Virus record (IMG/VR): IMGVR_UViG_3300031774_000010
Location: 1 to 60,111 of that record
Reading direction: 5' to 3' (one strand)
DNA length: 60,111 bases
From: a virus
Lineage: Duplodnaviria > Caudoviricetes
Part shown: positions 1 through 60,111 of the stretch, one piece after another
Layout of the letters: each line of letters opens with the position of its first letter
Numbering within the stretch: position 1 is the first letter of the stretch
Made by a program: the position numbers and the translations under genes
Notes under the pieces: generated by a model
Told to the model about the DNA's origin: nothing
Databases searched by the model: none
What the model saw: only the letters and a program-made list of their open reading frames with translations

Positions 1-450
1 GATCTAAAGAAAGTAAAGAACGGACCGAAGGATAAAACCGCAGGTAAAGATGTTTATGAAGGTACTACTGGTTTTAATAAGGAACATCCATTTAAAAATG
101 ACGTTCTAAGACCAAATCCGTTATTAGCAAAACAAAAGGATAGCCCTGATTTTTATGACTTTTATAGGGATAGTACTACGTTTGGAGCAATGGCTCCTCT
201 ATCGCAACAAAAGATAGATGGTTTTGCCTCTAATCCATTTGCAAATTTTGATTTTCCTGTAAATAATCAAGCAGTTGATTATTGGACGGCGTTATATCAT
301 GATGGTGCAAAAAAAGGGTTGATATCTGTTGAAGATGAAGTTGGTACTTGGAGTGTTGCACACTTAGCATCACAACCTGCAAACTCTGGTGCGAGTACAA
401 TTAATCCTAATGAAGCCAATAAATTCCCTAGCCAAGGAGTAGCAATTTAA
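1..450 (+). CDS. hypothetical protein, 5'-truncated by window edge
   Basis: Frame of ORF 190..450 stays open back to base 1; TAATG stop/start coupling to next gene. Confidence 0.7.
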   Translation, partial: DLKKVKNGPKDKTAGKDVYEGTTGFNKEHPFKNDVLRPNPLLAKQKDSPDFYDFYRDSTTFGAMAPLSQQKIDGFASNPFANFDFPVNNQAVDYWTALYHDGAKKGLISVEDEVGTWSVAHLASQPANSGASTINPNEANKFPSQGVAI

Positions 451-1175
451 TGTCAAATAGTTTTTTTAAACAGCTAATTCCATTAGTCACTTCACAGGTA
501 GTTGCCGAACCTCTTATGCGTCTTACTGGTGATGCAATGAGTTCTTTTTTCGGACAAAGATCACCTGGCATTACAGGTCCAAATGTTGGCGAAGGCCAAA
601 AGGCTGGATTTGGTGGAGCTGTTAGGGATGCGGTATACAATACCGTTACTGATCAAAAAGAAGGGGCATCTAAAGCAGGTTATGGAAAAGTTCCAAAAGC
701 TGAGCGACTTAATATACGACCCCATGGTACTGAAGCAGGGAGATATATAACAAACATTATGAAGCATTCAGAGAATCCTGTTATGGATTTTCTATATAGT
801 TCTCCAGAAACCACTGCCACTGTTGCTGGTTTAGCTGTTCCAGCTGCAACTGCTGTAGGTGCTGGTTATGGGCTTAGTCAATTATTTGGCGGTTCAAAGC
901 CACGTTCTGATTATGCTTTAGCTATTCAAGGTAATCCTTATTTAGGTAGTACTGGTAATGTGAATGTTGATGCTGCACAAGCATCTGCTTACTATCAGCA
1001 ACAAACTGCTCAGATGAAGTTTGAACATCAGATGGCATTACAACAAGCACGTCTACAAGCACAAACCCCAGGTATTCAAAACTACGGAGGAGGAGTTTCT
1101 GGAAGTATTCCAGGAATTGATCAAGACTTAGCAACTGTTGGTCGTTCTATCTTTGGAACTGGCCTACGTGCATAG
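450..1175 (+). CDS. Gly/Ala/Gln-rich putative internal virion protein
   Basis: 241-aa ORF with a hydrophobic Ala/Gly stretch and a Gln-rich helix; lies upstream of packaging genes. Confidence 0.5.
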   Translation: MSNSFFKQLIPLVTSQVVAEPLMRLTGDAMSSFFGQRSPGITGPNVGEGQKAGFGGAVRDAVYNTVTDQKEGASKAGYGKVPKAERLNIRPHGTEAGRYITNIMKHSENPVMDFLYSSPETTATVAGLAVPAATAVGAGYGLSQLFGGSKPRSDYALAIQGNPYLGSTGNVNVDAAQASAYYQQQTAQMKFEHQMALQQARLQAQTPGIQNYGGGVSGSIPGIDQDLATVGRSIFGTGLRA

Positions 1176-1205
1176 AATTTATAATTAATAAAAAGCGTAT
1201 TTGAT

Positions 1206-2075
1206 ATGAATTGGCAAGATGCATTTAAGTTGGGAGGAAGTGACGCTGCTAACAGTCTTGCAAGTAGTTATTCACAATCTTCAGGTCTAGCGGACGCATT
1301 TAGCGGAAATAAATGGGTTAGTGATCTTGCTCGTAATTATCCGGCACCTTCATCAACGGTTCCTGCTGATTTTTTTACATACAGTCCAGATAAAGATTCA
1401 GGTATTGATTGGAATACAATGATTGCTAATCCTGATGTTTTAGAGGGTGTAGGTGATAGTTATCCAGATCTTTTTAAAAACGGAGTAGATTTTTTAAAAG
1501 ACTTTACTAGTGATGAAAAAAGTCAATTTTTTGATGCACAAAAAGCTGCTGCTGGTTTACCTACTGATAAATCTCGTGAATCTTGGTACCAACAAGTTTC
1601 TCCGTCAGTAGGAATATACGGAGGATTAGGATCAGGATCAGGATATGGATATGGGTCAGTAGGGTCAGGAGCAGCTGCAATACAGGCAGCGAACACTCTA
1701 GGTGCTATGTATCCTCAAATGAGTCAGAAGAGTCCTGGTCTTAAAGATTATATTGGAGCGGGTATGAGAATGGCAGGAGATGAACTTAAATATAAGGCTT
1801 TGTATGCAATTAATCCAGTACTAGGAGCTGTTGAGCAGTTCTACCCTGGTGGTGCTACAGAAGCATTTAAAGATGTTGGTAAAGTTACTGGTGCTGTAGG
1901 TAACAAGATATCTAAGGGAATTGGCAGTGTTGTTAAACCTGTTCAAGATTTCCTTGATGGTATTTTCTGTGACGAACGATTAAAAGTAGACATTGCACCA
2001 TTAGAAAGCACAGAAGTTAACGACGAGTTAGCACAAATGGCATTCTTTGTGAAAGGTCTCCGTGAGTGCTCTTAA
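1206..2075 (+). CDS. putative virion protein ending in the N-terminal part of an S74 intramolecular chaperone motif
   Basis: C-terminal CDERLKVDIAPLE resembles the SDxRxKxxI auto-cleavage motif. Confidence 0.55.
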   Translation: MNWQDAFKLGGSDAANSLASSYSQSSGLADAFSGNKWVSDLARNYPAPSSTVPADFFTYSPDKDSGIDWNTMIANPDVLEGVGDSYPDLFKNGVDFLKDFTSDEKSQFFDAQKAAAGLPTDKSRESWYQQVSPSVGIYGGLGSGSGYGYGSVGSGAAAIQAANTLGAMYPQMSQKSPGLKDYIGAGMRMAGDELKYKALYAINPVLGAVEQFYPGGATEAFKDVGKVTGAVGNKISKGIGSVVKPVQDFLDGIFCDERLKVDIAPLESTEVNDELAQMAFFVKGLRECS

Positions 2076-2289
2076 GAAGTTAAGACAACTGGAGCCAATC
2101 CAGTTTAGATATAAAGAGGAGTTAGATCCGACGCAACCATTACGTGCTGGTTTCTCTGCTCAACAGGTACAAAAAGTAATACCTGAAGCAGTAAAAGAAG
2201 TTGATGGAATATTGATGTTGGATGGGAATGTTTTAAAGAATTATCTCCGCATGGCGAGAGAAGAGTTATTAGCTGAATCTTCTAAGTAG
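2062..2289 (+). CDS. stand-alone C-terminal part of peptidase S74 / intramolecular chaperone domain
   Basis: ALKKLRQLEPIQFRYK...GFSAQQVQKVIPEAV matches the S74 core; GTG start preceded by AAAGGT. Confidence 0.7.
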   Translation: MSALKKLRQLEPIQFRYKEELDPTQPLRAGFSAQQVQKVIPEAVKEVDGILMLDGNVLKNYLRMAREELLAESSK

Positions 2290-2336
2290 TAGTCGATTTA
2301 AAATAAGCAATATATAAGAATTTAGTGTAGAGAATT

Positions 2337-3140
2337 ATGGTCGCTCAAGCAGCAATACCTATGGCAGGTAAGTTATTACCTTTTTTAACAAAAATAGCTA
2401 CAAACCCAGTAGCAAGTTCAGCCGTTACAGGCGCTTTTATGGGTGGTGTACCTTCCTTACTGCAAGGTAATCTATTAAATGCATTAGGAGGTGGCATTGC
2501 AGGTGGAGCAGGAGGAGCAACTTTCGGTGGTATAGGAGGCAAATTAGTACCAGGAGCTACTGGACTTGCTGGTAGATTTATGGGTCCATCTACAACTGCG
2601 GCAGCGGCTGTAATACCAAGTTTAGCTGGGGCTGCGGCACCTGTTACTGCTGGTTTATTAGGAAATGCACTACTTGGCGGAGGCATTGGTAATTTAGGTA
2701 GACAAACAGCAGGAGCCGTAGGTGGAGCAGGTCAAAATACCGTCGGACTTCTTGGATATCATGCTGTAACTGGTGAGCCTTTATATGGAACAGCTGTACC
2801 TCCAGGGATGGGTCAGTATGGTGGAGTTCCTCCTGTTGGTGGTTCTGCTATGGATGTTCTTCAACCAGGTGGTCCTGCAGGTGCTCAAAGACTTACAACA
2901 CTTAAGAATGCAGAGACGATGGCTGATGCATTAAATGCTTACTTACCTACAGTTCGTAAGTTTAGTGAGCAAGCTAAGAAAGATGACTTTGAAAGAAATA
3001 TGGCTGCTGCAGGTATTAGACAAAATATTGCAACAAATGCTGCAATGTTACAAGCTTCGCAGCAAGCTGGTTTAGGAATGGGTCTTACAGGGGCTCAACA
3101 AGCTGGGCAAGCTTTAGTTAACCAGTATTCTTATAGCTGA
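2337..3140 (+). CDS. Gly/Ala-rich putative DNA ejection / internal virion protein
   Basis: Glycine-zipper-like hydrophobic N-half, Ala/Gln helical C-half. Confidence 0.5.
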   Translation: MVAQAAIPMAGKLLPFLTKIATNPVASSAVTGAFMGGVPSLLQGNLLNALGGGIAGGAGGATFGGIGGKLVPGATGLAGRFMGPSTTAAAAVIPSLAGAAAPVTAGLLGNALLGGGIGNLGRQTAGAVGGAGQNTVGLLGYHAVTGEPLYGTAVPPGMGQYGGVPPVGGSAMDVLQPGGPAGAQRLTTLKNAETMADALNAYLPTVRKFSEQAKKDDFERNMAAAGIRQNIATNAAMLQASQQAGLGMGLTGAQQAGQALVNQYSYS

Positions 3141-3142
3141 CT

Positions 3143-3871
3143 ATGACCACCCTAAATGAGTTTAAACAGTTAGTTGATGCCTATCGGTTAGGTGATTTAA
3201 AAGGACTTGACACTGCCTATAATCCGAATCCTACTGCAAATGGAAGAAACACAGATCTTAAAGATCCTTTGGTATATACGGATACTGAGTTAGAAGAGGA
3301 ACCTCTTCCAGACGATTTAGTATATGTAACTCGTGGTAAAGGACTTGATAAGAAAATATATGTAGGTAATAAAGATAGGGAAATGAATTTTCTTAAAAGA
3401 GCGACATTAGGATTATTAGATGCATTTGTAGATAATACAAAAGTAGGGGATAAAGTATTTAGGGTTGATAACGATAGGCAAAATTTAATACCAAAAGATG
3501 AATATAACGCGAAAAGGTTAGCAGAACGCCGTCGTAAAGCAGATATAAGTGGAGATGCAGTCGCAAGTCCTGAGCAAACTCGTAAACATATTGAAAGTCA
3601 AAGGGTACGAGATGCTTATCTTTTTGAACAATTAAATAAATTAAATGACTATGAATTAGAACGTTGGAAGAATGCTTATCCTCAGTATGCAAAAATGATA
3701 AATGATGAAATATTTAAGAGAAGAATGCAAATTGAATATAATAGTCCTAGTGAACTACAAAATAGACTAACCGCAGGTTTTGATACTCGTAATGCTGCTA
3801 AAGTTGCTGATGCTGAAGCATATCTAAAAATAGCGCAAGGTATGAAAACTGGTCTTGAGCGTTTTGTATAG
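3143..3871 (+). CDS. hypothetical protein
   Basis: 242-aa ORF in tight operon spacing. Confidence 0.7.
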   Translation: MTTLNEFKQLVDAYRLGDLKGLDTAYNPNPTANGRNTDLKDPLVYTDTELEEEPLPDDLVYVTRGKGLDKKIYVGNKDREMNFLKRATLGLLDAFVDNTKVGDKVFRVDNDRQNLIPKDEYNAKRLAERRRKADISGDAVASPEQTRKHIESQRVRDAYLFEQLNKLNDYELERWKNAYPQYAKMINDEIFKRRMQIEYNSPSELQNRLTAGFDTRNAAKVADAEAYLKIAQGMKTGLERFV

Positions 3872-3919
3872 CTGGTTAACAATTCACGTTCAGTAGAATA
3901 GGAAAAAATATTAGTAATT

Positions 3920-6070
3920 ATGAGTAACGACGTAAAGCAAGTAGGTACTCAATTTGCCAAGGATTATTTAAGTAGTGCTCAAAATAATGCTGTAGCTAAG
4001 TTAACAGCTGACGACGATGATACAGGAGGAGGTGCTTCAAATCTTACAAAGGTAAACGATCCTTCTTTGCAATCTCAAATTGCATTAATGGATATACAGA
4101 ATACTCAACAACAGTTAAATTTAGAAACTGCTGCTGAATTAGATCGTATTCAAAGAGAGTTCTACACTGATCAAGATATTAGAAGAGGTCAGTCAGAAGG
4201 AACTCAAAGTCGATTAGGGCAAATGATGGGGGGAGAGCAACAACGTTTAAGTGCAAGAGTTGCAGGAGAAGAACAAAGAAGAGGAACAGCTGAGACAGGT
4301 TTACAACAGCGTTTAGGTGCAAGAGTTGCAGGGGAAGAGCAACGTGCAGGTATTGAGACAACTGGAACACAACAACGTTTAGGAACAGCTGAAACAGGAT
4401 TCCAACAGCGGCTTGGAATGGGAGAGCAGGGGTTACAACAAAGAATGGGAATGGCAGAATCTGGATTACAACAACGGCTAGGAACTGCAGAAACTGGAAG
4501 ACAGCAAAGAATGGGAACTGCAGAAACTGGTTATCAACAACGTTTAGGACAAAGAGTCGCTGGACAAGAAAGAAGAGCTGATTTAGCAGAAACAGGTGCT
4601 CAGCAGAGGGCATCATCCAGAGTCACTGGTCAAGAGCAACGTGCTGGTATGGTTGAGTCTGGTTATCAACAACGTTTAGGACAAAGAGTTGGAGGCCAAG
4701 AAAGAAGGGCTGAATTAGCAGAGACAGGAGCACAAACCCGTGCTACTGAGCGAGTTAGAGGTGAGGAAGATAGAGGACGTATTGGAGCAACTGGTTTTGA
4801 GCAACGTCTCGGAACTGCAGAAACTGGTTTCCAACAACGTTTAGGAACAGCTGAATCAGGATTCCAGCAGAGACTGGGAATGAGAACAGCAGCAGAAGAA
4901 ACTCGTGGAACAGAAAGAGTTAGAGGTGAAGAGCAACGTGCAGGTATTACAACAACTGGATTACAACAGCGTCTTGGAACTGCAGAGACAGGCTCCCAAA
5001 CCCGTGCTACTGAGCGAGTCAGAGGTGAGGAAGATAGAGGACGTATTACAACAACTGGAGTACAACAACGGCTTGGAACTGCAGAAACTGGGTTACAACA
5101 ACGTTTAGGAACAGCTGAATCAGGACTTCAACAGAGATTGGGAATGAGAACTGGAGGAGAAGAACAACGAGCAACTCGATCTTTAGAACAAAGAATAGGT
5201 GGAGAAGAGCAACGTCTTGGTATGAGAGTAGGGGGAGAAGAGCAAAGAGCATCTCGTGCTTTAGAACAAAGAATCGGTGGAGAAGAACAACGTCTTGGTA
5301 TGAGAGTAGGGGGACAAGAAACCCGTGCTACTGAGAGAGTTAGAGGTCAAGTAGACATTGGGCGTATTGGCGCAACTGGATTACAACAGCGTCTTGGAAC
5401 TGCAGAAACTGGTTTCCAACAAAGAATGGGAATGAGAACAGCAGCAGAAGAAACTCGTGGAACAGAAAGAGTTAGAGGTGAAGAGCAACGTGCTGGTATC
5501 TCAACAACTGGATTACAACAACGTTTAGGAACAGCTGAATCAGGACTTCAACAGAGATTGGGAATGACAACTGGAGGAGAACAAACACGTGCTACAGAAA
5601 GAGTTAGAGGTCAAGAGCAACGTGCTGGTATCTCAACAACTGGATTACAACAGCGTCTTGGAACTGCAGAAACTGGTTTCCAACAAAGAATGGGAATGAG
5701 AACAGGAGGAGAACAAACACGTGCTACCGAACGAGTCAAAGGTCAAGTAGACATTGGGCGTATTGGAGCTACAGGTCTTCAACAACGTCTGGGAACTGCA
5801 GAAACTGGTTTTCAACAAAGAATGGGAATGCAAACGGGAGGACAAGAAACACGTGCTACTGAAAGGGTTAGAGGTCAAGAAGATAGAGGAAGAATTGCAG
5901 CTACTGGTTTAGAGCAACGTTTAGGACAAAGAGTTGGAGGTCAAGAGCAAAGAGCGACAAGAGAAACAGAAGGTCAGCAAATCAGGTCAACAGACTTGCA
6001 AAGAGAGATGTTCCGTCGCTATAAAGAAGCAAGAGATTATGGCCAAGCACAACGAGCTTACCGAGTATGA
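3920..6070 (+). CDS. 11-residue (hendecad) repeat protein, putative ejection tube or ruler
   Basis: About 54 tandem units such as GTAETGLQQRL and TERVRGEEQRA. Confidence 0.6.
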   Translation: MSNDVKQVGTQFAKDYLSSAQNNAVAKLTADDDDTGGGASNLTKVNDPSLQSQIALMDIQNTQQQLNLETAAELDRIQREFYTDQDIRRGQSEGTQSRLGQMMGGEQQRLSARVAGEEQRRGTAETGLQQRLGARVAGEEQRAGIETTGTQQRLGTAETGFQQRLGMGEQGLQQRMGMAESGLQQRLGTAETGRQQRMGTAETGYQQRLGQRVAGQERRADLAETGAQQRASSRVTGQEQRAGMVESGYQQRLGQRVGGQERRAELAETGAQTRATERVRGEEDRGRIGATGFEQRLGTAETGFQQRLGTAESGFQQRLGMRTAAEETRGTERVRGEEQRAGITTTGLQQRLGTAETGSQTRATERVRGEEDRGRITTTGVQQRLGTAETGLQQRLGTAESGLQQRLGMRTGGEEQRATRSLEQRIGGEEQRLGMRVGGEEQRASRALEQRIGGEEQRLGMRVGGQETRATERVRGQVDIGRIGATGLQQRLGTAETGFQQRMGMRTAAEETRGTERVRGEEQRAGISTTGLQQRLGTAESGLQQRLGMTTGGEQTRATERVRGQEQRAGISTTGLQQRLGTAETGFQQRMGMRTGGEQTRATERVKGQVDIGRIGATGLQQRLGTAETGFQQRMGMQTGGQETRATERVRGQEDRGRIAATGLEQRLGQRVGGQEQRATRETEGQQIRSTDLQREMFRRYKEARDYGQAQRAYRV
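4187..5990 (+). repeat. 33-nt-period coding tandem repeat with higher-order duplications
   Basis: Recurrent GGAACTGCAGAAACTGG / CAACAACGTTTAGG units at 33-nt multiples; two 45-nt variants near 5170-5295. Confidence 0.9.
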
Positions 6071-6552
6071 ACAAATGGATTAACGGACTAACTGATAAAG
6101 ACCGAGAATCCTTTTTAGCTTTTTGCAAACAAACAGCTTCTCCCATACAGATTTATCTCTACTCACGATTCCTTGGTTTTAAAGGAACAATTGTTGAGTG
6201 TGATGAATGGTCTAAGAAAAAATTTAAAAAACGTAATTTTAATATTCTATTAGAACAAGAAATAGATCATATGCAAGAAGATATTTCAAAGTTACGTCAA
6301 GCAATTGATATGGGTATGGTTAAACAAGATATGGGTACAGCACGTATTGCAATGCTTCAAAAAGAATTGAGAGGCTCTATAAAACAAATAGGCGATGAAA
6401 AAGTATTAATGGATAAACAAGGCTTGATTCTTGCTGGTGCAGACAGAGCATTACGTGAGATGTTAACTATTTTCCGTGATGATCCAATTGAAGGTCCCTT
6501 ACAAGAAGCGTCAATGGGAGTTTGGACAAAAATATTACAGGAAGAAAGTTAA
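6067..6552 (+). CDS. helical protein, possible terminase small subunit
   Basis: Directly upstream of terL, suitable size, coiled coil; positional inference only. Confidence 0.4.
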   Translation: MNKWINGLTDKDRESFLAFCKQTASPIQIYLYSRFLGFKGTIVECDEWSKKKFKKRNFNILLEQEIDHMQEDISKLRQAIDMGMVKQDMGTARIAMLQKELRGSIKQIGDEKVLMDKQGLILAGADRALREMLTIFRDDPIEGPLQEASMGVWTKILQEES

Positions 6553-6576
6553 AGATTTTTAGGCTATGCTACGTGC

Positions 6577-8100
6577 ATGGCAGGAACAAGTATTTATAGT
6601 GTTTATCGACGAACTGCGAGAGCAGCCGCTAAACAACAAGTTGTCAAAAAAACTTCTAATATTGATGTAGAGCGAGCACGAGAAGATTTTGCATACTTTT
6701 GTGATGTTGTAGGAGATAAACCACCAGCCACTCACCATAAAGAATGGCATAAATATTTGTGTACTGGAAAGGATAGTGAATGTTTAGTAGGTATTGGTGG
6801 ACCCAATATTGATATCTTGGCACCTAGAGGAAGTGCTAAATCCACAATCCTTGGTTTATATACAGCTTGGACTGTTGGTATACATGCTCTTAATAAGCAA
6901 CCATTAAAGGTTTTATATATTTCTTACACTGTTGATGTAGCAAGACCTAAAAGTGCAGCCATAAAAAGAATTATTGAAGAAAGTAAAACATATCGTGAAA
7001 TTTTTCCCAGAGTGAAAATTGCTAAAGGTATTAATTCTAATGAGTATTGGAGTATTGATTGGAAGTTTGCTGGAATTAAATCTACTGGAGAAGAAGAGTT
7101 TACTGTTTGTTGTGCAGGCTTAAAAGGTGCTGTGACATCTAAACGTTCTCATCTTTGTATTATTGATGACGCTATCAAAAGTGCTGATGATATTAAAAAC
7201 AGAGATATTCGCCAAGCTATGCAGGATAACTGGAACTCAGTCATAGTTCCTACTATGTTTGAAGGAGGTAGAGCTATTTGTTTAGGAACTCGTTTCCGTC
7301 ATGATGATATTCATAACAGTACTTTTACTCCAGCAAATGATTGGGTTCAGATAGTCCAGTCTGCAATCACTGTTGATAAGGATGGTGAAGAAATTTCGTA
7401 TTGGCCAGATATGTGGTCTTTAGATTATTTACGAGATAGACGACGCCAAGCTCCAGTTGCTTTTAGTTTTCAGTATCAAAATCAAATAATACAGACAAGT
7501 GAGTTATCCCTTTCTCCAGACTTGGTTGTTAAAGGAGCTATAGCAACTCAGTTTGATGCTATGGGTATTGGAGTTGATCTATCAGCTGGTATAAGAGAGC
7601 AGAATGATTTTACTGCTTTTGTAATGGGTGGAAGGATAGGAAATAAGATTCATGTGATTGATTGTAAAAGATTGAGAATAATGGGGAATTTAGAAAAGTT
7701 AGAAGCATTAATGGAAATGTTAGATGAGTGGGGAGTTATTCATAAAGATGGAGATAATTACTTTCCTACAGGTAGTTCTATTCATGTTTGGTCTGAAGCT
7801 GTTGCATATCAGGCATCTTTAGAAGCTGACTTCAAACGTATCTGCTTAGGTGATCAAGGACTGTATAACGTTCTTTGGCATCCTGTTAAAGGATTTCGAG
7901 GAGACAAAGTTGCACGCTTTAGGGGCATTATGGGTTTATTTGAGCAAAGAAAGATTACTTTTAATAAGTATCGAAAGTTCACTGCATTAACAGATGAGAT
8001 TGTCAATTTCGGTGTTAGCTCCCATGATGATTGTGTTGATGCTTTAGTTTGGCTTTGTAATGGATTAATGACCAGAGGAAAACTAGAGTTAGAGTATTGA
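6577..8100 (+). CDS. terL: terminase large subunit
   Basis: Walker A APRGSAKS, Walker B CIIDD, GTR coupling motif, RNase H-like GVDLS and C-terminal HDDCVDA. Confidence 0.95.
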   Translation: MAGTSIYSVYRRTARAAAKQQVVKKTSNIDVERAREDFAYFCDVVGDKPPATHHKEWHKYLCTGKDSECLVGIGGPNIDILAPRGSAKSTILGLYTAWTVGIHALNKQPLKVLYISYTVDVARPKSAAIKRIIEESKTYREIFPRVKIAKGINSNEYWSIDWKFAGIKSTGEEEFTVCCAGLKGAVTSKRSHLCIIDDAIKSADDIKNRDIRQAMQDNWNSVIVPTMFEGGRAICLGTRFRHDDIHNSTFTPANDWVQIVQSAITVDKDGEEISYWPDMWSLDYLRDRRRQAPVAFSFQYQNQIIQTSELSLSPDLVVKGAIATQFDAMGIGVDLSAGIREQNDFTAFVMGGRIGNKIHVIDCKRLRIMGNLEKLEALMEMLDEWGVIHKDGDNYFPTGSSIHVWSEAVAYQASLEADFKRICLGDQGLYNVLWHPVKGFRGDKVARFRGIMGLFEQRKITFNKYRKFTALTDEIVNFGVSSHDDCVDALVWLCNGLMTRGKLELEY

Positions 8101-8128
8101 CGATTTAAACTAGTTATAACACTTTCTA

Positions 8129-8311
8129 ATGTCACCTAGTTATTACAACATTGAACTAGAGCAAGATGCTTATGGTTCTGCAGTAATCCCTCTTAACGAT
8201 GAAATCTGTCATGACATGGCTTTACAGCCTAATGAACGATTTGAAATTGAAATAGAGGATGACGTCATCACTTTGAGGCGACTCCATGCTGGTTACAACA
8301 TTGAAGAATAG
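8129..8311 (+). CDS. AbrB/MazE/SpoVT-like DNA-binding protein
   Basis: GSAVIPLNDEICHDMALQPNERFEIEIEDDVITLRR fits the swapped-hairpin pattern. Confidence 0.65.
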   Translation: MSPSYYNIELEQDAYGSAVIPLNDEICHDMALQPNERFEIEIEDDVITLRRLHAGYNIEE

Positions 8312-8330
8312 AACAAACTACTAAACACTC

Positions 8331-10607
8331 ATGAGCGATAGCAATACTAAATCCGCAATCGATTCTATCGTTAAGTCGGTTATCGAACGTGATGGTTCTG
8401 GTACAGCAGATACGATGCTGATCAACGCCCATTTATCTCAAATGAAGATGTTTGGGATAAGGCAAGGAGTTGAGTTCTTTCCACAACAAGATAATTTAGG
8501 TACTCAAAGATTTGATTTTATTCAACAGGTTATTAAATTTAATAAATTAGATGCACGGCTTGATTCAATTTGGGATAGATTTTTAGCTTATGGAAAAGGT
8601 TTATTTTATATAAGACCTACAAGAAAAACTTATCGTATCTATTGGTTTGATAAAGATTCATATAGGACTTATTACACACCAGAGGGTGACTTAGAAGAGG
8701 TAATTATTATTTATGGGTACAAAGTTCGTTCTAAAAAGGGATTTAAAGGAGCTGGTTTAAATACAGATAAGCGTTATATGCGTTTACGTATTACTGCAAC
8801 TGAGATTGAAGAGTTTCATAGTGAACAAGAAATAACTTTTGATCAAGAAAACGTTAGTTTTGCATCTCAGAACAAGAAAGTATTAGAAAACACTATGGAG
8901 TTTATTCCATGTGTTGAAGTATTTAACAATCCTGATGCTTTCGGAACGGATGGAGCTGGTGAATTTGAGTGGTTAGGTAATCAAATAATTGCTCATGATG
9001 AGATGGTTAAAAACATAAGGGCAAACTTATCGTTCTTTGGTAATCCAACTTTATTATCTTCTCGTCCTAAGCAAGACATTGTTGAAAGTAGTTCAGATAG
9101 TGAAGTACAAAGACCAAGTATTTCAAGTCAATCAGGTTTTCAATCTAATTTTGATTTATCAAGTTCGACGTTCAAGCAAGATCCAGTAACTAGAACGCAG
9201 CCAGGTTATATAGGTAAACCCGGTTCAGGTCTACGTGTTCCAAGAGTTATTGCTAATTTGGAGCCAGCAGATCGTGTTGGTTTTATTACACCTAATGCAG
9301 TTAGTACCGATCAGGCGAGGTATGCAGAACAACTACGTAGTGAGCTACGGTTGGCCTTAGGAGGCATAGATGACCTAAGTATTACAAATGTAACCGCAAC
9401 GGAGATTAAATCGGCATATGGACGTGTCAGTGCTACTGCAAAGAAGAAATGCTTACAACTGTATACTTATGGAATTTGTAAGGTTTTTGAATTAATACTT
9501 TTTCAAGAAGAACAAATATTTAGAAAGTCACTTGCTTTTGTTTCTAATATTAAATATCCAATAGTTCCTGAAGATTTAACTGATGAAAAAGCAGTTGAAA
9601 AGTATGAAAAAGGAAAGATGAAATATGAGATTAAATTACAGCAAGCAGTTGATTTATCATTAGAAACAGGAGAAATACCAGATGGTGTTGTAGGACTGGC
9701 ACCCGATGGAGATAGGACTATCCTATGGCGTTGGATGGGTCCTGTTTATGAAGACACACCTCAAGATAAATTAAACCAATCTATCTTCACAAGAAACCTC
9801 CAAGAATTAGGCGTTGATAGCATAGAAGCACTGAAGTACCTATTTCCTTCTAAAACTGACGACGAAATAGCAACGATGCTATCTGGTTATCCGTTTAGAA
9901 TTGTAGGAGAGGTACAAAGAGCTTTCTCAGCTTTCATTGATTTAGCTAATCAAGAAATGAGAACGCCACATCCGCAGCAACCGAATTTACCGATGGCTGC
10001 AGATCCGAGATTAGATCTCACTCCATTTTTATATAAAACACTAGAGCAACTCCAGAAGGAATTAACTTATGCAGGACGCTACCGTAGCGCCGACCCAATC
10101 GGCACCCCAAGTATCCCAGACCCAGCCGACCAGCTACGTGGCTCCAGCGGCTCAGGCACCAGTGGCTCAGGCACCAGTGGTGGGTACAGCTCCCCAATGG
10201 GTGGCAACATCCCAGCCAATGGCGGCACCAGTTCCACAAGCGCAAGCGCAGATGGGGATAGCGGCTCCACAATACAGCCCTACACCGTCAAGTTACCAGG
10301 AATATCAGGCACCCCAACAGCAGGAGAGTCCATACAAGGAAGCCTTCAACAAGGTGGTCGGGCTCCTGAGTTCACCAGTCCAGTTCCCGTTCCAGGGTCA
10401 ACAGTCGACTCAGACTCCAGCAGCAGGCCAGGTCAACTACGCTTCCCAACAGACAACCCCATACAGCAACGCGGTTCAGCCGACCTCTATGCCTGGGACC
10501 GTGAGCAACCAGGATTACTCCAACGCCTCTTCCCAAACATCTACGGGGATAACAGCGGAGCAACTAGCGGCAAGCGGAGTAAGCGACGCAAGTCTTCAAG
10601 TAATTGA
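8331..10607 (+). CDS. portal protein with long low-complexity C-terminal extension
   Basis: Position between terL and scaffold/MCP; ~580-aa folded core with portal-like helical and WGPV-type segments. Confidence 0.75.
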   Translation: MSDSNTKSAIDSIVKSVIERDGSGTADTMLINAHLSQMKMFGIRQGVEFFPQQDNLGTQRFDFIQQVIKFNKLDARLDSIWDRFLAYGKGLFYIRPTRKTYRIYWFDKDSYRTYYTPEGDLEEVIIIYGYKVRSKKGFKGAGLNTDKRYMRLRITATEIEEFHSEQEITFDQENVSFASQNKKVLENTMEFIPCVEVFNNPDAFGTDGAGEFEWLGNQIIAHDEMVKNIRANLSFFGNPTLLSSRPKQDIVESSSDSEVQRPSISSQSGFQSNFDLSSSTFKQDPVTRTQPGYIGKPGSGLRVPRVIANLEPADRVGFITPNAVSTDQARYAEQLRSELRLALGGIDDLSITNVTATEIKSAYGRVSATAKKKCLQLYTYGICKVFELILFQEEQIFRKSLAFVSNIKYPIVPEDLTDEKAVEKYEKGKMKYEIKLQQAVDLSLETGEIPDGVVGLAPDGDRTILWRWMGPVYEDTPQDKLNQSIFTRNLQELGVDSIEALKYLFPSKTDDEIATMLSGYPFRIVGEVQRAFSAFIDLANQEMRTPHPQQPNLPMAADPRLDLTPFLYKTLEQLQKELTYAGRYRSADPIGTPSIPDPADQLRGSSGSGTSGSGTSGGYSSPMGGNIPANGGTSSTSASADGDSGSTIQPYTVKLPGISGTPTAGESIQGSLQQGGRAPEFTSPVPVPGSTVDSDSSSRPGQLRFPTDNPIQQRGSADLYAWDREQPGLLQRLFPNIYGDNSGATSGKRSKRRKSSSN

Positions 10608-11055
10608 TCATTTCGGTGCTGACGCTCCAGCAATTCTTAATGACTATGCTTGTAAGGTAGAAGATTCACTTATTAAAACTGATAGTCAGTTAAAGCAAGG
10701 TGTAGGTTTACTAAAACAGTTAAATGCTGAGCATAAGAAATATACAAAAATTCTTACTGATCCTAATGTTTTAGCAGACTATACAACAAAGTTCTTTGGT
10801 CCTAATGGTCCTCATCCTGTAACTCCTGCAGCACCTGCTCAAAGGCAACAAGCAGCGCCAACAGCTCAGAGAGTAGCTCCTCAACGTCCTGAGATGCCTA
10901 TTCCTCCACAGCCTCAAGCTGCCGCTTCTCCAAGTGATTTCTGGAATAACTTCGGTTCTGCTGCTGATAGAGATCCTCAAAATGCATGGAGGTATCTAAG
11001 TGCTGCCCAGCAAAATCCTGAGGTCTTCCGTCAGAAGCTCCTTGTAATGGAATAA
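10069..11055 (+). CDS. putative capsid scaffolding protein
   Basis: RBS GAAGGA upstream; Q/P/A-rich disordered N-half, helical middle; precedes MCP; followed by a terminator. Confidence 0.55.
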   Translation: MQDATVAPTQSAPQVSQTQPTSYVAPAAQAPVAQAPVVGTAPQWVATSQPMAAPVPQAQAQMGIAAPQYSPTPSSYQEYQAPQQQESPYKEAFNKVVGLLSSPVQFPFQGQQSTQTPAAGQVNYASQQTTPYSNAVQPTSMPGTVSNQDYSNASSQTSTGITAEQLAASGVSDASLQVIDHFGADAPAILNDYACKVEDSLIKTDSQLKQGVGLLKQLNAEHKKYTKILTDPNVLADYTTKFFGPNGPHPVTPAAPAQRQQAAPTAQRVAPQRPEMPIPPQPQAAASPSDFWNNFGSAADRDPQNAWRYLSAAQQNPEVFRQKLLVME

Positions 11056-11074
11056 TTTAAAACTTACTAAATAA

Positions 11075-11102
11075 GGGGTAGTTAGTTCTACCCCCTTTTT
11101 TT
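11075..11102 (+). terminator. intrinsic terminator
   Basis: GGGGTAG-TTAGTT-CTACCCC hairpin followed by a T tract. Confidence 0.85.
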
Positions 11103-11113
11103 CTTTAAAAACA

Positions 11114-11272
11114 ATGAATCAAGAGCTTGCACAAAGAGCAGTTGCATCTGCAGAAGAATATAAGAGACAGAAAGCAGCAGCTTTACAACCTAGTGGTCTT
11201 CAGATGGGTGCATTAGGAAAACCTGATGGATATATGCCACCTACAGGTTATTCTGCCTTTAACAGAGTTTAA
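11114..11272 (+). CDS. small hypothetical protein (52 aa)
   Basis: Manually read ORF MNQELAQRAVASAEEYKRQK..., fills the intergenic gap. Confidence 0.55.
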   Translation: MNQELAQRAVASAEEYKRQKAAALQPSGLQMGALGKPDGYMPPTGYSAFNRV

Positions 11273-11289
11273 ATATAAGCTTCAGTTTT

Positions 11290-11886
11290 ATGAAAGCTGT
11301 TATAGATACTATTAAAAATATTATTTCTCCAGAACAAAACTGGAGTAAGTTTTTAATGAAGATTATAGGTGTAGGAGTAGTAGCCGGTATAGGGTTTACA
11401 GGATATCAAATATACACTGGTTCCCAAGAAGAGGAAAAAGGACCCGATGATTCTATTGAAGTTATCTTTGAGGAGAAACCAGAGAAGAAATTAGAAGTAG
11501 AAGAGATATTAAATGATTTAACTAGAAGTAATAGAGATATTAGTTCCGTATGGTTATATGACTGGCCTGATGCACGAAATATAGTACCTGTTTTTAATTC
11601 ACCACGAAACTCTAGAGATCCTTTACCAAGCGGATATTGGATGCCTGGTGATGAAAGAGTTATTGGCAATTTTGTTCTTGGTTCTTGTACCAGATTGGAT
11701 AGAAAGTTTCCTAATGCCGCTTGCCCCATTATGGGGAAGGAGGATGCATGGGGAGTTCTTGTAGTTGAGTATACTAAAGCTCCAGAAGATGATCCTTTGT
11801 GTATTTTGCCTCAGAAGTCATGTGTAAGACCTGCGAAAGTAGCTTCTATGAAAATTAGTGAAACACTTTATTTATTACCTGATTAG
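11290..11886 (+). CDS. single-TM protein with GAF-like C-terminal domain
   Basis: TM segment FLMKIIGVGVVAGIGFTGYQIY; AACPIMGKEDAWGVLVVEY resembles GAF terminal strands. Confidence 0.4.
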   Translation: MKAVIDTIKNIISPEQNWSKFLMKIIGVGVVAGIGFTGYQIYTGSQEEEKGPDDSIEVIFEEKPEKKLEVEEILNDLTRSNRDISSVWLYDWPDARNIVPVFNSPRNSRDPLPSGYWMPGDERVIGNFVLGSCTRLDRKFPNAACPIMGKEDAWGVLVVEYTKAPEDDPLCILPQKSCVRPAKVASMKISETLYLLPD

Positions 11887-11932
11887 GCTAGGTAGTTATC
11901 AAACTTATATAATCTAGTTTATTAAGTCTTGT

Positions 11933-12007
11933 TATAATTCTTATAATGGAATTTATTTTCCAGTTCTAGAGGATTCATTCCTCAGGTATCAACAGCTTCG
12001 TGCTGTA
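11933..12007 (+). promoter_or_regulatory. MCP promoter (-10 TATAAT, two copies) and structured leader
   Basis: TATAAT at 11933 and 11942, followed by three short hairpins. Confidence 0.5.
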
Positions 12008-12022
12008 TAACCAAAACGTCTA

Positions 12023-13171
12023 ATGTTTATAGATAACGATTTCCCGAAACTTCTCGGAGCGGAATTGTATCGTCCCCATCCAGCTTACATCGTGGAAATG
12101 GCTTCCGAGCCAGTAGTAGTACATGATTTTACTAAGCAGCCTGGTCAGACTGTACAGCTAGACCGCTACAGATTCTTCGGCAATCCTGGAACAAAGACTA
12201 GCCGTGAGCGTACTCAGGATCAAACCATAGGTACAGCTAACAGCAGATCTATTGTCAAGGACAAGGTTCTTGTATCTCTTCGTGAGTACACAGGCCCAGC
12301 CGATCCAAACAACACAAATCTTCCTAGCACATTCAAGATTGCTAGAGAGACCTTGATGACAGCACAGCGTTTGCTGCTTGATACTGGGAACCTTAATATG
12401 TTCCACCAGTCAATCGGTAGTTTAACTCTGTTAGATGACTACCGTCGTTGGAGAGATAGAGTCTTCATTGATGAACTCTTTAAGAGTGAGTCAAGAGGCC
12501 AATCTTCTGATTCACAAGGTGGATACTACTATCCAAACGGAAAAGCAAAAACAAACTCAACTACTCTTACTGCATACACAGCTACAGAATATGCTTCTGA
12601 GCGCTTTAAGTTCAACGTAAAAACTGACCTTTTAGAAGTTGTAAAGAGTTTACGTAAGCGTCACGTACCTGTCTTTGAAGACGGATACTACAGATGTATC
12701 GCTGACCCTTCATTCATGAAGGATCTACGTGCAGACCAAGGCTTCCGTGAAGTTGCTCGTTACCCTGGAATGCCTGGACAAGGTTCTCCTTTGATGGGTG
12801 CTGGACAACCTAACCAAGCTATCTACGCTGGTGGTCAATTTGGCCAAGCCCAGTTTGTAGGTGGAGAGCCAGTCATGCCAAGCGGTTTCGTGTTCGAGGG
12901 AGTAAGATTCTTTGAGTCTACAAACTTCCCTGCTAAAACTATTACTGCTGATATCGGTGATGGTAATGGCGCAGGTTCCAAAACTACTCCTGCTGGATTG
13001 TTCTTCGGTCCTCAGGCTATCGGTGTAGGTATTGGTGGTCCAAACGCTCAAGTTCTAATTAATAACAACGACGACTTCAGCAGATTTATTATTCTGATCT
13101 GGCAGTTGTACGCTGGTTTTGCGAACTTGAACAAGGACTTCATCACTACAGCCTTCACAGTGGCTGAGTAA
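12023..13171 (+). CDS. major capsid protein
   Basis: 382 aa; strong codon bias (TTC/AAC/ATC); HK97-like features (YYRCIADP, GFVFEGVRFFES); position after portal/scaffold. Confidence 0.85.
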   Translation: MFIDNDFPKLLGAELYRPHPAYIVEMASEPVVVHDFTKQPGQTVQLDRYRFFGNPGTKTSRERTQDQTIGTANSRSIVKDKVLVSLREYTGPADPNNTNLPSTFKIARETLMTAQRLLLDTGNLNMFHQSIGSLTLLDDYRRWRDRVFIDELFKSESRGQSSDSQGGYYYPNGKAKTNSTTLTAYTATEYASERFKFNVKTDLLEVVKSLRKRHVPVFEDGYYRCIADPSFMKDLRADQGFREVARYPGMPGQGSPLMGAGQPNQAIYAGGQFGQAQFVGGEPVMPSGFVFEGVRFFESTNFPAKTITADIGDGNGAGSKTTPAGLFFGPQAIGVGIGGPNAQVLINNNDDFSRFIILIWQLYAGFANLNKDFITTAFTVAE

Positions 13172-13184
13172 GGAGGTATAACTA

Positions 13185-14006
13185 ATGGCAACTTACAAAT
13201 CTTCCGCTGGAGCTATTCTTCAGCCAGGTAACCAGATCAACCGTCTGTCCTCATACAACGATGAAGGTGTATTTGGATGGCCTGGGGTTGAAGCATTTGA
13301 ACTTATCGGTTATGCAAAGGTATCTAACCTTGCAGCTGCTAAAGCTTCATACAAGAGCTTTGACTTAACAGTTCCTTCACCAGATCGCCGTGTAGGTGAT
13401 CGTGTACGTAATGACCGTACAAGCCTCGTAGTACAAGCTGACGCAGCGCGTCCTGCATATGTCTATGGTGCTTCTATTTGCGTTGCACAAGATGTACCAT
13501 CTGCTGCACAGGACAGAGCAGGTTTTCCTGCAGCCCCTGTAACAGCTGATCTACTTGGTACCAACACTGAGGTTCTTCTTCTAGGACCTGACAATGGTGG
13601 TAATCCATATGGTATTCCTGCAGCTCCTATTAATGGATTGAAAGCAGCTTCTGCAAGTCTTTCTATTGGTGCTTCTGGAATTGCTCAAGGTACATCTGAC
13701 ACAACAGATGGAAACCTACCTTTCCTCAGAGTGATCGGTACATCATATACGCAAGCTGATTTTGCGGATGCAATGATGTATCAGACAACTTCTGATCTTA
13801 CTTTCAAGGTTTACAACGTAAACGCTACTACTAACACAACACCAACTGGTGATGGTGTTTATATTAGCCAAGACGATTCTGACGCTGGTCGCGAAGCATA
13901 CATCGTATGTCGCGTGAACTATCTACGTCCTGCTGCTGCTGTATCTTGGAATGATGTTCAAGGCTTTATTGACTTTGCATCACAAGTAGGTGGAAACGAC
14001 GAGTAA
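13185..14006 (+). CDS. putative capsid decoration / abundant structural protein
   Basis: Perfect RBS AAGGAGGT, co-transcribed with MCP, followed by a terminator. Confidence 0.6.
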   Translation: MATYKSSAGAILQPGNQINRLSSYNDEGVFGWPGVEAFELIGYAKVSNLAAAKASYKSFDLTVPSPDRRVGDRVRNDRTSLVVQADAARPAYVYGASICVAQDVPSAAQDRAGFPAAPVTADLLGTNTEVLLLGPDNGGNPYGIPAAPINGLKAASASLSIGASGIAQGTSDTTDGNLPFLRVIGTSYTQADFADAMMYQTTSDLTFKVYNVNATTNTTPTGDGVYISQDDSDAGREAYIVCRVNYLRPAAAVSWNDVQGFIDFASQVGGNDE

Positions 14007-14029
14007 TATTTCTTACTCTTAAGAGAATC

Positions 14030-14056
14030 AAGCGGGTCCTTGTGGCTCGCTTTTTT
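14030..14056 (+). terminator. intrinsic terminator
   Basis: AAGCGGGTC-CTTGT-GGCTCGCTT stem followed by a T tract. Confidence 0.8.
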
Positions 14057-14089
14057 CTTGTCTATACTTAATAAGATTTTTAACTTGTT

Positions 14090-14182
14090 ATGCAATTTAT
14101 TACAATGATGTTAATTGTTGGTGTTACTTTAACTATTTTTGGAATGTTTATGAATAATTCTCATCCAAACCATCCAAAGTAA
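14090..14182 (+). CDS. 30-aa membrane peptide
   Basis: Manually read MQFITMMLIVGVTLTIFGMFMNNSHPNHPK; TATACT -10-like box upstream. Confidence 0.4.
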   Translation: MQFITMMLIVGVTLTIFGMFMNNSHPNHPK

Positions 14183-14236
14183 AGTTGAAATCAAAGGTAG
14201 ACACTGGTATGCTAATCAGAGGTTAACAATCAAGTT

Positions 14237-14677
14237 ATGTTGTATCAGTACAGACCTACAGGTGGTTTAGTTGAAGTTGTATCTCAACATGGCGAAGGAG
14301 TTATGATGTGCGTAGATGCACAAGATGAAGTCATATATGCGGATGAGACAGATTTAATCCCCCAATTAGATGCTACTAATGAGAAGATTAGGACAGAAGA
14401 AAGACTTACTGCAGAATTAAAAGCTGAAGGAGCTAGTCCAGATAAGCCAACACCCCGTGAAAGTTTTCCAATTGATGTTCGTGTAAATATTAATACAGCG
14501 AGTGCTCGCCAGATAGCAGATGCATTGCCTGGAGTAGGTTTAAAGACTGCAAGAGATATAAAAGATTTACAAACGACATGTTCTGGAGAGCGTTTTCAAA
14601 AGCTAGAACAACTACGTTCAATTAAACGAGTAGACTGGGATACAATTTTTGGTGAAAATCTCGTGCGTGTGGATTAA
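14237..14677 (+). CDS. helix-hairpin-helix (ComEA-like) DNA-binding protein
   Basis: VNINTASARQIADALPGVGLKTARDI...F..LEQLRSIK. Confidence 0.8.
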   Translation: MLYQYRPTGGLVEVVSQHGEGVMMCVDAQDEVIYADETDLIPQLDATNEKIRTEERLTAELKAEGASPDKPTPRESFPIDVRVNINTASARQIADALPGVGLKTARDIKDLQTTCSGERFQKLEQLRSIKRVDWDTIFGENLVRVD

Positions 14678-14763
14678 AAACGTTCGTTCTGATGGTTGGA
14701 GAGGGGACGATGGGGAGAACCTATATAAAGTAAACTAGGGAAAGGATTACCTGTTATTAGTTA

Positions 14764-15243
14764 ATGAAGCTTGATACTTTTTTAAAGTCTAAGGTTAGGT
14801 GGCACTTAGGCTATAACTTAACTTCTGTACCTGCTGGTGACCAAGGTCGTCTTGAAGAAGCGTTAGATAATATTCAAGATTCTTATTGGTATGACAAAAT
14901 TGTTGAACAAGTTAGTCGTTGTGATGAAGCTGAAAAACGAACTGATATGACAGGAAGTGTGAACAATTTTTCACCTCCTAAAGGTCGTATTGAAAGTATT
15001 GCTGGAGATGTTGATCGTACAATTTCAACTTCGGATTTTAAAGATACGTTAAAAACTTGGACACAAATTTATTTATATGAGACAGATAGATTAGCTCTTC
15101 ATTTATATGTACCAAACTATAGAAATCCAGAGCAGGCTAGATATAGATTTAATAGAGAAGGTGCTGAATTTATTCAAGCATTACCTGGTCCAGCTGATGT
15201 AGCTGTAGGTACCAGACTTGTTTTAGAAACTAATTATCGATAG
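14764..15243 (+). CDS. putative head completion / adaptor protein
   Basis: Helical 159-aa ORF downstream of head genes; positional inference. Confidence 0.4.
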   Translation: MKLDTFLKSKVRWHLGYNLTSVPAGDQGRLEEALDNIQDSYWYDKIVEQVSRCDEAEKRTDMTGSVNNFSPPKGRIESIAGDVDRTISTSDFKDTLKTWTQIYLYETDRLALHLYVPNYRNPEQARYRFNREGAEFIQALPGPADVAVGTRLVLETNYR

Positions 15244-15285
15244 TGTTTTCCCTGTTATTCTTAGTAATAGGTCAACTAAAATTTC

Positions 15286-15630
15286 ATGGCTATAACTTAT
15301 TTTCAAGACACTATTTTTCAAACTGATAGTGCTTTATCAGCTATTGGTGTTGGTACCGCTTTACGAGTAGCTGTAAACAATACTTTTAACACAAAAGACT
15401 ATACTCTTATGGTTACTGTTGCCACCATAAATACTAATGTAAAAGTTAGTTTAGAAGGAAGTATTGATGGAATAAATTATGCAGAGATTATTGAAGAAAA
15501 GACAATAACTGCTAATGGGAATTATGCTTACAACGTTGCAAATACTCCTGTTAGATGGATTAGGCCAAGATTTATTTCAGAAACTGGAGGAACTGATGCC
15601 ACTGTAGTCTTCAGTGTAGCGGCTTCTTAA
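15286..15630 (+). CDS. small beta-rich structural protein
   Basis: VSLEGSIDGINY...RWIRPRF jelly-roll-like pattern. Confidence 0.5.
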   Translation: MAITYFQDTIFQTDSALSAIGVGTALRVAVNNTFNTKDYTLMVTVATINTNVKVSLEGSIDGINYAEIIEEKTITANGNYAYNVANTPVRWIRPRFISETGGTDATVVFSVAAS

Positions 15631-15631
15631 A

Positions 15632-15802
15632 ATGTCTATACGTCCTACTACCAAGTTAGGTTATAGAGAAGGAATAAGACCTCACCGTTGGAGAGTAAGA
15701 AATCCCTATGAAAGAGAATATGGCGGTGGTGAAAAATTTAGTAGTTCGAGAGAGCCAAGACGATATGCAGGAACTAAATTAGGAGTTGATTTAAGATCAT
15801 GA
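15632..15802 (+). CDS. small Arg-rich hypothetical protein (56 aa)
   Basis: Manually read ORF; ATGA overlap with the next ORF. Confidence 0.5.
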   Translation: MSIRPTTKLGYREGIRPHRWRVRNPYEREYGGGEKFSSSREPRRYAGTKLGVDLRS

Positions 15803-15975
15803 GAATGGCTGCTATCGGTTCTATTATTCCAAATTACAAAGCTGCTCCCCATGGCATAGGTTATTCAGATAAAGCTGTAAGACCACAAGATTTAGGAGTT
15901 TGGGAGACATTTGAGACTATGTCAAATTGGGAAACTTTTCCTCGTGATTGGACTCATGTACAGAGTTACTTTTAA
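15799..15975 (+). CDS. small hypothetical protein (58 aa)
   Basis: Manually read ORF with AGGAG upstream. Confidence 0.5.
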   Translation: MRMAAIGSIIPNYKAAPHGIGYSDKAVRPQDLGVWETFETMSNWETFPRDWTHVQSYF

Positions 15976-16027
15976 CTGTAAAAAACTCTTCCGTTATAAT
16001 AGATTTTAAATCTACTAGTAAATAAAC

Positions 16028-16813
16028 GTGTCAAGCAGTAGTTCAAATAAACAGCCATTAATGGTAGATCGTCCAGCGACAACATCTACCCTCGTAACTG
16101 TTGCAGCTGGTCAGAGTTTTGGTACAAGTTTTACGCCAACAGCGGTTGGTAATGCGGTAAAAGTTTTTGATGCAGACTCTTCTTTAACAGATACGTCTAT
16201 TAGTGGTGCATATATTGATGAGATCTGGTTCCAATACGGGAAACATGAAGTTGAATTTATGGCGCCTAGTGCTGGAACTTTAGGTACTTATTCTGCTAAT
16301 ACAACAACTTGTACAGTTACTATTACTGCTGGTCACCATATAAAGGTAGGACAGGAAGTTAAATTAGATTTTACAACTTATAGCGGAGGAGCTGTACCTG
16401 TTGATAATACTTTTACTGTTATTAAGACAACTGCTACAACTTTTGATGTAACAATACCTTCTCAAGGTGCTATTACTGGTAACGTTACTGTTTATCAACC
16501 CACTTTATTTTGTTTTTATTTAGTAAGTACTGGAACTGTTACAAATACAAACCAATTCTTCCCATTATTTACTGCGAGTATTGATTCTGTAGCTTCTAAA
16601 CAAAATTATAGTTTAACTTTAAATGAAGATCTACCTTTTATTAATCATCCAGTAGTTCAAGCAGGTTCTAATTTTGTTACTGCAAATAATGAGGTAGCTC
16701 CAAAACAACGTGGTCTTATGTTAAAAAGAGGTCAGGCTTTATACGTAGCAGCTAATGGGTCTACGGCATTAACAACTGGTTTCTATTGTAATCTTCAAGG
16801 TGGTTATTATTAA
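16028..16813 (+). CDS. virion structural protein
   Basis: Thr-rich beta protein with one TVTIT..HH...G..V barrel module. Confidence 0.6.
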   Translation: MSSSSSNKQPLMVDRPATTSTLVTVAAGQSFGTSFTPTAVGNAVKVFDADSSLTDTSISGAYIDEIWFQYGKHEVEFMAPSAGTLGTYSANTTTCTVTITAGHHIKVGQEVKLDFTTYSGGAVPVDNTFTVIKTTATTFDVTIPSQGAITGNVTVYQPTLFCFYLVSTGTVTNTNQFFPLFTASIDSVASKQNYSLTLNEDLPFINHPVVQAGSNFVTANNEVAPKQRGLMLKRGQALYVAANGSTALTTGFYCNLQGGYY

Positions 16814-16818
16814 AGATA

Positions 16819-19119
16819 ATGCCTTTTGGCGCGAAAGGATTTAGTAATCCATCTAAATTAGGTTTTAATACTAAATTTTCAAGGAAATTTGAAGATGAGG
16901 ATCAATTTAATAAACCTGCAAATTGGGAAAAAGATAGTCAGCCTTTTGGTATAGCTAGGAAAACAAAAAATTATAAAAATAGTGAAGTTGCTTTTTATAA
17001 TACTGATTCTTTATGGTCTCGTTGGAGAAGAGGTTATGAATTATATACTGCAACTCAAAGTTTTTTAGGTTCAACTGCTTCTGAAAGAAGTAAAAGAGGA
17101 GATTATCGAGTTTATTTTACTTTTCAACAGTATCCAGGTGTATTTATACCTGCTCGTATCTATACTTTTCCTTCTGTAAATCAAGAATTAGGTGAGCAAC
17201 TAGTAGGTATGAGAGATACTGATGCTTTTAGTTTTTATGAGCACGGATTACCGATCTTGGCGGTTAGATACTTAGGAAATGTGGCTAGTGGAACTTATAA
17301 TCAAACAGGTACTACGTTGGTAATTACAAAGCAAGATCATGGTCTATATCCAGGAGAGAATGTCTATTTAGATATTCAATCTGGAGGAGGGGTTGATGCC
17401 ACTTTAACTATTGTTAGTACAACACAAAATACATTTACAGTTACAACTTCAGCAGCAAATGTCAGCGGAAATCTTAATTATTATTTATCGACTACTTTTG
17501 GGGATTCGCGTTGGACTGCTATTAGAGTTCGCATTCGCTATATCCCTACAGACGTTACTCTCTTTGCAGGGGAACGTTTAGCAGATAGGATAGTTGAAAA
17601 AGATCCTGGTATCAGCTCTACTTATGCCAGAGTCGGTTCTACTGTTACAGTTACATGTAGTTCTGCTCATGGTTTATCTACAGGGAATAAAGTATATCTT
17701 GATATAAGTACTGGTAATGTTTTATCTGGAAGATATACAATTACTGTTTTAAATACAACAGAATTTACTGTAACTACTATAGGTAGCGGTAATACTAATG
17801 GAAATTTAATTTTAAGTAGATTATTACGTGGTCGTCGTTATGATGATTATGTTGGGTATACAGTTACGAGTATAGATGCTTCAAATAATGAGATAGTTTT
17901 TCAAAGAAAAGATAGTTATGGAGCTACTACTACAAATAGTATTACAAAAACAGTTGTACCTGCTCATCGTGGTTTTGCCGTTGGGAGGTATTTAACGACA
18001 GAATTACGTTGGCAATGCTCTTGTCAAGATTTTTCACGTCGTGATAGTTACGATTTATATAGTGAATTAACAAGAGAACGTTTTCCAACAACCTCGGTAC
18101 GTTCAATTAAACCAGGTCAAGTTTTACAACCTGATGGAACTTATAGCGATGAAAGAGATATTCCAGGTACATTTAGAGATTTAGGTTTTGTTACTATTAA
18201 TAATTTTTATCAGCTACCTGAATATGAAGATACAAGTGGAAATGATACAGCTAATTTAATGTATTACCAATTACGGTGGTGCAAGCATATTTATGCCGCC
18301 ATGTTTGCTTTGAAGCATGACGAAGGTAACGATCCTATTAATTTAACAGGGTCTTATCTTCAAAATGGTCCAAATATTACTATTGATGCTGTTGGGCATA
18401 ATTTAGAAGTAAATACTAAAATTGAAATAACTTTTATTAGTGGAAATGCTGTATCTGGTGAATATACGATTACGTCTGTACCTACTTTAGATAGTTTTGT
18501 TGTTGTTTATCCTTTTAGCAACTTAACAAGTGGCTATTGCACGATTAGTAACTTAAAAAAACATGACTACGTAGGTGCTTGGTTAAATGAACCAAGTGAT
18601 AAACCAATTGGAGAGGGTTTAGAACGTTTTGAACGTAAATTTGAGAAAGAAAAAGAAAAATTACAGGATGCAGTAGAGACTTTATTACTTGTTAAACAAA
18701 ATACTCGTTGGAGTGGTCAAAAAGAAATTATAGGTAATCGTGGATTACCTCAATCAATTGCGGATTTCGATCCATCTTTTCTTGCAATGACACTTACAGA
18801 TAGTGTGAAGCGAGATGCTGATGGGAAGTTAAGTAGATCAGGTAAAGCAGCTAATTTAACAAATAGAATGATTACCTTGGTTAATAAGTTATTTAATAAA
18901 GTACCTAATTTATTACAGGACGTAAAACTAGGTATTATTAACAAGCCTCTAGATGAGTATATAACTGATTTTGAATCAGGGTTAATTGATGGAGGGGAAT
19001 ATGTAAGTGGACAGCTAACGGAAGATACAGCTACTGTAAGTATTATTGATTCTTCAACATATTCACCTTTAACAGATCAAGATACTGTTGTAGATGCTGA
19101 TCTTTATATTAATATCTAA
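16819..19119 (+). CDS. large structural protein with repeated beta-barrel modules and a SWIM-like Zn motif
   Basis: Three HGL/HNL..G..V modules; CSC..DF and CKH motifs. Confidence 0.6.
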   Translation: MPFGAKGFSNPSKLGFNTKFSRKFEDEDQFNKPANWEKDSQPFGIARKTKNYKNSEVAFYNTDSLWSRWRRGYELYTATQSFLGSTASERSKRGDYRVYFTFQQYPGVFIPARIYTFPSVNQELGEQLVGMRDTDAFSFYEHGLPILAVRYLGNVASGTYNQTGTTLVITKQDHGLYPGENVYLDIQSGGGVDATLTIVSTTQNTFTVTTSAANVSGNLNYYLSTTFGDSRWTAIRVRIRYIPTDVTLFAGERLADRIVEKDPGISSTYARVGSTVTVTCSSAHGLSTGNKVYLDISTGNVLSGRYTITVLNTTEFTVTTIGSGNTNGNLILSRLLRGRRYDDYVGYTVTSIDASNNEIVFQRKDSYGATTTNSITKTVVPAHRGFAVGRYLTTELRWQCSCQDFSRRDSYDLYSELTRERFPTTSVRSIKPGQVLQPDGTYSDERDIPGTFRDLGFVTINNFYQLPEYEDTSGNDTANLMYYQLRWCKHIYAAMFALKHDEGNDPINLTGSYLQNGPNITIDAVGHNLEVNTKIEITFISGNAVSGEYTITSVPTLDSFVVVYPFSNLTSGYCTISNLKKHDYVGAWLNEPSDKPIGEGLERFERKFEKEKEKLQDAVETLLLVKQNTRWSGQKEIIGNRGLPQSIADFDPSFLAMTLTDSVKRDADGKLSRSGKAANLTNRMITLVNKLFNKVPNLLQDVKLGIINKPLDEYITDFESGLIDGGEYVSGQLTEDTATVSIIDSSTYSPLTDQDTVVDADLYINI

Positions 19120-19121
19120 GT

Positions 19122-19553
19122 ATGGCTGTACAAATTTTATCTAGGCGTTCCAGTGTATTACATGACCGTCCCTTCCCTACCCGTCTTGGCACTGCTGAGT
19201 TGGCTATTAATAACAATGCAGGTCAGCCCGGACTCTTTTTCGCTGATAATACAGCTTCTCCTGCTACAGGCTTAGTAAAAGTTGGACCTATATCTGTAGG
19301 TACCACTACTCCTAATGCCGTGGCTGCAGGTTTTACTGGGAATAGTAAAGGTGAATCTTGGTTAGACACTAATAGTACGCATATTTTAAAGGTTTATGAC
19401 GGTGCTAATTGGCAAATGATAAAAGCAGTAGCTTCGATTTCAGCAGGTGTGCCAGCAAATCCAGTTGATGGACAACTCCATTACAATAAAAGTACAAACA
19501 AATTAGTTATTTACGACTTAACTGCTAGTGCTTGGGTAAATATTGGACCTTAA
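19122..19553 (+). CDS. fibre-attachment / short tail fibre protein
   Basis: N-terminal RRSS...P...L..AELAIN and WLDT...LKVYDGANW fibre motifs. Confidence 0.65.
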   Translation: MAVQILSRRSSVLHDRPFPTRLGTAELAINNNAGQPGLFFADNTASPATGLVKVGPISVGTTTPNAVAAGFTGNSKGESWLDTNSTHILKVYDGANWQMIKAVASISAGVPANPVDGQLHYNKSTNKLVIYDLTASAWVNIGP

Positions 19554-19795
19554 CTTTTAGCTAATAAATGATCAAGTATTCTATCCAGTTTTGTATGGAC
19601 AGCTTGCATCTCTCGTAGAAAATCTTCTTTCAAAACGTAGTCATGAATTACTTCATTTTTTAGTTTATCAAGATTACTCTCTATGTTATAAAATCTTCTA
19701 TCTAATTTCTTATTAAATTTCCCTAAAGCTTGTGTTAAGCCAGCAAAAACACCAATACTTCCAGAAATAACAGCAGCGATCAGTTCTACTTCCAC
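19550..19795 (-). CDS. small membrane-anchored coiled-coil protein (holin-like)
   Basis: N-terminal TM segment followed by YV.KEDF...KLDRILD. Confidence 0.5.
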   Translation of the reverse strand: MEVELIAAVISGSIGVFAGLTQALGKFNKKLDRRFYNIESNLDKLKNEVIHDYVLKEDFLREMQAVHTKLDRILDHLLAKS

Positions 19796-19864
19796 TTTTA
19801 CTACCTTTTTCTTTATTCTAAAGGGTTTTTACATTTTAAAATATTAAATAGTTAAGAGATAAGT

Positions 19865-20395
19865 ATGGCAACAGGATATGAACCAAATGTAGAGGGTGCT
19901 ATTACGGTCTTAATTGATTTAATGACTGCTAATAACTTTACAATGACTCGTCAACCCTATGAACCTAATTATCGAGGGTTAGTAGACGCAATTATTGATG
20001 TAAAAGATGGATTTCCTGTTTTTTCACCGACTCGTGTCGGTTTTGACGTTACAGCCTTTGAATCTGTAGCAGATGGTGATGCTGTTTACATGAGATCTAG
20101 TGATGGGAAAGTTGGAAAAGCTAGTGCTGCAAATGGATCTCTTGAAAATGCACATGTTGTAGGTTTTGCAGATGCTGCGGCTTCTTCTGGGAGTGACGTT
20201 AAAGTTTTAGTAGCTGGAATGAAAACAATCTCTGGAATTGATCCTGGAGATTTGTATTTTTTAAGTCCTACAACTGCTGGAGCTATCACAACAACTGCAC
20301 CCACTGGTTCTGGACAAGCTGTTACAAGAGTTGGAGAAGGAGCTACGTCTACTTCTTTTAGTATTTATGTTGAACCTCCAGTGAAGTTAGCATAA
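19865..20395 (+). CDS. capsid cement/spike-like protein (DUF2190-like), paralogue 1
   Basis: AFESVADGDAVY...VVGFA...PGDLYFLS pattern. Confidence 0.55.
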   Translation: MATGYEPNVEGAITVLIDLMTANNFTMTRQPYEPNYRGLVDAIIDVKDGFPVFSPTRVGFDVTAFESVADGDAVYMRSSDGKVGKASAANGSLENAHVVGFADAAASSGSDVKVLVAGMKTISGIDPGDLYFLSPTTAGAITTTAPTGSGQAVTRVGEGATSTSFSIYVEPPVKLA

Positions 20396-20856
20396 TGTCT
20401 GGAACAAGTAATTATCAACCATATGAGCCTAATTCTCTTGGATTTACAGAAGCTCTTATTGATTTAAAGGATACATTAGCTGGTAGAACTGTTTATTCTG
20501 TTGCTGGCTTTGAATCTCTTGCCTTTGAGAATGTTACTCAAGGACAGCCCTTATATGCAAGGAGTAGTGATGGAAAGTTAGGTTTAGCCAGAGCAGCTGG
20601 CACTGCGGATGAAGCAAGAGTTGTTGGTTTCGCACAAACTAGTAAATCGGTAGGTGAAACAGTTAGATGTTTAGTTTTTGGTACTTTAGCGACTTCAGGA
20701 TTGGATGCTGGAGAACTTTATTTTCTTAGTACGGGTTATGGAGGTATAACAACTACTCCACCTTCTGGATCAGGACAATATATGACAAGAGTTGGTGAGT
20801 CAATATCAGGTGCTTCTTTGCACGTAAGTTTAGAACCCCCAGTTAAGGTTGGTTAA
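20395..20856 (+). CDS. capsid cement/spike-like protein (DUF2190-like), paralogue 2
   Basis: Aligns along its length with the preceding gene (QPYEPN, RSSDGK, LYFLS, TRVGE, EPPVK). Confidence 0.55.
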   Translation: MSGTSNYQPYEPNSLGFTEALIDLKDTLAGRTVYSVAGFESLAFENVTQGQPLYARSSDGKLGLARAAGTADEARVVGFAQTSKSVGETVRCLVFGTLATSGLDAGELYFLSTGYGGITTTPPSGSGQYMTRVGESISGASLHVSLEPPVKVG

Positions 20857-20865
20857 AATTAAGAC

Positions 20866-22095
20866 ATGGCAACAAGAAAATCTCTAGTAATAGTTAGTGG
20901 TCTGTTTCAGGAGTTAAATACTTCTTCAGATAAATTAGATCTTGGTGGTAATTCATCAAGTGATATACCTGAGGGTACTAATCTTTATTACACAAATGCA
21001 CGAGCTAGAGGCGCTGTTTCTGTTACAGATTCAGGTGGCTTAGGTAGTTTAGCTTATAACAACAGTACAGGTGTTATTACATACAATGGACCATCTACTT
21101 CAGATGTTACAAGTGCCATTTCTGTCGCTAGTGGATCTGGTTTAACGATTAGTTCTGGAGAAATAGGTACAAACGCTATACCTAATAGTCAATTAGCTAA
21201 TAGTTCCGTAACTGTTGGTAGTACATCTATTAATTTAGGTGCTACAGCATCAACACTTGCTGGACTGACTTCATTAACAGCTACTACTCTTTATTCAGGA
21301 GTAGCTGATGCTGCAAACTCAATATCAATAGCTAATGGAAATATAGTTTTTGAAGGATCAACTGCTAATGGTTATGAAACAATTTTGACAGCAGCGGATG
21401 CAACTGCTGATCGTACTCTTACATTACCAAATGAGACAGGTACTCTTTTAACGACAGCTTCTACTATTACCCCAACAGTTAATTCTTTAACTATCGGTAG
21501 TACATCTATAACGTTAGGAGCCACCGCATCAACAATTGCTGGTTTAACTTCATTAACAGCTACGACTCTCTATGCAGGAACTGATGGTGCTGCTAACGCA
21601 GTATCTATAGGAACTTCTGGTTTAGTTTTTGAAGGTTCAACAGCAGATGGTTATGAAACCACTATTAATGTTTTGAATGCAACTGCTGATAGAGCAATTA
21701 ATTTCCCTAATGCTGGTGGAACTGTCGCTTTATTAAGTTCGTTAAGTGTTGCAGGTGGCTCAGGACTTACATATAACTCATCTACAGGTGCATTTGGCAC
21801 CAGTTCTATTCCTAATGCTCAATTAGCAAACAGCACGGTTACAATAGGTAGTACATCTGTTGCTTTAGGAGGAACAGCTTCAACAATTTCAGGGTTAACT
21901 TCATTTACTTGTAACGCCATAGTTACTAATGATAATGGTTTTAGGATTAGAGATAATTCTGACAATACAAAGCAATTAGCTTTTGAATGTTCGGGTATAT
22001 CGGGTAGCACCACTCGAACGTTAACGGCACCTAACGATTCAGGGACAATCTCTACTGAAAGTTTTGCCACCGCAATAGCAGTTGCATTAGGATAG
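20866..22095 (+). CDS. tail fibre protein with internal repeats
   Basis: EGTNLYYTNARAR motif; repeated IPNxQLANSxVTxGSTS and VFEGSTAxGYET units. Confidence 0.75.
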   Translation: MATRKSLVIVSGLFQELNTSSDKLDLGGNSSSDIPEGTNLYYTNARARGAVSVTDSGGLGSLAYNNSTGVITYNGPSTSDVTSAISVASGSGLTISSGEIGTNAIPNSQLANSSVTVGSTSINLGATASTLAGLTSLTATTLYSGVADAANSISIANGNIVFEGSTANGYETILTAADATADRTLTLPNETGTLLTTASTITPTVNSLTIGSTSITLGATASTIAGLTSLTATTLYAGTDGAANAVSIGTSGLVFEGSTADGYETTINVLNATADRAINFPNAGGTVALLSSLSVAGGSGLTYNSSTGAFGTSSIPNAQLANSTVTIGSTSVALGGTASTISGLTSFTCNAIVTNDNGFRIRDNSDNTKQLAFECSGISGSTTRTLTAPNDSGTISTESFATAIAVALG

Positions 22096-22099
22096 TCTT

Positions 22100-22498
22100 A
22101 TGTCAACCCAAGTACAATTCCGAAGAGGCACTACAGGTGAAACTGGTAGTTTTATTGGTGCTGTAGGCGAAGTTACAGTTAATACTTCTCTTAATACATG
22201 TGTCATACATGATGGATCAACTCCAGGTGGTTTTTCTTTATTAAGAAGTGATGGAAGTAATGCCTCATTACTAGCAGGATCAGCAGGAAGCCCTACTTTA
22301 AGCTTTGTGGGTGATACCAACACTGGATTATTTTCTGGTGGTCCTGATCAGGTAGGACTATCTACTGGAGGTAGTGCTAGGCTTACAATAGACTCATCGG
22401 GTGTTGTTACTTTTTCAGGAAATGTATCCATTAGTGGAGACTTATCTGTAACAGGATTATACCCAGACAACCTCGCTCTCATTGTCGCTCTAAGTTGA
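22100..22498 (+). CDS. short fibre with Mtd-like N-terminal domain
   Basis: QVQFRRGTT...GEVTVNT...HDGSTPGG. Confidence 0.7.
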   Translation: MSTQVQFRRGTTGETGSFIGAVGEVTVNTSLNTCVIHDGSTPGGFSLLRSDGSNASLLAGSAGSPTLSFVGDTNTGLFSGGPDQVGLSTGGSARLTIDSSGVVTFSGNVSISGDLSVTGLYPDNLALIVALS

Positions 22499-22499
22499 T

Positions 22500-22841
22500 A
22501 TGGCAAATACCTTCAAACAAGCTACAAAATCCAGTCTCGTTACAGATGCTATTAGTTCGACTAATACAAATATTCTTACTACTGGAGGCTCTTCTACGCT
22601 TATTCTTCTTAGTACTCTGGTCGCTAATAAGACATCGTCGAGTGTAAATATAGATCTTTATATAGTCCCTAATAGTGGTGATGCTGTGTATCTTTTAAAA
22701 GATGTACCAGTACCAGCAGGATCTTCTTTAGAATTTATAAGTGGGAGTAAAATTATTCTAGAGTCTAGCGATGTTTTAAGAGCTAGATGTAATACAGGAA
22801 GTGCTGCAGACATCACTGTTAGCTACTTAGATCAAACTTAA
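22500..22841 (+). CDS. small structural protein
   Basis: MANTFK...VPAGSSLEFISGSKIILE pattern typical of fibre-associated phage proteins. Confidence 0.55.
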   Translation: MANTFKQATKSSLVTDAISSTNTNILTTGGSSTLILLSTLVANKTSSSVNIDLYIVPNSGDAVYLLKDVPVPAGSSLEFISGSKIILESSDVLRARCNTGSAADITVSYLDQT

Positions 22842-22845
22842 AATT

Positions 22846-23160
22846 ATGGGATTAACACTTGTCGGTGATATTGCTTCTCTCCAGGCTCAATTTACAGCCA
22901 TAAAAGAAGAGATTGATAAACAATTTGATAAAACTATATTAAATTTAGAAGAAACTAGTTGGGCAATTATTCGTAAAAAAAGAGATTTCTTATTAAGAAC
23001 TACTGATTGGACAATGATTCCAGGTTGCACTGTAGATCAATCAGCTTGGGCCGCCTATAGACAATCATTAAGAGATGTACCTCAAACATATCGAGTTGAG
23101 GGTTACGATGCTGTTAGATGGCCTACACAGCCGTCTACAAAAGGACCTAATACTGATTAA
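22846..23160 (+). CDS. phage tail fibre assembly chaperone
   Basis: IRKKRDFLLRTTDWT...WAAYRQSLRDVPQ...WPTQP. Confidence 0.85.
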   Translation: MGLTLVGDIASLQAQFTAIKEEIDKQFDKTILNLEETSWAIIRKKRDFLLRTTDWTMIPGCTVDQSAWAAYRQSLRDVPQTYRVEGYDAVRWPTQPSTKGPNTD

Positions 23161-23213
23161 GTCTGTATAAGGGCAGAATACAATAGAAGATAATAAGTTA
23201 TTAAACACTAAAG

Positions 23214-26200
23214 ATGTATATTGGGAATGATCTTCAGGTTGCCTATCCTAGTTATAAAATAATTGATGATATCAGTTCAAGTTTTAATGGCAGTAATACT
23301 TCATTTGCTTTACAGGTAGGCGGTTCAACTCCTGTTCCTTTTCCTATTAACACACAACAGGTAATGATATCTGTTAATGGTGTTATACAGGAACCTGATC
23401 CTACTGGCAGCGCTGGTTTTAAATTACAAGGTTCAAATATAGTATTTAGCTCTGCGCCAGCTAATGGCCATGCTTTTTTTGGAGTAATTAATGCAGGTGC
23501 TGATTATGTATCTGCAGGTGCAGATTTTCCAAATGGTACTGTTGGTTCTCCAAGTCTTACTTTTACTAATGATCTAGATACAGGATTTTATCGAGTTGGC
23601 TCTGGTTCTGTAGGTTTTAGTTCTAACGGTGTTTTAACTTCAAATTTTGATGGTAATGGTTTAACGATAACTGGTACCTGTACTGCTACTACTTTTAGTG
23701 GTAATGGTGCTTCTATAACTCATTTAGATTTAGCCGATGCAACTAACACTGGAACAATACCTGTAGCAAGACTTGGTTCAGGTGCAACTTCTTCTAAATT
23801 TTTAAGAGGTGACAACAGTTGGCAGACAGTTAGCGGAACAACAATCAATAACAACTCAAACAATCGAGTTATTACTGGTTCAGCATCCAGCAATACTTTA
23901 GAAGCTGAGGCAGACCTTACTTTTTCAAGTGGCAAGCTTGATATTGGTGGTAGTGATACTGTAAAACTAAACCTTATAGGAGCTAATAACCCAACAATAG
24001 ATTTTAAAGAGGGTAGTACTCAAAAGGGTTATCTTCGATGGAATGCTAGTGGATATATGCAGTGGAAAAATGATGCAGATTCTTCAGAAATAAGACTTAA
24101 AGATGATCTTCAATTTAGTACTGATGGTTCAACTTTTTATTCAATTTTAAATAGTAATAGTAATTTAAATGCAAGTAAATTAACTTCTGGAACAGTAGGA
24201 ACAGCTCGTCTTGGTAGCGGGAGTGCCTCATCGTCAACTTTCTTGAGGGGCGATGGATCGTGGGCTGCTGCTGGTGGTGGTACGACTTCTACTAGTAATC
24301 AAAATTTATACACCTCCTCCGCTGGAAATAGTGATGGTGGTACATATAACATCTCTCTTGGATATCAATCAGGTAATGCTTTAGCTAGTGGAGGCAATTA
24401 TAACATTAGTTTAGGAAGAGAATCTGGTAAAGCTATAACTACAGGTGACATGAATGTTGCTATAGGATATACCGCTGGATATAACATTACAACTGGTGGT
24501 AGTAACATAGCAATTGGAAATTATTCTATGCTTAATAATTCCAATACAGGGAACTTTAATGTTGGTATAGGAAGTAGTGCATTAAGGAGTTTTACTAGTG
24601 GTGAAGATAACGTTGCTATTGGACAAGATGCTGGTTATAACCTAACGAACGTATCTAATAATGTTCTCGTAGGAAAAAACGCTGGATATAGCTCTACAAC
24701 TGGCACCCAGAACGTAATTGTTGGTAATTATGCAGGAGCAATGGGTTCAACTGCTAGTCAGAACAGCTTTTTTGGATATCAAGCAGGTACTGATGTTAGT
24801 ACTGGAACTTATAATACTTGTATAGGATATCAAGCTGGAAATCAAGGATCAAATGATATAACATCTGGTTCTAATAATACTGTAATTGGTCATGCAGCTT
24901 CAGCTTCAGCTTCAACTATATCTAATGAAATAACTTTAGGTAATACATCTATAACCAAATTCCGTATTCCTGGAATTAACTTTGTATTAAAAGATAACGG
25001 TGGGACACCTACTACTGGTCAAGTATTAACAGCAGACGGAAGTGGCGAAGGTTATTGGGCTGCTGCTGCTGCTGGTGTTTCTTCAGATGCTCAGTACAAC
25101 ACTGTTGGTGGTACCAACGCTGGAAATAGCTTTAGTGGTACATCTGCACTTTCTAACACCTTGTTCGGTTATAACGCTGGAACAGCAATAACATCTGGTG
25201 ATTTTAATACGGTAGTAGGTAAAGGCGCTGGTATGGCTATAACAACAGGCTCATACAATACTACAATTGGTGAGGGTAGTGCACTTAATTTAACTACAGC
25301 TCTTTCCAATGTTGGGTTAGGACATGGCACACTTAACACGGTACAAACTGGAAATGAAAATACAGCACTAGGTACTTTAGCTGGACAAAGTATAACTACT
25401 GGACAATATAATATCTGTGTCGGTGGAAATTCCTATGGACCTACGACAGGTCAAGGCAATATTGGAATAGGTAGACTTACAGGTCAAAGCTTGACTACTG
25501 GTAATTGGAATATATGCATTGGTCATGCTGCTGGGAATACGCTTACTACAGGAACAAATAATATTCTTCTCGGTGAATATTCTGCTCCAAGTTCAGTTAC
25601 AGTTAGTAATGAAATAACGCTTGGAAATACGTCTACAACCAAGTTTAGAGTTCCTGGACTTAACTTTTCAATCAAAGATTCAACGGCTACTGATAATTAT
25701 GTTTTAACAGTTGATGCAAATGGTGACGCTGGTTGGGAAGCTGCTGCTGGTAGTGTCAATTCAGATGCTCAGGAAAACACGGTTGGAGGTACAAATGCAG
25801 GAGATAGTTTTAGTGGCACATCTGCAACTGAGAACACTTTGTTTGGATATGACGCTGGAACAGCAATAACAACTGGAGATTGCAATACATGTTCTGGACA
25901 CTCATCTGGAAAAGCTTTAACAACTGCTTATAATAATACTGCAATTGGTCATGATGCTTTAAAAACTGGAACAACTGCTAATAATAATACTTCAATTGGT
26001 CATACAGCTGGAGAATATATAACTACTGGAACATACAATGTTAGTTTAGGATCTAGTGCAGGTTCCAACGTTACAACTGGATCTTACAATCTTTCTATGG
26101 GGTATATGAGTGGTAAGTGTACTACTGGCTCTTATAATATTGCTTTTGGTTTTAATACGATGTACCAATCTGCAGATGGACCTAGTTATAATGTAGCTAT

Positions 26201-26822
26201 TGGTTATCAATCAGGATATTATATCAGTGCTACTGGAGGAGGAGATAACGGTAAAGGTAATACGTTTGTAGGACAAAATTCAGGAACAGGTGTGACTACA
26301 GGTCATAACAACTTATTATTAGGTTTCAACGCCGGATATAGTGCAAACCCTGCTGGTTATATTTCAACTGGTAGTGACATAGTATGTCTCGGTGATAACA
26401 GTATTACTAACTTGTATTGTGCTGATACAACTATATCCTCATCTGATAAACGAGATAAAACAGACGTTACTGACTTTACCCACGGTTTAAAGTGGATTGA
26501 ACAGTTAAAACCAATAACCTATAGATGGGATAAGAGAACTTGGTATAGCGAATATAACGAAGATGGTACTGTTAAAACCGAAGGTACTCCAGACGGTTCA
26601 AAGAAAAGAGCACGACAACATATTGGTTTCTTAGCACAAGATGTACTAGCAATAGAACAAGCTGATGGCTTTGCTAGTAAGAAAGACGACATGCTCATAG
26701 TCAATCTAAATGAAGATGACACAGCTTATGGTCTTAAGTATGAGAGGTTAGTACCAGTTCTCGTTAACGCTATTAAAGAATTATCAGCAAAAGTAACAGC
26801 TTTAGAAGCTAAAGTAGCATAA
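23214..26822 (+). CDS. long tail fibre with beta-roll repeats and C-terminal S74 chaperone
   Basis: NxxxGxxAG 14-residue repeats in three modules; SDKRDK cleavage motif; GFLAQD, YERLVPVLVNAIKEL. Confidence 0.9.
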   Translation: MYIGNDLQVAYPSYKIIDDISSSFNGSNTSFALQVGGSTPVPFPINTQQVMISVNGVIQEPDPTGSAGFKLQGSNIVFSSAPANGHAFFGVINAGADYVSAGADFPNGTVGSPSLTFTNDLDTGFYRVGSGSVGFSSNGVLTSNFDGNGLTITGTCTATTFSGNGASITHLDLADATNTGTIPVARLGSGATSSKFLRGDNSWQTVSGTTINNNSNNRVITGSASSNTLEAEADLTFSSGKLDIGGSDTVKLNLIGANNPTIDFKEGSTQKGYLRWNASGYMQWKNDADSSEIRLKDDLQFSTDGSTFYSILNSNSNLNASKLTSGTVGTARLGSGSASSSTFLRGDGSWAAAGGGTTSTSNQNLYTSSAGNSDGGTYNISLGYQSGNALASGGNYNISLGRESGKAITTGDMNVAIGYTAGYNITTGGSNIAIGNYSMLNNSNTGNFNVGIGSSALRSFTSGEDNVAIGQDAGYNLTNVSNNVLVGKNAGYSSTTGTQNVIVGNYAGAMGSTASQNSFFGYQAGTDVSTGTYNTCIGYQAGNQGSNDITSGSNNTVIGHAASASASTISNEITLGNTSITKFRIPGINFVLKDNGGTPTTGQVLTADGSGEGYWAAAAAGVSSDAQYNTVGGTNAGNSFSGTSALSNTLFGYNAGTAITSGDFNTVVGKGAGMAITTGSYNTTIGEGSALNLTTALSNVGLGHGTLNTVQTGNENTALGTLAGQSITTGQYNICVGGNSYGPTTGQGNIGIGRLTGQSLTTGNWNICIGHAAGNTLTTGTNNILLGEYSAPSSVTVSNEITLGNTSTTKFRVPGLNFSIKDSTATDNYVLTVDANGDAGWEAAAGSVNSDAQENTVGGTNAGDSFSGTSATENTLFGYDAGTAITTGDCNTCSGHSSGKALTTAYNNTAIGHDALKTGTTANNNTSIGHTAGEYITTGTYNVSLGSSAGSNVTTGSYNLSMGYMSGKCTTGSYNIAFGFNTMYQSADGPSYNVAIGYQSGYYISATGGGDNGKGNTFVGQNSGTGVTTGHNNLLLGFNAGYSANPAGYISTGSDIVCLGDNSITNLYCADTTISSSDKRDKTDVTDFTHGLKWIEQLKPITYRWDKRTWYSEYNEDGTVKTEGTPDGSKKRARQHIGFLAQDVLAIEQADGFASKKDDMLIVNLNEDDTAYGLKYERLVPVLVNAIKELSAKVTALEAKVA

Positions 26823-26860
26823 AATGGTTTACAATATAAGTATCAAATAATTTTAATCAG

Positions 26861-27118
26861 ATGGCTGAAAGAACTGCAGATGAAGTTGCACAAATTTTCA
26901 AAGCAGCAGGTGATAGTGTTACTTTGATAAATTCTGACACAGCTAAAGAATCTAATGAAACCGAGCAAGAGTGGAAGGATCGTATTAAAAGAAATACTGA
27001 TCACTTAGAGCTTATTAAAGCCTATAAAAAAGAAGATGGAACAACTTCAATATGGACATCAGAAGATTTTACTGCAATAGATGCAGCGGTTACTGCAGGT
27101 AAAGCGCGTATAGCTTAA
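26861..27118 (+). CDS. hypothetical protein following tail fibre
   Basis: 85-aa ORF with its own -10-like box. Confidence 0.7.
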   Translation: MAERTADEVAQIFKAAGDSVTLINSDTAKESNETEQEWKDRIKRNTDHLELIKAYKKEDGTTSIWTSEDFTAIDAAVTAGKARIA

Positions 27119-27205
27119 ATTAGATAAAAATAGTTAATAAAATTAAGATAGATTAGGAATAAAGTTAAGTACTCATACAATTAAACAGAATCTACAGGTA
27201 TTAAA

Positions 27206-27427
27206 ATGCAAAAGATAATTAATGTACTTTCTATTACGGCTTTCGTTATATCTGCTTCCATTGCTGGTACTGGTATTTACGTATATGCAAATAAGGATGC
27301 ACTCATAGAAAGTGCTAAGGAAAAGCTTATGAAACAAGCAGGAGAAGCAGCAGCTGGAGCAGTATTAAAGAATTTACCAACTTCATCCTTGCCTAGCTCT
27401 ACAGGATTAGCTATACCTCCTTTCTAA
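27206..27427 (+). CDS. small membrane-anchored protein
   Basis: N-terminal hydrophobic helix. Confidence 0.65.
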   Translation: MQKIINVLSITAFVISASIAGTGIYVYANKDALIESAKEKLMKQAGEAAAGAVLKNLPTSSLPSSTGLAIPPF

Positions 27428-28245
27428 TGGAGAAAATTCCTGATATAACCATCGGGACTAATATACATATTAGAAACCCTCAGGTAGCTCGTATACCTGA
27501 GTTTTATTTTCCCTTAACTTATTCAACTCCTCAATCTCCTCCCGTCAGTCTTCTTTTAGGTACTCCAATTATTGATTTACCTGGTTGTGTTGAATATAAC
27601 AGGGCAAATAAAGAATCAAAAAATTTAGTTGATGATGATCCAAAAGGTAATGTAGTTTTATGTGATGGCTCGATGCCAAGTTTTAATTCGATTGATTTTG
27701 AGCCTGAACAAATAGTCCCTACAAAAAAAGCTAAAGTACCTGTTATACCTAATACTGAAACTCCAAAAAAAGAAGAAAAAAAAGAAAAAGATAGTAATGA
27801 GGATTCACTTAATTCTCCTAATACAGAGGATTATGATATTAATTCTGCAAATATTATCTGCCCACCTAGAGAAGCTCCTGTAATAGGAACTTTAATTGAG
27901 GGAGGAAAAAGAGAAATTAGTGGCTATGAGATTCAAAACAATAGATGTGTAACTCTTTATGAAGAAGTACCTATTATTAATCAAGTTGTGGCAGCGTTAC
28001 CTAGCACAGGAGCCGTAACAACTACTGCATCTATTGCGGTTGTTGCGACTTCATCTGCCCTACTTGCCAAACCCCTAGCGGATATTCTTCTGAAGGTGAT
28101 AAAACCGACGATAAAGACTTTAATGAAGAAGATTCAGAAGTTGAGAGGGAAGCCTCCGAAAGTGGAGTCTCGAATGGAACGGATTCTTGCTCAGAGGGAT
28201 CGGAATCGGGCAATACGGACTTTACGGACTGCTCTGAAGAAATAG
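27427..28245 (+). CDS. cyanophage-type hypothetical protein with Cys pairs and C-terminal hydrophobic helix
   Basis: PIIDLPGCVE...LCDG.MPSF; translationally coupled to the previous gene. Confidence 0.7.
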   Translation: MEKIPDITIGTNIHIRNPQVARIPEFYFPLTYSTPQSPPVSLLLGTPIIDLPGCVEYNRANKESKNLVDDDPKGNVVLCDGSMPSFNSIDFEPEQIVPTKKAKVPVIPNTETPKKEEKKEKDSNEDSLNSPNTEDYDINSANIICPPREAPVIGTLIEGGKREISGYEIQNNRCVTLYEEVPIINQVVAALPSTGAVTTTASIAVVATSSALLAKPLADILLKVIKPTIKTLMKKIQKLRGKPPKVESRMERILAQRDRNRAIRTLRTALKK

Positions 28246-28879
28246 TATGTTTATGTTGTTGAATAACATTTACATTCTGCACAACAATATCTGCACAAAT
28301 AGAAGCGTAAGGTGACTTGGGATGAAAAGTTACACCTAATTTTGTCTGCTCTCCACAATGTTTTAGTCTTGCCATTTCAAAATCTAAACGTTTATTAGCT
28401 AATAACTGTTCATTTAAATTTGTTTGTGTTGCCGCTGCTTTAAGACATCCTCTTTGTAAACGTCTATCAAGTGGTACGGATAAAGTAGCAGATAAACCTA
28501 AACTAATGTTGCTATTTTGTTTTTGTCCTGTTCTTGTAGGCATATAGTAAAGAACATCTCCAGGATTTGCTAAATTACCATCAACATCAGTAGATGTATC
28601 GTATACCGGGTCGTTATAATATTCTTCATATGGTGTCTTAAAAGAATGTAGACCAGTCAAAAACGGCGTAAAATTAAGCGTAGGTCCTTGGCATGACACG
28701 CCTCCACCATAAGTATTAGTTATATATGGACCTTGTAAAACTTGGATGGCCTGGTTAGTCACTGACCCGGAACTATTGGCTATAGGATTAGCAGTAGCTG
28801 ATACCCCACCTACTGTTTCTGCTTTTGAGGTATATAAAAAATTATTAGCTCCAATTAATAGTATTAATAGGTACCTTAT
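28031..28879 (-). CDS. exported protein, probable non-AUG (ATA) start
   Basis: Signal-peptide-like (M)RYLLILLIGANNFLYTSKA begins at an in-frame ATA overlapping the upstream TAA; ORF track start 28987 lies inside the upstream gene. Confidence 0.55.
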   Translation of the reverse strand: MRYLLILLIGANNFLYTSKAETVGGVSATANPIANSSGSVTNQAIQVLQGPYITNTYGGGVSCQGPTLNFTPFLTGLHSFKTPYEEYYNDPVYDTSTDVDGNLANPGDVLYYMPTRTGQKQNSNISLGLSATLSVPLDRRLQRGCLKAAATQTNLNEQLLANKRLDFEMARLKHCGEQTKLGVTFHPKSPYASICADIVVQNVNVIQQHKHTISSEQSVKSVLPDSDPSEQESVPFETPLSEASLSTSESSSLKSLSSVLSPSEEYPLGVWQVGQMKSQQPQ

Positions 28880-29301
28880 TGACTGAAAGTTGAGACTGTG
28901 TCTGTCATGCTCGTCATTTCTGTCGTACGATTTATTATGGTTTGATTGACCATCCCTGGTTGAGATAGGGTTGTGGTGAATTGCCATGATTGGTCAGGAT
29001 TTTTTACAGAAAAGTTCGGTACATTATTTGCATCTAACGAACTCCATGTTGTTGTCACACCATCCATGGTATTACTTACCGAAGTTGATGGCGGTAATAG
29101 CGTAGCACCATCAGCTTTTATATTCGTTCCTGTGACTGTATATTCCCATCCAGTTTGATAGTCTATTGAATTTATAACCTCTGTGACTTTTGTAGTCGTC
29201 TCAGTATGGCTGGTCATAGACCCGGATTGGAAATTAGGGACCACAGGGACTGCATTTGCACCTGTTGGTAGGAATAAAAACAACCCTAAAAGCCATTTCA
29301 T
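28876..29301 (-). CDS. exported beta-rich protein
   Basis: Signal peptide MKWLLGLFLFLPTGANA; Thr/Ser-rich. Confidence 0.75.
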   Translation of the reverse strand: MKWLLGLFLFLPTGANAVPVVPNFQSGSMTSHTETTTKVTEVINSIDYQTGWEYTVTGTNIKADGATLLPPSTSVSNTMDGVTTTWSSLDANNVPNFSVKNPDQSWQFTTTLSQPGMVNQTIINRTTEMTSMTDTVSTFSQ

Positions 29302-29303
29302 AA

Positions 29304-29813
29304 TTAATCAACTACGACTTCTGAGACGAATTGTCCAGTTGCGGTGGTGCCAGCTCCTCCAGCTGTCAGTGTCATTACACCTGCAGAAGTAATTGTTCCT
29401 GCTAAAGTCCCTGCTACACCTCCAGATTGAGTAGTTGTATTACCATAGGAAGGCATGTCGGCAACAACTCCACTGGTCACGTCCACACCACTCCCTATTG
29501 CTGCAATTCCGTCTCCTTGAAGAAAACTTTCCGAAAATGAGAACGCCGACCCGGCGGTATTGACTTCATAAGTTCCAGATTTCATGGTTGCAGCAGCAGT
29601 AGCTGATCCATGAGTTAAACCACCGAAGACATCACTGTTTCCTGTACCTACCTTTATGTTGGTACCAGAAACGGTATAAGTACTTCCGATACGTTCTGCA
29701 GCTGTTGCTGCACCATTAACTGTGAGCTGTGTTGAAGTACTGAGTCGATGTGTTAAATCTGCACGAGCACTTGAAGCACTAAACAATATTATTATCGGCA
29801 ATAATTTCCACAT
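29304..29813 (-). CDS. exported beta-rich protein
   Basis: Signal peptide MWKLLPIIILFSASSARA; Gly/Thr-rich. Confidence 0.75.
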   Translation of the reverse strand: MWKLLPIIILFSASSARADLTHRLSTSTQLTVNGAATAAERIGSTYTVSGTNIKVGTGNSDVFGGLTHGSATAAATMKSGTYEVNTAGSAFSFSESFLQGDGIAAIGSGVDVTSGVVADMPSYGNTTTQSGGVAGTLAGTITSAGVMTLTAGGAGTTATGQFVSEVVVD

Positions 29814-29882
29814 TTGACTAAGTAATTAGTGTGTTATTTTCTAAGTTTACTAAAGGGTAAACTTAGTAGGTATTGCTACTAT

Positions 29883-30353
29883 ATGATGACTGAAGATGTG
29901 ACAAAGTCTCCTAAGACACCATCTGCAAAAGATGATTCAAAAAAGAACGTTTTTACAAAAATAAAAGAAGGTATTGATGATAAAGAAGAACAGTTAGTAA
30001 TTTTGTCTACATTTGTGCGTCTGGGAGTTGTTGTTTGGAGCGGATTTATCATTTCTTTAAATTACATTACTTTGCCTGCATTTGGCGAACAAGCACCTAA
30101 AGATATAACTTTTGTAGCCTCAGTTTTTACCGGGGCTCTCGCTAGTTTTGGCCTTCAAACAGCATCTAAAAAAGGTGATGGAACGATGAAAATGGATAAC
30201 AAAAAAGGAGGTGGTTTAGGTGATATTAGTAGAGCAGATTTTGAACGTTTAATTGAAAAGATGTCACAAGTAGGTCCGACTCAGACATTGCGTATTGAGC
30301 AAGCGCCTATTAAAATTACTACAGTAGATAACAAGACCTCTATCAAGTCTTAA
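29883..30353 (+). CDS. two-TM membrane protein (holin candidate)
   Basis: Two hydrophobic segments; upstream of the endolysin; ATG at 29883 preferred over the track start. Confidence 0.5.
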   Translation: MMTEDVTKSPKTPSAKDDSKKNVFTKIKEGIDDKEEQLVILSTFVRLGVVVWSGFIISLNYITLPAFGEQAPKDITFVASVFTGALASFGLQTASKKGDGTMKMDNKKGGGLGDISRADFERLIEKMSQVGPTQTLRIEQAPIKITTVDNKTSIKS

Positions 30354-30359
30354 ATTTGA

Positions 30360-30908
30360 ATGTATAGGAAGAGCAACATGAATTGGACAGCTCTCGGATT
30401 AGGTGCCTTTCTTGGAGTCTCAAATATTGGCTTGATGGGCTCTTTAATAAGCAAGGGCAGCTTACCTGTTGTTGATTTTCCAGTAGGTAGTTATACATCG
30501 TATGAGATGGAAGCTACCAAAGATGGTTACAAGATTAGATATAACGCCAATGATCCAAAAGTAATGATAAAAACAGAGAATGTTGTTAAACCTGCTAGTG
30601 GATTATTTAACAAAGGTGTTACAACTGTTGATTTGTATGAAGAATATACGATGAATGGGAAAGTTCATTTAGAGGGTGGTGACAACGCTTCTAAGCTTAC
30701 AGCTAAAGAAATAGCGTGTATTAAGGCAGAAGGAGCTGGTGGCTCTACAGGAGGTGTTATAGGAGCTTCTGTAGGTGCTCAAGCAGCGCCTGCACTTTCA
30801 AATATTCCTATAATCGGATGGGTTGCTAGTGGATGGGCGACAATGTTTGGGCAAAAAACAGGGGCTAATCTTGGTGGAGATATAGCCAAAGCGATAGAAG
30901 GCTGTTAA
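30360..30908 (+). CDS. membrane protein with glycine zipper
   Basis: N-terminal TM segment; GGxxGxxxGAxxG...IPIIGW. Confidence 0.6.
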   Translation: MYRKSNMNWTALGLGAFLGVSNIGLMGSLISKGSLPVVDFPVGSYTSYEMEATKDGYKIRYNANDPKVMIKTENVVKPASGLFNKGVTTVDLYEEYTMNGKVHLEGGDNASKLTAKEIACIKAEGAGGSTGGVIGASVGAQAAPALSNIPIIGWVASGWATMFGQKTGANLGGDIAKAIEGC

Positions 30909-32068
30909 TGCCTATATTTCATCTTTCTGAAGCGGGTTTAGAGTTTATCCGTCTTTTTGAGGGTGCATATTTATCATCCGAAATAGTCAGTAGTTTAGAA
31001 AAAGAAGTTTCAGAATTAGTAACGGCTCCTATAAATCAAAATCAATTTGATGCTTTATTCTCATTTGCGTCAAATATGGGAATTGAACTTCTTTCTAATT
31101 CAAAATTACTAAAACGTATAAATGAGCTAGAAAACCCTTCTGAGGTTGCTGCAGAAGAATTGCATAAATGGAACAAAGAAGGTAGTAAGGTATTTCAAGG
31201 GCTTTCTAGGAGGCGTTCAGCAGAGTTAGAGCTGTTTTGCCATAAACCACCTGAATTTAAATGGGGTTGGGCATCTATAACATCTAAATGTCACACATAT
31301 TTAAAAAAGCGTCCTGTACCTATTGGTGAACTTTCCTCTGATGAAACAGCAAAAATTTGTTCAAAACGTTTAATTCGACGTTGTCGTGTTATTGAAAGAA
31401 CTGAAGGCCATACTTATTTAGAACTTGGCTTTGGTTTAGGAAAATGGTGGGTAGTAGATAAACATTGGGAAGGTTTGAAAACAGAAGTACGTATTTATCC
31501 ATATACAAAAACTAATGATCTTTTACATTTAAGAGATTTTCCATATATGCATAGGCCAGAAGAAGAAAGTAACGGATGGGGGATTAGTCAATGTTGTGCT
31601 GTTGCCATGTGTTTAAAATACTTTGATGCCCCTGCTATTAATTGTATTAATGACTATATCAATATCGTTAATAAGTACGGAAGATTAAATTCTCGTCGAA
31701 ATCACATAAAAGCAATGAATACTTTTGGTTTTTCAGCAACGTTTAATCATGTAACTGCTTCTGAAGACATAAAAGATAATATTAAACAAGGTTTACCAGT
31801 CATAGGAATTATTGCAGGACGTAGTATTCGCCAAGTAGGAGGTATGGCTCACAGTGTTGTTATTACTGGATACGATGACACTAATTGGTTAGTTCAAGAC
31901 CCTTTTGGTGAATTAGATTTAACACTAGGTCGATACAAAGACAGGGGTGCTGATGCTGGTAGAAATGTTTTTTACAATCAAGAGTTGTTGAATAAACGCC
32001 TTTCTGTAGGAGGAGGTGTAGATGGTTGGTGTTGGTTAAATTTTCGTAAATATGTATTTAAAGATTAG
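30908..32068 (+). CDS. endolysin-like fusion: degenerate GH24 lysozyme plus C39-like peptidase
   Basis: INQNQFDALFSF..N.G and GL.RRR.AE.ELF; C39 triad context QCCAVAM / HSVVITGYD / QDP. Confidence 0.8.
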   Translation: MPIFHLSEAGLEFIRLFEGAYLSSEIVSSLEKEVSELVTAPINQNQFDALFSFASNMGIELLSNSKLLKRINELENPSEVAAEELHKWNKEGSKVFQGLSRRRSAELELFCHKPPEFKWGWASITSKCHTYLKKRPVPIGELSSDETAKICSKRLIRRCRVIERTEGHTYLELGFGLGKWWVVDKHWEGLKTEVRIYPYTKTNDLLHLRDFPYMHRPEEESNGWGISQCCAVAMCLKYFDAPAINCINDYINIVNKYGRLNSRRNHIKAMNTFGFSATFNHVTASEDIKDNIKQGLPVIGIIAGRSIRQVGGMAHSVVITGYDDTNWLVQDPFGELDLTLGRYKDRGADAGRNVFYNQELLNKRLSVGGGVDGWCWLNFRKYVFKD

Positions 32069-32112
32069 GTAAGGTTATTCTCCTAAGTGGAGTTATTTAA
32101 ACAAACTAGATC

Positions 32113-32313
32113 ATGGCTGACGAAACTAAATCTTTAGAAGATCAATTAAAAGATCAAAGAACCGAAATAGAGACTAATATAAGACAAACTGAAACTCAGT
32201 TAGGTAGACTTAAAGAACAGTACTTAAAAATTCTTGGAGCTCTTGAATTTGCCGCAATTCAAAAACAAGAATCTGAAGATACAGACATTAAGTCTGAAGA
32301 TTTAGTCTCTTAA
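32113..32313 (+). CDS. small coiled-coil protein
   Basis: Heptad pattern. Confidence 0.7.
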   Translation: MADETKSLEDQLKDQRTEIETNIRQTETQLGRLKEQYLKILGALEFAAIQKQESEDTDIKSEDLVS

Positions 32314-32317
32314 GAAA

Positions 32318-32539
32318 ATGTTAGGTGAATTAAATAGAAATCGATATAAAGCTTTAGAATTACTAGCCGAACATGTAAAAGCACCTTCTCGTGAGTTATC
32401 TCTTGATGCCATTATTTGTGACATCAATGATGAAGATTTACGTTGGGTAACAAATAAAGTTCATTATTATTTGCTTAAACTTTTAGAAGACGCTGACTAT
32501 GATCCAGCGGAAGAAGAGGTTATTGAGACTATAAATTAA
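32318..32539 (+). CDS. hypothetical protein
   Basis: 73-aa ORF in operon. Confidence 0.65.
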   Translation: MLGELNRNRYKALELLAEHVKAPSRELSLDAIICDINDEDLRWVTNKVHYYLLKLLEDADYDPAEEEVIETIN

Positions 32540-32591
32540 AAAATATACAAGTTTATGCAGATTACAGTTTTGACAAGGATGCAGAGTAAAT

Positions 32592-33002
32592 GTGTATCAT
32601 TGTGAGCAAGATCTTCTAGCTAATTTAGTTGTTTTATCGTCAAAAAATGCTCGAAAAGAATTTAGAAATCATATTTTTGCAGCTTGGGAATGGAAATGTG
32701 CTTACTGTGATAATAAATTAGATGATTTAAGTGCAACGATTGATCACATAGTTCCTAAATTTAAAGGGGGACATAACGTTAAATCCAATATGTGCTGTTG
32801 TTGTTCTTCTTGTAATAGACAAAAAGGTTCTACTTTTTTAGAAGAATGGTATACACCTAGTTTTGCTTTTTATTGCAAAAAAAGATTTGTTAAAATAAAG
32901 AATTGGATGGAGCAAGAACCAAGCTCTATTAAACTATTATTAGCAGATAAGGCACACCCTTACATAGCAAATGACTTCTACATCGGATGGGTACCAAGTT
33001 GA
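32592..33002 (+). CDS. HNH endonuclease
   Basis: CAYC...TIDHIVPKFKGG...N...C..CN..KG. Confidence 0.9.
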   Translation: MYHCEQDLLANLVVLSSKNARKEFRNHIFAAWEWKCAYCDNKLDDLSATIDHIVPKFKGGHNVKSNMCCCCSSCNRQKGSTFLEEWYTPSFAFYCKKRFVKIKNWMEQEPSSIKLLLADKAHPYIANDFYIGWVPS

Positions 33003-33165
33003 CCCACAATCAAAATCTTTTTTAGACGAATATGTAAAAAATCCTGAACGTTGGATAGGTGATCGAATTGAGCAAGACGTACCAGCGCCAGGTGATAGTG
33101 CCTTAAAAGGAACTGTACGTAATGATATTAAAGGTAAAGTAGATGCTGGTGTTATACGAATTTAA
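32971..33165 (+). CDS. hypothetical protein
   Basis: 64-aa ORF. Confidence 0.5.
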   Translation: MTSTSDGYQVDPQSKSFLDEYVKNPERWIGDRIEQDVPAPGDSALKGTVRNDIKGKVDAGVIRI

Positions 33166-33363
33166 ATAAGACTCCTACATATGACTTTAATTTCATTTTC
33201 TTTTATTATTTTTTTTATTACAACCTATTGTTTTAGTATGTTTCACTTGAAACAAGACTCGCATTTACATAATACAAAAGTAGTTAGGAAAAGATAGATT
33301 AATTGAGTTTTACTTGATCTTCAATTTATCGCTGGTAATATAATTGTAAGGTTTTAGCTATTT

Positions 33364-33579
33364 ATGGACGCAATCGAGCTTCCAATGGACGTTGAATTTC
33401 AAATTCATGCCACTGCATTAGCGATTCAGCAGTTAGATCGTGATGATTTAGAAGAAGCTTTTATCGAAATGCTCCATCAAAGAGCGTTAGACCGCCAAAT
33501 GTTCTTTGGTGTTCTAAAAGATCACGGCATTGATGCCGACATTAAATTCAACATCTCCACTGTGGGACAGGTTTCTTAA
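33364..33579 (+). CDS. nblA: NblA-like phycobiliprotein degradation adaptor
   Basis: L..D.EF.I......I..L..D.L...F..ML.Q......F...LK two-helix pattern and size match NblA. Confidence 0.6.
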   Translation: MDAIELPMDVEFQIHATALAIQQLDRDDLEEAFIEMLHQRALDRQMFFGVLKDHGIDADIKFNISTVGQVS

Positions 33580-33584
33580 ATACT

Positions 33585-33968
33585 ATGGCTACTCGCACTA
33601 TTGAAGGCACTATAGACACATTTAGTGTCGATACAGGCTCTGAAGTTACTTATCTTGGTGCTACGTCATCAGGAAATCCAGGAGAGGCTATTAGAGCTTT
33701 TCGTGTTAACCCAGGTGGGACTGGGAACATTATTGTAAAACTTGATAAAACCAGTGGTGTTAATACTATGGAAGTATTTCAAGAAGATGCCTATGGAGGA
33801 AGCAGTGCTGCCACTGGATATAAAGTTTTTACAAATATAGCTAAAGACGGTAAAGGCAAAGGCGCTGTTGGTACAGCTGTTACTAATGCTGCAAAGAATT
33901 ACGTTGTGTTGCTTACTTTAGATGGTTATTCTGAAGTCAGTTACAACGGAAGCGTTGACGTCCCATAA
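33585..33968 (+). CDS. beta-rich hypothetical protein, possibly structural
   Basis: 127-aa Gly/Thr-rich ORF. Confidence 0.6.
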   Translation: MATRTIEGTIDTFSVDTGSEVTYLGATSSGNPGEAIRAFRVNPGGTGNIIVKLDKTSGVNTMEVFQEDAYGGSSAATGYKVFTNIAKDGKGKGAVGTAVTNAAKNYVVLLTLDGYSEVSYNGSVDVP

Positions 33969-34701
33969 GAAGGAAAAAGTAAAACAAACTTGGAAACAGC
34001 ATCCTTTTCTTACTTGGAAAGGAATAGAATTAATAAAAAGTTATTATCCTGCTCGTACTCATATTGGTATGGGTAGGTATGCCACGTATAAGGATTATGG
34101 AGAAGATATTTGGCGTATTGGGTATGGAAGTAAGAAATTAGGCAAAAGGTGGCTAGGAGCCAATGATGTAGCTACTGAAGAAGAAATTGATCAGCAATTA
34201 ATAGAAGATTTAAAGGAATTTTCTGATCTTGTTTCTAAGTACATCTTTGCCCCTTTAAATACAAATAGAAAGGCTGCTTTACTAAGTTTTGCTTTCAGTA
34301 TTGGTATTAGCTCTTTGAAAACCTGTCGTCTTTTAAATTTAATTAATAATTTTGCTAGTAAAACTGAATTAATTAGAGAATGGAGTCCTTATATCAATCG
34401 GTTGTGGTTTTCAGGTGGAGATCTGCTGGTAGCTCAACGTCGTATGGAATTAGATACATATCTGTCCCCTGACAAGACAATTCCAACGTTTGTTCCTCAT
34501 CACTGTCATTTAAAGAAATGTTTATTGAATCTCCCTGAGACTTATACTGGGGCTCCCAATCAAGTGAAAGCCATTGAATATCTTGAGAAAAAGTTACTTC
34601 AGTGGGATTCTTCTGGTGAGGTGTTACGACGATTTTTTCGTTATTGGTCTGAGACGCCACGTGGTCTAGGATCTCCCCAGCGGCGAAAGGGTCTCGACTA
34701 A
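33922..34701 (+). CDS. GH24 lysozyme-like protein with atypical active site
   Basis: GIELIK...YKD....WRIGYG, LNTNRKAALLSFAFSIG, L...RR.E...YL. Confidence 0.75.
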   Translation: MVILKSVTTEALTSHKKEKVKQTWKQHPFLTWKGIELIKSYYPARTHIGMGRYATYKDYGEDIWRIGYGSKKLGKRWLGANDVATEEEIDQQLIEDLKEFSDLVSKYIFAPLNTNRKAALLSFAFSIGISSLKTCRLLNLINNFASKTELIREWSPYINRLWFSGGDLLVAQRRMELDTYLSPDKTIPTFVPHHCHLKKCLLNLPETYTGAPNQVKAIEYLEKKLLQWDSSGEVLRRFFRYWSETPRGLGSPQRRKGLD

Positions 34702-34768
34702 GCATATCAATTGCGTCCATAAGTTTTAAATCATCAGTGTAGCCTTCTACAATGTCTTTGTAATTCAT
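34394..34768 (-). CDS. hypothetical protein
   Basis: ATGA-coupled to the DUF1599 gene; 3' part is antisense to the lysozyme gene. Confidence 0.5.
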   Translation of the reverse strand: MNYKDIVEGYTDDLKLMDAIDMLSRDPFAAGEILDHVASQTNNEKIVVTPHQKNPTEVTFSQDIQWLSLDWEPQYKSQGDSINISLNDSDEEQTLELSCQGTDMYLIPYDVELPADLHLKTTTD

Positions 34769-35070
34769 GATTTGTCTCCTTCTTTGTTTAAACCTATTTT
34801 AAGCAATACTAAATATCCAATCAAATCTTGTATTACATCTTCATCTGTTGCTATTAAACCAGCTCCTTTTTTTATTCGGTTTAGTTTGTCATCAATTCTT
34901 ACAAGTAACTGTTCTACAGCGCTAGATTTACTAAAAATCCTCGAAGGATTCATTGCAGAGTCACCATATTGTTGATTTTTATAAAGTAATAGCTCTTTTA
35001 TGTCATCACATACACAAGCTATTTGTAGTTGTGTTTCAGTCATTGCAGAATTGGTATTGTCTGTATCCAT
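34765..35070 (-). CDS. DUF1599 / nucleotide-modification-associated domain protein
   Basis: LL..KN..YGDSA..P...F......VRIDDKL.RI...ED...DLIGYL. Confidence 0.8.
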   Translation of the reverse strand: MDTDNTNSAMTETQLQIACVCDDIKELLLYKNQQYGDSAMNPSRIFSKSSAVEQLLVRIDDKLNRIKKGAGLIATDEDVIQDLIGYLVLLKIGLNKEGDKS

Positions 35071-35088
35071 GAACTTTTAGTTTAACCT

Positions 35089-35715
35089 CTAGTTAATTAC
35101 TTTACCAATGTGTGAAAAGATTTCTACAAATTTATCAGTTTGTTGAAATCCAAACTCTAATTTGGGTAAGTATATAAAATATCCCCAAAACATAGGTGCT
35201 TTTAATGTAAATAAGTCTTTCCCATGTATGGTGTTTGCCCTTTGATAAGGAATACAAACTGGATAATCCCACATTTCTGGTAATATTCTCATCATTTCGG
35301 GATATGTAGTAAAAAATAAGGCTTCAGGTATATTTCTTAGTTTCCATTCTCTTAAAAGACGTTGAAACCAAATAATAGAAGGTGCTTTTGCTGCGCCACC
35401 AGCTCTTTTACTCCATCTCCATGTACCTCTTTGTTTACTAAAAGAACATCTTCCATATGTAGGAGGAAATAAATATGTTTTACCTGTCCATGGGTCTTGC
35501 ATATTTAAACCATCTTCTTTTAATGTATATACTTTTTTTGCTCTTAAAAATTGTGCATTAGCATTGTGTGTTGAACAAGGATCGAGATCAATATCCCCTA
35601 GCAATGCACTTATGTAAGGTATGTAATCTGCTGGAGTAAGCCAATCATCCTCAATATGAAGGATTCTTCCAAGAATAAATTTATATTGTTTCCACGATAA
35701 CGGTTTCTTTGTCAC
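35089..35715 (-). CDS. phage DNA N6-adenine methyltransferase-like protein
   Basis: WLTP...IDLDPCS...DGL...W.G..YLFPPTYG (variant of NPPY). Confidence 0.7.
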   Translation of the reverse strand: MTKKPLSWKQYKFILGRILHIEDDWLTPADYIPYISALLGDIDLDPCSTHNANAQFLRAKKVYTLKEDGLNMQDPWTGKTYLFPPTYGRCSFSKQRGTWRWSKRAGGAAKAPSIIWFQRLLREWKLRNIPEALFFTTYPEMMRILPEMWDYPVCIPYQRANTIHGKDLFTLKAPMFWGYFIYLPKLEFGFQQTDKFVEIFSHIGKVIN

Positions 35716-36113
35716 ATTTGAAGAAGTCCTGTTTGCTCTTCATTAGTTTTAAAATGAAAAAGTTGTATATCATCTTTATCTTGAAGTATAAATAATGCTT
35801 CTTTTTCTGGATCAAGAGATTCTGCTATCGATATTGCTTTTCGTAAGTGCTCCACTCCGTGTAATTCTTTGTTATTTGCATCGTTTACTGCTTTTATTAA
35901 TAAATCTACGGTTAAATAAAACATACTTTCTTTATCTTTTTTTTGAGGCATAAAAATCATTGCACCAGGTCCTTCATTTTTATAAAATTTCTTATAATAT
36001 TCTGCTTGATCAGCCACTATTCGTTCAATTGATAGCTTTAATAGTTTTTCTTCTGTCTCTCCTGTTGTTGTTCCCAACATTTTTAAGAGTAATTTGTTAC
36101 GCCTGCTTGTCAT
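35712..36113 (-). CDS. hypothetical protein
   Basis: 133-aa ORF, coupled to neighbours. Confidence 0.7.
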   Translation of the reverse strand: MTSRRNKLLLKMLGTTTGETEEKLLKLSIERIVADQAEYYKKFYKNEGPGAMIFMPQKKDKESMFYLTVDLLIKAVNDANNKELHGVEHLRKAISIAESLDPEKEALFILQDKDDIQLFHFKTNEEQTGLLQM

Positions 36114-36732
36114 TAGATTCTCCTGATACTTTAGTGTAACTCGCTTCCTCTGATTTGACAGGTTTAATTTTTGGTACAGATTTTATATGTTTCCCTAAAC
36201 CAGATTTTTTTAAAGTTTCTAATAATTTAGGTAAGGGTTTATATAGGACAACAGCCTTCTGCATATTACCTATTTTTTTAATGAGTTTTCCATTTTCATC
36301 TCTGAGTTTTGTCAATTCTTCTTGTCTTATTAAGTATTCTGCTACACATCTATAACGTCTTTTTTCAGATAAATTAATTTCAGGATATCTATCACAAATC
36401 GTACTAGTTCTCATATCGCTGAATGTTAAACGTATTTGGTCAGCTAAAGATAATCCCAGCATTAGATCTGTAGTACTAGTTTCATATCCTCGAATTAAAT
36501 CTAAATATCTACGGAGATCAGAAGTTTTAAAGCTTCCAGAGGGAGGTATAAACATTTCTACTTGTTCTATTAACGAAGGCATTAAAAATTTTTTATAATT
36601 ATCTATTGTTACTTTCTCAATATTTAATTCCGTAAAACGGTAACTTTGATAGACTTTAGGGGTATTTTCAGCTGGTTCGTAATCTGTGTTTTCTAGGACA
36701 TGCAACCAATCCTCAGTGTTAATTATTGTCAT
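36097..36732 (-). CDS. hypothetical protein, possible winged-helix C-terminal region
   Basis: 211-aa ORF; helix followed by a basic beta hairpin. Confidence 0.65.
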   Translation of the reverse strand: MTIINTEDWLHVLENTDYEPAENTPKVYQSYRFTELNIEKVTIDNYKKFLMPSLIEQVEMFIPPSGSFKTSDLRRYLDLIRGYETSTTDLMLGLSLADQIRLTFSDMRTSTICDRYPEINLSEKRRYRCVAEYLIRQEELTKLRDENGKLIKKIGNMQKAVVLYKPLPKLLETLKKSGLGKHIKSVPKIKPVKSEEASYTKVSGESNDKQA

Positions 36733-37082
36733 TCAAGGATGCTGTCTTCTTTGATCTTAGCTGATTTTTTGTATTCGTCCCATTGTCTCTTGTGGTCAGT
36801 CATTAGAGTCTGAATAAAAAATTCTCGAAGTTTACTTATTTTAGGTTTAAAATTTAAATATAATTCTTTTTTAGTCTTATTAGACATCCATAAAGACTCA
36901 GCTAACATTTTTTGACTATCAGTAAGTAAAGTATCTTTTAAATCTTTCGTGGACATATCCTCTATAAGTTCGCTAAACTCCGTAAGGAAAGGATATTGTT
37001 TGCTATGAAGAGACCCATCACTTATGCCGAATTGTTGTTGATTTTGATTTTTATTCCTTTTGGTTATGTTGGAGTCCAGCAT
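36729..37082 (-). CDS. hypothetical protein
   Basis: 117-aa ORF, ATGA-coupled. Confidence 0.6.
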   Translation of the reverse strand: MLDSNITKRNKNQNQQQFGISDGSLHSKQYPFLTEFSELIEDMSTKDLKDTLLTDSQKMLAESLWMSNKTKKELYLNFKPKISKLREFFIQTLMTDHKRQWDEYKKSAKIKEDSILE

Positions 37083-37137
37083 TTACACGGGTTTGTCACA
37101 GATAGAATCAGTATAGAAATAAAACAAAAGTGAGTAA

Positions 37138-38367
37138 ATGGCTACTGAAGATAATTCTAGAATAGGTGCTACTGTCGTTTATGATTCTCCACATGCTCTC
37201 GATGCTGCAAGGAGATACAAAGAACAGATAGCTGGTCAATTAGATTATTTAAGAAAAGGTCGTCCTTCTTCTCCTGCCGAACAAAAACTTGGTTCAATAG
37301 ATACTAAATTTTTAGCAGCAACTTTAGGTAAGGGTTCTCTTCCTCAAAATTATGGTACTTCTTTACCATCTGGAACTACTACATCTAGTGATTGGTTAGG
37401 TAATTTTTATGCAGAAAACAATATTGGAGGTCCTGGAGGTAATCTAGATACAAGAGCAAGAAATTACTGGGAAAACTCAGCAGCAGATAAAGGTATATAT
37501 GAGACTAAAAAAATTATTGAAGGTACTGCTAAAAATGAAGGAACATGGGGTACACGTACTCCTGTGTCTGGGGGTATTAAGACTGATCCCTTTTTAAAAA
37601 GGTCTGGTGGAGATTATCTAGGTTGGCATCGGAATAACCCAGTCAATATGAGTGGTGCGTTAGATGATGATTCATGGGTTAAAGGCGCATATCAATCTTT
37701 ATTAGGTAGAGAAGCTGATGATGCTGGTTTAGCCCACTGGAAAGGAGCTTTAGCTAGTGGTCAAAGTAGAGATGATGTTGTAGCAAATTTTAGAAAACAA
37801 CCTGAATATAGAGACAAATTTATTGGCGAAGCTTATAGAAATTTATTAGGTCGAGATGCGGATGTAGGAGGTAATGATTATTGGAGTAAAGCAATGGAAG
37901 GAGGTCAATCTGAAGATTCTGTAATTGCCAATATAAAAAGAAGTGATGAGTTTGGTAGACAACAGCAAAATTCAATGCGTGATGCAGTTTCAACAAAAAA
38001 TAATCTGGATTTAATGAATGAGGCTTATAACGAGCAAATATCTTCATTAGGTAGACGGAGGCAAGAAGCACAAGATGCTGTTCAAAAACAATATGGAACT
38101 ACACCAGATTATTCTCCTTTATTAACTACAGATCCAACTATTTACACTCAAGATCCAGAAGCATCACAATTAGCCTCAATTAATTATTTAGCAAGTCAAG
38201 ATCCTTCTAAAGGTTCTCCAACTATTTGGGGACAAGCATTAAGAGATGCCAGTGCTAAGGCAATAGGAAGTATTGATATTGAAGGTCTTGTTTCAGGTTT
38301 TTTTGATGCAAGAAAAGCTAATAAGAATGCTCAACAATCTTTAGATAACTATGTAAATTATTTTTAA
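37138..38367 (+). CDS. DUF4214 repeat-containing protein
   Basis: Two AY..LLGR.AD..G..(H/Y)W...G.S...V.AN....E repeats. Confidence 0.75.
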   Translation: MATEDNSRIGATVVYDSPHALDAARRYKEQIAGQLDYLRKGRPSSPAEQKLGSIDTKFLAATLGKGSLPQNYGTSLPSGTTTSSDWLGNFYAENNIGGPGGNLDTRARNYWENSAADKGIYETKKIIEGTAKNEGTWGTRTPVSGGIKTDPFLKRSGGDYLGWHRNNPVNMSGALDDDSWVKGAYQSLLGREADDAGLAHWKGALASGQSRDDVVANFRKQPEYRDKFIGEAYRNLLGRDADVGGNDYWSKAMEGGQSEDSVIANIKRSDEFGRQQQNSMRDAVSTKNNLDLMNEAYNEQISSLGRRRQEAQDAVQKQYGTTPDYSPLLTTDPTIYTQDPEASQLASINYLASQDPSKGSPTIWGQALRDASAKAIGSIDIEGLVSGFFDARKANKNAQQSLDNYVNYF

Positions 38368-39041
38368 GGAGCTAACGTACCAAAATCAATACTTGATGAA
38401 ACACCTTCATTAACTTTTTCAAAATTTGTTTTCTCTGTAATTGTTTTATTTATTAATCCCCAGTCAACGTCAGTAACATTTATACTAATTGAATAAGTAG
38501 TTTCTAAATATCTAATATCATTTGTAATTAAAAATAAATATTTACCAGGGTCTAGAGTTGTTACAGGATAATCATTCTCAAGTGTTTCACTTTCATCATC
38601 TAAATAATCAATTGCAGCTTCTTTTGCTACATAACCTGAGTCATTTATTGGTAATTCTTCTCTTCTAGTTCTTTCAAATATTTGATAAAAAGCTACTAAT
38701 GTATTTTTATTTGTATTTTGCTCATAAGAAAACTGGCTAAAGTTCTGTGTAAATTGTACTGACCTTGGTTTTGTTAATTCTATTTGATAAAAAGTAGTCT
38801 GTTTACGTGATAAACCACCATGAGAGTTTTTTATTTCTACTGTTCTAAAAATTGATGTAAAGTCTCCAAGATCTATCGGATCATAGATACTATCTCCAGT
38901 ATTTGCTGGTAAAGGATCAGAACCAAAATAAGAAGTAGGTCCATATGCAGTAGGACCTGCTCCTCCAGTTGGATAAGATTCCACTGTTCCTAGATTGTAA
39001 AAACCTGTATTACTAGGAATTGTTGTTAGATACCGTGACAT
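38364..39041 (-). CDS. hypothetical beta-rich protein, possibly structural
   Basis: 225-aa ORF; LDPGKYLFLI pattern. Confidence 0.65.
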   Translation of the reverse strand: MSRYLTTIPSNTGFYNLGTVESYPTGGAGPTAYGPTSYFGSDPLPANTGDSIYDPIDLGDFTSIFRTVEIKNSHGGLSRKQTTFYQIELTKPRSVQFTQNFSQFSYEQNTNKNTLVAFYQIFERTRREELPINDSGYVAKEAAIDYLDDESETLENDYPVTTLDPGKYLFLITNDIRYLETTYSISINVTDVDWGLINKTITEKTNFEKVNEGVSSSIDFGTLAP

Positions 39042-39360
39042 ACTCCTTTGCTAAGCCAGTGAAGAGACTATTAGTTCTTCCTGATTTATTATATAATTCT
39101 TCCATTATTCTACTCCGTTCAGGATATACACCTTCTTCTTCTTTTGTAGCATAATTGTGATAATCAAGAGCAATTTCTAAGTGATTTAATCTAGCTGCAG
39201 CTTCTTCCTTTGTATCACACCATGCTCCGATTGTGGTATTCCCATCAAGTACTATCATTGGTGCATAATTTTTTTCTTTTAAATGATAATTACTCTGAAC
39301 TACTTGACTCTTTTTCAGAGTTATTTTTTCTCTCTTTGTAGTGTTTGAAGATGTTGTCAT
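39013..39360 (-). CDS. hypothetical protein
   Basis: 115-aa ORF. Confidence 0.6.
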   Translation of the reverse strand: MTTSSNTTKREKITLKKSQVVQSNYHLKEKNYAPMIVLDGNTTIGAWCDTKEEAAARLNHLEIALDYHNYATKEEEGVYPERSRIMEELYNKSGRTNSLFTGLAKEYVTVSNNNS

Positions 39361-40426
39361 GAGTAAGTTTAACGCACTGTAGTTTTGTAGGGGATGACTC
39401 GTTTTCGAGTTCTTTGATTGTAAGGTGCAAAGGGTTACAACAAAAAGGTTTACAAGATTTTTTTGTAAAGATCCTGTATTTACCTGTATAACCGCGACTC
39501 AACCAAAAAGCAACTCGCGATGCTGATTGAGTTTTACCACTATGGAATGGAGAAGGAAAATATGCAACTGACTCACTTCCATTTTTCTTTGTTGAACCAT
39601 TCCAAGCCCAACATTCATTATCTTCACCAATATCAACTTGGTCCCAAAAACGTTTAATTTGCCAATGCCAACGAAAATCAAAATTACGCACATCAATAGT
39701 GCATCGATCATTTTTTATTTCTTTCATACAATCTAAGCACTCTCCCATAAGGCCAAAATTACCTTTATGTGTTGTAGATCCTTTCGCATGCCAAGGACAT
39801 TCATAATTATTTTTCATGTGATAATTCAAATTAAATTCATCCGCTTCTGTAGAATACTCTGTAGTCAACTTTTTATATAAAGCTGCAATATTCTTCCAAA
39901 GAAGTTGTTTATCAGGATTTTCATTGACGTCTTCAGGAATATAAGTCTCATAATTACAAATTCTTCTGACAGTTTGATAAGGAAGTCTGTAAGTCTTTGA
40001 TAATTTTAAACTACTTATGCCTGACTCACTTTCCTGTCGCAGTTTACTTATTAAAGTGTTATTAATGCCTGTTTTATTTCTTTCATTGTTTTCTTTTGCT
40101 ACATCTGCCCTTGTTCCCCAGTAATAATGAGATGGATTTAGACAATATTGAGACTCACAAATAGACCGACGAACAATAATTGGTTTTAAAGGATCAGGAT
40201 CTTGCCCAGCCATAGCTAAAAGCAAAGGACGTGCATCTCGACCCCTGTAAGAGAGTCGAACCTTTTTACTAGTGGTAAAACCTTGAAATATTGTGTGATT
40301 ACATTGATCACGCCGCTTCAAACACCAGCATTTGTCTTTTCCACGTAGCTGTAAAGCTATTTGAAAGGCTTTTACAAAGGTAATTTTGTCATTTGGTGTA
40401 AGAGAGGTAGCTAAAAAAGCATCCAT
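39290..40426 (-). CDS. tandem HNH/His-Cys (zinc-binding loop) domain protein with central HTH, probably nuclease-dead
   Basis: Two CW...C.NP.H units (YCLNPSHYYWGT, CCNPLHL); SSLKLSKTYRLPYQTVRRI HTH; ATG at 40426 preferred. Confidence 0.7.
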   Translation of the reverse strand: MDAFLATSLTPNDKITFVKAFQIALQLRGKDKCWCLKRRDQCNHTIFQGFTTSKKVRLSYRGRDARPLLLAMAGQDPDPLKPIIVRRSICESQYCLNPSHYYWGTRADVAKENNERNKTGINNTLISKLRQESESGISSLKLSKTYRLPYQTVRRICNYETYIPEDVNENPDKQLLWKNIAALYKKLTTEYSTEADEFNLNYHMKNNYECPWHAKGSTTHKGNFGLMGECLDCMKEIKNDRCTIDVRNFDFRWHWQIKRFWDQVDIGEDNECWAWNGSTKKNGSESVAYFPSPFHSGKTQSASRVAFWLSRGYTGKYRIFTKKSCKPFCCNPLHLTIKELENESSPTKLQCVKLTHDNIFKHYKERKNNSEKESSSSE

Positions 40427-40480
40427 TTTAGGAAAAACAGTTAGGGTGCAAGGTGTTCTACACATTAAACCTCTTCTGGC

Positions 40481-40671
40481 GCAATGGCAATCATTGAACA
40501 CCCAAAATCTAATTTTTTTTCCCTTATTTATTTACTTCTAAGGAGGAGAGGGTTAGGTACGTGACTGTAAGTTATCTTATCTTCACTCATGTACCTATCC
40601 CTAACGCTTACGTACTTAAGATAAAAGCCTATATTTTTTAAGTTTTTGGGTGTTTATACCAAAACCATTGC
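40481..40671. repeat. long interrupted dyad, candidate origin or protein-binding array
   Basis: Three inverted-repeat blocks sharing one symmetry centre near 40576. Confidence 0.75.
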
Positions 40672-40778
40672 AATGAAAGCTATTAAGAGAAAATCGCATA
40701 AAAAAAGTAGCTTCTCCCTACCGTTTTTAAGGGTATTTTTTTGTTTTTAATGTTTATTGAGATTTTCGAAGGTTGAGG

Positions 40779-40949
40779 TTAGGTGCGTGACTGTTCAAAT
40801 AATTCTGCGTATGTTTGAGCTTCGTCAAAGGAGTGGGTATAACGACACATGGCGTCATTAAGGCAACAGACACGATGCATTTGGTGTCCATTTCTGGTTA
40901 AAGTTTTAATAGTTGTCCCATTAGGAAAGTTAATCAAAATAATAGGCAA
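40779..40949 (-). CDS. small hypothetical protein (56 aa)
   Basis: Manually read TTG-start ORF ...FPNGTTIKTL...MCRYTHSFDEAQ. Confidence 0.5.
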   Translation of the reverse strand: MPIILINFPNGTTIKTLTRNGHQMHRVCCLNDAMCRYTHSFDEAQTYAELFEQSRT

Positions 40950-41032
40950 TTATCCAGTGTTATTATTATAAAAACTCTGATAAAAATAAAGGTAGTTATA
41001 GCTTTATAATTAATAAAACTAGGTAAAGATTA

Positions 41033-41263
41033 ATGTACGGCGCAGGATTCGACCCAGCAGGCTTAGATATGGCGGATTTGGGTGATCCTCGTCGTCAAGA
41101 AGGTTTACCAGGTGGTTATTCAAATCAAGGTCAAGCAGTTAGTGCTCCTTATGCAGAAGCAAATATGCGAGCTGCTGAAAAGACTAATCCTATGAATGCC
41201 ATTTCACAAGAACCTGGTATTACTGATCAGGTTGATGACTTTTTATCCCGTATTGGAGCTTAA
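41033..41263 (+). CDS. hypothetical protein
   Basis: 76-aa ORF after TATAAT box. Confidence 0.65.
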   Translation: MYGAGFDPAGLDMADLGDPRRQEGLPGGYSNQGQAVSAPYAEANMRAAEKTNPMNAISQEPGITDQVDDFLSRIGA

Positions 41264-41265
41264 TC

Positions 41266-41793
41266 ATGAGATTTGCATTTGGTGATTCTGGCAGTTTTTT
41301 AGATGCTGTAAAGGATGGTTTACTTGGAGCTGCGTTTAATAATGATTTTGGTGGAGGAGTTGTAGGAAGAACTGGAGCTTGGGACCCAACGAAAGGAGTT
41401 GTTGGTACTGCGTTTAATAATGATTTTGGTGGAGGAGTTGTAGGAAGAACTGGAGCTTGGGACCCAACGAAAGGAGTTGTTGGTACTGCGTTTAATAATG
41501 ATTTTGGTGGAGGAGTTGTAGGAAGAATTGGAGCTTGGGACCCAAGGAAAGGAGTTGTTGGTACTGATTCAGCAGCAACAAACTTTATTAAAGAAGGAGG
41601 TGTTGCAGGGTTAACTACTGGTCATAATCCGCTGACAGGAATTGTTGGAGATAGAAATCCTTTTGGTGATTTCGGAGGAGGATTAGGAGGTGTCGTCGGC
41701 GGTTTAGTTGGTAAAGGAGGCGAGTCAAAAGGTGTAAGTGGATTAGGTGGTTTTAGACCAGCTGGATTTATTGGGAGTTTGTTTGGAGCTTAA
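41266..41793 (+). CDS. Gly-rich protein with three 26-aa repeats
   Basis: AFNNDFGGGVVGRTGAWDPTKGVVGT x3. Confidence 0.65.
   Translation: MRFAFGDSGSFLDAVKDGLLGAAFNNDFGGGVVGRTGAWDPTKGVVGTAFNNDFGGGVVGRTGAWDPTKGVVGTAFNNDFGGGVVGRIGAWDPRKGVVGTDSAATNFIKEGGVAGLTTGHNPLTGIVGDRNPFGDFGGGLGGVVGGLVGKGGESKGVSGLGGFRPAGFIGSLFGA
41330..41566 (+). repeat. 78-bp tandem repeat, three copies
   Basis: Units start at 41330, 41408 and 41486; the third has two substitutions. Confidence 0.95.
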
Positions 41794-41795
41794 TT

Positions 41796-42629
41796 ATGAC
41801 TTGGGCTCATAAAGTAAATTATTCATCACAAGAGGCTTTAGATGCTGCTAGGGCAGCAACGCAGAATAAATATAAAAGAATGTTTAGTAAGCAAATTGAA
41901 GAAGCTGCGAGGCGGGGTGAAACAGCTTTAGATGCTATGGATTTTTCTCTTTGGCATTCACGGGTTGCAACTCCTGATGATAATGCAGAATATCGATGGG
42001 CTTTTGAACCTTTAGGAACAAACATAGCACCTTGGAGAAAGTGGGGAGGTGGGAATAAAAAATCGTCAGGAACAAATGCTACAAGAATGGCTTCAATAGG
42101 TAAGATAAAAGCAGCACTTGGTGATACGAGTCCAACTGTAAATAGATCTTTTGCACCAGACGCGAATGTTAATAACTATGTAAATAGAAATTTCGCTGAC
42201 ATGCTTGGTTTAACACCAGTTACTAATTCTCTCAGCTCACGATTGAATGCTACGCAAGGCAAACTTATGCCTTCCAATCCAAGTTATAGAGGTGTAGGTG
42301 CTAATCCTAGTTATGGTGTTCCTTCACTAGGTAGTTTTGATAATGTTTCATCTTTTAGTAATTTCACAGGTGGTTTACCTTCATTTGATCAAAGCTCTAT
42401 AGAACATTCTTCTTTATCCGATCCTTCTAGTGTTTCTTCGTCTTTCAGAGCAGCGGGTGACGCTTTTGGTAAGTCTGGAGGTGGTTCAGGTGTACCTTTT
42501 GCCGATGAAATACCGATACCTTTAGCTTTATCTGTAGATAATTCTTCTCCTTCTTCTTCTTCTTCTTTTAGTCCTCATAATTATCTTGTAATAGGAAGAA
42601 GTCCTTATTCTCGTAGTACTTATTATTAA
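41796..42629 (+). CDS. Ser-rich hypothetical protein
   Basis: 277-aa ORF in operon. Confidence 0.6.
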   Translation: MTWAHKVNYSSQEALDAARAATQNKYKRMFSKQIEEAARRGETALDAMDFSLWHSRVATPDDNAEYRWAFEPLGTNIAPWRKWGGGNKKSSGTNATRMASIGKIKAALGDTSPTVNRSFAPDANVNNYVNRNFADMLGLTPVTNSLSSRLNATQGKLMPSNPSYRGVGANPSYGVPSLGSFDNVSSFSNFTGGLPSFDQSSIEHSSLSDPSSVSSSFRAAGDAFGKSGGGSGVPFADEIPIPLALSVDNSSPSSSSSFSPHNYLVIGRSPYSRSTYY

Positions 42630-42631
42630 TT

Positions 42632-42838
42632 ATGGGTGACACAGATTTTCCAGCAGTAATGGCAAATTGGGGGAATGCTAGGGATTTAGCATCTCAATGG
42701 CAAGGTCGTTCTAAAGGAAGCTCTTCATACGTCGAGAGTGGAACAGGCATACCTACTAGTGGTGAACATATTGAGTATGAATCAGGTGAAGGTTCTATAG
42801 AAGATCCTTGGTATACAGAAAGGAGAGAGTTCTTTTAG
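42632..42838 (+). CDS. hypothetical protein
   Basis: 68-aa ORF in operon. Confidence 0.55.
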   Translation: MGDTDFPAVMANWGNARDLASQWQGRSKGSSSYVESGTGIPTSGEHIEYESGEGSIEDPWYTERREFF

Positions 42839-42894
42839 GTAGTAGATTTTTAGAGCGTAAAATTATATATAAAGCGCTAAGTTTAATAAAGTAG

Positions 42895-43968
42895 ATGACA
42901 CAGACTAAAGCTGAATTATTACAAACCAAAAATCAAGGAGATATACGTCTTGGAGATGCTGATTCTTCACATTATGTAGGTTTTAAAGCGCCAACAACTG
43001 TAAGTGCTAATAAGGTATGGACTCTTCCTGCAGCTGACGGAAGTGCTAATCAAGTATTAACAACTAATGGTTCAGGAGTTTTAACTTGGGCTGCTGGTGG
43101 TGGTCTTTCTTCAGATGCACAGTTTAACACTGTTGGCGGTACAAACGCAGGAGATAGTTTTACTGGAACAGATGCAAATTATAATACGTTGATCGGTTAT
43201 GACGCTGGAACAGCAATAACATCTGGTGATAATAATACTGTCTTTGGTTATAAAGCAGGGGAAGCTATAACAACTGTTAGTCGGAACAGCTTTTTTGGAT
43301 ATCAAGCAGGTAGATATACCACTGGTTATAATAACACTTTCATAGGTGAGAATTGTGGTCAAGGATCGTCTGGATCTACTACTTCTTATAATGGTACTGG
43401 TCTAGGTAAAGGTGCATTATATAGTTCAACTACTGGTGGTGGTAATACATCAATAGGCATGAACTCAGGATACGCAGTTACTACTGGTTATGACAATACG
43501 TTGATTGGTTATCAAGCTGGTAATACGCTTACAACAGGTAGAAATAACATTTGTATTGGTTATGAATCTGCACCGTCAAGCAATACAGTTGATCATGAAA
43601 TAACGTTTGGAAATTCATCTATATCAACTTTACGTTGTCAAGTAACAAGCATTAGTGCCTTATCTGATAGGCGTGATAAGACAGATATTAATACTTTAGA
43701 TTTAGGATTAAACTTTATAAATGCTCTTAATCCAGTAAAATTCAAATGGAATTCAAGAGAAGGAATATTAAAAGATGGTAGTTATGAAGCAGGTTTTATA
43801 GCTCAGGACTTTCAGGAATCACAAAAAGACTTTAATGCTGAATACCTTAATTTGGTATTAGATACAAATCCAGAAAAACTAGAAGCTGCTCCAGGTAAAT
43901 TAATTCCAATAATGGTCCAAGCCATTAAAGAACTATCCGCAGAAGTCCAAGCATTAAAGAACTCATAG
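42895..43968 (+). CDS. fibre protein with S74 chaperone
   Basis: WTLPAADG, NTxxGxxAG repeats, SDRRDK, GFIAQD. Confidence 0.9.
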   Translation: MTQTKAELLQTKNQGDIRLGDADSSHYVGFKAPTTVSANKVWTLPAADGSANQVLTTNGSGVLTWAAGGGLSSDAQFNTVGGTNAGDSFTGTDANYNTLIGYDAGTAITSGDNNTVFGYKAGEAITTVSRNSFFGYQAGRYTTGYNNTFIGENCGQGSSGSTTSYNGTGLGKGALYSSTTGGGNTSIGMNSGYAVTTGYDNTLIGYQAGNTLTTGRNNICIGYESAPSSNTVDHEITFGNSSISTLRCQVTSISALSDRRDKTDINTLDLGLNFINALNPVKFKWNSREGILKDGSYEAGFIAQDFQESQKDFNAEYLNLVLDTNPEKLEAAPGKLIPIMVQAIKELSAEVQALKNS

Positions 43969-44015
43969 ATTAGCCACTTTAGAATAGAACAAATTATTAG
44001 TAGTTGTATAACTAA

Positions 44016-45500
44016 ATGGCTTACATTGGAAGACAGTTGGCACGAGGAGAAAATAGACTCTTCGATGATATCTCTAGTAGTTTTAATGGAAGTACCACAA
44101 CTTTCAATTTAACTGTTGCATCGGTTGCTACCTCTACTGCAACTCCATACCAACTCTTTGTGAGTCTTGGCGGGGTGATGCAGAAACCTGGTACAGACTT
44201 TACGACAGCTGGTAATCAAATAACCTTTACGACTGCTCCAGCAGCTGGAATTTCCTGTTGGATTATGATGCAGGGAGATTCAATTGATCAAGCTGCTATT
44301 CCTGACGGTGTAGTAACTGCAAGCAAAATAGCGAATAGTGGTGACTTTGCATTTCCTGCTGACATCCGTTTAAAAGATGGTGATGGCTCACATTATGTAG
44401 GTTTTGAAGCGCCAACAACTGTAAGTGCTAATAAGGTATGGACTCTTCCTGCAGCTGACGGAAGTGCTAATCAACTATTAACAACTAATGGCTCAGGAGT
44501 TTTAACTTGGAGTACTGTTGCTGCTGGTGGTACTACGGTTACTAATGCTTATTCCTTAGTAAGTAGTAATGCTGGAAGTGGTGGTTCTTATGTCGTTTCG
44601 CTCGGAGAAGAGGCAGGAGAGAATCTTAACACTTTAAATAATTATTATAACATCAGCATAGGGAATCAGGCTGGTTATACAGCTAACGTCAATTGGGGAC
44701 ATATATACATAGGTAAGCAAGCTGGTAAGTTTCTTACAGGTGGTAACATTTGTATTGGATACGAAAGTGGAGTAGGAGTTTCTGGATCTAGTACTGCAAG
44801 TTCCGTAACTGCTATTGGTAAATTTGCACTTAAAGCTATAACAACAGGTGGTCCTTGTGTAGCTTTGGGTAGTTATGCTGGATGGAAATTAACCTCAGGT
44901 ATTAATAACGTAATAATTGGAGATCAGTCTGGGTACAACGTTACTACTGGTGCTAGTAATACATTTTTAGGAGAAGCAGCTGGACATTCTACAACAACTG
45001 GAACTGATAATATATGTATAGGAAAGTATGCATATGGACCTACAACAGGAGCAAATAATATTCTTATCGGTACTGGTTCTACTTTATCAGCCCAAACAGT
45101 TTCTAATCAAATAACGCTTGGAAATTCATCTATATCAACTTTACGTTGTCAAGTAACAAGCATTAGTGCCTTATCTGATAGGCGTGATAAGACAGATATT
45201 AATACTTTAGATTTAGGATTAAACTTTATAAATGCTCTTAATCCAGTAAAATTCAAATGGAATTCAAGAGAAGGAATATTAAAAGATGGTAGTTATGAAG
45301 CAGGTTTTATAGCTCAGGACTTTCAGGAATCACAAAAAGACTTTAATGCTGAATACCTTAATTTGGTATTAGATACAAATCCAGAAAAACTAGAGGCAGC
45401 ACCTGGAAAATTAATGCCAATAGTGGTCCAAGCCATTAAAGAATTACTAGAAGAAGTGACTACATTGAAAACTAAGGTTGCTTTATTAGAATCTGCATAA
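44016..45500 (+). CDS. fibre protein with S74 chaperone
   Basis: MAYIG...DDISSSFNGS N-terminus like the long fibre; same repeats and S74 domain. Confidence 0.9.
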   Translation: MAYIGRQLARGENRLFDDISSSFNGSTTTFNLTVASVATSTATPYQLFVSLGGVMQKPGTDFTTAGNQITFTTAPAAGISCWIMMQGDSIDQAAIPDGVVTASKIANSGDFAFPADIRLKDGDGSHYVGFEAPTTVSANKVWTLPAADGSANQLLTTNGSGVLTWSTVAAGGTTVTNAYSLVSSNAGSGGSYVVSLGEEAGENLNTLNNYYNISIGNQAGYTANVNWGHIYIGKQAGKFLTGGNICIGYESGVGVSGSSTASSVTAIGKFALKAITTGGPCVALGSYAGWKLTSGINNVIIGDQSGYNVTTGASNTFLGEAAGHSTTTGTDNICIGKYAYGPTTGANNILIGTGSTLSAQTVSNQITLGNSSISTLRCQVTSISALSDRRDKTDINTLDLGLNFINALNPVKFKWNSREGILKDGSYEAGFIAQDFQESQKDFNAEYLNLVLDTNPEKLEAAPGKLMPIVVQAIKELLEEVTTLKTKVALLESA

Positions 45501-45501
45501 A

Positions 45502-45774
45502 ATGATTTATTGTTTTCTTTCTAACCCACCTTTATATTTTCATCCTGCTACATGGGGGAAACCTTTAATATCTCATGGTACTTATGAAGGACTCCCACCT
45601 CAAGGACAATTAATAGCTATCATATTAGGCTTATTATTGTTCTTAGTAGGTTATGGACTCTATTTAACATTCGGTGCTGGTAAGGAAGATTTAAAAGATG
45701 CTATTGATGAACATGCGAAAATGCATGAATTAGGGATTGCACATGGGCATAATGGAAGAAAGCTTAAATCGTAA
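45502..45774 (+). CDS. psbN: PsbN-like protein
   Basis: TM helix followed by GYGLYLTFGAGKEDLKDAIDEH, matching PsbN G..(I/L)Y..FG....L.DP.E.H. Confidence 0.7.
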   Translation: MIYCFLSNPPLYFHPATWGKPLISHGTYEGLPPQGQLIAIILGLLLFLVGYGLYLTFGAGKEDLKDAIDEHAKMHELGIAHGHNGRKLKS

Positions 45775-45993
45775 ATGGTTAACCTCAGAGATAAAATTAT
45801 TAAATCTCTCCTAGCCCATGCCAATGGAGAGATTCAAATCCATCTTGCAAATGTTGAAATTTATTTAAACAATCCCGCAGGTATTGGGGAGCACTCTGAT
45901 ATTACGGGAGCTATACAGGAAGAATTAGATAAGATTGCAAAATGGGAAGATCAGATTTCTGTAATTCAAAAATATCTTACTAGTGCTCGCTAA
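45775..45993 (+). CDS. hypothetical protein
   Basis: 72-aa helical ORF (NP.GIGEHSDI). Confidence 0.7.
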   Translation: MVNLRDKIIKSLLAHANGEIQIHLANVEIYLNNPAGIGEHSDITGAIQEELDKIAKWEDQISVIQKYLTSAR

Positions 45994-46011
45994 TACTAAT
46001 TTTGAAGATTA

Positions 46012-46116
46012 TCAGACAAAGTATTGAGAATATGTATATACTCCCATGATGCCCCAAAAGGTGACCATAGCGAAACGACCAGTGGCTTTTTGCCAGATTA
46101 AAGAATTTGAAGACAT
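46012..46116 (-). CDS. hli: high-light inducible protein, degenerate motif (34 aa)
   Basis: Manually read IWQKATGRFAMVTFWGIMGVY; TAATG-coupled to the previous hli. Confidence 0.6.
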   Translation of the reverse strand: MSSNSLIWQKATGRFAMVTFWGIMGVYTYSQYFV

Positions 46117-46313
46117 TAGAAAACTCCTGGAATAATTTGACCTGTTGTGATGTAAGCACCTAATAATGCAACGAAACCAATCATTGCCCAGCGTCCGTTA
46201 GCTTTTTCAGCTTCTTCTGGGTAGCTAGTATAATTTTCTACTAGTTGTGGTTTTGCTTCTTTAGCAAAGATATTTTGCTTTCCGTACTCAGTAATGATGT
46301 GAGAGGAAGTCAT
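46116..46313 (-). CDS. hli: high-light inducible protein
   Basis: AEKANGRWAMIGF...TGQIIPGVF. Confidence 0.97.
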   Translation of the reverse strand: MTSSHIITEYGKQNIFAKEAKPQLVENYTSYPEEAEKANGRWAMIGFVALLGAYITTGQIIPGVF

Positions 46314-46453
46314 TAAAAAATACCAGGGATGATGTTTCCAGTTGTCATATAAGCTCCTAAAGCAGCAACGATTCCAATCATGGCCAAGCGACCATTAGTT
46401 AATTCAGCATTTTCAGAGAGTTGCTGATTTACAGCAGTTTCCTTAGTAGTCAT
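46313..46453 (-). CDS. hli: high-light inducible protein (46 aa)
   Basis: Manually read AELTNGRLAMIGIVAALGAYMTTGNIIPGIF. Confidence 0.95.
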   Translation of the reverse strand: MTTKETAVNQQLSENAELTNGRLAMIGIVAALGAYMTTGNIIPGIF

Positions 46454-46506
46454 GAGTATGAAAAAGGTATGAAGAAACCCCACCGAGGCGAGGCTTGTCT
46501 CTTCAT

Positions 46507-46554
46507 ATTTTATACATATTTACACTTTGTAACCGAACTTAATATTACGTTACA
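46507..46554 (-). promoter_or_regulatory. hli operon promoter with HLR1 (RpaB)-like repeats
   Basis: Minus strand ATTAAGTT-CG-GTTACAAA-GT-GTAAATAT just upstream of TAAAAT. Confidence 0.55.
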
Positions 46555-46593
46555 ATCACTTATCGATGCTATTAGAAAATCTAATAATCTAGA

Positions 46594-46956
46594 TCAGAAC
46601 TTGTACTTAGCTCCGATTTTTGTTCCATAAAGGTTGTCATCTTCTTGTGACAATAGTGAAAATTCACCATAAACACCAAGTTTTTCAGTTGCAGAAATGT
46701 CACCGCCAATCTTTCCAGATAAACGTGTTTCTCCGTCGCCGCCTTCAGGAGCGATGATTGCAGGACCGCCTTGTACATAGAAACCATAAGTTTCGTTGCC
46801 GCCTTCATAACCAATATGGATATCAGTTACAGATCCTTCATAGTCAGTACCTGTGAAACCAGAGTTAGCTTCAACATTTACATATGTGCCAGCGAAAGCA
46901 GCAGGAGCAGCTACAGAGGCAGTTGTTGCTGCAAGAGCAATAAGAGTTTTGATCAT
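46594..46956 (-). CDS. small outer-membrane beta-barrel (porin-like) protein
   Basis: Signal peptide, alternating beta strands, C-terminal GAKYKF signature. Confidence 0.75.
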   Translation of the reverse strand: MIKTLIALAATTASVAAPAAFAGTYVNVEANSGFTGTDYEGSVTDIHIGYEGGNETYGFYVQGGPAIIAPEGGDGETRLSGKIGGDISATEKLGVYGEFSLLSQEDDNLYGTKIGAKYKF

Positions 46957-47037
46957 TAGTTTTACTTATTAAAAAGTATAAGAGTAATTACCTAGTAAGG
47001 CTAACACCCAGAAACCTAGATACTGCAAGGGTTTTGC

Positions 47038-49614
47038 CTATGCCAATTTATTTTCTGGCAGTATAGTAGGGGATTTTGTATGCTTTTGATCAGAACTTCT
47101 TACTACTAACCCCTTTATAAAAGGTCTTCCTTTCTTTGTAAAATGATAAATGTTCTTAAGTGCTAACTGATTTTTACAACAGTCAAGAAGTAAAGATATA
47201 AATCTTTTTTGTCCTACAGGTTTTGATCCAGTGTCTTCACAATAGGAACAATAACTTGCATAAAGATGAAAACTACTATTGCAATATCTTTCTTTTGCAT
47301 CCTTTGCTGCAGGAATTTTCTTACCTACGGATGCAACAGCGTCAGGTTCATGTACAACTTCTGACTGTAACCATTCAATAAGATTATTACTATTTAATAA
47401 AATCTCATTTCTAACCTTCTTCAATGAAGGAACTTTTTCATATGTATCTAGAAGATATTCTCTCATTTCTTGAGTAGTCATTTGTAAAACCCAGTTGACT
47501 AAGCCAGGTAAATAATTCTTCCATAAGCCCTTTACGACTCCGTTCTCCATTTTTATCATCTCTTTCGCCTCAGAATTTTTATCCCATAATGAGCGATTAA
47601 ACTCCACGGTCAAACGCCGTCTAGTTAAGCCAGATGTGTTATCTGTTGTCTGGATTGGCTCATTGGCGCAAACCATGACCATACCGATGTAAACAAATGG
47701 TTCCCCTACGTTTTTATTTTTCTCTTCAAAGCGTAAATTATCTCCTCCAGTAAGAGCTTTAAAGATCTGTGCAGAGCCTCCGTACCGCTCTGAGTCGTTA
47801 ATTAGAGTGAGTCGCTTACCTTTTATTGATGCTATCTCGAAACGGCTCTGTTCGAGCTGATTAAGGGTAGTACTTGCATAGTTTCCATTGCCAACTAGAG
47901 CACAACAAAGATTTGCAAAAGTTGATTTACCACGTCCTCCTGGTCCAATGATTTCAAGGAATCTCTGTAGTTCATGACCTTGACCGACTAAGCAAGCTTT
48001 TAGCCATGCTCTTAAAACTTGAACTCTATCTTCATCTCCATATTGAGTCTTTCTAAGCCATTGGATAATAGGTCCTGGATCTGCGTTAGGGTTATAGTCA
48101 AAGTCAAGCCCCCAAGTTAAATAATGTTCAGGATCATGATCTAGAAATTCACCTGTATTCATTTCAAGTACACCGTTGTTAAAAGCTAGACGATCAGGGT
48201 CATCATCCCAGTAGGTGTGGGTAATATAAGCCTGAGTTAGGTTTACTACGTCGGAGATCAAATGAGATGTAAAGCCACCTGGGGTAGGAATATTTTCCCT
48301 TAAAAAGAGGTCTTGTACGAAGTGTTTATATTCATGTCTATATTCTTCTCTTCTCCAAGTACCTTTACTACTTTGATAAAACATAAAGGTATCAAATTTT
48401 GGATCATATCTCCAACCACATTCAACGACCATCTGAGTAACAAATTCAGCTAATTCTGAAGCTGGTGGAGTCTTTGGTCTGCTTCTGCCTTTTACCTTTT
48501 CTTTTATTTCTTCTTGTTCTTTTTCAGTAGGTGCTCCCATGATTGCTTTAAGAGCGTTATTTATAGTGCTTTCATTAATTTCTGTTTTATCATTTTTAAA
48601 TAGTTTTTTAGCTTTTTCTGCGAGTGCTTCAGCTGATTCAACGACAAAGCCTCCAAGTTCTAGATAACCATCTTCTTTTGCTTTAGCCCTGAGAGTATGT
48701 ATACCTGCACCATTTTCAGGAGCTGGTCCTCCTTCTTGACGTTCAAAAGTATCCCATTTCTGTTCACAAACCCCATCTTGAAAGTTAGAAGCTTGCTCTG
48801 ACCAGTCAATCCATTCTTTTAATAAAGAATCGTCTATTTGATGTAAGGCTGCACCTACTGTGATCCACTCTTCATAGTCAATAGCTCTATCTTGACTAAG
48901 ATGATCTAGATAAATTTTTGCTTCAGATAACAATTCTTCCTGTTGAAACTCTGATCCTTCCTCGTAATTGATGTTTATCTGTTGAGTAACTATTCCTTGT
49001 CTGGGTGTTTTTCTGTATTTAGTTGTTGGATGAGCTTTTGTAATTGCGTCATATAACCATTCTGGAAGTTCTGGAGGATTTTTTGCATACTCAAAACCAC
49101 CATGTGAAGTCGTAAAATATCCCTCAGTTTCTGGATGGCTTCCCATGATTGCACCTTGTCTTGATCTAAAAAGAATTTCAAAAGAAGGTATGCCTATTTT
49201 TATTGTCGCTTTATCTGGTAATAAAGATATTTTTTTAGTTGGAACGCTGTAAAGCATCCTCTGTCTGCCTTCTTTACCAGATGAAATCGTTAAAGTAGGA
49301 GGAAAAATAGCGGAAAGAGGAGCACCAGCTAATTCTTCGAGTTCTGGTATAGCTTCTGGACCATCAATATCTACCCATAAAAGTCCACCTTCATTTGACC
49401 ACTGACCTGTAATTAAGCCTATGCCAGTTGCTTGTCCATCTTGCAGCTCCGCTTTTATCTGGTCAATGGTATAAGGTTGAGAAGTCCAGCCAGCAAGATA
49501 TGCCCTTTTATCCCGTAATGGTGTGAGAGCCCAATCTTGAGGAATTAAATCAAGATTGATTTCTCCAGCTTTAATTTGATAGTTAGGTTGTTGTTCTGGT
49601 GATGCAGTAGGCAC
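47038..49614 (-). CDS. bifunctional primase-polymerase / PriCT / D5-like SF3 helicase
   Basis: WVDIDG, GSHPETEGY, YEEWITVGAALH...W..WS, Walker A GPGGRGKST, FKALTGGD. Confidence 0.92.
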   Translation of the reverse strand: MPTASPEQQPNYQIKAGEINLDLIPQDWALTPLRDKRAYLAGWTSQPYTIDQIKAELQDGQATGIGLITGQWSNEGGLLWVDIDGPEAIPELEELAGAPLSAIFPPTLTISSGKEGRQRMLYSVPTKKISLLPDKATIKIGIPSFEILFRSRQGAIMGSHPETEGYFTTSHGGFEYAKNPPELPEWLYDAITKAHPTTKYRKTPRQGIVTQQININYEEGSEFQQEELLSEAKIYLDHLSQDRAIDYEEWITVGAALHQIDDSLLKEWIDWSEQASNFQDGVCEQKWDTFERQEGGPAPENGAGIHTLRAKAKEDGYLELGGFVVESAEALAEKAKKLFKNDKTEINESTINNALKAIMGAPTEKEQEEIKEKVKGRSRPKTPPASELAEFVTQMVVECGWRYDPKFDTFMFYQSSKGTWRREEYRHEYKHFVQDLFLRENIPTPGGFTSHLISDVVNLTQAYITHTYWDDDPDRLAFNNGVLEMNTGEFLDHDPEHYLTWGLDFDYNPNADPGPIIQWLRKTQYGDEDRVQVLRAWLKACLVGQGHELQRFLEIIGPGGRGKSTFANLCCALVGNGNYASTTLNQLEQSRFEIASIKGKRLTLINDSERYGGSAQIFKALTGGDNLRFEEKNKNVGEPFVYIGMVMVCANEPIQTTDNTSGLTRRRLTVEFNRSLWDKNSEAKEMIKMENGVVKGLWKNYLPGLVNWVLQMTTQEMREYLLDTYEKVPSLKKVRNEILLNSNNLIEWLQSEVVHEPDAVASVGKKIPAAKDAKERYCNSSFHLYASYCSYCEDTGSKPVGQKRFISLLLDCCKNQLALKNIYHFTKKGRPFIKGLVVRSSDQKHTKSPTILPENKLA

Positions 49615-49728
49615 AGTTTTGTCTCGTTCGCGTAATAAGATGTTGACACCAGCTTGAGGTTAGCGGTTTTTACCTATTTAGCCAGTTTTTTATTTTTTTA
49701 TTTTTCTGTATCTCTAATTTAGTGGATA

Positions 49729-50553
49729 TCAATCTGTCTTTTTATCTTCGTTTACAGCATCCATTTCCAGTTTTGCAGCTTCTTGAGCTGGTAATATTTC
49801 TGTGTAATATTTTTTAACTGCATCAAGCCATTTCTCTTTATATTTTTCAATTGTTGAACTTTGTATAACAAAAACTTGAGTGTCATCTCTTGTTGCAACA
49901 AAAGTCATTACTAAGTCTGGTTTTATATTTACCGTATGTTCCAAAGCTAAGGCATAAGCTGCCATCTGCATTTGACATTTAGAATATTTCATAAAGCCTG
50001 CTCGCTTCATGCCATACAAATTTTTAGGAGTATCTGGCCCAGGCCAACGAGCGTAATAGGGTCCATTACTTGTTTTTAAATCTCCAAGTACAACTTTACC
50101 TTTGTATTCAGCAACAATGTCAGGGGTACCAGCCCATCCCCAGTTTTTTTCTTTATTATTTCCTGGGTGCCATACACGAGATACCCCATCTCCTCCAACT
50201 ACCCAAGAAAAATCATCAGGGTTTTTTGGATTTTCTGCCCATACAATATTTTCTAATTTTTCTAAATTTTGAGGTAAACCTTTCCAAAAACTTGCAATTT
50301 CAGGATCACTAATTTGTGGATCAGTTTCTTTACCTAATAAAAACTCTTCCATCAAAGAGTGTACTTTTGTTCCTCTAGCAGCAGCAGCTTCTCTTCCACC
50401 AGGATTTTTCTTTGCCCATCTTTCTAATGCAGCTTTACTACCTGAGGTAGCTGACAAAATAGTTGTTACTGAAGGTAAGGCACCGTATGGAGTTTTGTAA
50501 TGCCGAGATCCATCAATCGTGACGCGAGTGTCACCCTCAGAGCGATAATCCAA
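49729..50553 (-). CDS. PD-(D/E)XK exonuclease
   Basis: PSVTTIL, RGTKVH, AGTPD...DLKTS, QMAAY. Confidence 0.9.
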   Translation of the reverse strand: MDYRSEGDTRVTIDGSRHYKTPYGALPSVTTILSATSGSKAALERWAKKNPGGREAAAARGTKVHSLMEEFLLGKETDPQISDPEIASFWKGLPQNLEKLENIVWAENPKNPDDFSWVVGGDGVSRVWHPGNNKEKNWGWAGTPDIVAEYKGKVVLGDLKTSNGPYYARWPGPDTPKNLYGMKRAGFMKYSKCQMQMAAYALALEHTVNIKPDLVMTFVATRDDTQVFVIQSSTIEKYKEKWLDAVKKYYTEILPAQEAAKLEMDAVNEDKKTD

Positions 50554-50601
50554 AAAAGTTTTAATATCGGCTCTAAGGAGAATAACCTTACTTAATCTTG
50601 C

Positions 50602-50781
50602 TTAATCCTTAGATTCCACGGTAGCCAAATGCTTTTTTGCTTCATCCATATTGCTAAAAAATTTGCAAATACCTGTGTAACAACTTAAATAACGTTCAAA
50701 AGTAGTTTTTCCTCCCGTTAGCGGGTACTTATAAACAGTTCCACCTTGAGGTGTGATTAAAACTAACTTTGGTTTTTTCAT
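50602..50781 (-). CDS. small hypothetical protein (59 aa)
   Basis: Manually read ...TPQGGTVYKY...GICKFFSNMDEAK. Confidence 0.6.
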   Translation of the reverse strand: MKKPKLVLITPQGGTVYKYPLTGGKTTFERYLSCYTGICKFFSNMDEAKKHLATVESKD

Positions 50782-50811
50782 TATTAGTAATGCAATTGAT
50801 ATATTCTATTT

Positions 50812-51129
50812 TTAATCATGTTCTACTTCTGGTGGACGATCTTCAGGATTATTGTTAAAACAATTATCAATCTTTTGTGCAAATTGCATGTTCTGATATT
50901 GACCTACATGGGCTTGAATTCTTGCATGGATATCAAAAGCAGATTTAATTGCATCATCAGGACCAATCATTAATTTTGAGTTAGCTAATAATCCAGCAGT
51001 CAAAATACAAATGGAGAGTTCCTGAGGATTATTGACAAAACCTCTTAGAGATTTTCCATTATCAGTAAATGAGGAAATTAAAAAATCTAAATGATCGAGA
51101 TTCGGATCGGGTGTAGAACTTTCTGGCAT
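50812..51129 (-). CDS. hypothetical protein
   Basis: 105-aa ORF. Confidence 0.65.
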   Translation of the reverse strand: MPESSTPDPNLDHLDFLISSFTDNGKSLRGFVNNPQELSICILTAGLLANSKLMIGPDDAIKSAFDIHARIQAHVGQYQNMQFAQKIDNCFNNNPEDRPPEVEHD

Positions 51130-51131
51130 GG

Positions 51132-51386
51132 TTATTCATCCAAATTGTGAATGTGGTATAAAGCTATCGTATTCCTTTTTATCACAGGGTCCAGCAGCCC
51201 TTCATCTTTTAATGCATGTATTCGCCTCTGAATAGTTCTATGATTACGTCCAAATTTTTTTACGACTTCAGTAATTGGTATCAATACGAGGTGCTTCCCT
51301 TCAAATTCTGTAGAGACTTCTAATAGGTAATTATGGATGTCTTTTGCAAGATCATCCATAAGATTTGTCATTAATGGCCTAACCAC
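51132..51386 (-). CDS. winged helix-turn-helix protein
   Basis: ITEVVKKFGRNHRTIQRRIHALKDEGLL. Confidence 0.8.
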   Translation of the reverse strand: MVRPLMTNLMDDLAKDIHNYLLEVSTEFEGKHLVLIPITEVVKKFGRNHRTIQRRIHALKDEGLLDPVIKRNTIALYHIHNLDE

Positions 51387-51452
51387 TATTTATTTCCAAA
51401 TTTAGTACAGGTTTGATTCTACGGGTATCTAACTCTATTTGATTTTGTTTTT

Positions 51453-51668
51453 CTATGATCTTTGGTTATATTTTTCAATTCCATTTTTTGCTGTTTGTAA
51501 ATCAACTGTCCAACAAGGCTCCCAACCATGCATTTTACTAGGAAATTTATAGAGAATATGGCCAGTATTACCGTGTTTTAGACTTTTGATTTTATATCCT
51601 TCATATGTTATTGACTCTAAGATTTCAGAAGGACCACCACGATATTTTAGTTTTTTTTGATTTTTCAC
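51453..51668 (-). CDS. hypothetical protein
   Basis: 71-aa ORF. Confidence 0.55.
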   Translation of the reverse strand: MKNQKKLKYRGGPSEILESITYEGYKIKSLKHGNTGHILYKFPSKMHGWEPCWTVDLQTAKNGIEKYNQRS

Positions 51669-51721
51669 TATTGTAATGCAGCAACAATAATAGATTATCG
51701 CCTGTAAATCAAGATAAATTT

Positions 51722-51844
51722 TTACCTGTCAAATATATTGGGGTCAGTCCATTCATTTTTCCGACATATGCAAATTTCAGATTTTTTATGAACTTTTTTG
51801 CAGAAAGAGCAAATTATTTTTGTAGTTGTATCTTCTTTCGTCAT
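51722..51844 (-). CDS. small Cys-rich peptide (40 aa)
   Basis: Manually read CSFC...CIC. Confidence 0.35.
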   Translation of the reverse strand: MTKEDTTTKIICSFCKKVHKKSEICICRKNEWTDPNIFDR

Positions 51845-51883
51845 TTTTTAAAATTTTTAATAGCAATTAATTTTAACTTGAGT

Positions 51884-52486
51884 TTATATGCCTTTTTTAA
51901 TTCGTTTTCTCAATCGATAAGCTAAAGAAACTCTTTTTACTAATTTAGCTGGGGAAGGACCATGTTCTGGAAAGTCTTCCATAATTTCTCTCATCCTGTC
52001 TTTATCTGGTAAGTTTTCATTTTCCTCTTGAATAATTTTATTGTTAAAAATTCTTTTTATTATTGTGCTTTTTTTTAATCCAAATTTTTGTTTTTCTTTT
52101 TCATTCCACATATCAAAATTAGGAATTAATTTAGAGCGTACAGCTTTTATTGTTGCTTGATATTTATTACCAGTAGGTTTTGAGCTTATTAATCTTTTTT
52201 CATATGCCAATTTAATGATATTAATAATGTTTTCTCTCTTCTTTTTCCAATGTTCTTGATTTGTTTTTAACTCACTAACCTCTTGTTCTAAATTATCAAT
52301 CTGTTTATCACATTCTTTTATGACGCCAATAATAGCATCAAATTTTGACTCTTCTCTGGATTTAAGCGAGTCCCAAATGTAAGCTAATTCTTTTTTTTCA
52401 TCCTCTTCAATTTCAGGAGAATTTAAAAGAAAATCTATTTGTTGGCCATGCTCCAACAATTGAAGGTATGTAGATCTATCAGCCAT
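51884..52486 (-). CDS. siphovirus Gp157-like protein
   Basis: ESKFDAIIGVIK......L..E...LK coiled coil, inside the recombination/replication block. Confidence 0.6.
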   Translation of the reverse strand: MADRSTYLQLLEHGQQIDFLLNSPEIEEDEKKELAYIWDSLKSREESKFDAIIGVIKECDKQIDNLEQEVSELKTNQEHWKKKRENIINIIKLAYEKRLISSKPTGNKYQATIKAVRSKLIPNFDMWNEKEKQKFGLKKSTIIKRIFNNKIIQEENENLPDKDRMREIMEDFPEHGPSPAKLVKRVSLAYRLRKRIKKGI

Positions 52487-52623
52487 TATTTTCCTTGGCC
52501 TCTATACTTTTTCTGACTCTTTAACTTGTACGATCCATTTTTGCGTCTACCAGCACCTATAGATGTTTTTTTAGGGTACGCCTGTATGGATTTTTTTTCA
52601 CTAGATCCACTTGATTTTGCCAT
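52486..52623 (-). CDS. small basic protein (45 aa)
   Basis: Manually read ...PKKTSIGAGRRK...KKYRGQGK; TAATG-coupled. Confidence 0.7.
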   Translation of the reverse strand: MAKSSGSSEKKSIQAYPKKTSIGAGRRKNGSYKLKSQKKYRGQGK

Positions 52624-52711
52624 TGAATTTATACTTTCTGCGTAAATCTTAGTGTTTGTACGGTGTATGTCAATCAGGATGGGTAGAATGTTATATATAA
52701 GAGAGCAGCTT

Positions 52712-52960
52712 ATGAAGAATTTTAAAATTACAGAAGTACCTTTTGATCCTCTAGATATAGCTCCAACACTGGAAGATGAATTTACAATTGAGTCAGTTTC
52801 AAGAGAATTACTATTAATTAAAGACCCAAAGAAATTAAGAATGGCTGCATTAAATTTATTAATGATTACAATGCAACGTCAAGCAATAATACGTAATTTG
52901 TGTAAACAATTAGCAAAAGGCCAAACGTCTGATACAGTCACAAAATCTCACAGCAATTAA
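52712..52960 (+). CDS. second NblA-like protein
   Basis: PTLEDEFTIE...L....LNLL...MQRQAIIRNLCKQ pattern; ATG at 52712 follows a TAGAAT box. Confidence 0.45.
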   Translation: MKNFKITEVPFDPLDIAPTLEDEFTIESVSRELLLIKDPKKLRMAALNLLMITMQRQAIIRNLCKQLAKGQTSDTVTKSHSN

Positions 52961-52963
52961 TTT

Positions 52964-53116
52964 TTGAACTTAGGAAAACAACACAAGAAATTGGTAAAAC
53001 TTGCAACTAAAGCAGAAAATTGTACGTCTAGGAAGCAAGCAAAGGAAATCATAAAAAAAGCGGAGAAGGTTCAATTAAAGCTCTCCGCTAATTATTTAGA
53101 TTCAGAAAAAACTTAA
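52964..53116 (+). CDS. small basic helical protein (50 aa)
   Basis: Manually read TTG-start ORF KKLVKLATKAENCTSRKQAKEIIKKAEK. Confidence 0.5.
   Translation: MNLGKQHKKLVKLATKAENCTSRKQAKEIIKKAEKVQLKLSANYLDSEKT
53053..53089 (-). terminator. intrinsic terminator (minus strand)
   Basis: AGCGGAGA/TCTCCGCT stem, T tract on the minus strand, just past the 53113 stop. Confidence 0.55.
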
Positions 53117-54024
53117 GTTAGTCCACCAACTAAAGCCCCTGCTTCATCTCTTTCACCAAGATTCGTTGCAGGTAGAACAGGGTTAGTAATATCTACGCCT
53201 GGTTTTAAAGCGTGGAACCCAATTTCTTTTTCACATTGCTTGAAGTATTTGTTGGCGTATACCTCTGGTGGGCAACTTTCCCAAACCTCTTCAATATGGT
53301 CAATGTCTGCTGCTTTTTTAGGCCAAAAGTCTAAAATATTATCCTCATCAGGGGTTTCCCATGATTCTGGAACAGCAATATCAGATTTTCTCTTGTCACC
53401 ATATTTTTCACTACCAAAGGTAGGTGTCCATATAACAGAAGAGCACATCTTTTCACCAAAACCTTGTGCTGCTTTATCACCAGTATGACTAGCGTAAGCG
53501 CCTTCTAGTTGCTCTAAGAATTGAGAATACTTTTGACATAGAAGTCGGGCAGCTCCACCATGGATAGACAGAATCAAAGGCTTTTTATGAACAGGAGCAC
53601 CTTTTGCATCTACTAGGTAGCACAGAACAAGACGTCTTCTTCTATAAGGAACTGGCTTATCAGGATTCCTTTCTTTCCATGTATCCCAAAGGTGATTCAT
53701 ATCTCCGTAGAGACCTTCAATAGCACCTTTCTCTTCGCTGTTTTCAACGAAAGTAGGATCATCTTTATAACCACCACGCAAAATAATTAGTCGGGGTGTG
53801 CGGAATAAAATTCCTTCCTCTATCGCGCCACCACCAAATTCTTCTTCAGTGTGCTCAGCATCAGGGAATTGAGAAGGCTTACCAAACCAACCGCAGCGGT
53901 CAGCGTGAGTATCCTTAAGAAATATTCCAGGATCTTTTCTTCTGTTAAGGATCAGGAGCATACCAAGTTCACGCATTTGGCGTGGGTATTTTTCAGTGTC
54001 CTTAAAACGGTCTAATACAGACAT
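53113..54024 (-). CDS. putative ssDNA-binding/annealing protein (DUF5895-like)
   Basis: PRLIILR...RRRLVLCYLVD..G.PVH..PL.L...G; adjacent to ssb. Confidence 0.45.
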   Translation of the reverse strand: MSVLDRFKDTEKYPRQMRELGMLLILNRRKDPGIFLKDTHADRCGWFGKPSQFPDAEHTEEEFGGGAIEEGILFRTPRLIILRGGYKDDPTFVENSEEKGAIEGLYGDMNHLWDTWKERNPDKPVPYRRRRLVLCYLVDAKGAPVHKKPLILSIHGGAARLLCQKYSQFLEQLEGAYASHTGDKAAQGFGEKMCSSVIWTPTFGSEKYGDKRKSDIAVPESWETPDEDNILDFWPKKAADIDHIEEVWESCPPEVYANKYFKQCEKEIGFHALKPGVDITNPVLPATNLGERDEAGALVGGLT

Positions 54025-54080
54025 AAGTAATTCAGGGTGTTCAGTTAGTTTGGGCTGGATCTACCAGCGTTACAAGGTTA

Positions 54081-54830
54081 TCAAAAGGGAATCCCATCAT
54101 CAACCTCTTTTGCTTTTTTAGGCTTAGAGCTAGATTTAGAGATTGCCTGTTGATGTGGAGAGTCAGCGAATTGGGGGTTTTCCAATTTAGTTTCCTTTAA
54201 AACCTCATCAGCTTTTTTCTCTAGTTCTTCAGTTTTTTTATTTTTACCAAAGAAAGAGTATTGAGAAGCTCGTACTCTAATTTTATAGTTGTGCCTTGTG
54301 ACATTATCTTTGCCAGTCCAGCATTCAAATTTCAGAGTACCTCCCATGGCAACTTGACGACCTACAAAAAGGAATTTTTTCATCCGTTCTGCATCGTCTC
54401 TCCAGCTCTCGATCCTGAAACCAAGACTGTCTTGCCAAGTGTGGCCAAGAGTCTTTTGTGGTGGAGCTTGACACATTAAACCGAAGTTAAATGCATCTTC
54501 TCTATATTGTTCACCAATAAAACCAACGCCACCAGCTAGGTAAACTTGATTAATTGCTGTACCTGTAGGTACCGCTTGTATTGGTTGTGTAGGTACCACA
54601 TACATTTTCCCATCTTCATGGGGGTATAGGCGACCATTAATGAGCAGAGTTGTTTCAGGTTCAAATGCACCAGCTGCACATGTATCGCCAGCTGCGAAAC
54701 TAGGTAATACAAAAAGAGGTATAGGAATTGGTTTTTTTCCAGTACCTGCTATTGCAAGGCGCATTGTACGAAGACCACTAACTGTGGTGTCGTCCCCTGT
54801 GTAAACTGCTGCCGCTGTAATTAAATTCAT
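54081..54830 (-). CDS. ssb: single-stranded DNA-binding protein with two OB folds
   Basis: NQVYLAG, VGRQVAMGGTLK...W; acidic DDGIPF tail. Confidence 0.8.
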   Translation of the reverse strand: MNLITAAAVYTGDDTTVSGLRTMRLAIAGTGKKPIPIPLFVLPSFAAGDTCAAGAFEPETTLLINGRLYPHEDGKMYVVPTQPIQAVPTGTAINQVYLAGGVGFIGEQYREDAFNFGLMCQAPPQKTLGHTWQDSLGFRIESWRDDAERMKKFLFVGRQVAMGGTLKFECWTGKDNVTRHNYKIRVRASQYSFFGKNKKTEELEKKADEVLKETKLENPQFADSPHQQAISKSSSKPKKAKEVDDGIPF

Positions 54831-54997
54831 AATTCAGTTTTAAGAGATTTTGAAAGACGAGCCTTAAGGATTGTATGAATCCTATCTAACTGTTCATCAG
54901 CAAGATTTCTAAGGTCGTTATAACCTCGTTCTAAATCAATGAGCTCTGTGGTAGTGATCTCATCGGGTGTTTCGGTTTTTTTAGTGCGAGGTGGCAT
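54827..54997 (-). CDS. small hypothetical protein (56 aa)
   Basis: Manually read ORF, ATGA overlap with ssb. Confidence 0.6.
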   Translation of the reverse strand: MPPRTKKTETPDEITTTELIDLERGYNDLRNLADEQLDRIHTILKARLSKSLKTEL

Positions 54998-55072
54998 GGC
55001 AGTTATAACAGCAGGTCTACTGTACTTACTTCGTCTAAAATAGCAAGAGATATTTACTTAGAGATACGAGAT

Positions 55073-55564
55073 ATGGCATCTTTTAATTCAGATGATCTTT
55101 TAGCAGCAGCTTTAGCACAACTGGGTAGGGAACAAGGTGATCCTTCATTAGTTGCTCATTCAAGGTTTCATAATGGTACTCATTTAGAAGGTACTGATGA
55201 TAAAGAGCCTCACAATATGAATCCTGTACTATTTGAAGATGAATACGGTAGAAAAATCAGAGGTAGTATGTCAACAGAAGATGCATACAGACCGGGTTTA
55301 CATGATCCAGAAGCTATAAAAAGAGGGGATATTCTTGATGACAGTAATATGATTGAGTACACAACTGAGGAGGCAATACAAGATGAAGTTTCTAATGCTT
55401 TGTATGATGAATTATTTAAAATGGCTCGCGCAAACAGTGCAAATCCAGAGTCTAAATTCATAAGAGATCCAGGTGGTTCTGGTAAATTAATAAAATTTAG
55501 TACACCTATTGATTTAAGGTCACTAGAACAAAAAATGGGAGGATATCCTTTTAATCAAATTTAA
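55073..55564 (+). CDS. acidic hypothetical protein
   Basis: 163-aa ORF after TAAAAT box. Confidence 0.65.
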   Translation: MASFNSDDLLAAALAQLGREQGDPSLVAHSRFHNGTHLEGTDDKEPHNMNPVLFEDEYGRKIRGSMSTEDAYRPGLHDPEAIKRGDILDDSNMIEYTTEEAIQDEVSNALYDELFKMARANSANPESKFIRDPGGSGKLIKFSTPIDLRSLEQKMGGYPFNQI

Positions 55565-55881
55565 ATTTTTGGAATGTAACCTTTAGCTTGATTAATCAAA
55601 GGTAGAACTTCGGTTTCTACTTTCTCTGCAATTCTGTCAACAATACTTATATCAATATCCAAGAAAGGAGGGATAATTCCAAGCAGTCTTAAAGTACCGT
55701 CTAAGAATAACGCTAAGCAAATAAAGCCAAGGATCATACTAATAATTGTCGCCTTGAAATTGTGCTCTGCCATTGAAGCTTCGTCTATTGCTCTAGCCTC
55801 ATCTAAAGCAGCTGTAACCATGGCGTCTACTTCAGCTTTGGTATAAAAATCACCTATGAAAGGTATATCGTGTTTATCCAT
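55561..55881 (-). CDS. membrane protein
   Basis: Coiled coil, then TM segment and GIIPPF. Confidence 0.7.
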   Translation of the reverse strand: MDKHDIPFIGDFYTKAEVDAMVTAALDEARAIDEASMAEHNFKATIISMILGFICLALFLDGTLRLLGIIPPFLDIDISIVDRIAEKVETEVLPLINQAKGYIPKI

Positions 55882-55944
55882 ATTTATATTTTTGAGAATT
55901 TGTACTCAAGGTGTTTTTGGTATCAGATCGATTAAAGTTTTGAA

Positions 55945-56076
55945 ATGAACACACATGACCCAATCGAAAAGTATTTTGAATGCGTTTCTTATTGTTACTT
56001 AGAGGACGATGAAGAAACATGTCTCAACGTATGCGTGGAGGGCTTGAAGGATTCTCAATTTGGATCACATTCTTAA
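55945..56076 (+). CDS. small acidic twin-CX3C protein (43 aa)
   Basis: Manually read DPIEKYFECVSYCYLEDDEETCLNVCVEGLK. Confidence 0.6.
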   Translation: MNTHDPIEKYFECVSYCYLEDDEETCLNVCVEGLKDSQFGSHS

Positions 56077-56200
56077 TTGATTCTGACATTTCTCTATAAC
56101 CAGTCCCTACATAAATTTGTCCAGCAACTACAGATGCTGACATTAAACCCCAGAAGATGTAGTACCAAGAAGATTTGACTTGATGCATTCTGTTTTTCAT
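56024..56200 (-). CDS. small membrane protein (58 aa)
   Basis: Manually read QVKSSWYYIFWGLMSASVVAGQIYVGTGYREM; starts right after the polA stop. Confidence 0.65.
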   Translation of the reverse strand: MKNRMHQVKSSWYYIFWGLMSASVVAGQIYVGTGYREMSESIKNVIQIENPSSPPRIR

Positions 56201-58033
56201 TTAGTGAGTCTCCATCCAATTTTTACCTTCTTTGGCTTCACCAGTTAACGGACATTTTAAGTCAAAAAATTCTCCTGCTTTTTCAAAAGATTTAATTGCT
56301 AGGTCCTTATACACGGAAACGTGTTGAGGTTTTACTAGTGCTTGGATTTCATCGTGGATGTGAGCGACAAAAGCAAAATGACACCCCCATTTAAGTTTTG
56401 CTAAATGTAAATCTTTGTAGAGAATACAAGTAGCTTTTTTAACTGCAATTGCACCAGTTGATTGTAGTAACTGATTCAATGCACTATGGCGAGATCTTAT
56501 CTGTAAATGTCTACCATCTATTCCAGTTAAGTAACCACGTTCAACTACTCTCTCATCAACTTTATCTTTTAGTTTTTTAATTGCTGGTAAATTTTTATAG
56601 AAAGTATCAATAGTTTCTCTACCTAATTCTTGTTGCTCATGCTCACTTAAAGAGAAGTCTAAAATAGTGCCTAATTTTCTTGCTCCAGCACCATAAAGTA
56701 CTGCATAGATCAAAGTTTTTGCAAGCTCTCTCGTATTTTTACTTATATCTCCTTTACCATCAAATATTCCAAATAATTTTGCATTGTGAGTGTGTATATC
56801 GAAGCCATCTGTACTAACTAATTTAGCGTACTCTCCATCATCGAAGTATGCCAGTTGAGCACCTAATGCACGTAGTTCTAACCCACTAGCATCCGCTCCA
56901 ACTTGCACCCATCCAAAGGGTGCATAGAAGAGAGCACGGCACTCTGCGCCATAAGGTTGACCAACTCGCGGAATTTGGGCCACATTGGGACCCCGGTGTG
57001 AACATCTGCCCGACACACAGGCGTTGGTGATAACTGAACCATGTATTCTTCCATCTTTAAATTTTTGGCTATGTTTTACCCACGCTTCCTTACCCTCAGA
57101 TATTTGACCTAATCTCTTATTTAATAATTGGTATTTAGCTAAGAGAGCAGCTTCTGGGTATTTCTTACCAAGGATTTCCAATACGTCATCATCAAGTTTC
57201 GTATTACCTTTCTCTGTCTTGCTGAATGTGATGTCAGAGTATTTGTCACGTAATCTATCTGCTGTTTGTTTTCTTGAAGCTGGGTTAAATACTGTAACTT
57301 TATCTTTAAGTCTTTTTCCTGTTTTCTCCGAAATTCTTTCCTCTGTAATCGGTGGAAATGTCGCTTGAAGTTCATCATCAATCTCTTGTCTCTTAGTTTT
57401 TAATGTGTTAACTAAAGCGTAAGCTGCTTTTTCATTAAAAGGAAAACCAAAATCCTCTTGTAATGCCATGATACTTGCAAAATTATGCTCTAATTCGTAA
57501 CAAGTAGGGCTTAACTCTTGCGTCTGGAAATATTTATATAGTTCTAGTGATACTAAGGTGTCATTCTCACAGTACTTCTGCATTTCTGGAGTCCACTTGT
57601 CCCATTTATCTGCCCCCGTCTCTACTGGAAAATCAGATTTATTTACATTTAATCTTGCTCCCCATGCTCCTAAAGAATGTTTACCTTTATATTTTGAATC
57701 GATATGCGAAAACTTTTGTTCATCAACAGGCTCCATCTCTGGCCAAAGTACACGACTCATAATTAATGTGTCGCAAAGAATGCATCCTTTTTTCGTTTTA
57801 AAACGTGGATAAACAGTTTTTAATGCTCTTAAATCAAAATTAATTCCATTATGGAAAACAAGTAAGTCTGCCTGACTAATTAAATGTAAGCCATTTGTAA
57901 TAGGTTCATATCCTTCCTGATCTGCACAACTAATAACATCATTAGTATCAATATCTCTAAGCACTAGACTATGAACTCTGTCCAATTCATGGAGCAGACC
58001 GTTCGTTTCACAGTCGAGTACGTATCGGAGCAT
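56201..58033 (-). CDS. polA: DNA polymerase family A, T7-like, with 3'-5' exonuclease
   Basis: ExoI DCET, HNG.NFD, YCEND; motif A DASGLELR; motif B AKTLIYAVLYG; motif C IHDE. Confidence 0.97.
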   Translation of the reverse strand: MLRYVLDCETNGLLHELDRVHSLVLRDIDTNDVISCADQEGYEPITNGLHLISQADLLVFHNGINFDLRALKTVYPRFKTKKGCILCDTLIMSRVLWPEMEPVDEQKFSHIDSKYKGKHSLGAWGARLNVNKSDFPVETGADKWDKWTPEMQKYCENDTLVSLELYKYFQTQELSPTCYELEHNFASIMALQEDFGFPFNEKAAYALVNTLKTKRQEIDDELQATFPPITEERISEKTGKRLKDKVTVFNPASRKQTADRLRDKYSDITFSKTEKGNTKLDDDVLEILGKKYPEAALLAKYQLLNKRLGQISEGKEAWVKHSQKFKDGRIHGSVITNACVSGRCSHRGPNVAQIPRVGQPYGAECRALFYAPFGWVQVGADASGLELRALGAQLAYFDDGEYAKLVSTDGFDIHTHNAKLFGIFDGKGDISKNTRELAKTLIYAVLYGAGARKLGTILDFSLSEHEQQELGRETIDTFYKNLPAIKKLKDKVDERVVERGYLTGIDGRHLQIRSRHSALNQLLQSTGAIAVKKATCILYKDLHLAKLKWGCHFAFVAHIHDEIQALVKPQHVSVYKDLAIKSFEKAGEFFDLKCPLTGEAKEGKNWMETH

Positions 58034-58036
58034 GAT

Positions 58037-58270
58037 CTACTTTTGGTGTTTAAGTAGTTTAGCGATGTTCACTATATCAAGATTACTGGTTAAGTCGTTC
58101 TTTTTAAACCGTTCGTAAAGGTCTTTAATGGATGTTAAATCTCTAAGACAGAGTGCTCTTTCTAGACTATTCGGTTCTTTAATGTCTACAAGTTCGATTG
58201 CGCGTTTTCCTTTTGAAAGGCAGAGCACCTTTAAGGTCTCAGGATCATATAAAACGTAACCAACTTGCAT
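58037..58270 (-). CDS. hypothetical protein
   Basis: 77-aa ORF in operon. Confidence 0.65.
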   Translation of the reverse strand: MQVGYVLYDPETLKVLCLSKGKRAIELVDIKEPNSLERALCLRDLTSIKDLYERFKKNDLTSNLDIVNIAKLLKHQK

Positions 58271-58273
58271 GGC

Positions 58274-58558
58274 TTAATCCTTTATAGATTCATGATTAGG
58301 AATTGCCCTCATCAAAAATATATCTAATGCTACATGGAGTAAAAGTGGAACCATTTTAAAAGCAGGTTCAGGTAATCCTCCAAATAGTGCTGCTAGTTTG
58401 TCACTTAGATCTGTTCTATGTAGATCTTCAAATTCAACAGCCAACATATTTGCTACGTTTAAGAAGAAGTCCATTGGTTCTTCATCTTGATGTTTTAATT
58501 GTTCAACTATTTCCCAAAGTTGTGGGTCTGTTTGAATGAGTTTTAAAAGTTCTTCCAC
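58274..58558 (-). CDS. hypothetical protein
   Basis: 94-aa acidic helical ORF. Confidence 0.65.
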   Translation of the reverse strand: MEELLKLIQTDPQLWEIVEQLKHQDEEPMDFFLNVANMLAVEFEDLHRTDLSDKLAALFGGLPEPAFKMVPLLLHVALDIFLMRAIPNHESIKD

Positions 58559-58559
58559 A

Positions 58560-59183
58560 ATGACTCAACGAGTACGCCGCAAGTTTACAAGCTCTACATT
58601 TTGTGTTGATGGATATATCTGTAAAGTTTTTATAGAACCAGTAGAAAAATATACTTCAAATTTTTATATATGGAGTGCTGGGTTTGCTATTGGTAAATCA
58701 AAAAGGCAAATCAATGACTGGTATAAAAGAAGGAAAAATAAGCGTGCTCGTTCTTTAGAAGGAAAAATTAGTGGTAAAAGAGGAATAAAAATTATAAGAA
58801 AAGGTTTTCAAGAAATTTTAAAAATGAGGTGGTTAATAGAACCAGGTGATGCATTATCTGGAGTGTGTAGATCTGCAAAAACAGAGAAGGAATTTAACGC
58901 TTTTTATAGATGGGCAAAAAAACATCCAGAGATAATAATTAATTATCTTAATAAAGAATTTATTTGGTATCGTCCTCCATTTCCAAATGATCCTGTGAGA
59001 AAACATTTTAAAATTATTCCTCTTACACCTTCTAATAAATTAATTAGTACTACTGGGTCTTCTTATTATGACTGTTTTCTTGTTCGTCCAAAAGTTGAAG
59101 GTAATTCTCTATCCATGGAGCAAATAACTGATCTACTATCCCCGGTTCTAGCCACTGCGCCATTCGAGGAAACGCCCACTTAA
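58560..59183 (+). CDS. basic hypothetical protein
   Basis: ORF 58536..59183; ATG at 58560 avoids head-to-head overlap. Confidence 0.6.
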   Translation: MTQRVRRKFTSSTFCVDGYICKVFIEPVEKYTSNFYIWSAGFAIGKSKRQINDWYKRRKNKRARSLEGKISGKRGIKIIRKGFQEILKMRWLIEPGDALSGVCRSAKTEKEFNAFYRWAKKHPEIIINYLNKEFIWYRPPFPNDPVRKHFKIIPLTPSNKLISTTGSSYYDCFLVRPKVEGNSLSMEQITDLLSPVLATAPFEETPT

Positions 59184-59367
59184 GGGCTTCTTTTGATTCT
59201 TCAGTATCTTGTTCTAATAAATCTATTAATACTGCACCTAACCATTTACATGGCTCTAACTCTGGGTTTAAATATTTAGTCGATGGTAATAACGATTTTG
59301 CGTAATTTCCCTTCAGTGTCTCGTAGTTCGTAGATTTGGAACTCTCCATCACCGATCTCTGTATCAA
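59050..59367 (-). CDS. hypothetical protein, start uncertain
   Basis: ORF track; overlaps both neighbours. Confidence 0.4.
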   Translation of the reverse strand: MIQRSVMESSKSTNYETLKGNYAKSLLPSTKYLNPELEPCKWLGAVLIDLLEQDTEESKEALKWAFPRMAQWLEPGIVDQLFAPWIENYLQLLDEQENSHNKKTQ

Positions 59368-59506
59368 TAGCAGTATAGAGATTGTACTTGGGTAAGTTCA
59401 CTCTTCCGCATTCATTTACATAAAGATGAGTATGATCTAACACAGAGATCACACCAGAATCACTGGCTACCTTACCTATTAATTTTGGCTTAATATTTTT
59501 AGCCAC
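59276..59506 (-). CDS. hypothetical protein
   Basis: IG.V..DSG.I.V.D...GDGEF.IY pattern. Confidence 0.65.
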   Translation of the reverse strand: MAKNIKPKLIGKVASDSGVISVLDHTHLYVNECGRVNLPKYNLYTAIDTEIGDGEFQIYELRDTEGKLRKIVITID

Positions 59507-59537
59507 AAAAAAAAGACAACAACTATTATTATACGCA

Positions 59538-59650
59538 AGGGTCGTAGAAGAACAGTGTCAGACCCTAGAGGAAGGCACAATTTTTACTGTTTCTTGTGTC
59601 TAGCAATTGCGAATCCTACCGAGAAATAGCGGTGGGATTCCTTCCTCTAC
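59538..59650 (+). ncRNA. candidate structured non-coding RNA
   Basis: Four stems plus loop-loop complementarity; G-U wobbles favour the + strand. Confidence 0.55.
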
Positions 59651-59677
59651 AAATCTTAAGGTTTTCTTAACATTTAA

Positions 59678-59721
59678 TGTATCCGCGCAAACTGTATCAA
59701 TAACTACAAAAAGTGTATAGT
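59678..59721 (+). promoter_or_regulatory. NtcA box(es) adjacent to a -10 element
   Basis: TGTA-TCAATAAC-TACA at 59693-59708; weaker GTA-N8-AAC at 59679-59692; TATAGT at 59716. Confidence 0.7.
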
Positions 59722-59747
59722 TAAATTAAGCCATAAAGGAGCACACC

Positions 59748-59891
59748 ATGCCACGTTTAACTTACAGAGGTAATGTTTACCAACCATCAGAAAAGAAATC
59801 TGAAAAACTTAATCGTGTTGTAGGTTTACCTCACACTTATCGTGGAGCTGTGTACCATTACGAACCAGTAGAAAAGGAGAAAGTAGTATGA
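59748..59891 (+). CDS. DUF4278 family small protein (47 aa)
   Basis: Manually read MPRLTYRGNVY...HTYRGAVY; RBS AAGGAG. Confidence 0.85.
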   Translation: MPRLTYRGNVYQPSEKKSEKLNRVVGLPHTYRGAVYHYEPVEKEKVV

Positions 59892-60016
59892 ATCAACTAC
59901 CCAGCATTAGAAAACGCATGACAAAAGAGATGCGTCTTCATGAAGCACAACTAATTGCCGCAGTAGGATCAAATTTTAGGCAATTTAAAAAACCTACTAA
60001 ATTAAAAATCAAATAA
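59888..60016 (+). CDS. small basic helical protein (42 aa)
   Basis: Manually read MNQLPSIRKRMTKEMRLHEAQLIAA; RBS AAGGAG; ATGA overlap. Confidence 0.7.
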   Translation: MNQLPSIRKRMTKEMRLHEAQLIAAVGSNFRQFKKPTKLKIK

Positions 60017-60024
60017 GTTTTTAT

Positions 60025-60047
60025 CCCCGCCCAGTGCGGGGTTTTTT
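60025..60047 (+). terminator. intrinsic terminator
   Basis: CCCCGC-CCAGT-GCGGGG followed by TTTTTT. Confidence 0.9.
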
Positions 60048-60111
60048 ATGCACACCCTTTAATGTACTCTTCAGCCAATGCTTGATTTTGGTGGATTTTT
60101 TTAATGAATTT

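Follow-up and report, generated by a model that had tools for sequence, protein, structure and literature searches.

A phage Peptidase_S74 domain encoded by two overlapping genes, with cysteine at the position of the catalytic serine

The Peptidase_S74 domain is the textbook intramolecular chaperone, which folds and trimerizes the protein to which it is attached and then cuts itself off, and in all of the studied cases known to me it does so within one chain and through a Ser-Lys pair. Can the body of such a domain also be made as a separate protein, and can a thiol stand in for the hydroxyl? These questions are raised by a locus in the window (the whole stretch of 60,111 nucleotides analyzed here, from IMG/VR virus record IMGVR_UViG_3300031774_000010, Caudoviricetes), where the initial annotation had described an S74 domain split across two overlapping genes with Cys at the catalytic Ser position. 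Read directly from the sequence, the first gene, ORF1 (1206..2075, + strand), encodes 289 residues and ends in ...DGIF-CDERLKVDIAPLES-TEVNDELAQMAFFVKGLRECS-TAA, and the second, ORF2, begins with MSALKKLRQLEPIQFRYK... and runs from the GTG at 2062 to 2289 in the +1 frame relative to ORF1, with TGA 2050-2052 and TAG 2029-2031 closing its frame upstream (Table 1). The split and the Cys, residue 255 of ORF1 with a Lys at +5 (codon 1983-1985), are both there as described, and only the number of residues that follow ...PLES needed correcting, from 22 to 21 plus the stop.

Table 1. Features of the ORF1/ORF2 locus, in positions of the window.
Feature	Position	Strand	Basis or remark
ORF1 predicted mature part, residues 1-254	1206..1967	+	Gly/Ser-rich, low-complexity, without known family
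Cys255 (TGT) at the S74 nucleophilic Ser position; predicted cleavage site between F254 and C255	1968..1970	+	
"Cable" CDERLKVDIAPLES, about S74 profile positions 1-14; Asp +1, Arg +3, Lys +5	1968..2009	+	pN/pS 0.30
21-residue tail TEVNDELAQMAFFVKGLRECS; predicted helical, predicted packing on ORF2	2010..2072	+	pN/pS, models
Purine-rich AAGGT 5' of the GTG, possible weak ribosome-binding site	2053..2057	+	Inseparable from Lys-Gly codons
ORF2, 75 aa, S74 body: helix 1, beta strands, GFSAQQV motif, long C-terminal helix	2062..2289	+	PF13884, model
ORF2 start GTG, 11 nt before the ORF1 stop	2062..2064	+	Columns G31/A8, T39, G39 (39 distinct DNAs)
Dual-coding overlap, 14 nt; ORF1 ...RECS-stop / ORF2 MSAL...	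2062..2075	+	42/43 tail-bearing loci
ORF1 stop TAA	2073..2075	+	TGA in most relatives

That ORF2 carries the body of an S74 domain is indicated by its match to Pfam PF13884 (Peptidase_S74), where its residues 3-45 align to profile positions 16-58 of the 58 with an E value of 1.7e-10 and 41.4 bits (curated cut-off, 22 bits); ORF1 alone gave no S74 match in Pfam. A scan of the whole genome recovered three complete cis S74 domains (profile positions 1-53, 1-53 and 1-52) within open frames that are 357, 494 and 1205 residues long, in agreement with the ordinary copies that had been claimed for three fibers of the window, and a fourth match, ORF2, that covers profile positions 12-58 only. Joining ...PLES to ALKK... 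had been expected to restore the canonical S74 spacing, and the distance from nucleophile to aromatic is indeed 29 residues both in a window fiber (SDRRDK...KFKW) and across the joined halves (CDERLK...PLES + ALKK...QFRY). Modeled alone, ORF2 is predicted (pLDDT 94) as a short helix, beta strands and a long C-terminal helix, as in the solved ICA/IMC domains, and by this model it has the S74 fold: the best solved match in Foldseek is the ICA domain of MyRF (7dc3; TM 0.77-0.78, E 5e-5, probability 1.00, 22% identity), which is also the best PDB match by sequence (E 5.2e-5), followed by weak matches to 3gud and 3gw6 (E 0.16-0.7). The phage ICA domains (K1F endosialidase, T5 pb1 and the phi29/GA-1 appendage; PF13884, MEROPS S74) are like ORF2 in sequence and, through these last two structures, weakly in fold, and they share with the pair both the x-D-x-R-x-K motif with its Lys at +5 and a location C-terminal to the protein being processed. 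However, the pair differs from them in being two genes, divided after domain residue 14, in possessing Cys and not Ser, and in its extra 21-residue tail, which has no equivalent in cis S74 domains. ORF1, whose cleavage is predicted, is moreover a low-complexity client, unlike the evident fiber or triple beta-helix clients of phage S74 domains: its mature part matched nothing in Pfam or PHROG, and its Atlas entry names no family, with structure rows all at TM <=0.31 and an Atlas model at pLDDT 0.39.

Could the split simply be an assembly or sequencing error, or else the decaying pseudogene of a once fused fiber gene? Nothing was found in favor of this beyond the general possibility of a gene being split by a one-base indel, and contigs from three DNA runs belonging to different studies, the kind of independent sequence over the junction that had been proposed as a check, bridge it with no inserted or missing letters (for example at 1992-2088, 2012-2081 and 1965-2083). 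Moreover, a single indel could not fuse the genes in register because the two upstream stops close the ORF2 frame, the same layout recurs in 42 further loci and, among the matches listed, in 113 protein clusters, and every part is under purifying selection. An assembly error is refuted by these observations, and the explanation as a whole, decay included, retains practically no probability.

The family set consists of 45 loci, the window and 44 viral contigs with GC contents of 0.33-0.63. Many of these loci are related and their counts are not independent events, but a Cys-bearing tail with CDxRxK is present in 43 of the 45, and 42 of those 43 share one geometry, in which the Cys-to-stop distance is 35 codons and ORF2 starts at an [A/G]TG located 11 nt ahead of the ORF1 stop; the split, the Cys and the tail, for which conservation in relatives had been named as a check, are therefore all conserved (the constancy of RAGFSAQQV in ORF2 is in part a product of the method, this having been both one search pattern and the locating motif). 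The same layout is also seen in a contig of 3.1 kb from a Rhodobacteraceae MAG bin. Stop and start lie close together in all 45 loci; in locus L043 the genes overlap by ATGA and ORF2 is in the +2 frame, the junction of L040 reads TAATG, and in L042 the ORF1 stop falls 8 nt before the ORF2 ATG, so it is the proximity of stop and start that is kept and not the frame relation. The initial annotation had looked to relatives for a fused single frame as the sign against its proposal, and none turned up from either side: a search for ORF1 homologues found 163, and of the 120 listed, 113 have the complete 35-residue tail at their end, 3 break off within it, 4 break off ahead of it and no S74 sequence follows in any of them, and a search for longer homologues of ORF2 returned just two proteins, both beginning at ORF2's own Met. 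Throughout the 45-locus family, window included, the S74 domain and its client are carried by two ORFs and not by one polypeptide, and this two-gene layout, its conservation and the selection on every part of it are observations; such recurrence is far above chance.

How, then, are the two frames read? Phage T4 gene 60 is a known example of translational bypass, and the locus resembles it in having approximately 50-60 nt between the domain halves with like codons at both ends. A hop from AGC (2007-2009) to AGT (2065-2067), raised in the initial annotation as an alternative, would indeed skip 58 nt between two codons for Ser and yield a one-chain canonical S74 domain, in line with the 29-residue spacing and the Pfam profile coordinates. 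However, the matched codons are not conserved as this would demand: of 113 close homologues among the matches listed, 99 have S at the take-off position, 11 have R, 2 have T and 1 has N, the wider family shows S, T, Q, N, K, V and Y there, and the landing codon does not follow, with AGA facing AGT in L012 and ACA facing AGC in L015. Unlike in gene 60, the take-off codon is followed by a sense codon (ACA) and not by a stop, the frame relation differs in L043, and the stretch to be skipped evolves as coding sequence. Its pN/pS is 0.30 in the ORF1 frame, the same as for the cable and for ORF2 in its own frame, and 0.93 and 1.53 in the other two frames; its codon-position entropies are 0.64/0.41/1.27; and pS is approximately 0.7, so selection acts on the protein and not on the nucleotides. 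Judging from this substitution pattern, the 21-residue tail is translated, and with an unmatched and varying take-off codon in addition, the hop is rejected as extremely improbable.

A programmed +1 frameshift within the overlap, by which part of the ribosomes would make a fused ORF1-ORF2 protein, a cis S74 domain enlarged by about 20 inserted residues, would account for the constancy of the +1 offset and of the 14-nt overlap in 42 of the 43 tail-bearing loci, and the RNA from 1995 to 2115 folds slightly better than shuffled versions (z -2.11, with 6 of 200 shuffles equal). Yet the small hairpins of this region are not kept, by eye, in relatives with other codons, no slippery site was found at the overlap, and the last sense codon of ORF1 varies (TCT, GCT, AGT, TCG, CCT, AAT) with none able to re-pair in +1. 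Frameshifting also has no need of a start codon, and [A/G]TG is found in 39 of 39 distinct DNAs, even though its T falls on the third base of an ORF1 codon, in a neighborhood where third positions have a mean entropy of 1.27 bits; nor did a comparison by eye reveal a similar insert between cable and first helix in the cis S74 motifs listed. The missing slippery site and the one locus in another frame (L043) make this explanation very unlikely.

By contrast with both forms of recoding, two separate chains agree with the invariant start codon, the selection on the tail in the ORF1 frame, the ATGA of L043 and a co-fold above its controls (described below), and the preference of the initial annotation for this option is supported. 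Its supporting argument, that AAAGGT upstream of the GTG serves as ribosome-binding site, fares less well, as it lends weak support: of the phage's 41 long ORFs, only 9 are preceded by any Shine-Dalgarno-like core, and the bases are also fixed by Lys-Gly/Glu/Asp codons. The ORF2 start lies within a few nucleotides of the ORF1 stop, as translational coupling requires, and the overlap is likely the site of termination-reinitiation.

The reading I favor, with a probability of about 0.75, is that ORF1 and ORF2 are separately translated and translationally coupled genes that jointly make one Peptidase_S74 domain, from which the trimer is rebuilt and ORF1 is cut by a Cys-Lys dyad. ORF1 would contribute the site at which it is cut, a 14-residue cable (Cys-Asp-x-Arg-x-Lys) and the 21-residue tail as a helical docking element, and ORF2 would contribute the rest, a beta "donut" and a C-terminal helix forming a trimeric coiled coil. 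Since ORF2 starts 11 nt ahead of where ORF1 stops, a ribosome ending ORF1 could restart at this GTG or ATG and the two chains could be made in about equal numbers; three of each would then assemble through the ORF1 C-termini into an S74-like trimer, trimerizing ORF1 in the process, and the Cys255-Lys260 dyad would cut between F254 and C255. The predicted products are a mature ORF1 with a hydrophobic Gly/Ala-rich end, presumably destined for the virion, and ORF2 bound to a 35-residue peptide.

The co-fold of both chains as trimers, one of the checks proposed with the initial annotation, gives model-level support for binding. Three copies of ORF2 with three copies of a 70-residue C-terminal piece of ORF1 reach an ipSAE of 0.74 (runs 0.72-0.75) with the best control at 0.00, a partner pLDDT of 77-78 and at least 80% of contacts agreeing between runs, a result to which likeness to the solved S74 trimers may contribute. 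In the benchmark, 58 of 80 solved complexes attain this mark, as do 2 of 110 mismatched pairs, counts that are only a rough guide for this pair given its custom alignments and six chains. In the model, the tail contacts ORF2 residues 10-18 and 25-35, with residues 50-64 of the piece touching 10-16 and 25-31, and Lys41 of the piece contacts ORF2 Phe15; modeled alone, the piece has a pLDDT of 59.8 and a helix at residues 54-69 of low confidence. The tail was also considered as a duplicate of the first helix of ORF2, and a profile-profile comparison shows no likeness (probability 0.7%).

The solved cis domains bear on the position of the division. In MyRF, as given in the part of the published account available, the cable of a neighboring subunit passes through the beta donut, and the cleavage site is lined by two aromatics of the HYRYK strand (PMC8326128); ORF2 has QFRYK at this position, and its Phe15 is the residue predicted to touch the ORF1 Lys. 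For T5 pb1, the available part of the structural report places the loop 1265-1276, which follows Ser1264, ahead of the first hairpin (PMC4690869). As far as these partial accounts go, the cleavage-site segment already acts across subunits in cis domains, and the ORF1/ORF2 split falls at that boundary. MyRF differs in being a single chain with a Ser-Lys dyad and a eukaryotic membrane-bound transcription factor, and its likeness to ORF2 is one of fold and mechanism, not of biology.

The Cys at the presumed nucleophile position does not vary in any of the 38 aligned tails, with both TGT and TGC in use, and is present in all 113 complete ORF1 tails among the 120 matches listed of 163. A permanent 3+3 complex without cleavage, in which ORF2 would be a trimerization cap and the Cys structural, for example in a disulfide or as a metal ligand, would suit the large interface with ORF2 that the tail is predicted to add and the rarity of Cys at the S74 site: in a census of the 150 best representatives, 106 motifs were recognizable, of which 103 have Ser, 1 has Cys and 2 are doubtful, that is, one Cys among 104 clear motifs. 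A second Cys is also common near the tail end (RECS/RECA in 106 of the 113 complete tails among the matches listed). However, this second Cys is not invariant, being replaced by R, S, Y, H or N, and the single Cys of the census belongs to a cis S74 protein of 901 residues with an otherwise normal motif. Furthermore, in the 38-tail alignment (numbering of the 70-residue piece), Cys36, Asp37 and Lys41 never vary and Arg39 is kept in at least 90%, as in S74 domains that do cleave, and in two loci ORF1 stops exactly before the Cys position. A lasting, uncut complex is therefore the less expected outcome and I consider it unlikely; from the motif, I infer that Cys acts as the nucleophile and that the dyad cleaves ORF1.

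The two loci in question are L040 and L042, where ORF1 ends in ...GGLFG and ...GGLF, respectively, exactly where the Cys would follow, and these ends thus fit that point being the mature end. Both retain an intact ORF2 next to an ORF1 that has neither cable nor tail, so ORF2 may serve some purpose independent of the cable, or these contigs may be defective. One tentative extension, which I hold as possible but somewhat doubtful, is that ORF2 is a free-standing and reusable "cutter and trimerizer" that acts in trans, with a thiol active site completed by the client, so that any protein bearing the 35-residue tag would be trimerized and cut. If true, this would explain why the same tag is found on very different ORF1 bodies (residues 1-254 of the window's ORF1 correspond to the most variable part among relatives, and the length before the Cys is 117-571 residues in complete relatives) and why ORF2 survives in the two loci where ORF1 lost the tag, and tag and ORF2 together would be a naturally split processing module, a two-part tool for controlled trimerization and tag removal. 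A search of the six-frame translation of the 60-kb window with the tail profile for a second tag-bearing client found only ORF1 (E 1.5e-24; next best E 2.2).

Phages are known to encode small assembly proteins beside their clients as separate chains, such as T4 gp57A, gp38 and the lambda Tfa type, but these are not S74 proteins and do not cut the client, and in the ORF1/ORF2 pair the active-site strand stays on the client. Split inteins such as DnaE likewise distribute a self-processing domain over two genes, depend on docking for activity and use a Cys or Ser nucleophile beside the scissile bond; the resemblance is an analogy only, as the fold is unrelated, the outcome is splicing and not simple cleavage, and no homology is implied. 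A widespread natural S74 domain split after its active-site strand, with Cys for Ser, would mean that the domain body can be a separate protein, and it allows tests of how cable and cutter assemble the site, of whether the covalent link is needed and of a thiol in place of the hydroxyl. A full-text literature search, covering article listings and a few passages, showed no description of a split or Cys-bearing S74 domain, and the text of PMC3742443 has no mention of cysteine, in trans, S587 or co-express.

The pair appears to be an unannotated and abundant gene pair of uncultured marine phages, for which the sources examined hold no name beyond "hypothetical protein". Its neighbors at 450-1175, 2337-3140, 3143-3871 and 3920-6070 have no match in PHROGs or Pfam. 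In the phage collection, neither blastn with 1206-2289 nor tblastn with ORF1 gave a match, and tblastn with ORF2 returned only a T4-like long tail fiber at 38% identity. The closest cultured phage by portal protein is Synechococcus phage S-EIVl (51% identity), whose record contains one ordinary cis S74 domain and no split copy. Links to MAGs consist of two short contigs, in Rhodobacteraceae and Sphingomonadaceae bins, and are too weak to name a host. One oligo-dT RNA run has a contig over 1800-2011 only, at a depth of 2.6, too little for an inference on expression. According to the run index, holders of the ORF1/ORF2 pair come from 20 studies.

ORF1 and ORF2 together are a real, conserved two-gene S74 (Peptidase_S74, PF13884) chaperone/autoprotease in which Cys takes the place of the nucleophile and a putative docking tail has been added, and I put the probability that the two genes yield two separate chains at about three in four. 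In-frame stops lie just upstream of ORF2 (TGA 2050-2052 and TAG 2029-2031), its product covers Pfam Peptidase_S74 positions 16-58 of 58 (E 1.7e-10, 41.4 bits against a cut-off of 22 bits), no S74 was found in the Pfam scan of ORF1, and a notional join of CDERLK...PLES to ALKK...QFRY gives the same 29 residues from nucleophile to aromatic as one of the window's own fibres (SDRRDK...KFKW), so the split noticed in the initial annotation is confirmed, albeit with a tail of 21 residues after ...PLES and not the 22 it had counted. A scan of the whole IMG/VR virus record (60,111 bases, class linear, ~70% complete) returned three complete cis S74 domains, each on one chain with its client, and a fourth, the split one, spanning only positions 12-58. 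The pair works like an S74 domain, with autoprotease action predicted, and differs from the family as described in two defining features, the single chain and the Ser; it is therefore classed as a variant of the S74 type. Literature searches listed no paper describing a split or a Cys form of S74.

Features of the split pair and of the genes discussed with it
Feature	Coordinates	Strand	Remarks
ORF1	1206-2075	+	289 aa; C-terminus ...DGIF-CDERLKVDIAPLES-TEVNDELAQMAFFVKGLRECS-stop
Cable of ORF1 (Cys to PLES)	1968-2009	+	14 residues
Tail of ORF1	2010-2072	+	
ORF2	2062-2289	+	GTG start; +1 frame, 14-nt overlap with ORF1
Gly/Ala-rich protein	2337-3140	+	directly 3' of ORF2; many GxxxG-like runs
Repeat protein	3920-6070	+	716 aa; almost all dozens of degenerate short repeats, TG-x-QQRLGTAE / RVRGEE-x-R type
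Large terminase	6577-8100		
Portal-like protein	8331-10607		
ORF overlapping the portal-like gene	10069-11055	+	328 aa; different frame, 539-nt overlap
Major head protein	12023-13171		
ORF among replication genes	39290-40501	-	402 aa
Adjacent fibre genes	42895-43968; 44016-45500	+	
Fibre or spike genes in window			n=3

The split is neither an assembly error nor peculiar to this genome. Three DNA runs from different studies yield contigs that cross the junction without gaining or losing a letter. In five viral contigs ORF1 is just 39-59% identical, yet Cys, tail, stop and overlapping ORF2 are all retained, and the identical layout recurs in a 3.1-kb contig from the bin of a Rhodobacteraceae MAG. 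A word-indexed search found 163 ORF1 homologues among proteins of 158-506 aa; among the 120 listed (159-290 aa), on which the counts rest, 113 end in the complete 35-residue Cys-to-end segment, three are cut inside it, four are cut before it, and none runs on into an S74 body. Scanning viral contigs with ORF2 yielded 54 loci: 44 of the split family (ORF2 51-93% identical to the window's), nine ordinary one-chain fibres with an SDERIK motif (43% identical) and one fragment. With the window included, the CDxRxK tail is present in 43 of 45 family loci, and the geometry is identical in 42 of those 43 (35 codons from Cys to stop, and an ORF2 start that lies in the +1 frame, 11 nt ahead of that stop), across a GC range of 0.33-0.63 and with 117-571 residues preceding the Cys in complete ORF1s. 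Metagenome contigs from three runs show a several-fold increase in depth from ~1968 to 2310, and at 1958-1965 and 2324-2331 they break off into unlike sequence, a ~360-nt block of cable, tail and ORF2 being common to several co-occurring genotypes with differing flanks.

Across 39 distinct DNAs, mean entropy at ORF1-frame codon positions 1/2/3 is 0.70/0.46/1.25 bits in the cable and 0.64/0.41/1.27 bits in the non-overlapping tail, and past the overlap the periodicity changes over to the frame of ORF2. Pooled pairwise pN/pS is 0.30 for the cable, 0.30 for ORF2 in its own frame and, for tail codons 15-31, 0.30 in the ORF1 frame vs 0.93 and 1.53 in the other frames; with pS at ~0.7 throughout, family-wide conservation therefore acts on protein and not on nucleotides (kinship accounts for the six closest loci being nearly identical), and the tail is thus a selected peptide, neither a skipped gap nor a linker. 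The bypass proposed as the recoding option, a hop from AGC (2007-2009) to AGT (2065-2067), is rejected because it would pass over this translated stretch, because no stop codon directly follows the take-off codon in the window, and because the take-off residue varies (S 99, R 11, T 2, N 1 among the 113 complete listed tails; S, T, Q, N, K, V or Y in the wider family) with no matching change in the landing codon. A rare fused ORF1-ORF2 product made by a +1 frameshift is improbable, and nothing calls for one: the codon before the stop is TCT, GCT, AGT, TCG, CCT or AAT, none of which re-pairs after the shift, and shuffled sequences fold only slightly less well than the local RNA (z -2.11).

The start of ORF2 is in keeping with two chains, its columns being G31/A8, T39 and G39, so that [A/G]TG is present in 39 of 39 DNAs with the T at a third position of the ORF1 frame; where ORF1 has Asn (His in locus L053) in place of the window's Arg, ORF2 starts with ATG and not GTG. 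Proximity of stop and start is held in all 45 loci and the frame relation is not: in locus L043 the tail is 34 residues long and ORF2 follows in the +2 frame through an ATGA overlap, L040 has TAATG, and in L042 the stop lies 8 nt before the ATG, a pattern that termination-reinitiation coupling would give and that a frameshift or hop would not require. The AAAGGT that had been taken as a ribosome-binding site favouring two chains is a weak argument for that reading, because Shine-Dalgarno-like cores precede only 9 of the 41 long ORFs in the window.

Modelled alone with an alignment, ORF2 (pLDDT 94) forms a short helix, two strands, a helix, a hairpin and a long C-terminal helix; its best solved match is the MyRF ICA domain 7dc3 (TM 0.77-0.78, E 5e-5), in agreement with a PDB sequence search (E 5.2e-5), and the phage chaperone domains 3gud and 3gw6 are weak structural matches. 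In MyRF a beta 'donut' is threaded by the cleavage-site 'cable' that comes from a neighbouring subunit; the site is lined by Tyr615 and Tyr617, and cleavage is abolished by either S587A or K592A (PMC8326128). In T5 pb1, Ser1264 is activated by Lys1269 and followed by loop 1265-1276 and then the chaperone's first hairpin (PMC4690869). The split falls exactly at this loop-hairpin boundary, and ORF1 retains a segment that another subunit holds even in one-chain domains. A 3+3 co-fold of ORF1 C-termini (50-residue pieces) and ORF2 chains, as the initial annotation had suggested, gave ipSAE values of 0.74, 0.72 and 0.75 vs 0.00 in all three controls, with partner pLDDT 77-78 and at least 80% of contacts common to the runs. 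Of solved complexes 58 of 80 attain the mark used, and of mismatched pairs 2 of 110; these counts hold only approximately for six chains run on custom alignments, the result is a model only, and the halves of a known domain may pass through likeness to solved S74 trimers. In this model Lys41 of the ORF1 piece contacts Phe15 in the QFRYK strand of ORF2, and the tail (residues 50-64) lies against ORF2 10-16 and 25-31, the most conserved parts of ORF2, through contacts that include the invariant or near-invariant L56, A60, V63 and K64. I read the tail, on this model, as a docking helix standing in for the missing covalent link. A comparison of the tail with ORF2's own first helix found no likeness, and the tail piece modelled alone is poor (pLDDT 59.8, helix 54-69).

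None of the 38 distinct tails departs from Cys, Asp +1 and Lys +5, Arg +3 is near-invariant, and both TGT and TGC are in use, so selection is on the Cys residue itself. An exhaustive ORF2 profile search of 1.84 billion representatives gave 1887 matches at E <=0.001, headed by 19 short stand-alone proteins (47-169 aa) and then ordinary long fibre proteins; 16 of the 19 match from their first three residues, P0124 matches from residue 32, and P0133 and P0139 match the later part of ORF2 only. A recognisable x-D-x-R/K-x-K motif occurs in 106 of the best 150 matches, with Ser as nucleophile in 103, Cys in one and two doubtful. That single Cys among the 104 clear motifs of the best 150 belongs to P0192, a one-chain protein of 901 aa (LLCDARLK..., residues ~768-800), and the Cys form therefore exists, rarely, beyond the split family. 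Among self-cleaving proteins whose nucleophile attacks the preceding peptide bond, Ser, Thr and Cys often stand in for one another, and a Cys-Lys pair is therefore chemically plausible. I consider cleavage of ORF1 at F254|C255 moderately probable, less so than the two-chain reading. In L040 (258-418) and L042 (2400-2560) ORF1 stops at ...GGLFG and ...GGLF, where close relatives go on with Cys; the whole cable and tail are missing, and ORF2 is intact with its ATG adjoining the stop. These ends hint at a mature end encoded directly, which would favour the predicted cleavage point; the two are either natural 'pre-cut' variants, in which ORF2 might act independently of the cable, or defective contigs.

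Within its syntenic block the ORF1 body is conserved least, and it has no family match in Pfam, PHROG or an Atlas look-up, and the sources searched name neither ORF1 nor ORF2 beyond 'hypothetical protein'. In most relatives a hydrophobic Gly/Ala-rich stretch lies within the 20 residues before the Cys, directly next to the predicted cut (e.g. ...GGLLSLGGSIIGAL, ...AIGAGVSAGAKALIGTM), and the predicted mature ORF1 would therefore end membrane-like or zipper-like; my guess is a virion or assembly protein that needs trimerisation. A tail profile search found no second tag-bearing protein in the window. In most of the family the order is two upstream genes, ORF1, ORF2, the Gly/Ala-rich protein (28-88% identity across the family, no match to any known family), the repeat protein (at the equivalent place in most loci, 28-67% identity, no match in Pfam or PHROG), a small protein and the terminase. 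The split pair is absent from Synechococcus phage S-EIVl, the nearest cultured phage when portal proteins are compared.

The layout of the window is otherwise of phage type, including a primase and a DNA polymerase. The ORF overlapping the portal-like gene may be a real gene, a shifted continuation or spurious. The two adjacent fibre genes are nearly identical over ~110 C-terminal residues, cis S74 domain included, which looks like recent duplication or exchange, and the minus-strand ORF among the replication genes, whose C-terminal part matches an HNH endonuclease (PHROG E 3e-14), is a possible nuclease of the homing type.

Follow-up and report, generated by a model that had tools for sequence, protein, structure and literature searches.

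Phage proteins dominated by long helices serve different ends. The DNA pilot protein H of phiX174 (Microviridae), which has a hydrophobic membrane-inserting segment, is thought to act in DNA delivery. The helical ejection proteins of short-tailed phages (T7 gp14/15/16, P22 gp7/20/16, Sf6 gp12) exit the capsid and lengthen the tail so that it crosses the envelope, and T4 fibritin and the P22 tail needle gp26 are heptad-based trimers with one hydrophobic core, whose shafts tolerate length change. Tandem 11-mers that form 11/3 helices are found in apolipoproteins, alpha-synuclein, group 3 LEA proteins and perilipin 4, all of which are rich in Gly, Thr and Ala and have functions that scale with repeat number. 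As described in PMC7354561, the H tube (PDB 4JPP) is decameric, 170 A long and 22-25 A wide, with only 3 hendecads, a transition and 11 heptads in 121 residues; Sf6 gp12 is described as a decameric channel in PMC4755594.

Almost nothing is known about the particle and the infection mechanism of cyanophages related to S-EIV1. This isolated relative is listed, second-hand, among the short-tailed phages in PMC7156551, and in the available text of a preprint on the marine S-EIV1-related lineage the recognised proteins are limited to TerL, portal, MCP and putative tail proteins (10.1101/325100). The DNA analysed here, referred to below as the window, is the 60,111-nt IMG/VR virus record IMGVR_UViG_3300031774_000010, in which the presence of PF24653 indicates a cyanophage setting and which encodes a large repeat protein (REP) upstream of the large terminase (Table 1).

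Similar to phiX174 H, REP is rich in Gln and Arg, contains 11/3 hendecads and, according to the models, would be alpha-helical and self-associating. Unlike H, it contains about 54 hendecads in 600 residues, with a near-invariant Gly in each unit, belongs to a tailed dsDNA phage that encodes terminase and portal, and has no hydrophobic segment (the maximum 19-residue Kyte-Doolittle mean is -0.03); a search of PDB chains revealed no sequence similarity between the two proteins. With the ejection proteins of short-tailed phages, REP shares its predicted helical structure and a setting in which neighbours carry Gly-rich, weakly hydrophobic segments, but it differs from them in gene position and has no PHROG or Pfam relation to them; we know of no ejection protein with a quantised tandem-repeat rod. 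The conserved ends and the predicted parallel, in-register helical shaft resemble those of T4 fibritin and P22 gp26, whereas the hendecad basis, the very polar “core” and the two contact faces do not. Unlike the 11-mer amphipathic proteins, REP has a low hydrophobic moment and no Pfam match, and in place of a Lys-flanked apolar face it keeps R, G and E/Q invariant.

The initial annotation had described REP as about 54 units in an 11-residue register, rich in Gln and Arg, nearly free of Pro and interrupted by two 15-residue units, with G-x4-G-x-Q-Q-R-L and TERVRGEEQRA as alternating unit types, and this description is borne out by identity autocorrelation, an in-register cut and composition. 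Residues 86-690 comprise 52 eleven-residue units and two 15-residue units (416-430 and 442-456); the cut yields 51 regular 11-mers (residues 97-415, 431-441 and 457-687) and an extra unit at 86-96, and both named unit types are present. Over residues 89-690, the autocorrelation reaches 0.37, 0.33, 0.37, 0.51, 0.34 and 0.31 at lags 11, 22, 33, 44, 55 and 66, respectively, against 0.04-0.16 at every other lag. Three positions of the regular unit are near-invariant: R at position 2, G at position 9 and Q or E at position 11 are each found in 49 of the 51. The protein contains 113 G, 103 R, 101 Q, 78 T and 75 E residues and a single Pro, residue 48; Gly accounts for 16% and Thr for 11% of the residues, and the mean hydrophobicity is about 0.04. 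Outside the arrays, the head types vary between orthologues, the more hydrophobic N-terminal segment has the consensus ..SLQSQIALMDIQ..LN.E.AAELDR..REFYT.QDIRR.. and is a possible assembly trigger, and in the C-terminal tail F, R, R, Y, K and E are almost invariant across the family alignment A1.

Table 1. REP, its parts and the neighbouring genes (positions in the window)
Feature	Coordinates	Strand	Basis or remarks
289-aa protein and 75-aa ORF jointly carrying a Peptidase_S74 (fibre/spike chaperone) domain in two frames	1206..2289	+	same arrangement in locus L015
267-aa Gly/Ala-rich protein; its weakly hydrophobic segments resemble glycine zippers	2337..3140	+	maximum 19-residue Kyte-Doolittle mean 1.65
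Variable 242-aa upstream neighbour	3143..3871	+	BLASTP 26-45% identity, 11/80 loci
REP, repeat protein gene, 716 aa	3920..6070	+	orthologues in 80/80 related loci examined
REP variable N-terminal head, aa 1-46: acidic/Gly linker preceded by a short helix	3920..4057	+	AF2
REP conserved N-terminal helical segment, aa 47-96, more hydrophobic	4058..4207	+	conserved block, alignment A1
REP hendecad array 1, aa 97-415, 29 units x 11 residues	4208..5164	+	in-register cut
REP irregular stretch, aa 416-456: 15-mer, 11-mer, 15-mer, inside 78-nt tandem duplication	5165..5287	+	Tandem Repeats Finder, in-register cut
REP hendecad array 2, aa 457-687, 21 units as 44-aa (132-nt) super-repeats	5288..5980	+	Tandem Repeats Finder, in-register cut
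REP conserved basic/aromatic C-terminal tail, aa 688-716 (..TDLQREMFRRYKEARDYGQAQRAYRV), and stop codon	5981..6070	+	alignment A1
161-aa gene, ATG overlapping the REP stop by 4 nt	6067..6552	+	all-helical AF2 model, pLDDT 79
Large terminase (TerL)	6577..8100	+	phrog_38, E 1.6e-76; PF17289
Portal-like virion protein	8331..10607	+	phrog_20475, E 1.5e-211; phrog_64; 51% identical to Synechococcus phage S-EIVl

REP represents an uncharacterised family that is conserved in the examined loci of the S-EIV1-related marine cyanophage lineage, and it is the most expanded known member of this family. The pattern of the C-terminal tail retrieved 351 IMG/VR loci encoding relatives, and a single-cell assembly from an uncultured Prochlorococcus also has a contig that encodes a relative. 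Across the 80 examined loci, the 75 complete orthologues range from 205 to 486 aa, and the 716-aa copy of the window is the longest. Comparison of the repeat number among relatives, which had been proposed at the outset, thus revealed strong differences that proceed in steps of 11: the number of residues between the boundary motifs equals 109+11n in 67 of the 71 distinct orthologues with both motifs (about 1 in 11 would be expected by chance), the natural series of orthologues runs from 10 to 54 units, and the span of the repeat region varies more than 5-fold, from 109 to 601 residues. Alongside these versions of 205-716 aa, MCP is 88-100% and TerL 80-98% identical; REP itself is 35-69% identical among relatives. 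The unit is nevertheless conserved throughout the family, with R2 in 92%, G9 in 90% and E/Q11 in 92% of 960 units from 67 orthologues, in which positions 3, 7 and 5, the hydrophobic ones, are found on opposite faces.

At the DNA level, Tandem Repeats Finder detects periods of 33, 66, 78 and 132 nt in the REP gene. The tract with period 132 holds 4.7 copies, and the tract with period 78 (5156-5320, 89% matches) is a 78-nt (26-aa) tandem duplication that includes both 15-mers. The initial annotation had taken block duplications as a sign of recent length changes; the duplications are real, but they are not supported as recent in mutational terms because dS between the 44-aa super-repeats is 0.25-2.4 (dN/dS 0.10-0.58 in 21 of 21 pairs), and even the best 132-nt blocks are just 85-89% identical, with seven pairs at 85% or more. 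It is very improbable that the 716-aa REP is a mis-assembled repeat array, a degenerating gene or a junk low-complexity expansion, given that the frame is open over 716 codons, dN/dS is below 1 between all block pairs, and contig pieces from three further marine metagenome runs (X1, X2 and X3), exact with 0 other letters, tile most of the array and match unique stretches inside it. Moreover, at least half of the sampled words are present in 7 of the 24 listed sequencing runs (RNA runs contain 0.07-0.13 of the words), and short reads can resolve the blocks because these are only 85-89% identical. An artefact would agree with the observation that none of the listed contig pieces spans the whole array, so that the full repeat count rests on a single assembly, and with the joining of some contigs from two runs across 532-1339 nt, where the joint sides of 21-27 letters are rated unreliable. 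These joints are not counted as evidence, and neither are some bins without cover in runs X3 and X5.

Modelling with AF2 from the single sequence predicts that REP is almost entirely alpha-helical, as had been proposed, with helices at residues 48-340, 345-524, 529-568 and 573-715 (mean pLDDT 61.6, pTM 0.22) and, in the head, a helix at 3-30 and pLDDT below 50 at 32-48. With its Gly, Thr and low hydrophobicity, the composition would equally fit disorder of the isolated protein. The multimer prediction that had been suggested as a check was carried out with alignment A1 for four copies of residues 45-290 of a 290-aa orthologue (locus L003) and supports parallel, in-register self-association. 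The median ipSAE of three runs is 0.55, compared with 0.00 for the best of 3 controls; of the proteins solved as one-chain pairs, 20 of 30 attain this ipSAE mark, as does 1 of 23 solved as single chains, counts that hold only roughly for REP because its prediction relied on a custom alignment and on four copies. At least 89% of contacts are shared between runs, with a partner pLDDT of at least 76. The pairs with the lowest error join residue i to residues i+1 to i+5 of the other chain, so the predicted helices are parallel and in register, and the contacts start at residue 50 and recur at 4-3-4 spacing over residues 50-275 of the orthologue; together with the autocorrelation at multiples of 11, this spacing bears out the hendecad periodicity of the initial annotation.

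In the model, the two chains touch by different faces (positions 1, 2, 5, 6, 8, 9 and 10 on one chain versus 1, 3, 4, 6, 7, 8, 10 and 11 on the other), such that Ile5-Gly9-Arg2 of one helix would pack against Ala/Leu3-Val7-Glu/Gln11-Gly4 of the next. These faces are about 180 degrees apart, and both arcs between them are polar, with an abundance of Q, R, T and E. Structure models readily place long helices side by side, and the prediction is on the scale of four copies; within this frame, the data suggest that REP is a self-associating hendecad rod.

The gene order REP-161-aa gene-TerL-portal occurs in 80 loci, with the 161-aa gene found in 79 and TerL in 78, and the 4-nt overlap between the REP stop and the start of the 161-aa gene is seen in 67 of the 79. 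By its position only, the 161-aa gene is a candidate small terminase; its model gave no significant match in Foldseek (best E-value 1.9), and the best VIA-align hit, to a generic helical hairpin (Z 9.1), is under the level that this tool treats as meaningful for helical models. Upstream of REP, single-linkage clustering places an ORF related to the 242-aa neighbour in 71 of the 80 loci; no signal of co-variation between the REP head type and this gene was obtained because all upstream proteins form one single-linkage cluster. The 267-aa Gly/Ala-rich protein is present in 61 of the 80 loci, and an S-EIVl protein (L001:4073-4882) resembles it by eye. The late operon in locus L015 starts about 5.5 kb upstream, past a divergent gap. 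The tail-fibre cluster of the window lies far from REP, at 22-27 kb and 43-45 kb, and the tail-family evidence consists of one weak major-tail match (E 8e-4); tape-measure, sheath and tube families were not found in the window. A scaffold candidate, better placed than REP, is located between portal and MCP (10069-11055).

Searches of Pfam, PHROGs and NCBIfam assigned REP, its orthologue and the upstream neighbours to no family; for REP itself, 0 Pfam families were found at E<=0.01, and neither REP nor any of the 15 members of alignment A1 has a PHROG match. Among PDB chains, REP has no match at E<=10 and profile A1 none at E<=1, the inclusion of 4JPP in the searched set being unconfirmed. Foldseek with the REP model returned 0 matches at E<=10, and the ESM Atlas search only unnamed viral clusters. 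By tblastn, nothing was found in 50,697 phage records for REP or for the proteins P0015 and P0009, although low-complexity filtering may have hidden the repeats; for P0009, which comes from a Synechococcus elongatus genome, a scan of genome contigs found no relative. The literature on phage 11-residue or hendecad coiled coils and on S-EIV1 virion mass spectrometry yielded nothing on the REP family, and no virion proteome, image or experiment for the S-EIV1-related lineage was found in a search that did not extend to the S-EIV1 paper in ISME J (2015).

Considering the late-operon site, the neighbours with glycine-zipper-like and S74 fibre-like features, and the short-tailed isolate, REP is read here as a virion-associated rod. 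Tentatively, since its function is deduced from context and its association with the virion from gene position, we favour as plausible the view that this near-continuous, self-associating hendecad rod is a part of the infection apparatus of a short-tailed phage. Past the 46-residue head, the chain would form a single near-continuous alpha-helix of about 670 residues, of which the central 600 would be hendecad (11/3), and the copies would lie parallel and in register, in contact through two distinct faces. The length shifts by whole 11-residue units, so each change would add exactly three helical turns and hold the conserved N-terminal segment and the C-terminal tail in constant rotational phase. 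REP might then act as a needle, a strut or a component of an ejection conduit, with the conserved tail docking onto a conserved part of the particle; the rod length would be free to vary because the rod sets neither capsid nor tail size. Several points argue against such a virion rod: its more than 5-fold length range is unexpected for a device that spans a fixed cell envelope, in model podoviruses the genes for ejection proteins are not known to lie upstream of terminase, REP has no hydrophobic segment, the 161-aa neighbour is a candidate small terminase by position only, and the AF2 confidence (pLDDT and pTM as above) is modest.

Some of the same evidence can be accommodated by other functions. 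A possible, if rather unlikely, explanation is that REP chains assemble into a parallel coiled-coil shaft, as trimers or otherwise, i.e., an external fibre or whisker that projects from the head, neck or tail, with length variation as an adaptation to the host surface; T4 fibritin, the phi29 head fibre and the P22 tail needle would serve as models. Parallel, in-register association in the model, conserved ends joined by a shaft of variable length (tolerance to length being typical of fibres), the neighbouring S74 fibre-chaperone domain and the fast evolution of REP (35-69% identity) beside TerL and MCP that are 80-100% identical all speak for such a fibre, but REP lacks a globular receptor-binding domain, its variable head has only about 46 residues, its modelled interface consists of two faces about 180 degrees apart and not of the single core stripe of a trimer, and its gene is distant from the tail-fibre cluster. 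The packaged ruler of the initial annotation, a tape measure that sets the dimension of the tail or another part of the particle, would account for the long helix with 11-residue periodicity, which some tape measures show. It is disfavoured, and very unlikely, given that REP of 205-716 aa stands beside near-identical capsid and terminase proteins (MCP 88-100%, TerL 80-98%), that its gene lies upstream of terminase, outside the tail module, and has no Pfam or PHROG match, that tail families of the window are limited to the one weak match, and that S-EIV1 is listed as short-tailed.

It is unlikely that REP acts inside the cell and not in the virion, whether as an 11-mer coat of membranes or thylakoids, as an assembly scaffold with a coat-binding basic tail or as a partner of a packaging protein, even though its 11-residue repeats, with their abundant Gly, Thr and Ala, resemble lipid-binding 11-mers, its conserved basic/aromatic tail occurs beside a very conserved MCP, and the 4-nt overlap suggests translational coupling with the next gene. 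The hydrophobic positions are on two opposite faces, and the 11/3 hydrophobic moment is low (0.10-0.12 over the arrays, 0.13 on average per 33 residues) and not above shuffles, the two arrays giving 0.105 and 0.118 versus shuffled maxima of 0.090+/-0.012 and 0.109+/-0.015; further, no Pfam match links REP to the LEA, perilipin, synuclein or apolipoprotein families, and the scaffold role has a better-placed candidate. More doubtful still is the DNA-conducting tube envisaged in the initial annotation, in which many REP helices would associate side by side to form a closed, hollow barrel with a Gln, Arg and Thr lining, and this alpha-helical barrel would conduct DNA across the envelope, similar to the H decamer. 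Each unit does have two contact faces about 180 degrees apart, each with a Gly and a long polar residue (G9/R2 and G4/E-Q11), and this modelled geometry would fit an open-ended sheet or a wide barrel better than a compact bundle; both remaining arcs are polar, and the H tube also includes hendecads, with N, Q or R at 18 of 23 lumen positions as described in PMC7354561. Nevertheless, a closed assembly is absent from the modelling, which extends to four copies at most, REP has neither a sequence relation to H nor a hydrophobic membrane anchor, dsDNA would presumably need a bore wider than the 22-25 A of the H tube, and close relatives differ in rod length, from about 16 nm up to 90 nm. We accordingly see little chance that the complementary faces zip parallel helices into a length-adjustable, protein-only conduit, as much as about 90 nm long, for dsDNA to pass through the thick envelope of picocyanobacteria; such a conduit would embody the principle of the H tube in an independently invented, purely hendecad form.

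Under the favoured reading of REP as a virion-associated rod, membership in a DNA-delivery device would be relevant to the way in which short-tailed phages get through the Prochlorococcus and Synechococcus envelope. REP stands for a conserved family of hundreds of unannotated members. Its design is very regular, in that each 11-residue unit keeps three near-invariant residues and the length varies by whole units, and therefore the family is a natural test case for the assembly of pure hendecad helices with a polar core; the orthologues of 10-54 units already form a length series with which the role of the rod can be addressed.

Other long proteins among the 11-periodic hits (P0090, P0123, P0052, P0115 and others) were rejected as relatives as they contain only 0-6 G-x-E/Q-x-R motifs; inspection of the sequences revealed P0052 and P0070 to be proline-rich proteins of another kind. 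Sister cyanophages encode a different hendecad protein (P0002-P0017 type, with the end ..RRSGSRFFG; L083:4468-5310, from a locus of a sister lineage that carries psbA), which differs from REP in an unrelated N-terminal region, another C-terminal tail and 12-20 motif matches versus about 54 units. It has the same G-x-E/Q-x-R 11-mers as REP and occupies the same gene position, directly upstream of a 161-aa-like gene and TerL.

The 716-aa hendecad repeat protein (REP) is encoded by a single long ORF, and the identity autocorrelation of its residues 89-690 reaches 0.37, 0.33, 0.37, 0.51, 0.34 and 0.31 at lags of 11, 22, 33, 44, 55 and 66, over a background of 0.04-0.16 for all remaining lags up to 70. 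In-register counting bears out the approximately 54 11-residue units of the initial annotation, along with its two 15-residue units and its Gln/Arg-rich, nearly Pro-free composition (113 Gly, 103 Arg, 101 Gln and one Pro; net charge +15). Among the 51 regular units, Arg at position 2, Gly at position 9 and Gln/Glu at position 11 are each found in 49. Four extra residues amount to about one helical turn, and a 15/4 unit leaves the helix unbroken. In the DNA, Tandem Repeats Finder reports periods of 33, 66, 78 and 132 nt; one 78-nt tandem duplication (89% matches) contains both 15-mers, which therefore probably originate from one 4-residue insertion that was copied afterwards. A Leu/Phe/Val-rich antisense ORF of 145 aa within the array most likely just mirrors the repeats and is no gene.

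Features of the window and of related loci (coordinates in nt unless residues are indicated)
Feature	Location	Strand	Remark
Peptidase_S74 domain	window 1944-2289		split across two frames
S74 part 1	window 1206-2075		at the end of this 289-aa ORF; profile positions 1-24, weak, E 0.067
S74 part 2	window 2062-2289		overlapping 75-aa ORF; profile positions 16-58, E 1.7e-10
S74 split in related locus L015	L015 5372-6347
REP	window 3920-6070	+	716 aa
REP extra unit	residues 86-96		one unit
REP array 1	residues 97-415		29 units of 11 residues
REP irregular stretch	residues 416-430, 431-441, 442-456		15-mer, 11-mer, 15-mer
REP array 2	residues 457-687		21 11-mers
Antisense ORF	window 4179-4616	-	145 aa
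Exact pieces, runs X1, X2 and X3	window 3600-4082, 4251-4556, 4660-4904, 4957-5122, 5676-6018		0 other letters
Exact pieces, runs X1, X2 and X5	window 5118-5402
Joining X1/X2 contigs	window 4286-5990
Portal-like ORF	window 8331-10607
328-aa ORF	window 10069-11055		Gln/Ala/Pro-rich, then helical
Same overlap in related loci	L003 5702-6751; L083 9622-10689
Hendecad protein of L083	L083 4468-5310		280 aa, ending ..SKFFG
psbA (D1) of L083	L083 12269-13354		assigned by N-terminal sequence
Phage-lysozyme-domain ORF	window 30908-32068		also with C39-like peptidase domain
HNH endonuclease ORF	window 32592-33002
Phage-lysozyme-domain ORF	window 33922-34701
DUF4214 repeat protein	window 37138-38367	+	409 aa
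PF24653 domain	window 46594-46956	-	E 3.5e-43

The array is a product of block duplication, the copies having later diverged under purifying selection: among the 21 pairs of the seven 44-aa super-repeat blocks, dS is 0.25-2.4, and dN/dS is 0.10-0.58 in every pair. The block duplications noticed initially are thus confirmed, but not their recent age, given these dS values and the 85-89% identity of the top 132-nt blocks (at least 85% in seven window pairs). At least half of the sampled words of window positions 3600-6400 were found in seven of the 24 listed public sequencing runs, one of which may be the source sample. The unique stretches of the array are independently confirmed by exact pieces from runs X1, X2, X3 and X5; none of the pieces listed spans the whole array, and the total repeat number comes from one assembly. 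That REP is an artefact is the least probable of the readings considered here. Some X1/X2 contigs join across 532, 796, 942 or 1339 nt within the array, on unreliable flanks of 21-27 letters; these joints could stem from co-occurring alleles of smaller length, or from shortcuts taken between repeats in the assembly graph.

No sequence match to REP was found in Pfam, PHROG, NCBIfam or PDB. Among 1.84 billion representative proteins, 138 matched at E<=1e-3, including 36 at E<=1e-10 and four at E<=1e-30, most of them 100-350 aa long. Of 23 sequences fetched, the 21 phage-type ones that were read mostly have the same build: behind a variable head comes a helical segment that is conserved (..Q.AL....QQ.LNME..AELDR.N.EFFT.QDIRR..), then G-x-E/Q-x-R 11-mers and finally a conserved tail (TDLQREMFRRYKE.RDY.QAQ..YR.). 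C-terminal tail patterns retrieved 491 stretches from IMG/VR, 351 of which encode a REP relative; the best 80 of these loci were compared. Complete orthologues (n=75) measure 205-486 aa (median 264), and the distance from the DIRR motif to the tail equals 109+11n residues in 67 of the 71 distinct sequences with both motifs (range 109-406, median 153; the four exceptions are 198, 253, 257 and 260). Comparing repeat number among relatives, as had been proposed, thus reveals variation in whole 11-residue steps. The window protein, with a distance of 601 (109 + 44x11 + 8, the extra eight residues being due to the two 15-mers), has the record length among the family members examined; the longest other G-x-E/Q-x-R array among all hits, about 456 residues, belongs to P0018, a protein with other ends. 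Among the REP orthologues of L016-L082 (e.g. L042 and L043), a head cluster whose examples begin with Met-Gly and a proline-rich stretch (MGxSxP..PPPP) takes in 36 of the 80 orthologues.

Across the best 80 of the 351 loci, the gene order is Gly-rich 267-aa protein, variable protein, REP, 161-aa protein, TerL and portal, with the 161-aa gene detected in 79 and TerL in 78, and in 67 of 79 loci there is a 4-nt overlap of the REP stop with the start of the following gene. Identity to the window's proteins is 80-98% for TerL, 88-100% for the major head protein (MCP), 75-96% for the 161-aa protein and 35-69% for REP. The co-directional gene string of L015 starts about 5.5 kb upstream of REP, past a divergent gap. 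Two of the genes upstream of REP encode Gly/Ala-rich, weakly hydrophobic segments (maximal 19-residue hydropathy 1.32 and 1.65 in the window's proteins), and a 544-aa L015 protein has a segment judged similar by eye. The upstream Peptidase_S74 (endosialidase/fibre chaperone) domain is split, which could reflect programmed frameshifting or the synthesis of two distinct proteins. In L083, of a psbA-carrying sister lineage, a different protein with the same kind of hendecads and other ends occupies the REP position, and S-EIVl, the nearest cultured relative, encodes near this position a 292-aa protein without hendecads, starting MGGKKVSYTPPPP. The 328-aa ORF, a scaffold candidate by position, starts in a different frame about 540 nt inside the portal-like ORF's low-complexity 3' end, an overlap that two related loci retain; where the portal gene really ends is uncertain.

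Run without an alignment, AF2 places helices at REP residues 48-340, 345-524, 529-568 and 573-715 (mean pLDDT 61.6, pTM 0.22). For the 290-aa L003 orthologue, a model of four copies of its residues 45-290, built with an alignment of 15 family members (A1), gave an ipSAE of 0.55 (median of three runs), whereas the best of three controls scored 0.00; the 0.55 mark is reached by 20 of 30 solved one-chain pairs and by one of 23 solved single chains, a benchmark that is only rough here because of the own alignment and the four copies. Contact agreement between runs is at least 89% and partner pLDDT at least 76, and PDB sequence searches with REP and A1 found no solved relative from which the complex could have been memorised. 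In the pairs of lowest error, residue i of one chain is matched to i+1 to i+5 of the other, which makes the modelled helices parallel and in register. This four-copy model, a multimer prediction of the kind suggested initially, supports self-association. Contact residues are spaced 4-3-4 from residue 50 to 275 and occupy unit positions 1, 2, 5, 6, 8, 9 and 10 on one chain versus 1, 3, 4, 6, 7, 8, 10 and 11 on its partner, indicating an interface between two different faces. Family-wide (960 units from 67 orthologues), R2, G9 and E/Q11 are present in 92%, 90% and 92%, and positions 3 (A/L), 7 (V) and 5 (I) are hydrophobic; on an 11/3 wheel, I5-G9-R2 span 33-98 degrees, and 196-295 degrees is the arc of A/L3-V7-E/Q11-G4. 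Model and conservation together suggest that such complementary faces, about 180 degrees apart, would suit open-ended side-by-side association (a sheet, wide barrel or large bundle) and would be less suited to a classical core of two to four helices. The hydrophobic moment of REP at 11/3 periodicity, 0.10-0.12, does not exceed shuffled maxima, which disfavours a lipid-coating amphipathic helix.

Short-tailed phages, such as T7 and P22-like phages, bridge the cell envelope by means of ejected proteins, and this need leads us to favour, tentatively, a rod in the virion that belongs to the delivery apparatus; the structural part of this reading is likely, and its functional part, drawn from gene context, is more doubtful. 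S-EIV1, the sole isolate of the wider group, is listed with short-tailed phages in the introduction of PMC7156551. The REP gene lies in the late operon, immediately ahead of the packaging and head genes. A role outside the virion is unlikely. Among close relatives the repeat region varies more than five-fold in length, which argues against any device matched to a fixed distance and fits a flexible, redundant component or a fibre; an external fibre is overall a somewhat unlikely reading. Over this span of lengths, capsid and terminase proteins barely differ, so the rod does not measure the capsid, contradicting the ruler proposed initially; any ruler is highly improbable.

The closed DNA tube of the initial annotation, which was likened to phiX174 pilot protein H, is decidedly unlikely for REP. 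The available part of PMC7354561 bears out the initial account of H: its tube, a decamer built from residues 151-271, measures 170 A in length and 22-25 A in width, with N, Q or R at 18 of 23 lumen positions. H, however, counts just three hendecads alongside eleven heptads. In chemistry, and possibly in principle, REP is similar to H, but it is rejected as an H family member because it has no sequence relation to H, comes from a different virus type and has no hydrophobic segment. REP does not qualify as a tape measure protein or a lipid-binding 11-mer either. It is filed as a phage coiled-coil rod, set apart by the purity, invariants and quantised length of its hendecad array.

The window record is linear and about 70% complete according to IMG/VR. 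Its portal-like protein is 51% identical to the S-EIVl counterpart, the sole match in 50,697 phage records; also recognisable are TerL, the major head protein, tail-fibre/spike proteins, primase, DNA polymerase and a cyanophage outer-membrane-protein-like beta-barrel domain (PF24653). The available part of a preprint (10.1101/325100) reports on a lineage of uncultured marine cyanophages, with S-EIV1 as closest relative, in which the recognisable proteins are limited to TerL, portal, MCP and putative tail proteins. A 41.6-kb contig (CACASR010000014.1) of an uncultured Prochlorococcus single-cell assembly encodes a REP relative with 37% identity in the best segment, a finding that may tie the lineage to this host. 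Contigs of a Bacteroidetes MAG hold two further matches; these contigs may come from phages and have been mis-binned. Elsewhere in the window, two phage-lysozyme-domain ORFs surround an HNH endonuclease ORF, and a separate protein carries DUF4214 repeats.

Follow-up and report, generated by a model that had tools for sequence, protein, structure and literature searches.

What is the function of a non-coding quasi-palindrome of ~290 bp that directly adjoins the start of a gene for an HNH-like protein in an uncultured cyanophage? The window, by which we mean the whole 60,111-nt stretch of DNA that was analyzed, covers ~70% of the whole genome of a cyanophage recorded in IMG/VR, the nearest cultured relative of which is S-EIV1. 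The element spans ~40441–40722 and is composed of four nested inverted-repeat tiers (P0 to P3, from the outside inward), with an extra site beyond the quasi-palindrome (Table 1); either strand could fold into a long imperfect hairpin of four nested stems. The adjoining gene encodes a 378-aa protein with HNH_3-like modules and a helix–turn–helix (HTH). The element is kept once per genome, always at this same gene, across a widespread uncultured marine cyanophage lineage. A DNA search of a phage collection returned no match to it, near or distant, exact 19-mer matching against viral contigs gave none, and it is undescribed in the literature that we searched on S-EIV1, cyanophage replication origins, and BAC21E04. 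We posit that it is most likely a cis-acting DNA assembly site, with a replication origin as the candidate function.

Table 1. Positions of the element, its component sites, and the genes discussed in the text (window coordinates; a period in the strand column marks features without a strand).
Feature	Coordinates	Strand	Basis or remark
P0 left arm, outermost tier	40441–40447	.	The HNH-like gene's start codon is 14 nt away
P1 left arm	40481–40487	.	Read directly and recovered in the concentric-run test
P2 left arm	40497–40510	.	Inverted-repeat search; 14 nt, 93% complementary to the right arm
Left A/T tract (T8 on the + strand)	40513–40520	.	Direct reading
AT-rich, strongly conserved block in the gene-proximal spacer	40527–40540	.	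Invariant columns in alignment A1
P3 left arm, inner dyad	40549–40567	.	Holds the first 18-mer copy (40551–40568)
P3 right arm	40584–40602	.	19 nt, 84% complementary to the left arm
Right A/T tract (T6 on the + strand)	40634–40639	.	Direct reading
P2 right arm	40641–40654	.	Inverted-repeat search
P1 right arm	40665–40671	.	Direct reading and concentric-run test
P0 right arm	40716–40722	.	Conserved block at the end of alignment A2; partner of the start-codon block
Second direct 18-mer copy	40777–40794	+	Overlaps the small ORF's stop codon
378-aa protein, two HNH_3-like modules and central HTH	39290–40426	-	Candidate element binder
Small Cys/His-rich ORF, 56 aa, just beyond the element	40779–40949	-	No family match
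PrimPol-PriCT_2-D5_N-SF3 helicase replication protein	47038–49614	-	Pfam PF09250, PF08707, PF08706, PF19263

The three inner tiers had been recognized in a preliminary description of this DNA as a 190-bp interrupted dyad with a common centre. The arms of P2 and P3 are correct as described, those of P1 (7 nt) are correct in letters and coordinates, and all three tiers share a centre at 40575.5–40576. The extent was understated, as the fourth, outermost tier brings the element to ~290 bp. P0 is weak in the window; in relatives it is 7–18 nt long (also recorded as 10–18 nt) and has other letters. Its left arm, which pairs with the right arm, is invariant as a block in both alignments, A1 and A2. 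P1 is the weakest tier in relatives, with Watson–Crick pairs in 96 of 161 cells. The left-arm sequence of P2 is conserved in the marine clade, and deeper clades have other arms of 16–25 nt in the same place. The mismatches between the P3 arms are themselves conserved (C-C in 17 and T-T in 13 of 24 relatives). Of 68 relatives, 61 have an A/T tract of at least 6 on one side or both, and the strand that carries it varies. The AT-rich block of the gene-proximal spacer served as a search pattern, and its invariance in A2 is therefore partly by construction.

The preliminary description had also noted an 18-mer that recurs at 40551 and 40777, and this holds: both copies are on the + strand and 17 of 18 positions are identical. 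Two occurrences in 60,111 b compare with a chance expectation of 0.03, and none of 100 shuffles gave two matches. In 35 of 52 relatives a second copy with at most 4 of 18 mismatches lies 214–229 bp from the first, and among the relatives this copy is often a second hairpin, complete in itself. Exact concentric runs in the window alone amount to 25 nt, compared with a mean of 14.2 (sd 4.1) in 200 dinucleotide shuffles of the 630-nt region, two of which reached 25. This window-only statistic is suggestive by itself and is decisive only together with the relatives. The spacers between the arms, described as unpaired, are so with respect to ungapped pairing in the window, but the profile, the relatives, and folding show pairing: positions 37–299 of a profile built from 24 relatives align with the reverse strand of the window (E 2.3e-14), relatives L064, L124, and L126 have ungapped arms of 69–79 nt that are 68–73% complementary, and local spacer pairing appears in both RNAfold and DNA folding. 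The strand switch near which the element had been placed is not at the element itself: the leftward small ORF (40949–40779) intervenes before the rightward genes, which start at 41033.

The linkage of the element to the HNH-like gene is recovered from either side. A DNA pattern search run without using the gene gave 30 matches, of which 24 are true elements, and in all 24 an ORF starts 60–100 nt to the left; ten of these ORF products were aligned and are 54–66% identical to the window protein. In the reverse search, starting from the protein, the element was found upstream at 71 of 80 loci (nhmmer E ≤ 1e-3), and the remaining nine comprise three without upstream DNA and six that have nested dyads with other letters in the same place. 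There is one locus per genome: all pattern matches fall within a stretch of ~250 bp in relatives G001, G006, and G007 (100%, 100%, and 96% complete), and no second profile match to the element occurs elsewhere in the window. The start codon of the HNH-like gene lies 5–25 nt from the outer arm or site in every clade and in S-EIV1, and for 47 of the 68 distinct relatives the best concentric centre is 135–175 nt upstream of this codon. The layout recurs in S-EIV1 (~7705–8075 of record KJ410740) in unrelated letters, with a 24-nt direct repeat directly after the start codon and a dyad 135 nt further on; its element is detected by neither the marine-clade profile nor the covariance model, and the likeness is one of layout only.

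The symmetry is present in the relatives, with arm letters that differ between clades. In 52 distinct but related sequences, in an alignment fitted to the proposed structure, 80.0% of cross-clade cells are paired compared with 71.1 ± 0.6% in shuffles, and two-sided change is seen at 26 of 33 pairs compared with 16.2 ± 1.7; none of 500 shuffles was as high in either measure. Within the close marine clade the corresponding figures are 76.6% and 75.8% (55 of 500 shuffles as high), and sequence conservation alone explains the pairing there. Covariation was likewise not detected within close relatives, where the score was 0.109 compared with 0.103 in shuffles and 109 of 500 shuffles were as high. 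Pairing of arms with their own partners gave a mean of 27.7 and with swapped partners 15.7 ± 11.1; for only 5 of 19 representatives does the self pairing exceed all swaps, and this test separates the deep clades only. Across clades, then, it is the symmetry of the stems and not their letters that is kept, in an alignment fitted to the model, and in two tiers the left and right arms change in concert from clade to clade.

These observations support the earlier proposal of a symmetric DNA element acting in cis; however, the accompanying argument for rigid protein half-sites is weaker than had been claimed, because the span of the inner dyad varies and the arms of two tiers change together. Among 48 relatives the half-site spacing is not fixed but ranges from 42 to 51 bp (42 bp in 2, 46 in 2, 48 in 17, 49 in 11, 50 in 10, and 51 in 6). 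The varying span and the concerted change of the arms fit pairing as a hairpin or cruciform at least as well as they fit rigid dimer sites.

Given the absence of G-U enrichment and the A/T tracts that flip strand, we read the element as DNA and not RNA. A pooled tally of 397 non-Watson–Crick cells comprises 58 G-T, 87 A-C, and 252 others, and a second pooled count of 491 comprises 71, 99, and 321, where chance would assign one sixth to each of G-T and A-C; G-U wobbles are not enriched among the mismatches on either strand. The A/T tracts swap strand between clades, such that U-tracts become A-tracts, and DNA folding is near equal on the two strands (-36.3 and -36.8 kcal/mol; z -3.7 and -3.5). 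It is supported that the element acts at the level of DNA and not as a coding or RNA feature. The opposing idea is that the element, in the gap separating the HNH-like gene from the small ORF, is a structured leader or intercistronic RNA of the minus strand, the basal helix of which would occlude the start region and so control translation or processing. Such an RNA would account for the position of the outermost arm next to the start codon, for the complementarity retained across clades, and for predicted RNA folds that are far stabler than those of shuffles on both the + strand (-62.1 kcal/mol, z -5.7) and the minus strand (-58.5 kcal/mol, z -4.7). The minus strand is the better folder in 41 of 68 relatives, but a preference of 41 over 27 is inconsistent, RNAalifold on 24 sequences returned almost nothing (-0.94 kcal/mol), covariation within the clade is lacking, and neither the wobbles nor the exchange of U-tracts for A-tracts is as expected of an RNA. 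No Rfam family was matched at gathering score in the whole window or in 40300–41100, the five matches below threshold (E 1.9–8.3) being far under their gathering scores, and a tRNA scan found none. We consider this RNA reading improbable.

A further possibility is that the palindrome has no function and is kept by arm-to-arm conversion, or that it is the relic of a mobile palindromic insertion. Concerted change of both arms without a wobble bias is the outcome that templated repair between arms would produce. The fixed position, the constant distance to the start codon, and the conserved asymmetric blocks, all maintained while the flanking protein is only 48–66% identical, are at odds with conversion, and the single copy is unlike MITE-type elements, such that we give either version hardly any credence.

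If the element is a functional DNA site, the obvious candidate for its reader is the product of the adjoining gene. The assignment of this 378-aa protein draws on PHROG endonuclease/HNH matches, alignments A3 and A4, and the nearest named Atlas clusters. The histidine of HNH_3 domains is the general base in catalysis; the residue that we examined lies two positions N-terminal to the first cysteine of the Cys/Asn-Pro/His motif, and it is absent from both modules of the protein. All 3 annotated phage HNH endonucleases that were compared have this histidine and none of 5 element-linked proteins does, and the N-terminal module lacks it in 11 of 11 family members. Given the missing histidine and the HTH, the HNH-like protein could be a DNA binder, and we infer from its sequence that it may bind the element. 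An AlphaFold2 model of the protein is poor (pLDDT 62, pTM 0.45); a Foldseek search of the PDB with this model gave no match at E ≤ 0.001, its best rows, at E 0.44 and above, being I-PpoI and small HTH regulators, and a sequence search of the PDB with the protein gave no match.

A binder encoded at its own site is the basis of the main rival to an origin, in which the element is an operator or promoter region. The HNH_3-like/HTH protein would bind repeated sites by its own start codon, at the dyad ~150 bp upstream, and at the further copy ~220 bp beyond, and would control the leftward operon to which its gene belongs, and perhaps also the divergent genes, by DNA looping. The element is linked most tightly to the start codon of this gene, a position that suits autoregulation more than an origin: every clade, S-EIV1 included, has the outer arm or site within the same short distance of this codon, and gene and element were not found apart. 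The direct 18-mer copies (17 of 18 identical in the window and 18 of 18 in G006) are more alike than the arms of the dyad, as for sites that are read by sequence, and the mismatches between arms are conserved. A -35/-10-like pair with a 17-nt spacer can be read directly on the minus strand at 40490–40462, although it is below the threshold of the promoter scan. The arrangement resembles autoregulated looping operators, in which sites lie where the gene for a probable DNA binder starts and several copies are 150–220 bp apart; the symmetry here is much more extensive, the half-site spacing is variable, and several tiers change letters together. Four tiers over ~290 bp, with outer arms of 16–25 nt in some clades, are far more symmetry than an operator needs, and a dyad spacing that varies over 42–51 bp is awkward for a dimer that reads both arms on duplex DNA. 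Two tiers that change letters together would in addition require several co-evolving specificities, and three near-complete genomes have no further sites elsewhere. On balance we regard an operator as rather unlikely. Were the element only an operator, it would still be a case of an HNH nuclease fold turned DNA-binding regulator.

The reading that we prefer, tentatively and as a possibility that we put somewhat short of even, is that the element is a putative replication origin, or helicase-primase loading site, of the stem-loop type in the S-EIV1-like lineage. In the window it lies ~6.3 kb downstream of the PrimPol-SF3 helicase gene and is co-oriented with it, and it is downstream and co-oriented, at 1.7–9.7 kb, in 11 of 11 metagenomic records and in S-EIV1. 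The 81-nt gap after the PrimPol gene contains no repeat. As in origins, an A/T-rich tract lies beside the repeats, and the locus is single. The preliminary description had proposed a bidirectional origin for the primase-D5 helicase, and an origin for this enzyme is still the best guess, from synteny and a published analogue; its bidirectional character is unsupported, as there is no GC-skew polarity switch. In the complete relatives G001 (87,026 b) and G006 (80,952 b) strand-independent GC3 skew has no turning point at the element and orientation-corrected cumulative GC3 skew is monotonic, and in the window a four-group skew contrast shifts from -0.005 to +0.106 without a change of sign. The bias is uniform genome-wide, and skew therefore neither locates the origin nor supports bidirectional firing.

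Several known systems bear on this candidate origin. The core origins of SV40 and the papillomaviruses are 60–100 bp long and contain short repeated pentamer or palindrome sites at which SF3 helicases assemble head to head, and they are read by the helicase itself or by a dimeric partner. Like these, the element has dyad-symmetric sites flanked by A/T-rich tracts; we found no sequence or protein-domain relation to the SV40/papillomavirus origin-binding domains in the window. Phage P4 has a Toprim-type primase and 8-mer iterons, and the hairpins of RSF1010 are ~40 nt long and lie beside 20-bp iterons; inverted hairpin sites, such as ssiA and ssiB of RSF1010, let a primase specific to the plasmid or phage start on both strands. 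The element has no iteron array of either kind. It does share with P4 ori/crr and the oriV of IncQ plasmid RSF1010, both treated in Berkner et al. (2014; PMC4234260), repeated sites in both orientations and a second cis site at a distance.

The closest analogue that we found is the plasmid pRN1, in which a 100-nt stem-loop that must be intact for replication is proposed as the origin, and the phages BIP-1 and BPP-1 are reported to have similar stem-loops beside replication genes of like build (Berkner et al. 2014; PMC4234260). In pRN1, as in the cyanophage, an AEP primase-polymerase is fused to an SF3 helicase, the Prim-Pol, PriCT_2, D5_N/SF3 domain order of the window protein is the one given there for BIP-1, and pRN1 and BPP-1 share with our lineage a single long imperfect DNA stem-loop in place of a classic iteron array, with structure rather than sequence kept among relatives. 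The element differs from that of pRN1 in being about three times longer (~290 bp compared with 100 nt) with four separated tiers, in having an extra direct copy ~220 bp away, and in always adjoining an HNH_3-like/HTH gene, which is absent from the pRN1 system; it also lies 1.7–9.7 kb from the replication gene and not, as in pRN1 and BIP-1, directly 3' of it.

By analogy with the pRN1 stem-loop origin and the stem-loops of BPP-1-type phages, the PrimPol-SF3 helicase would assemble on the element. The HNH-like/HTH protein without the histidine could be the sequence-specific factor that marks the site, and the A/T tracts may aid melting or bending. A more elaborate version, which we hold to be unlikely, is that the four-tier quasi-palindrome extrudes as paired hairpins and that a domesticated tandem-HNH/HTH protein, catalytically dead, marks the origin of this globally distributed lineage and recruits two PrimPol-SF3 helicase rings. 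If so, this would be a three-part origin system without a described phage counterpart, and site and reader would have co-diversified from freshwater S-EIV1 to open-ocean clades. As a candidate origin, the element would be a second, independent case of PrimPol-SF3 helicase replicons using long DNA stem-loops and not iterons.

Packaging/terminus and resolution sites had also been suggested, and together with recombination and telomere-resolution sites (res, telRL-like, attP, cos, or pac) we consider them very improbable. Targets of protelomerases and recombinases have layouts with nested inverted repeats around one centre, which the element resembles, and two short contigs end inside it. Many contigs, Logan contigs from a DNA run among them, nevertheless pass through the element without a break, and the centre itself (40568–40583) is not palindromic. 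The large terminase gene (6577–8100) is ~32 kb away, and G006, which has direct terminal repeats, has its ends away from the element, 5.3–5.5 kb of the record preceding it, which makes a packaging site unlikely. A resolution site is unsupported given that no recombinase was seen among the neighboring genes; no recombinase, protelomerase, or integrase family was found among the 75 window ORFs scanned, and no tRNA-like sequence was found.

To our knowledge, nothing is known about the start of replication or the timing of early genes in S-EIV1-like cyanophages, a lineage reported to be widespread in Tara Oceans samples (bioRxiv 10.1101/325100). The element gives this lineage a sharply defined, single-copy cis site with an obvious candidate reader alongside. 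S-EIV1 is cultured and has the same layout in other letters, and swaps of site and protein are therefore feasible.

The immediate surroundings of the element have few other signals. Matches by eye to DnaA-box and NtcA-type host sites are found in some relatives and are not conserved across alignment A2. A terminator scan found none, and a promoter scan found one promoter-like site, inside the small ORF (minus strand, 40828–40799), a count below the shuffle expectation. Contigs from two oligo-dT RNA runs and one presumed RNA run have a depth of 2–6 over parts of the neighboring genes and none over the element; these are assembled contigs and are uninformative on transcription. The small Cys/His-rich ORF has no counterpart in S-EIV1 and, by eye, appears conserved in the relatives.

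The element beside the HNH-like gene is larger than the preliminary description allowed. The stretch of about 290 bp is in full a quasi-palindrome whose spacers have drifted through insertions and deletions, because a profile of 24 relatives that matches the window in forward orientation (E 1.5e-77) also matches its reverse strand over profile positions 37-299 (E 2.3e-14). The coordinates proposed earlier are all correct, including the single centre shared by three inverted repeats, and an additional outer tier encloses these repeats. The 18-mer is present in exactly two copies in the window, compared with 0.03 expected by chance, and its second direct copy, earlier called a third iteron-like copy, is real: in 35 of 52 relatives a copy differing at no more than 4 of 18 positions follows the first at a distance of 214-229 bp, and in many relatives the covariance model places a whole second hairpin at this site. 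The element is not located at the strand switch, near which it had been placed: it lies between two leftward reading frames, and rightward genes begin at 41033. The stop codon of one of these frames, a 56-aa ORF, falls within the second 18-mer copy; judged by eye, a similar small ORF is present in relatives and absent from Synechococcus phage S-EIV1.

Coordinates of the element and of other features (window positions unless a record is named)
Feature	Position	Strand	Remarks
Outer tier P0	40441-40447 with 40716-40722		Left arm 14 nt from start codon
Common centre of three inverted repeats	40575.5-40576
18-mer copies	40551 and 40777
HNH-like gene	40426-39290	leftward	378 aa
Small ORF	40779-40949	minus	56 aa, Cys/His-rich; TTG start as listed; no family match
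Promoter-like pair	40462-40490	minus	Direct reading: -35-like hexamer (5/6), 17-nt spacer, TAnnnT-type -10
Raised depth, DNA run X1	40312-40613		Unitigs break at 40480-40494
Extra A, one contig of X1	after 40751
Tail-fibre-like cassette	41033-45993	rightward	Two with Peptidase_S74; between PrimPol block and element
Gly-rich repeat protein ORF	41266-41793		175 aa; no family match
Tandem repeat	41324-41566		87-nt unit x3, 78-nt spacing, 95-100% alike
Separate HNH ORF	32592-33002		136 aa; strong HNH endonuclease matches (phrog_2214, 2.3e-23)
S-EIV1 225-aa frame	L044 3028-3705 = KJ410740.1 ~7027-7704	minus	GenBank instead annotates a 441-nt gene plus two tiny genes on the opposite strand

The window comprises an entire IMG/VR record (60,111 b, linear, ~70% complete according to CheckV) with the gene content of a tailed cyanophage: a large terminase, a major head protein and tail-fibre proteins, all on the plus strand. 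It also encodes a protein with a Phage_OMP domain and, in a leftward block for replication, a PD-(D/E)XK exonuclease, DNA polymerase I and a Prim-Pol/PriCT_2/D5_N/SF3-helicase protein of 858 aa. A search of the phage collection with the window DNA returned no match; at the protein level the closest phage in culture is S-EIV1 (primase identity 34% across 97% of the length). Complete records of relatives measure 81-87 kb, and a preprint describes ~86-kb uncultured marine cyanophage genomes with S-EIV1 as closest relative (10.1101/325100), a lineage to which the window probably belongs.

The element and the HNH-like gene are linked in relatives from whichever side the search is made. A degenerate DNA pattern from the spacer and inner arm, run on viral contigs, gave 30 places, 24 judged true elements and 6 judged chance; an ORF starts 60-100 nt to the left in all 24 true elements, and the ten of these ORFs included in an alignment share 54-66% identity with the protein of the window. 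In reverse, an alignment of the protein identified 128 relatives; 80 loci were retained, and in 71 the upstream DNA matches the profile of the element in the same orientation. Of the remaining nine, three have no upstream DNA. The rest, six relatives that diverge most and are higher in GC, show nested dyads by de novo repeat detection, at an unchanged distance from the start codon but with different letters. Among 68 distinct upstream regions, the best concentric centre lies 135-175 nt upstream of the start codon in 47. S-EIV1 has an ORF of 225 aa that lacks annotation and is homologous to the HNH-like protein in its C-terminal half. A 24-nt repeat sits immediately at the start codon of this ORF and recurs 160 nt further along; beyond the second copy come an inverted copy of 13 nt and, centred on the same point, an outer inverted repeat of 29 nt. 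These repeats do not resemble the marine element sequences in letters. The ends of two short contigs fall within tier P2 of the element, in the left arm for one and in the right arm for the other (L003/L048, the end of a 7,964-b contig; L020/L113, the start of a 10,867-b contig), which could be chance, an assembly break at a repeat or real molecule ends. In DNA run X1 the summed contig depth over 40312-40613 is 22-25, compared with ~11 in the flanks, consistent with several co-occurring strains that share the conserved part of the element.

In a covariance-model alignment of 52 distinct cross-clade sequences, which are related to one another and were fitted to the proposed structure, 80.0% of cells are paired (71.1 +/- 0.6 in shuffles) and 26 of 33 pairs have changes on both sides (16.2 +/- 1.7 in shuffles), values that none of 500 shuffles attained; therefore, complementarity is maintained across clades while the letters turn over. 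In the window alone, the exact concentric runs of 7 + 11 + 7 nt are equalled by 2 of 200 dinucleotide shuffles. We regard a palindrome devoid of function as very unlikely. An RNA leader is improbable as well: as RNA, either strand of the core folds far better than its shuffles do (z -5.7 and -4.7), but comparative tests on 24 sequences give no support for RNA. RNAalifold yields -0.94 kcal/mol, and a three-helix model, although specific in register (slid partners pair only 30-41%), pairs 76.6% of cells compared with 75.8% in column shuffles, 55 of 500 of which score as high. The mismatches are not RNA-like, G-T and A-C each making up about one sixth of non-canonical cells, as predicted by chance (58 and 87 of 397 in the covariance-model alignment; 71 and 99 of 491 in a de novo count), and several arm mismatches are themselves conserved. 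The homopolymer tracts on either side of the inner region consist of T in some clades and of A in others, RNA stability is higher for the plus strand in 27 relatives and for the minus strand in 41, and the two strands fold equally well as DNA. Given the lack of wobble bias, the strand-variable tracts, the mixed RNA strand preference and the equal DNA folding, we conclude that the constraint acts on DNA. Rfam contains no family for the element.

The preliminary description read preserved spacing as a sign of symmetric protein-binding sites. This argument is weaker than it was put: the inner dyad spans 42-51 bp, insertions and deletions are located in the apical region, and two separate tiers change letters together. 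Such features suit a rigid dimer on half-sites less well than a hairpin, a cruciform or correction of one arm by the other. On the other hand, the two direct copies of the 18-mer resemble each other more closely than the inverted arms do, the differences between arms are conserved, and the outermost arm adjoins the start codon in every case, observations that speak for sequence-specific reading and a link to expression of the neighboring gene. Structural and sequence-reading constraints may both be at work. An operator or promoter region would agree with the contact at the start codon and less readily with the variable span, and we regard it as possible but doubtful. The promoter-like pair in the window, which overlaps the left arm of tier P1, would place the start of the HNH-like mRNA ~30 nt before the start codon; it is under the promoter-scan threshold and not clearly conserved in all subclades.

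Residues 257-337 of the HNH-like protein match HNH endonucleases in PHROG, and residues 131-160 resemble a CENP-B-type helix-turn-helix weakly, under the Pfam cutoff. The family alignment reveals a second, N-terminal copy of the Cys/Asn-Pro/His motif. The histidine preceding the first cysteine of this motif is the general base; three of three annotated phage HNH endonucleases have it and five of five element-linked proteins lack it, as does the N-terminal module in 11 of 11 members. Among named Atlas clusters, the closest carry HNH_3 (score 0.91, a lead only), and the AlphaFold model is poor, with no significant fold match. From these residues it is reasonable to infer that the protein may be a dead nuclease turned DNA binder. 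The separate 136-aa HNH ORF of the window is unrelated to it.

Based on single-copy status, the A/T tracts, synteny with PrimPol-helicase and the precedent of pRN1, we tentatively favor a replication origin or loading site, at somewhat less than even odds. Arm-pattern matches all fall within one ~250-bp stretch in each of three near-complete genomes, and in the window, S-EIV1 and ten further metagenomic records the element has the orientation of the PrimPol-helicase gene and lies downstream of it, 1.7-9.7 kb away. For pRN1 the proposed origin is a stem-loop of 100 nt that must be intact for replication, and the same authors report like stem-loops next to replication genes with this domain order in phages BIP-1/BPP-1 (PMC4234260). 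That the replication gene does not adjoin the element counts against an origin. The bidirectional origin suggested earlier is not supported, because orientation-corrected GC3 skew in two complete relatives (G001 and G006) is single-signed genome-wide without a turn at the element; the left/right contrast of the window itself (-0.005 vs +0.106) is not reproduced there. Unidirectional or rolling replication would leave no skew landmark. Packaging, telomere and recombination readings, among them the packaging/terminus or resolution site proposed earlier, have little in their favor, and a recombination or packaging site is very unlikely. Literature searches found no description of the element, which is best filed as a palindromic or stem-loop cis site of a type known from phage and plasmid replicons; its four nested tiers, its constant pairing with a tandem HNH-like protein and the symmetry kept under sequence turnover from a freshwater isolate to ocean clades are unusual.

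Throughout the whole records of G001 (L128-L132) and G006 (L133-L137), the sign of third-codon GC skew is tied to the DNA strand, not to gene orientation, and has no turning point anywhere: in plus-strand letters, plus and minus genes have values of +0.136 and +0.227 in G001 and of -0.198 and -0.157 in G006. This uniformity suggests that replication or repair handles one strand in the same way genome-wide. The tandem 87-nt units of the window lie within the Gly-rich repeat protein ORF. Relatives differ in the gene that comes first on the right side of the element and in the distance from PrimPol to the element (1.7 to 9.7 kb), as if the tail-fibre-like cassette of the window occupied a variable insertion site.

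Follow-up and report, generated by a model that had tools for sequence, protein, structure and literature searches.

The window comprises an entire IMG/VR virus record (60,111 nt, with an estimated completeness of 70%). At positions 59538 to 59650 of its + strand lies a gene, present in one copy, for an ~112-nt small RNA of uncultured marine cyanophages, and both the RNA and its fold are real. The best explanation, to which we give a probability of about one half, is that of a stand-alone small RNA that would be transcribed by the host RNA polymerase and would act through its rigid fold on a putative conserved partner. Marine cyanophages shape the flow of carbon and nitrogen in the ocean, and to our knowledge the list of their RNAs is short, namely CfrI, PhotoRC-II, wcaG, manA and the glutamine riboswitches. 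The RNA described here is abundant, has its own promoter, is present in one copy per genome and has an exceptionally well-supported structure that includes a long-range pseudoknot. A large clade of ~80 kb uncultured phages carries it at a constant position, and it is also found in other cyanophage lineages, beside tRNA-Leu/talC or petF.

Fold, homologues and covariation

The RNA opens with a hairpin, H1 (59538-59566, + strand, as are all of the elements that follow), in which AGGGTC (59538/9-59543) pairs with GACCCT (59561-59566) around a 17-nt loop, GUAGAAGAACAGUGUCA (59544-59560 by RNAfold), that is near-invariant across the family alignments. A second helix, P1, pairs UAGAGGA (59566-59572) with UCCUCUA (59643-59649), closes a three-way junction and with its 3' strand marks approximately the 3' end of the conserved RNA. 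Within the junction lie the P2 hairpin, whose 8-bp stem (59573-59580 with 59594-59601) carries a loop of 13 nt, UUUUUACUGUUUC (59581-59593), and P3, a hairpin of 11 bp (59611-59621 with 59630-59640; loop 59622-59629), which near its top bears a conserved wobble motif, YGCC/GGUG, whose UG is kept in 64 and whose GU in 70 of 81 sequences. P2 and P3 are separated by J2/3, AGCAAUUGC (59602-59610), which is unpaired in the consensus structure and has conserved A and G columns (family consensus ~YRG-NAA-YGA in two alignments), and a 2-nt joiner (59641-59642) lies between P3 and the 3' strand of P1. The loop of H1 contains GAACAGTG, that is GAACAGUG (59550-59557), which pairs with its complement in the P2 loop, TACTGTTT, that is UACUGUUU (59585-59592).

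When folded with RNAfold the + strand reaches −42.6 kcal/mol (z = −4.07), a stability equaled by none of 200 shuffled sequences, and the − strand −36.1 kcal/mol (z = −2.22), equaled by 5 of 200. An earlier note on this DNA had listed H1, the 11-bp hairpin that is P3, the complementary loops and an upstream TATTAT, all of which are present in the sequence. The closing stem that it described exists as P1, but not in the register that it gave, AGAGGAAG/CTTCCTCT enclosing GGCACAA/TTGTGTC, which is unsupported by family covariation. That register is also the minimum free energy solution for the single sequence; it places A59573 and G59574 in P1, a pairing that is unconserved in relatives. A junction helix, GC....GC, that is drawn by RNAfold for the window sequence is not conserved either.

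Homologues were gathered with the polymerase of the window as a handle, by which 35 related viral loci were fetched. The same intergenic region was found by blastn in 14 of these, at ~70-80% identity, and an early reading of the related loci revealed stems that vary, two loops that are fixed and, in the pairing of the loops, a replacement of U-A by C-G in which both sides compensate. A pattern describing the two loops matched at least 45 stretches in viral contigs and at least 115 in metagenome contigs, together with four in a genome collection, all on MAG contigs (two of Bacteroidetes, one of Planctomycetaceae and one of Sulfotelmatobacter), and in its strict form it had no match in the cyanobacterial genomes among the species representatives. 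The distinct sequences collected number at least 131, or at least 67 at 90% identity. A covariance model, R1, that was built from 41 of the sequences finds exactly one copy in the window (59536-59653, 124.7 bits) and recovered three members that the pattern had missed (L013, L015 and L016). Over 94 loci it gives 81 matches at E ≤ 0.01 and never two per locus, and among the 13 loci without a match are several variants whose H1 is weak as well as the two from soil. Four larger viral records that are 51-93% complete contain one copy each (4/4).

The RNA was not seen in cultured phages: none of 50,697 cultured-phage records was matched by blastn with the window region or with two other subtypes, which is a weak test for an RNA of 120 nt, and in five cultured cyanomyovirus genomes R1 found nothing significant (best 15.2 bits, E 0.33). 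The cultured relatives that were found through neighbor proteins have at most 46% identity in PolA (the family-A DNA polymerase), 62% in TalC and 65% in PetF; for a 264-aa neighbor protein no cultured relative was found, and a divergent 76-aa ORF used as a query retrieved no relatives. The hosts are very likely cyanobacteria. The DUF4278 domain of a neighboring gene had a match among 14 control genomes in Synechococcus elongatus only, cyanophages account for nearly all database relatives of the neighboring talC and petF genes (484 and 234 records), and psbA is present in two of the RNA loci. Homing-endonuclease genes stand beside the RNA in places.

The covariation that carries the fold was measured in two alignments. 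The first is a plain MAFFT alignment of 65 representatives, which was built without structure fitting and so is free of bias towards the proposed structure. From it RNAalifold recovered H1, P2 and P3, with compensatory change in 19 of 21 pairs, and in H1, P2, P3 and the loop-loop helix taken together 95.1% of cells are paired, compared with 72.9 ± 0.6% when shuffled and 44.5-49.0% with slid partners. Cells changed on both sides number 437 vs. 124.5 in the shuffled alignments, and none of 500 shuffles attained the observed value. The second is an 81-row alignment that was fitted to the structure by the model and therefore leans towards that structure; here 95.5% of cells are paired (66.8 ± 0.6% shuffled, 44.7-49.8% with slid partners), double-change cells number 867 vs. 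246 shuffled, both sides change in 33 of 37 pairs, and all six helices covary, P1 included. By helix, both sides change in 5/5 pairs of H1 (96.1% of cells paired), in 8/8 pairs of P2 (95.4%, and 96.9% in the MAFFT alignment) and in 9/10 pairs of P3 (96.9%), while two of the P1 pairs occur as AU31/CG22/GC13 and GC41/AU30/GU6. When both loops were blocked, RNAfold drew an enclosing P1 for 151 of the 170 members; P2 is separated from the 3' strand of P1 by one hairpin and no more in 114, and P1 runs directly into P2, with zero nucleotides between them, in 108. Homologue collection and a covariation test had been put forward in the earlier note as a check, and with both now in hand the helices and the loop-loop pairing are seen to covary.

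The loop-loop pairing needs separate treatment, as the conservation of the loops is partly built in by the patterns with fixed loop bases through which most homologues were gathered. A relaxed pattern was used in which the five central positions of each loop were left free, and this gave 93 new distinct matches among the matches listed. Among those listed, the five free positions are complementary at 5/5 in all 22 of the matches that have both flanking stems, in 14 of 17 that have the H1 stem only, in 8 of 10 that have the P2 stem only and in 2 of 44 that have neither, and 18 different complementary pentamer combinations occur among the 174 members so listed. Because complementarity tracks the stems and is satisfied by 18 combinations, the pairing must be real. 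Its central pairs in the 81-row alignment are AU46/UA18/GC8/CG6, GC54/AU19/GU5 and CG59/UA19, and in the diverged members L013, L015 and L016 the loop sequences differ yet compensate, as in GAGCGAUG with UAUCGCUU and in GAAACGC with GCGUUUU.

The functional strand follows from the wobble pairs. In the paired columns of the family G-U outnumbers A-C by 425 to 34, and by 137 to 34 when the four conserved wobble pairs are omitted, an excess that identifies the + strand as the functional one and extends to the whole family an argument that the earlier note had made from the G-U pairs of one sequence. Its wider proposal, that the + strand encodes a structured RNA in which a multi-way junction is combined with loops that pair with each other, is thus upheld by folding and by family covariation.

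Promoter, transcript ends and neighboring genes

The TATTAT upstream of the RNA (59527-59532, + strand) is a predicted −10 promoter box with an expected start at ~59538-59540, and it is conserved in position across the family. Among 171 members there are 111 occurrences of a TAWDAT hexamer whose end lies 3-9 nt upstream of the base that opens the H1 stem, whereas no single spacing between 10 and 47 nt has more than three. A box so fixed in position would place H1 at the 5' end of the transcript. The 3' end is less uniform: a terminator scan of 146 members found neither a U-run nor a hairpin terminator in 126, a few members have a terminator after the RNA, and in one subgroup a U-run directly follows P1.

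In the window the RNA sits in a 241-nt gap between the leftward 76-aa ORF (59276-59506) and a rightward gene (59748-59891) that encodes a 47-aa DUF4278 protein (Pfam E 3.8e-6, 27.6 bits vs. a cut-off of 25.3). A DUF4278-like ORF lies downstream in 45 members, ~100 nt from the RNA, and in 45/45 of them a GTAN8TAC box lies between the two, vs. 6/120 of the members without that ORF; in 31/44 it stands 8 nt before a TANNNT box. Judged by these motifs DUF4278 has a conserved promoter of its own that includes a box of the NtcA type. The downstream neighbors seen in other lineages are petF, small acidic or Cys-rich proteins or unknown proteins, and with the intervening promoter and these different neighbors a functional tie between the RNA and DUF4278 is not supported. 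In eight members of one lineage the RNA is followed by tRNA-Leu, with a predicted start 45-50 nt past the P2 loop, and then by talC. In the L046 type (18 distinct sequences) a conserved ORF converges on it, with a stop codon that overlaps the end of the RNA. The varied neighbors, the separate DUF4278 promoter and the tRNA, convergent and terminator contexts together favor a stand-alone gene, and so does the position of the RNA in 73/173 loci, where it stays 0.85-2.6 kb from a divergent PolA although what lies downstream of it changes.

Transcript data touch the RNA lightly. Eight RNA-seq runs contain small parts of 57500-60111, and contigs were examined from four. A metatranscriptome contig of depth 143 spans 59744-59951 and stops short of the RNA, and because contigs carry no transcript-end information it does no more than hint at transcription of DUF4278 from the promoter of that gene. 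One low-depth contig from an RNA library (depth 3, 91% identical) bridges 59560-59819, from the RNA to DUF4278, and represents possibly read-through or possibly DNA carry-over. None of the contigs of the three deeper RNA-seq runs covers the RNA.

The main competitor of the stand-alone gene, which we nevertheless think unlikely, is a cis-acting 5' leader that would control its transcription unit as an orphan riboswitch or as an element binding a protein or the polymerase, such as a stabilizer or a put-like antiterminator. It is suggested by the position of the RNA at the very start of the transcript and by a co-directional gene 10-100 nt downstream in most lineages (petF, small proteins, DUF4278). 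It would also be consistent with the bridging contig, with the near-invariant and aptamer-like unpaired nucleotides around the pseudoknot and with the subgroup that has a U-run after P1, in which formation of P1 could itself terminate transcription. Three of the observations that suit a leader count against a stand-alone gene as well, the bridging contig with its possible read-through, the 126 of 146 members without a terminator and the many members in which a co-directional ORF starts only 10-30 nt after the RNA, which is equally leader-like. A further point against it is that the unpaired nucleotides are conserved to an extreme degree, as is more often the case in RNAs that bind ligands or are catalytic than in sRNAs that bind proteins. 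A leader, however, is expected to have a common class of downstream gene and a conserved expression platform, and neither is seen; the abutting tRNA-Leu of eight members and the convergent ORF of the L046 type do not fit it, nor does the independent promoter found with 45/45 of the DUF4278 genes, whose abundant transcript contig excludes the RNA. A single copy per genome, moreover, argues against a general leader. The put RNA of phage HK022 has two hairpins, acts in cis on RNA polymerase and causes it to read through terminators; the position of our RNA just after a promoter is compatible with such a role, but it differs from put sites in being present once per genome and in its tRNA and convergent contexts.

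Two groups of known RNAs invite comparison here. The orphan cyanophage motifs manA, wcaG and PhotoRC-II are likewise structured RNAs that come almost exclusively from marine metagenomes and cyanophages and whose function is described as unknown; they are treated as cis-regulatory and precede assorted auxiliary metabolic genes (Weinberg et al. 2010, PMC2864571), which for manA and wcaG speaks in favor of a leader. The phage RNA has instead the tRNA, convergent-gene and terminator contexts, and manA, wcaG and PhotoRC-I/II had no Rfam match in the window or in 14 related loci. Glutamine riboswitches precede DUF4278 or gifB-type genes (Klaehn et al. 2018, PMC6212724), and our RNA is likewise upstream of DUF4278 in a virus of cyanobacteria. 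Here, in contrast, ~100 nt with DUF4278's own promoter intervenes, other lineages have the RNA and lack DUF4278, and no glutamine-riboswitch family is found even at E ≤ 10, glnA RNA and Downstream-peptide/glutamine-II being absent from the nine Rfam matches obtained at that threshold in 59300-60111.

Relation to CyVA-1 and to known RNA classes

Searched with Rfam 15, the whole 60,111-nt window has no family at its gathering score, and in the 14 related loci no family lies over the RNA, the only matches being tRNAs and Acido-Lenti-1. ARAGORN called no tRNA or tmRNA genes in the window. The earlier note did not recognize the RNA as a tRNA or as a glutamine riboswitch, in agreement with both programs. 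Of the nine matches at E ≤ 10 in 59300-60111, the sole one that overlaps the RNA is ncr1575, at 18.5 bits vs. a gathering score of 60, and this identity was rejected as chance.

A more informative resemblance is to CyVA-1 (RF02965), which Rfam lists as type 'Gene; sRNA' with a model of 77 positions and a gathering score of 41.4 bits. It is an orphan motif with an average length of 78 nt that receives a single mention in the main text of the paper that describes it (Weinberg et al. 2017, PMC5737381), and its detection in Cyanobacteria from halite is noted in a preprint (bioRxiv 10.1101/761684). Of nine other viral records, seven have a match to the CyVA-1 model that coincides exactly with H1, with scores of 14-29 bits; the single match lies on H1 in 5/5 records of a variant group (22.7-29 bits) and in 2/4 other records (23.5 and 14 bits). 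A further match on H1 has 19.5 bits (E 0.036) in L218 and one in the soil variant L136 has 13.8 bits, whereas the window copy has no CyVA-1 match at E ≤ 10. The earlier note's claim of novelty is thus correct in that no Rfam 15 family is reached at threshold, but it needs qualifying by these recurrent sub-threshold matches.

The two RNAs resemble each other in one hairpin, and on this single hairpin the link rests. That of CyVA-1 has an 8-bp stem and a 17-nt loop, GAAGGAGAaCGACGUCA, and H1 also has a 17-nt loop and C-G closing pairs. The H1 loop of the window, GUAGAAGAACAGUGUCA, agrees with GAAGGAGAaCGACGUCA at 12/17 positions, with 3/5 of the mismatches at covarying pseudoknot positions, and the H1 loop of the variant group, GAAGAAGAACUACGUCA, is closer to the CyVA-1 consensus than is that of the window. 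In CyVA-1, however, an outer stem of 6 bp surrounds the hairpin together with the 24-nt segment that precedes it, while H1 is 5'-terminal and outside P1, and the phage RNA adds P1, P2 and P3 to reach ~112 nt. Because of the sub-threshold scores and the different architecture the RNA was not filed as a member of CyVA-1. We read it, from this comparison of sequences, as a larger phage-borne variant that is related to CyVA-1 and would share one module with it. Both are orphans, and the link provides that bacterial motif with a second architecture and with many new sequences. With these, the shared core and its partner or ligand should become experimentally tractable, and a size of ~112 nt suits probing, crystallography and cryo-EM. 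As a pattern, the exact CyVA-1 loop had 103 distinct matches in viral contigs, none of them in a hairpin context.

Related strands occur outside the sea. Both conserved strands recur in two sequences from soil, of which one belongs to a MAG contig of Acidobacteria. These variants place the first strand in a multiloop that an outer stem encloses, and they are found upstream of infC...pheST, with infC 1.2 kb away in L136. A ribosomal-protein or IF3 leader was considered for the soil variants and was dropped, infC having its own promoter in both. Among 301 Acidobacteriota genomes a relaxed pattern found 17 places, of which only the already known one looked motif-like by eye, unscored. In 121 Acidobacteriota genomes the CyVA-1 model found nothing over the cut-off, with one match of 29.5 bits in an apparent coding sequence.

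A bolder reading, speculative and rather improbable in our estimate, would make the family, CyVA-1 and the Acidobacteria variants one ancient module, in which a CGAAGRAGAAC..CGUCAG strand is locked onto a UUUU......UUUC loop. Such a module would do something that is undescribed for small RNAs, for example as a new ligand-sensing or catalytic core in the form of a free-standing gene, or as a loop-loop multimer resembling a miniature ROOL or GOLLD, and the phage would with it take over a conserved process of the host.

A literature search at the level of main texts found no description of the motif. It may be among the 8,495 anonymous candidates of Fremin et al. 2023 (PMC10690425), a catalog of covarying intergenic RNAs designated 'DNAVirus_N' and obtained from IMG/VR, the same source collection as the window. 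The main text of that paper (Fremin, Bhatt, Kyrpides 2023) names no such motif, and the cases that it highlights are gut RNAs, tRNA-like RNAs and gp20/gp32 leaders.

Possible modes of action

The earlier note had left a choice between a riboswitch, an sRNA, a ribozyme and a loop-loop oligomerizing RNA. Computation cannot separate these, and the contexts best fit an sRNA. For a stand-alone sRNA the following mechanism can be proposed. RNA polymerase of the host type would start 6-8 nt past the −10 box, and the conserved promoter would thus put H1 at the extreme 5' end. In the fold, as covariation shows, H1 abuts P1 without a linker, P1 closes the three-way junction with P2 and P3, and eight nucleotides of the H1 loop pair with eight of the P2 loop. 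This pairing would draw P2 back beside P1 and H1 to create a closed and rigid body of two stacks, of ~16 bp and ~13 bp. The exposed surface would be made up of the near-invariant unpaired purines CG.AGAA, a U4-5 tract, the GNAA-like joiner and the U.G/G.U motif of P3. The RNA would work in trans, and not as a leader of DUF4278, by presenting this surface to a conserved cellular or phage partner, which may be common to the bacterial CyVA-1 motif given the signature hairpin that the two appear to share. Its 3' end would be formed differently by lineage, either through termination at or after P1 or through cleavage by RNase P at the abutting tRNA-Leu.

The same pairing could in principle join two molecules, H1 of one with P2 of another, to form dimers or closed rings. 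Covariation is blind to whether a pairing is intra- or intermolecular, and that of the loops is compatible with either and cannot say which applies. Phage phi29 pRNA, an RNA of ~120 nt that contains a three-way junction, is like our RNA phage-encoded, stand-alone and provided with covarying loop-loop pairings, and so are ROOL and GOLLD. The kissing loops of ROOL and GOLLD were first seen by covariation and proved to be intermolecular bridges, and these RNAs are often near tRNA genes, according to the account in a preprint (bioRxiv 10.1101/2024.12.08.627333); our RNA is also phage-borne and single-copy and sometimes adjoins a tRNA. It is, however, far smaller than ROOL or GOLLD, and its geometry favors intramolecular pairing, since helix lengths of ~16 bp vs. 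~13 bp and the zero linker of 108/170 members suit closure within one molecule and the soil variants hold the same strand in a multiloop within one outer stem. No Rfam match to phi29 pRNA, ROOL or GOLLD was obtained in the window or the related loci, and the window has an ordinary large terminase subunit (phrog_38, E 1.6e-76), so that a pRNA-type motor is not expected. Multimers are for these reasons improbable.

A new self-cleaving or otherwise catalytic RNA would explain the compact pseudoknotted junction, the near-invariant unpaired nucleotides and the lack of a fixed gene association, in an element that is borne by phages and metagenomes and in places lies beside tRNA or homing-endonuclease genes. 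There is precedent in the theta ribozymes, small phage ribozymes that are described as lying next to tRNAs (PMC10879173). The promoter fixed right at the 5' end, however, leaves nothing upstream to cleave off and counts against a ribozyme; no cleavage-site signature can be named, and no known family of self-cleaving ribozymes (hammerhead, twister, twister-sister, pistol, hatchet, HDV-like) has an Rfam match over 59538-59650. We regard catalysis as quite improbable. The lone ribozyme match nearby is to pistol, on the − strand at the terminator of 59993-60041 (14.3 bits, E 7.6).

An element linked to replication, for example a structured primer or an origin transcript at a divergent junction by replication genes, is suggested by PolA, which in 73/173 loci lies 0.85-2.6 kb away and always on the opposite strand (54/94 of the loci that carry at least 3 kb upstream), and by the SSB, primase and exonuclease nearby in the window, but it is very improbable, as 40/94 loci have no PolA nearby and the RNA stands elsewhere by petF, by tRNA-Leu and talC or by the infC of Acidobacteria. 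The window also encodes a terminase and head and tail proteins besides these replication genes.

Putative promoter and expression of the DUF4278 gene

Judged from its sequence, the DUF4278 gene, which lies ~100 nt downstream of the RNA gene, has a predicted promoter of its own that includes an NtcA-type box, where a perfect match to GTAN8TAC (GTATCAATAACTAC, window 59694-59707) stands 8 nt ahead of the -10 box TATAGT (59716-59721) and is followed by AAGGAG (59736-59741) ahead of the ATG at 59748. Within the RNA family, GTAN8TAC was found in 45 of the 45 loci that carry a DUF4278-like ORF versus 6 of the 120 loci that lack such an ORF. In the case of gifA and gifB, an NtcA-type site near the -10 box acts in a repression mode. 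Because the box in the window is so near the -10 box, the analogy suggests repression of the DUF4278 promoter rather than class-II activation. Taken together, the NtcA-type box and gifA/gifB-like repression imply that the DUF4278 product would be a small phage protein, of the type that inhibits glutamine synthetase, and would be under host nitrogen control. The phage may also use such boxes more widely, since the whole window contains 25 copies of GTAN8TAC compared with an expectation of 13.5 ± 3.5, and none of 100 shuffled sequences reached 25.

In X6, one marine metatranscriptome run, a 208-nt contig with a depth of 143 matches window positions 59744-59951 with one difference and spans the DUF4278 ORF and the beginning of the next ORF, while the remaining covered parts of the stretch have depths of only 2-5. 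The DUF4278 region therefore looks like a highly expressed operon of phage small proteins. A strong predicted intrinsic terminator (CCCCGC-CCAGT-GCGGGG then T6, 60025-60047), positioned directly after a 42-aa ORF (59888-60016), would end this operon, and it is this terminator that gives rise to the weak Rfam matches to Trp_leader, RyhB, Hrs1 and pistol.

Genes neighboring the RNA in the window and in related phage loci

Three loci of the variant group have a free-standing homing-endonuclease gene immediately upstream of the RNA gene (at 8050-8619 in L208, 10759-11493 in L224 and 3584-4105 in L226), two of the LAGLIDADG_2 type and one of the HNH_3 type, which is the pattern expected if a highly conserved RNA gene served as a homing target. 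Eight loci of one lineage (L099, L102, L149, L152, L166, L170, L193 and L202) have the order RNA, tRNA-Leu and talC, with the predicted tRNA-Leu starting 45-50 nt beyond the loop of helix P2, and here cutting by RNase P at the tRNA-Leu would generate the 3' end of the RNA.

Two candidate ORFs in the window overlap on opposite strands, one of 215 aa (58536-59183, +) and one of 105 aa (59050-59367, -), and tblastn relatives of each were found, in 86 and 54 family loci, respectively. Loci L051 and L053 lie on one 106-kb viral contig and carry near-identical copies of the RNA plus petF, with one or two bases different between them; this pair may represent a duplication or an assembly concatemer.

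Soil relatives of the motif

The same conserved strand pair is present in two soil sequences (L082, 2007-2130; L136, 21-150), one of them on a Sulfotelmatobacter MAG contig, and thus the motif is not restricted to phages. The soil variants differ from the phage RNA in topology in that everything is enclosed by an outer stem, and infC...pheST lies downstream of the motif in both. Among 301 Acidobacteriota genomes there was only one convincing case. The soil variant in L136 is directly adjoined on the opposite strand by an Acido-Lenti-1 RNA (RF01687; 159-204, -), whose score of 46 bits exceeds the gathering score of 37.
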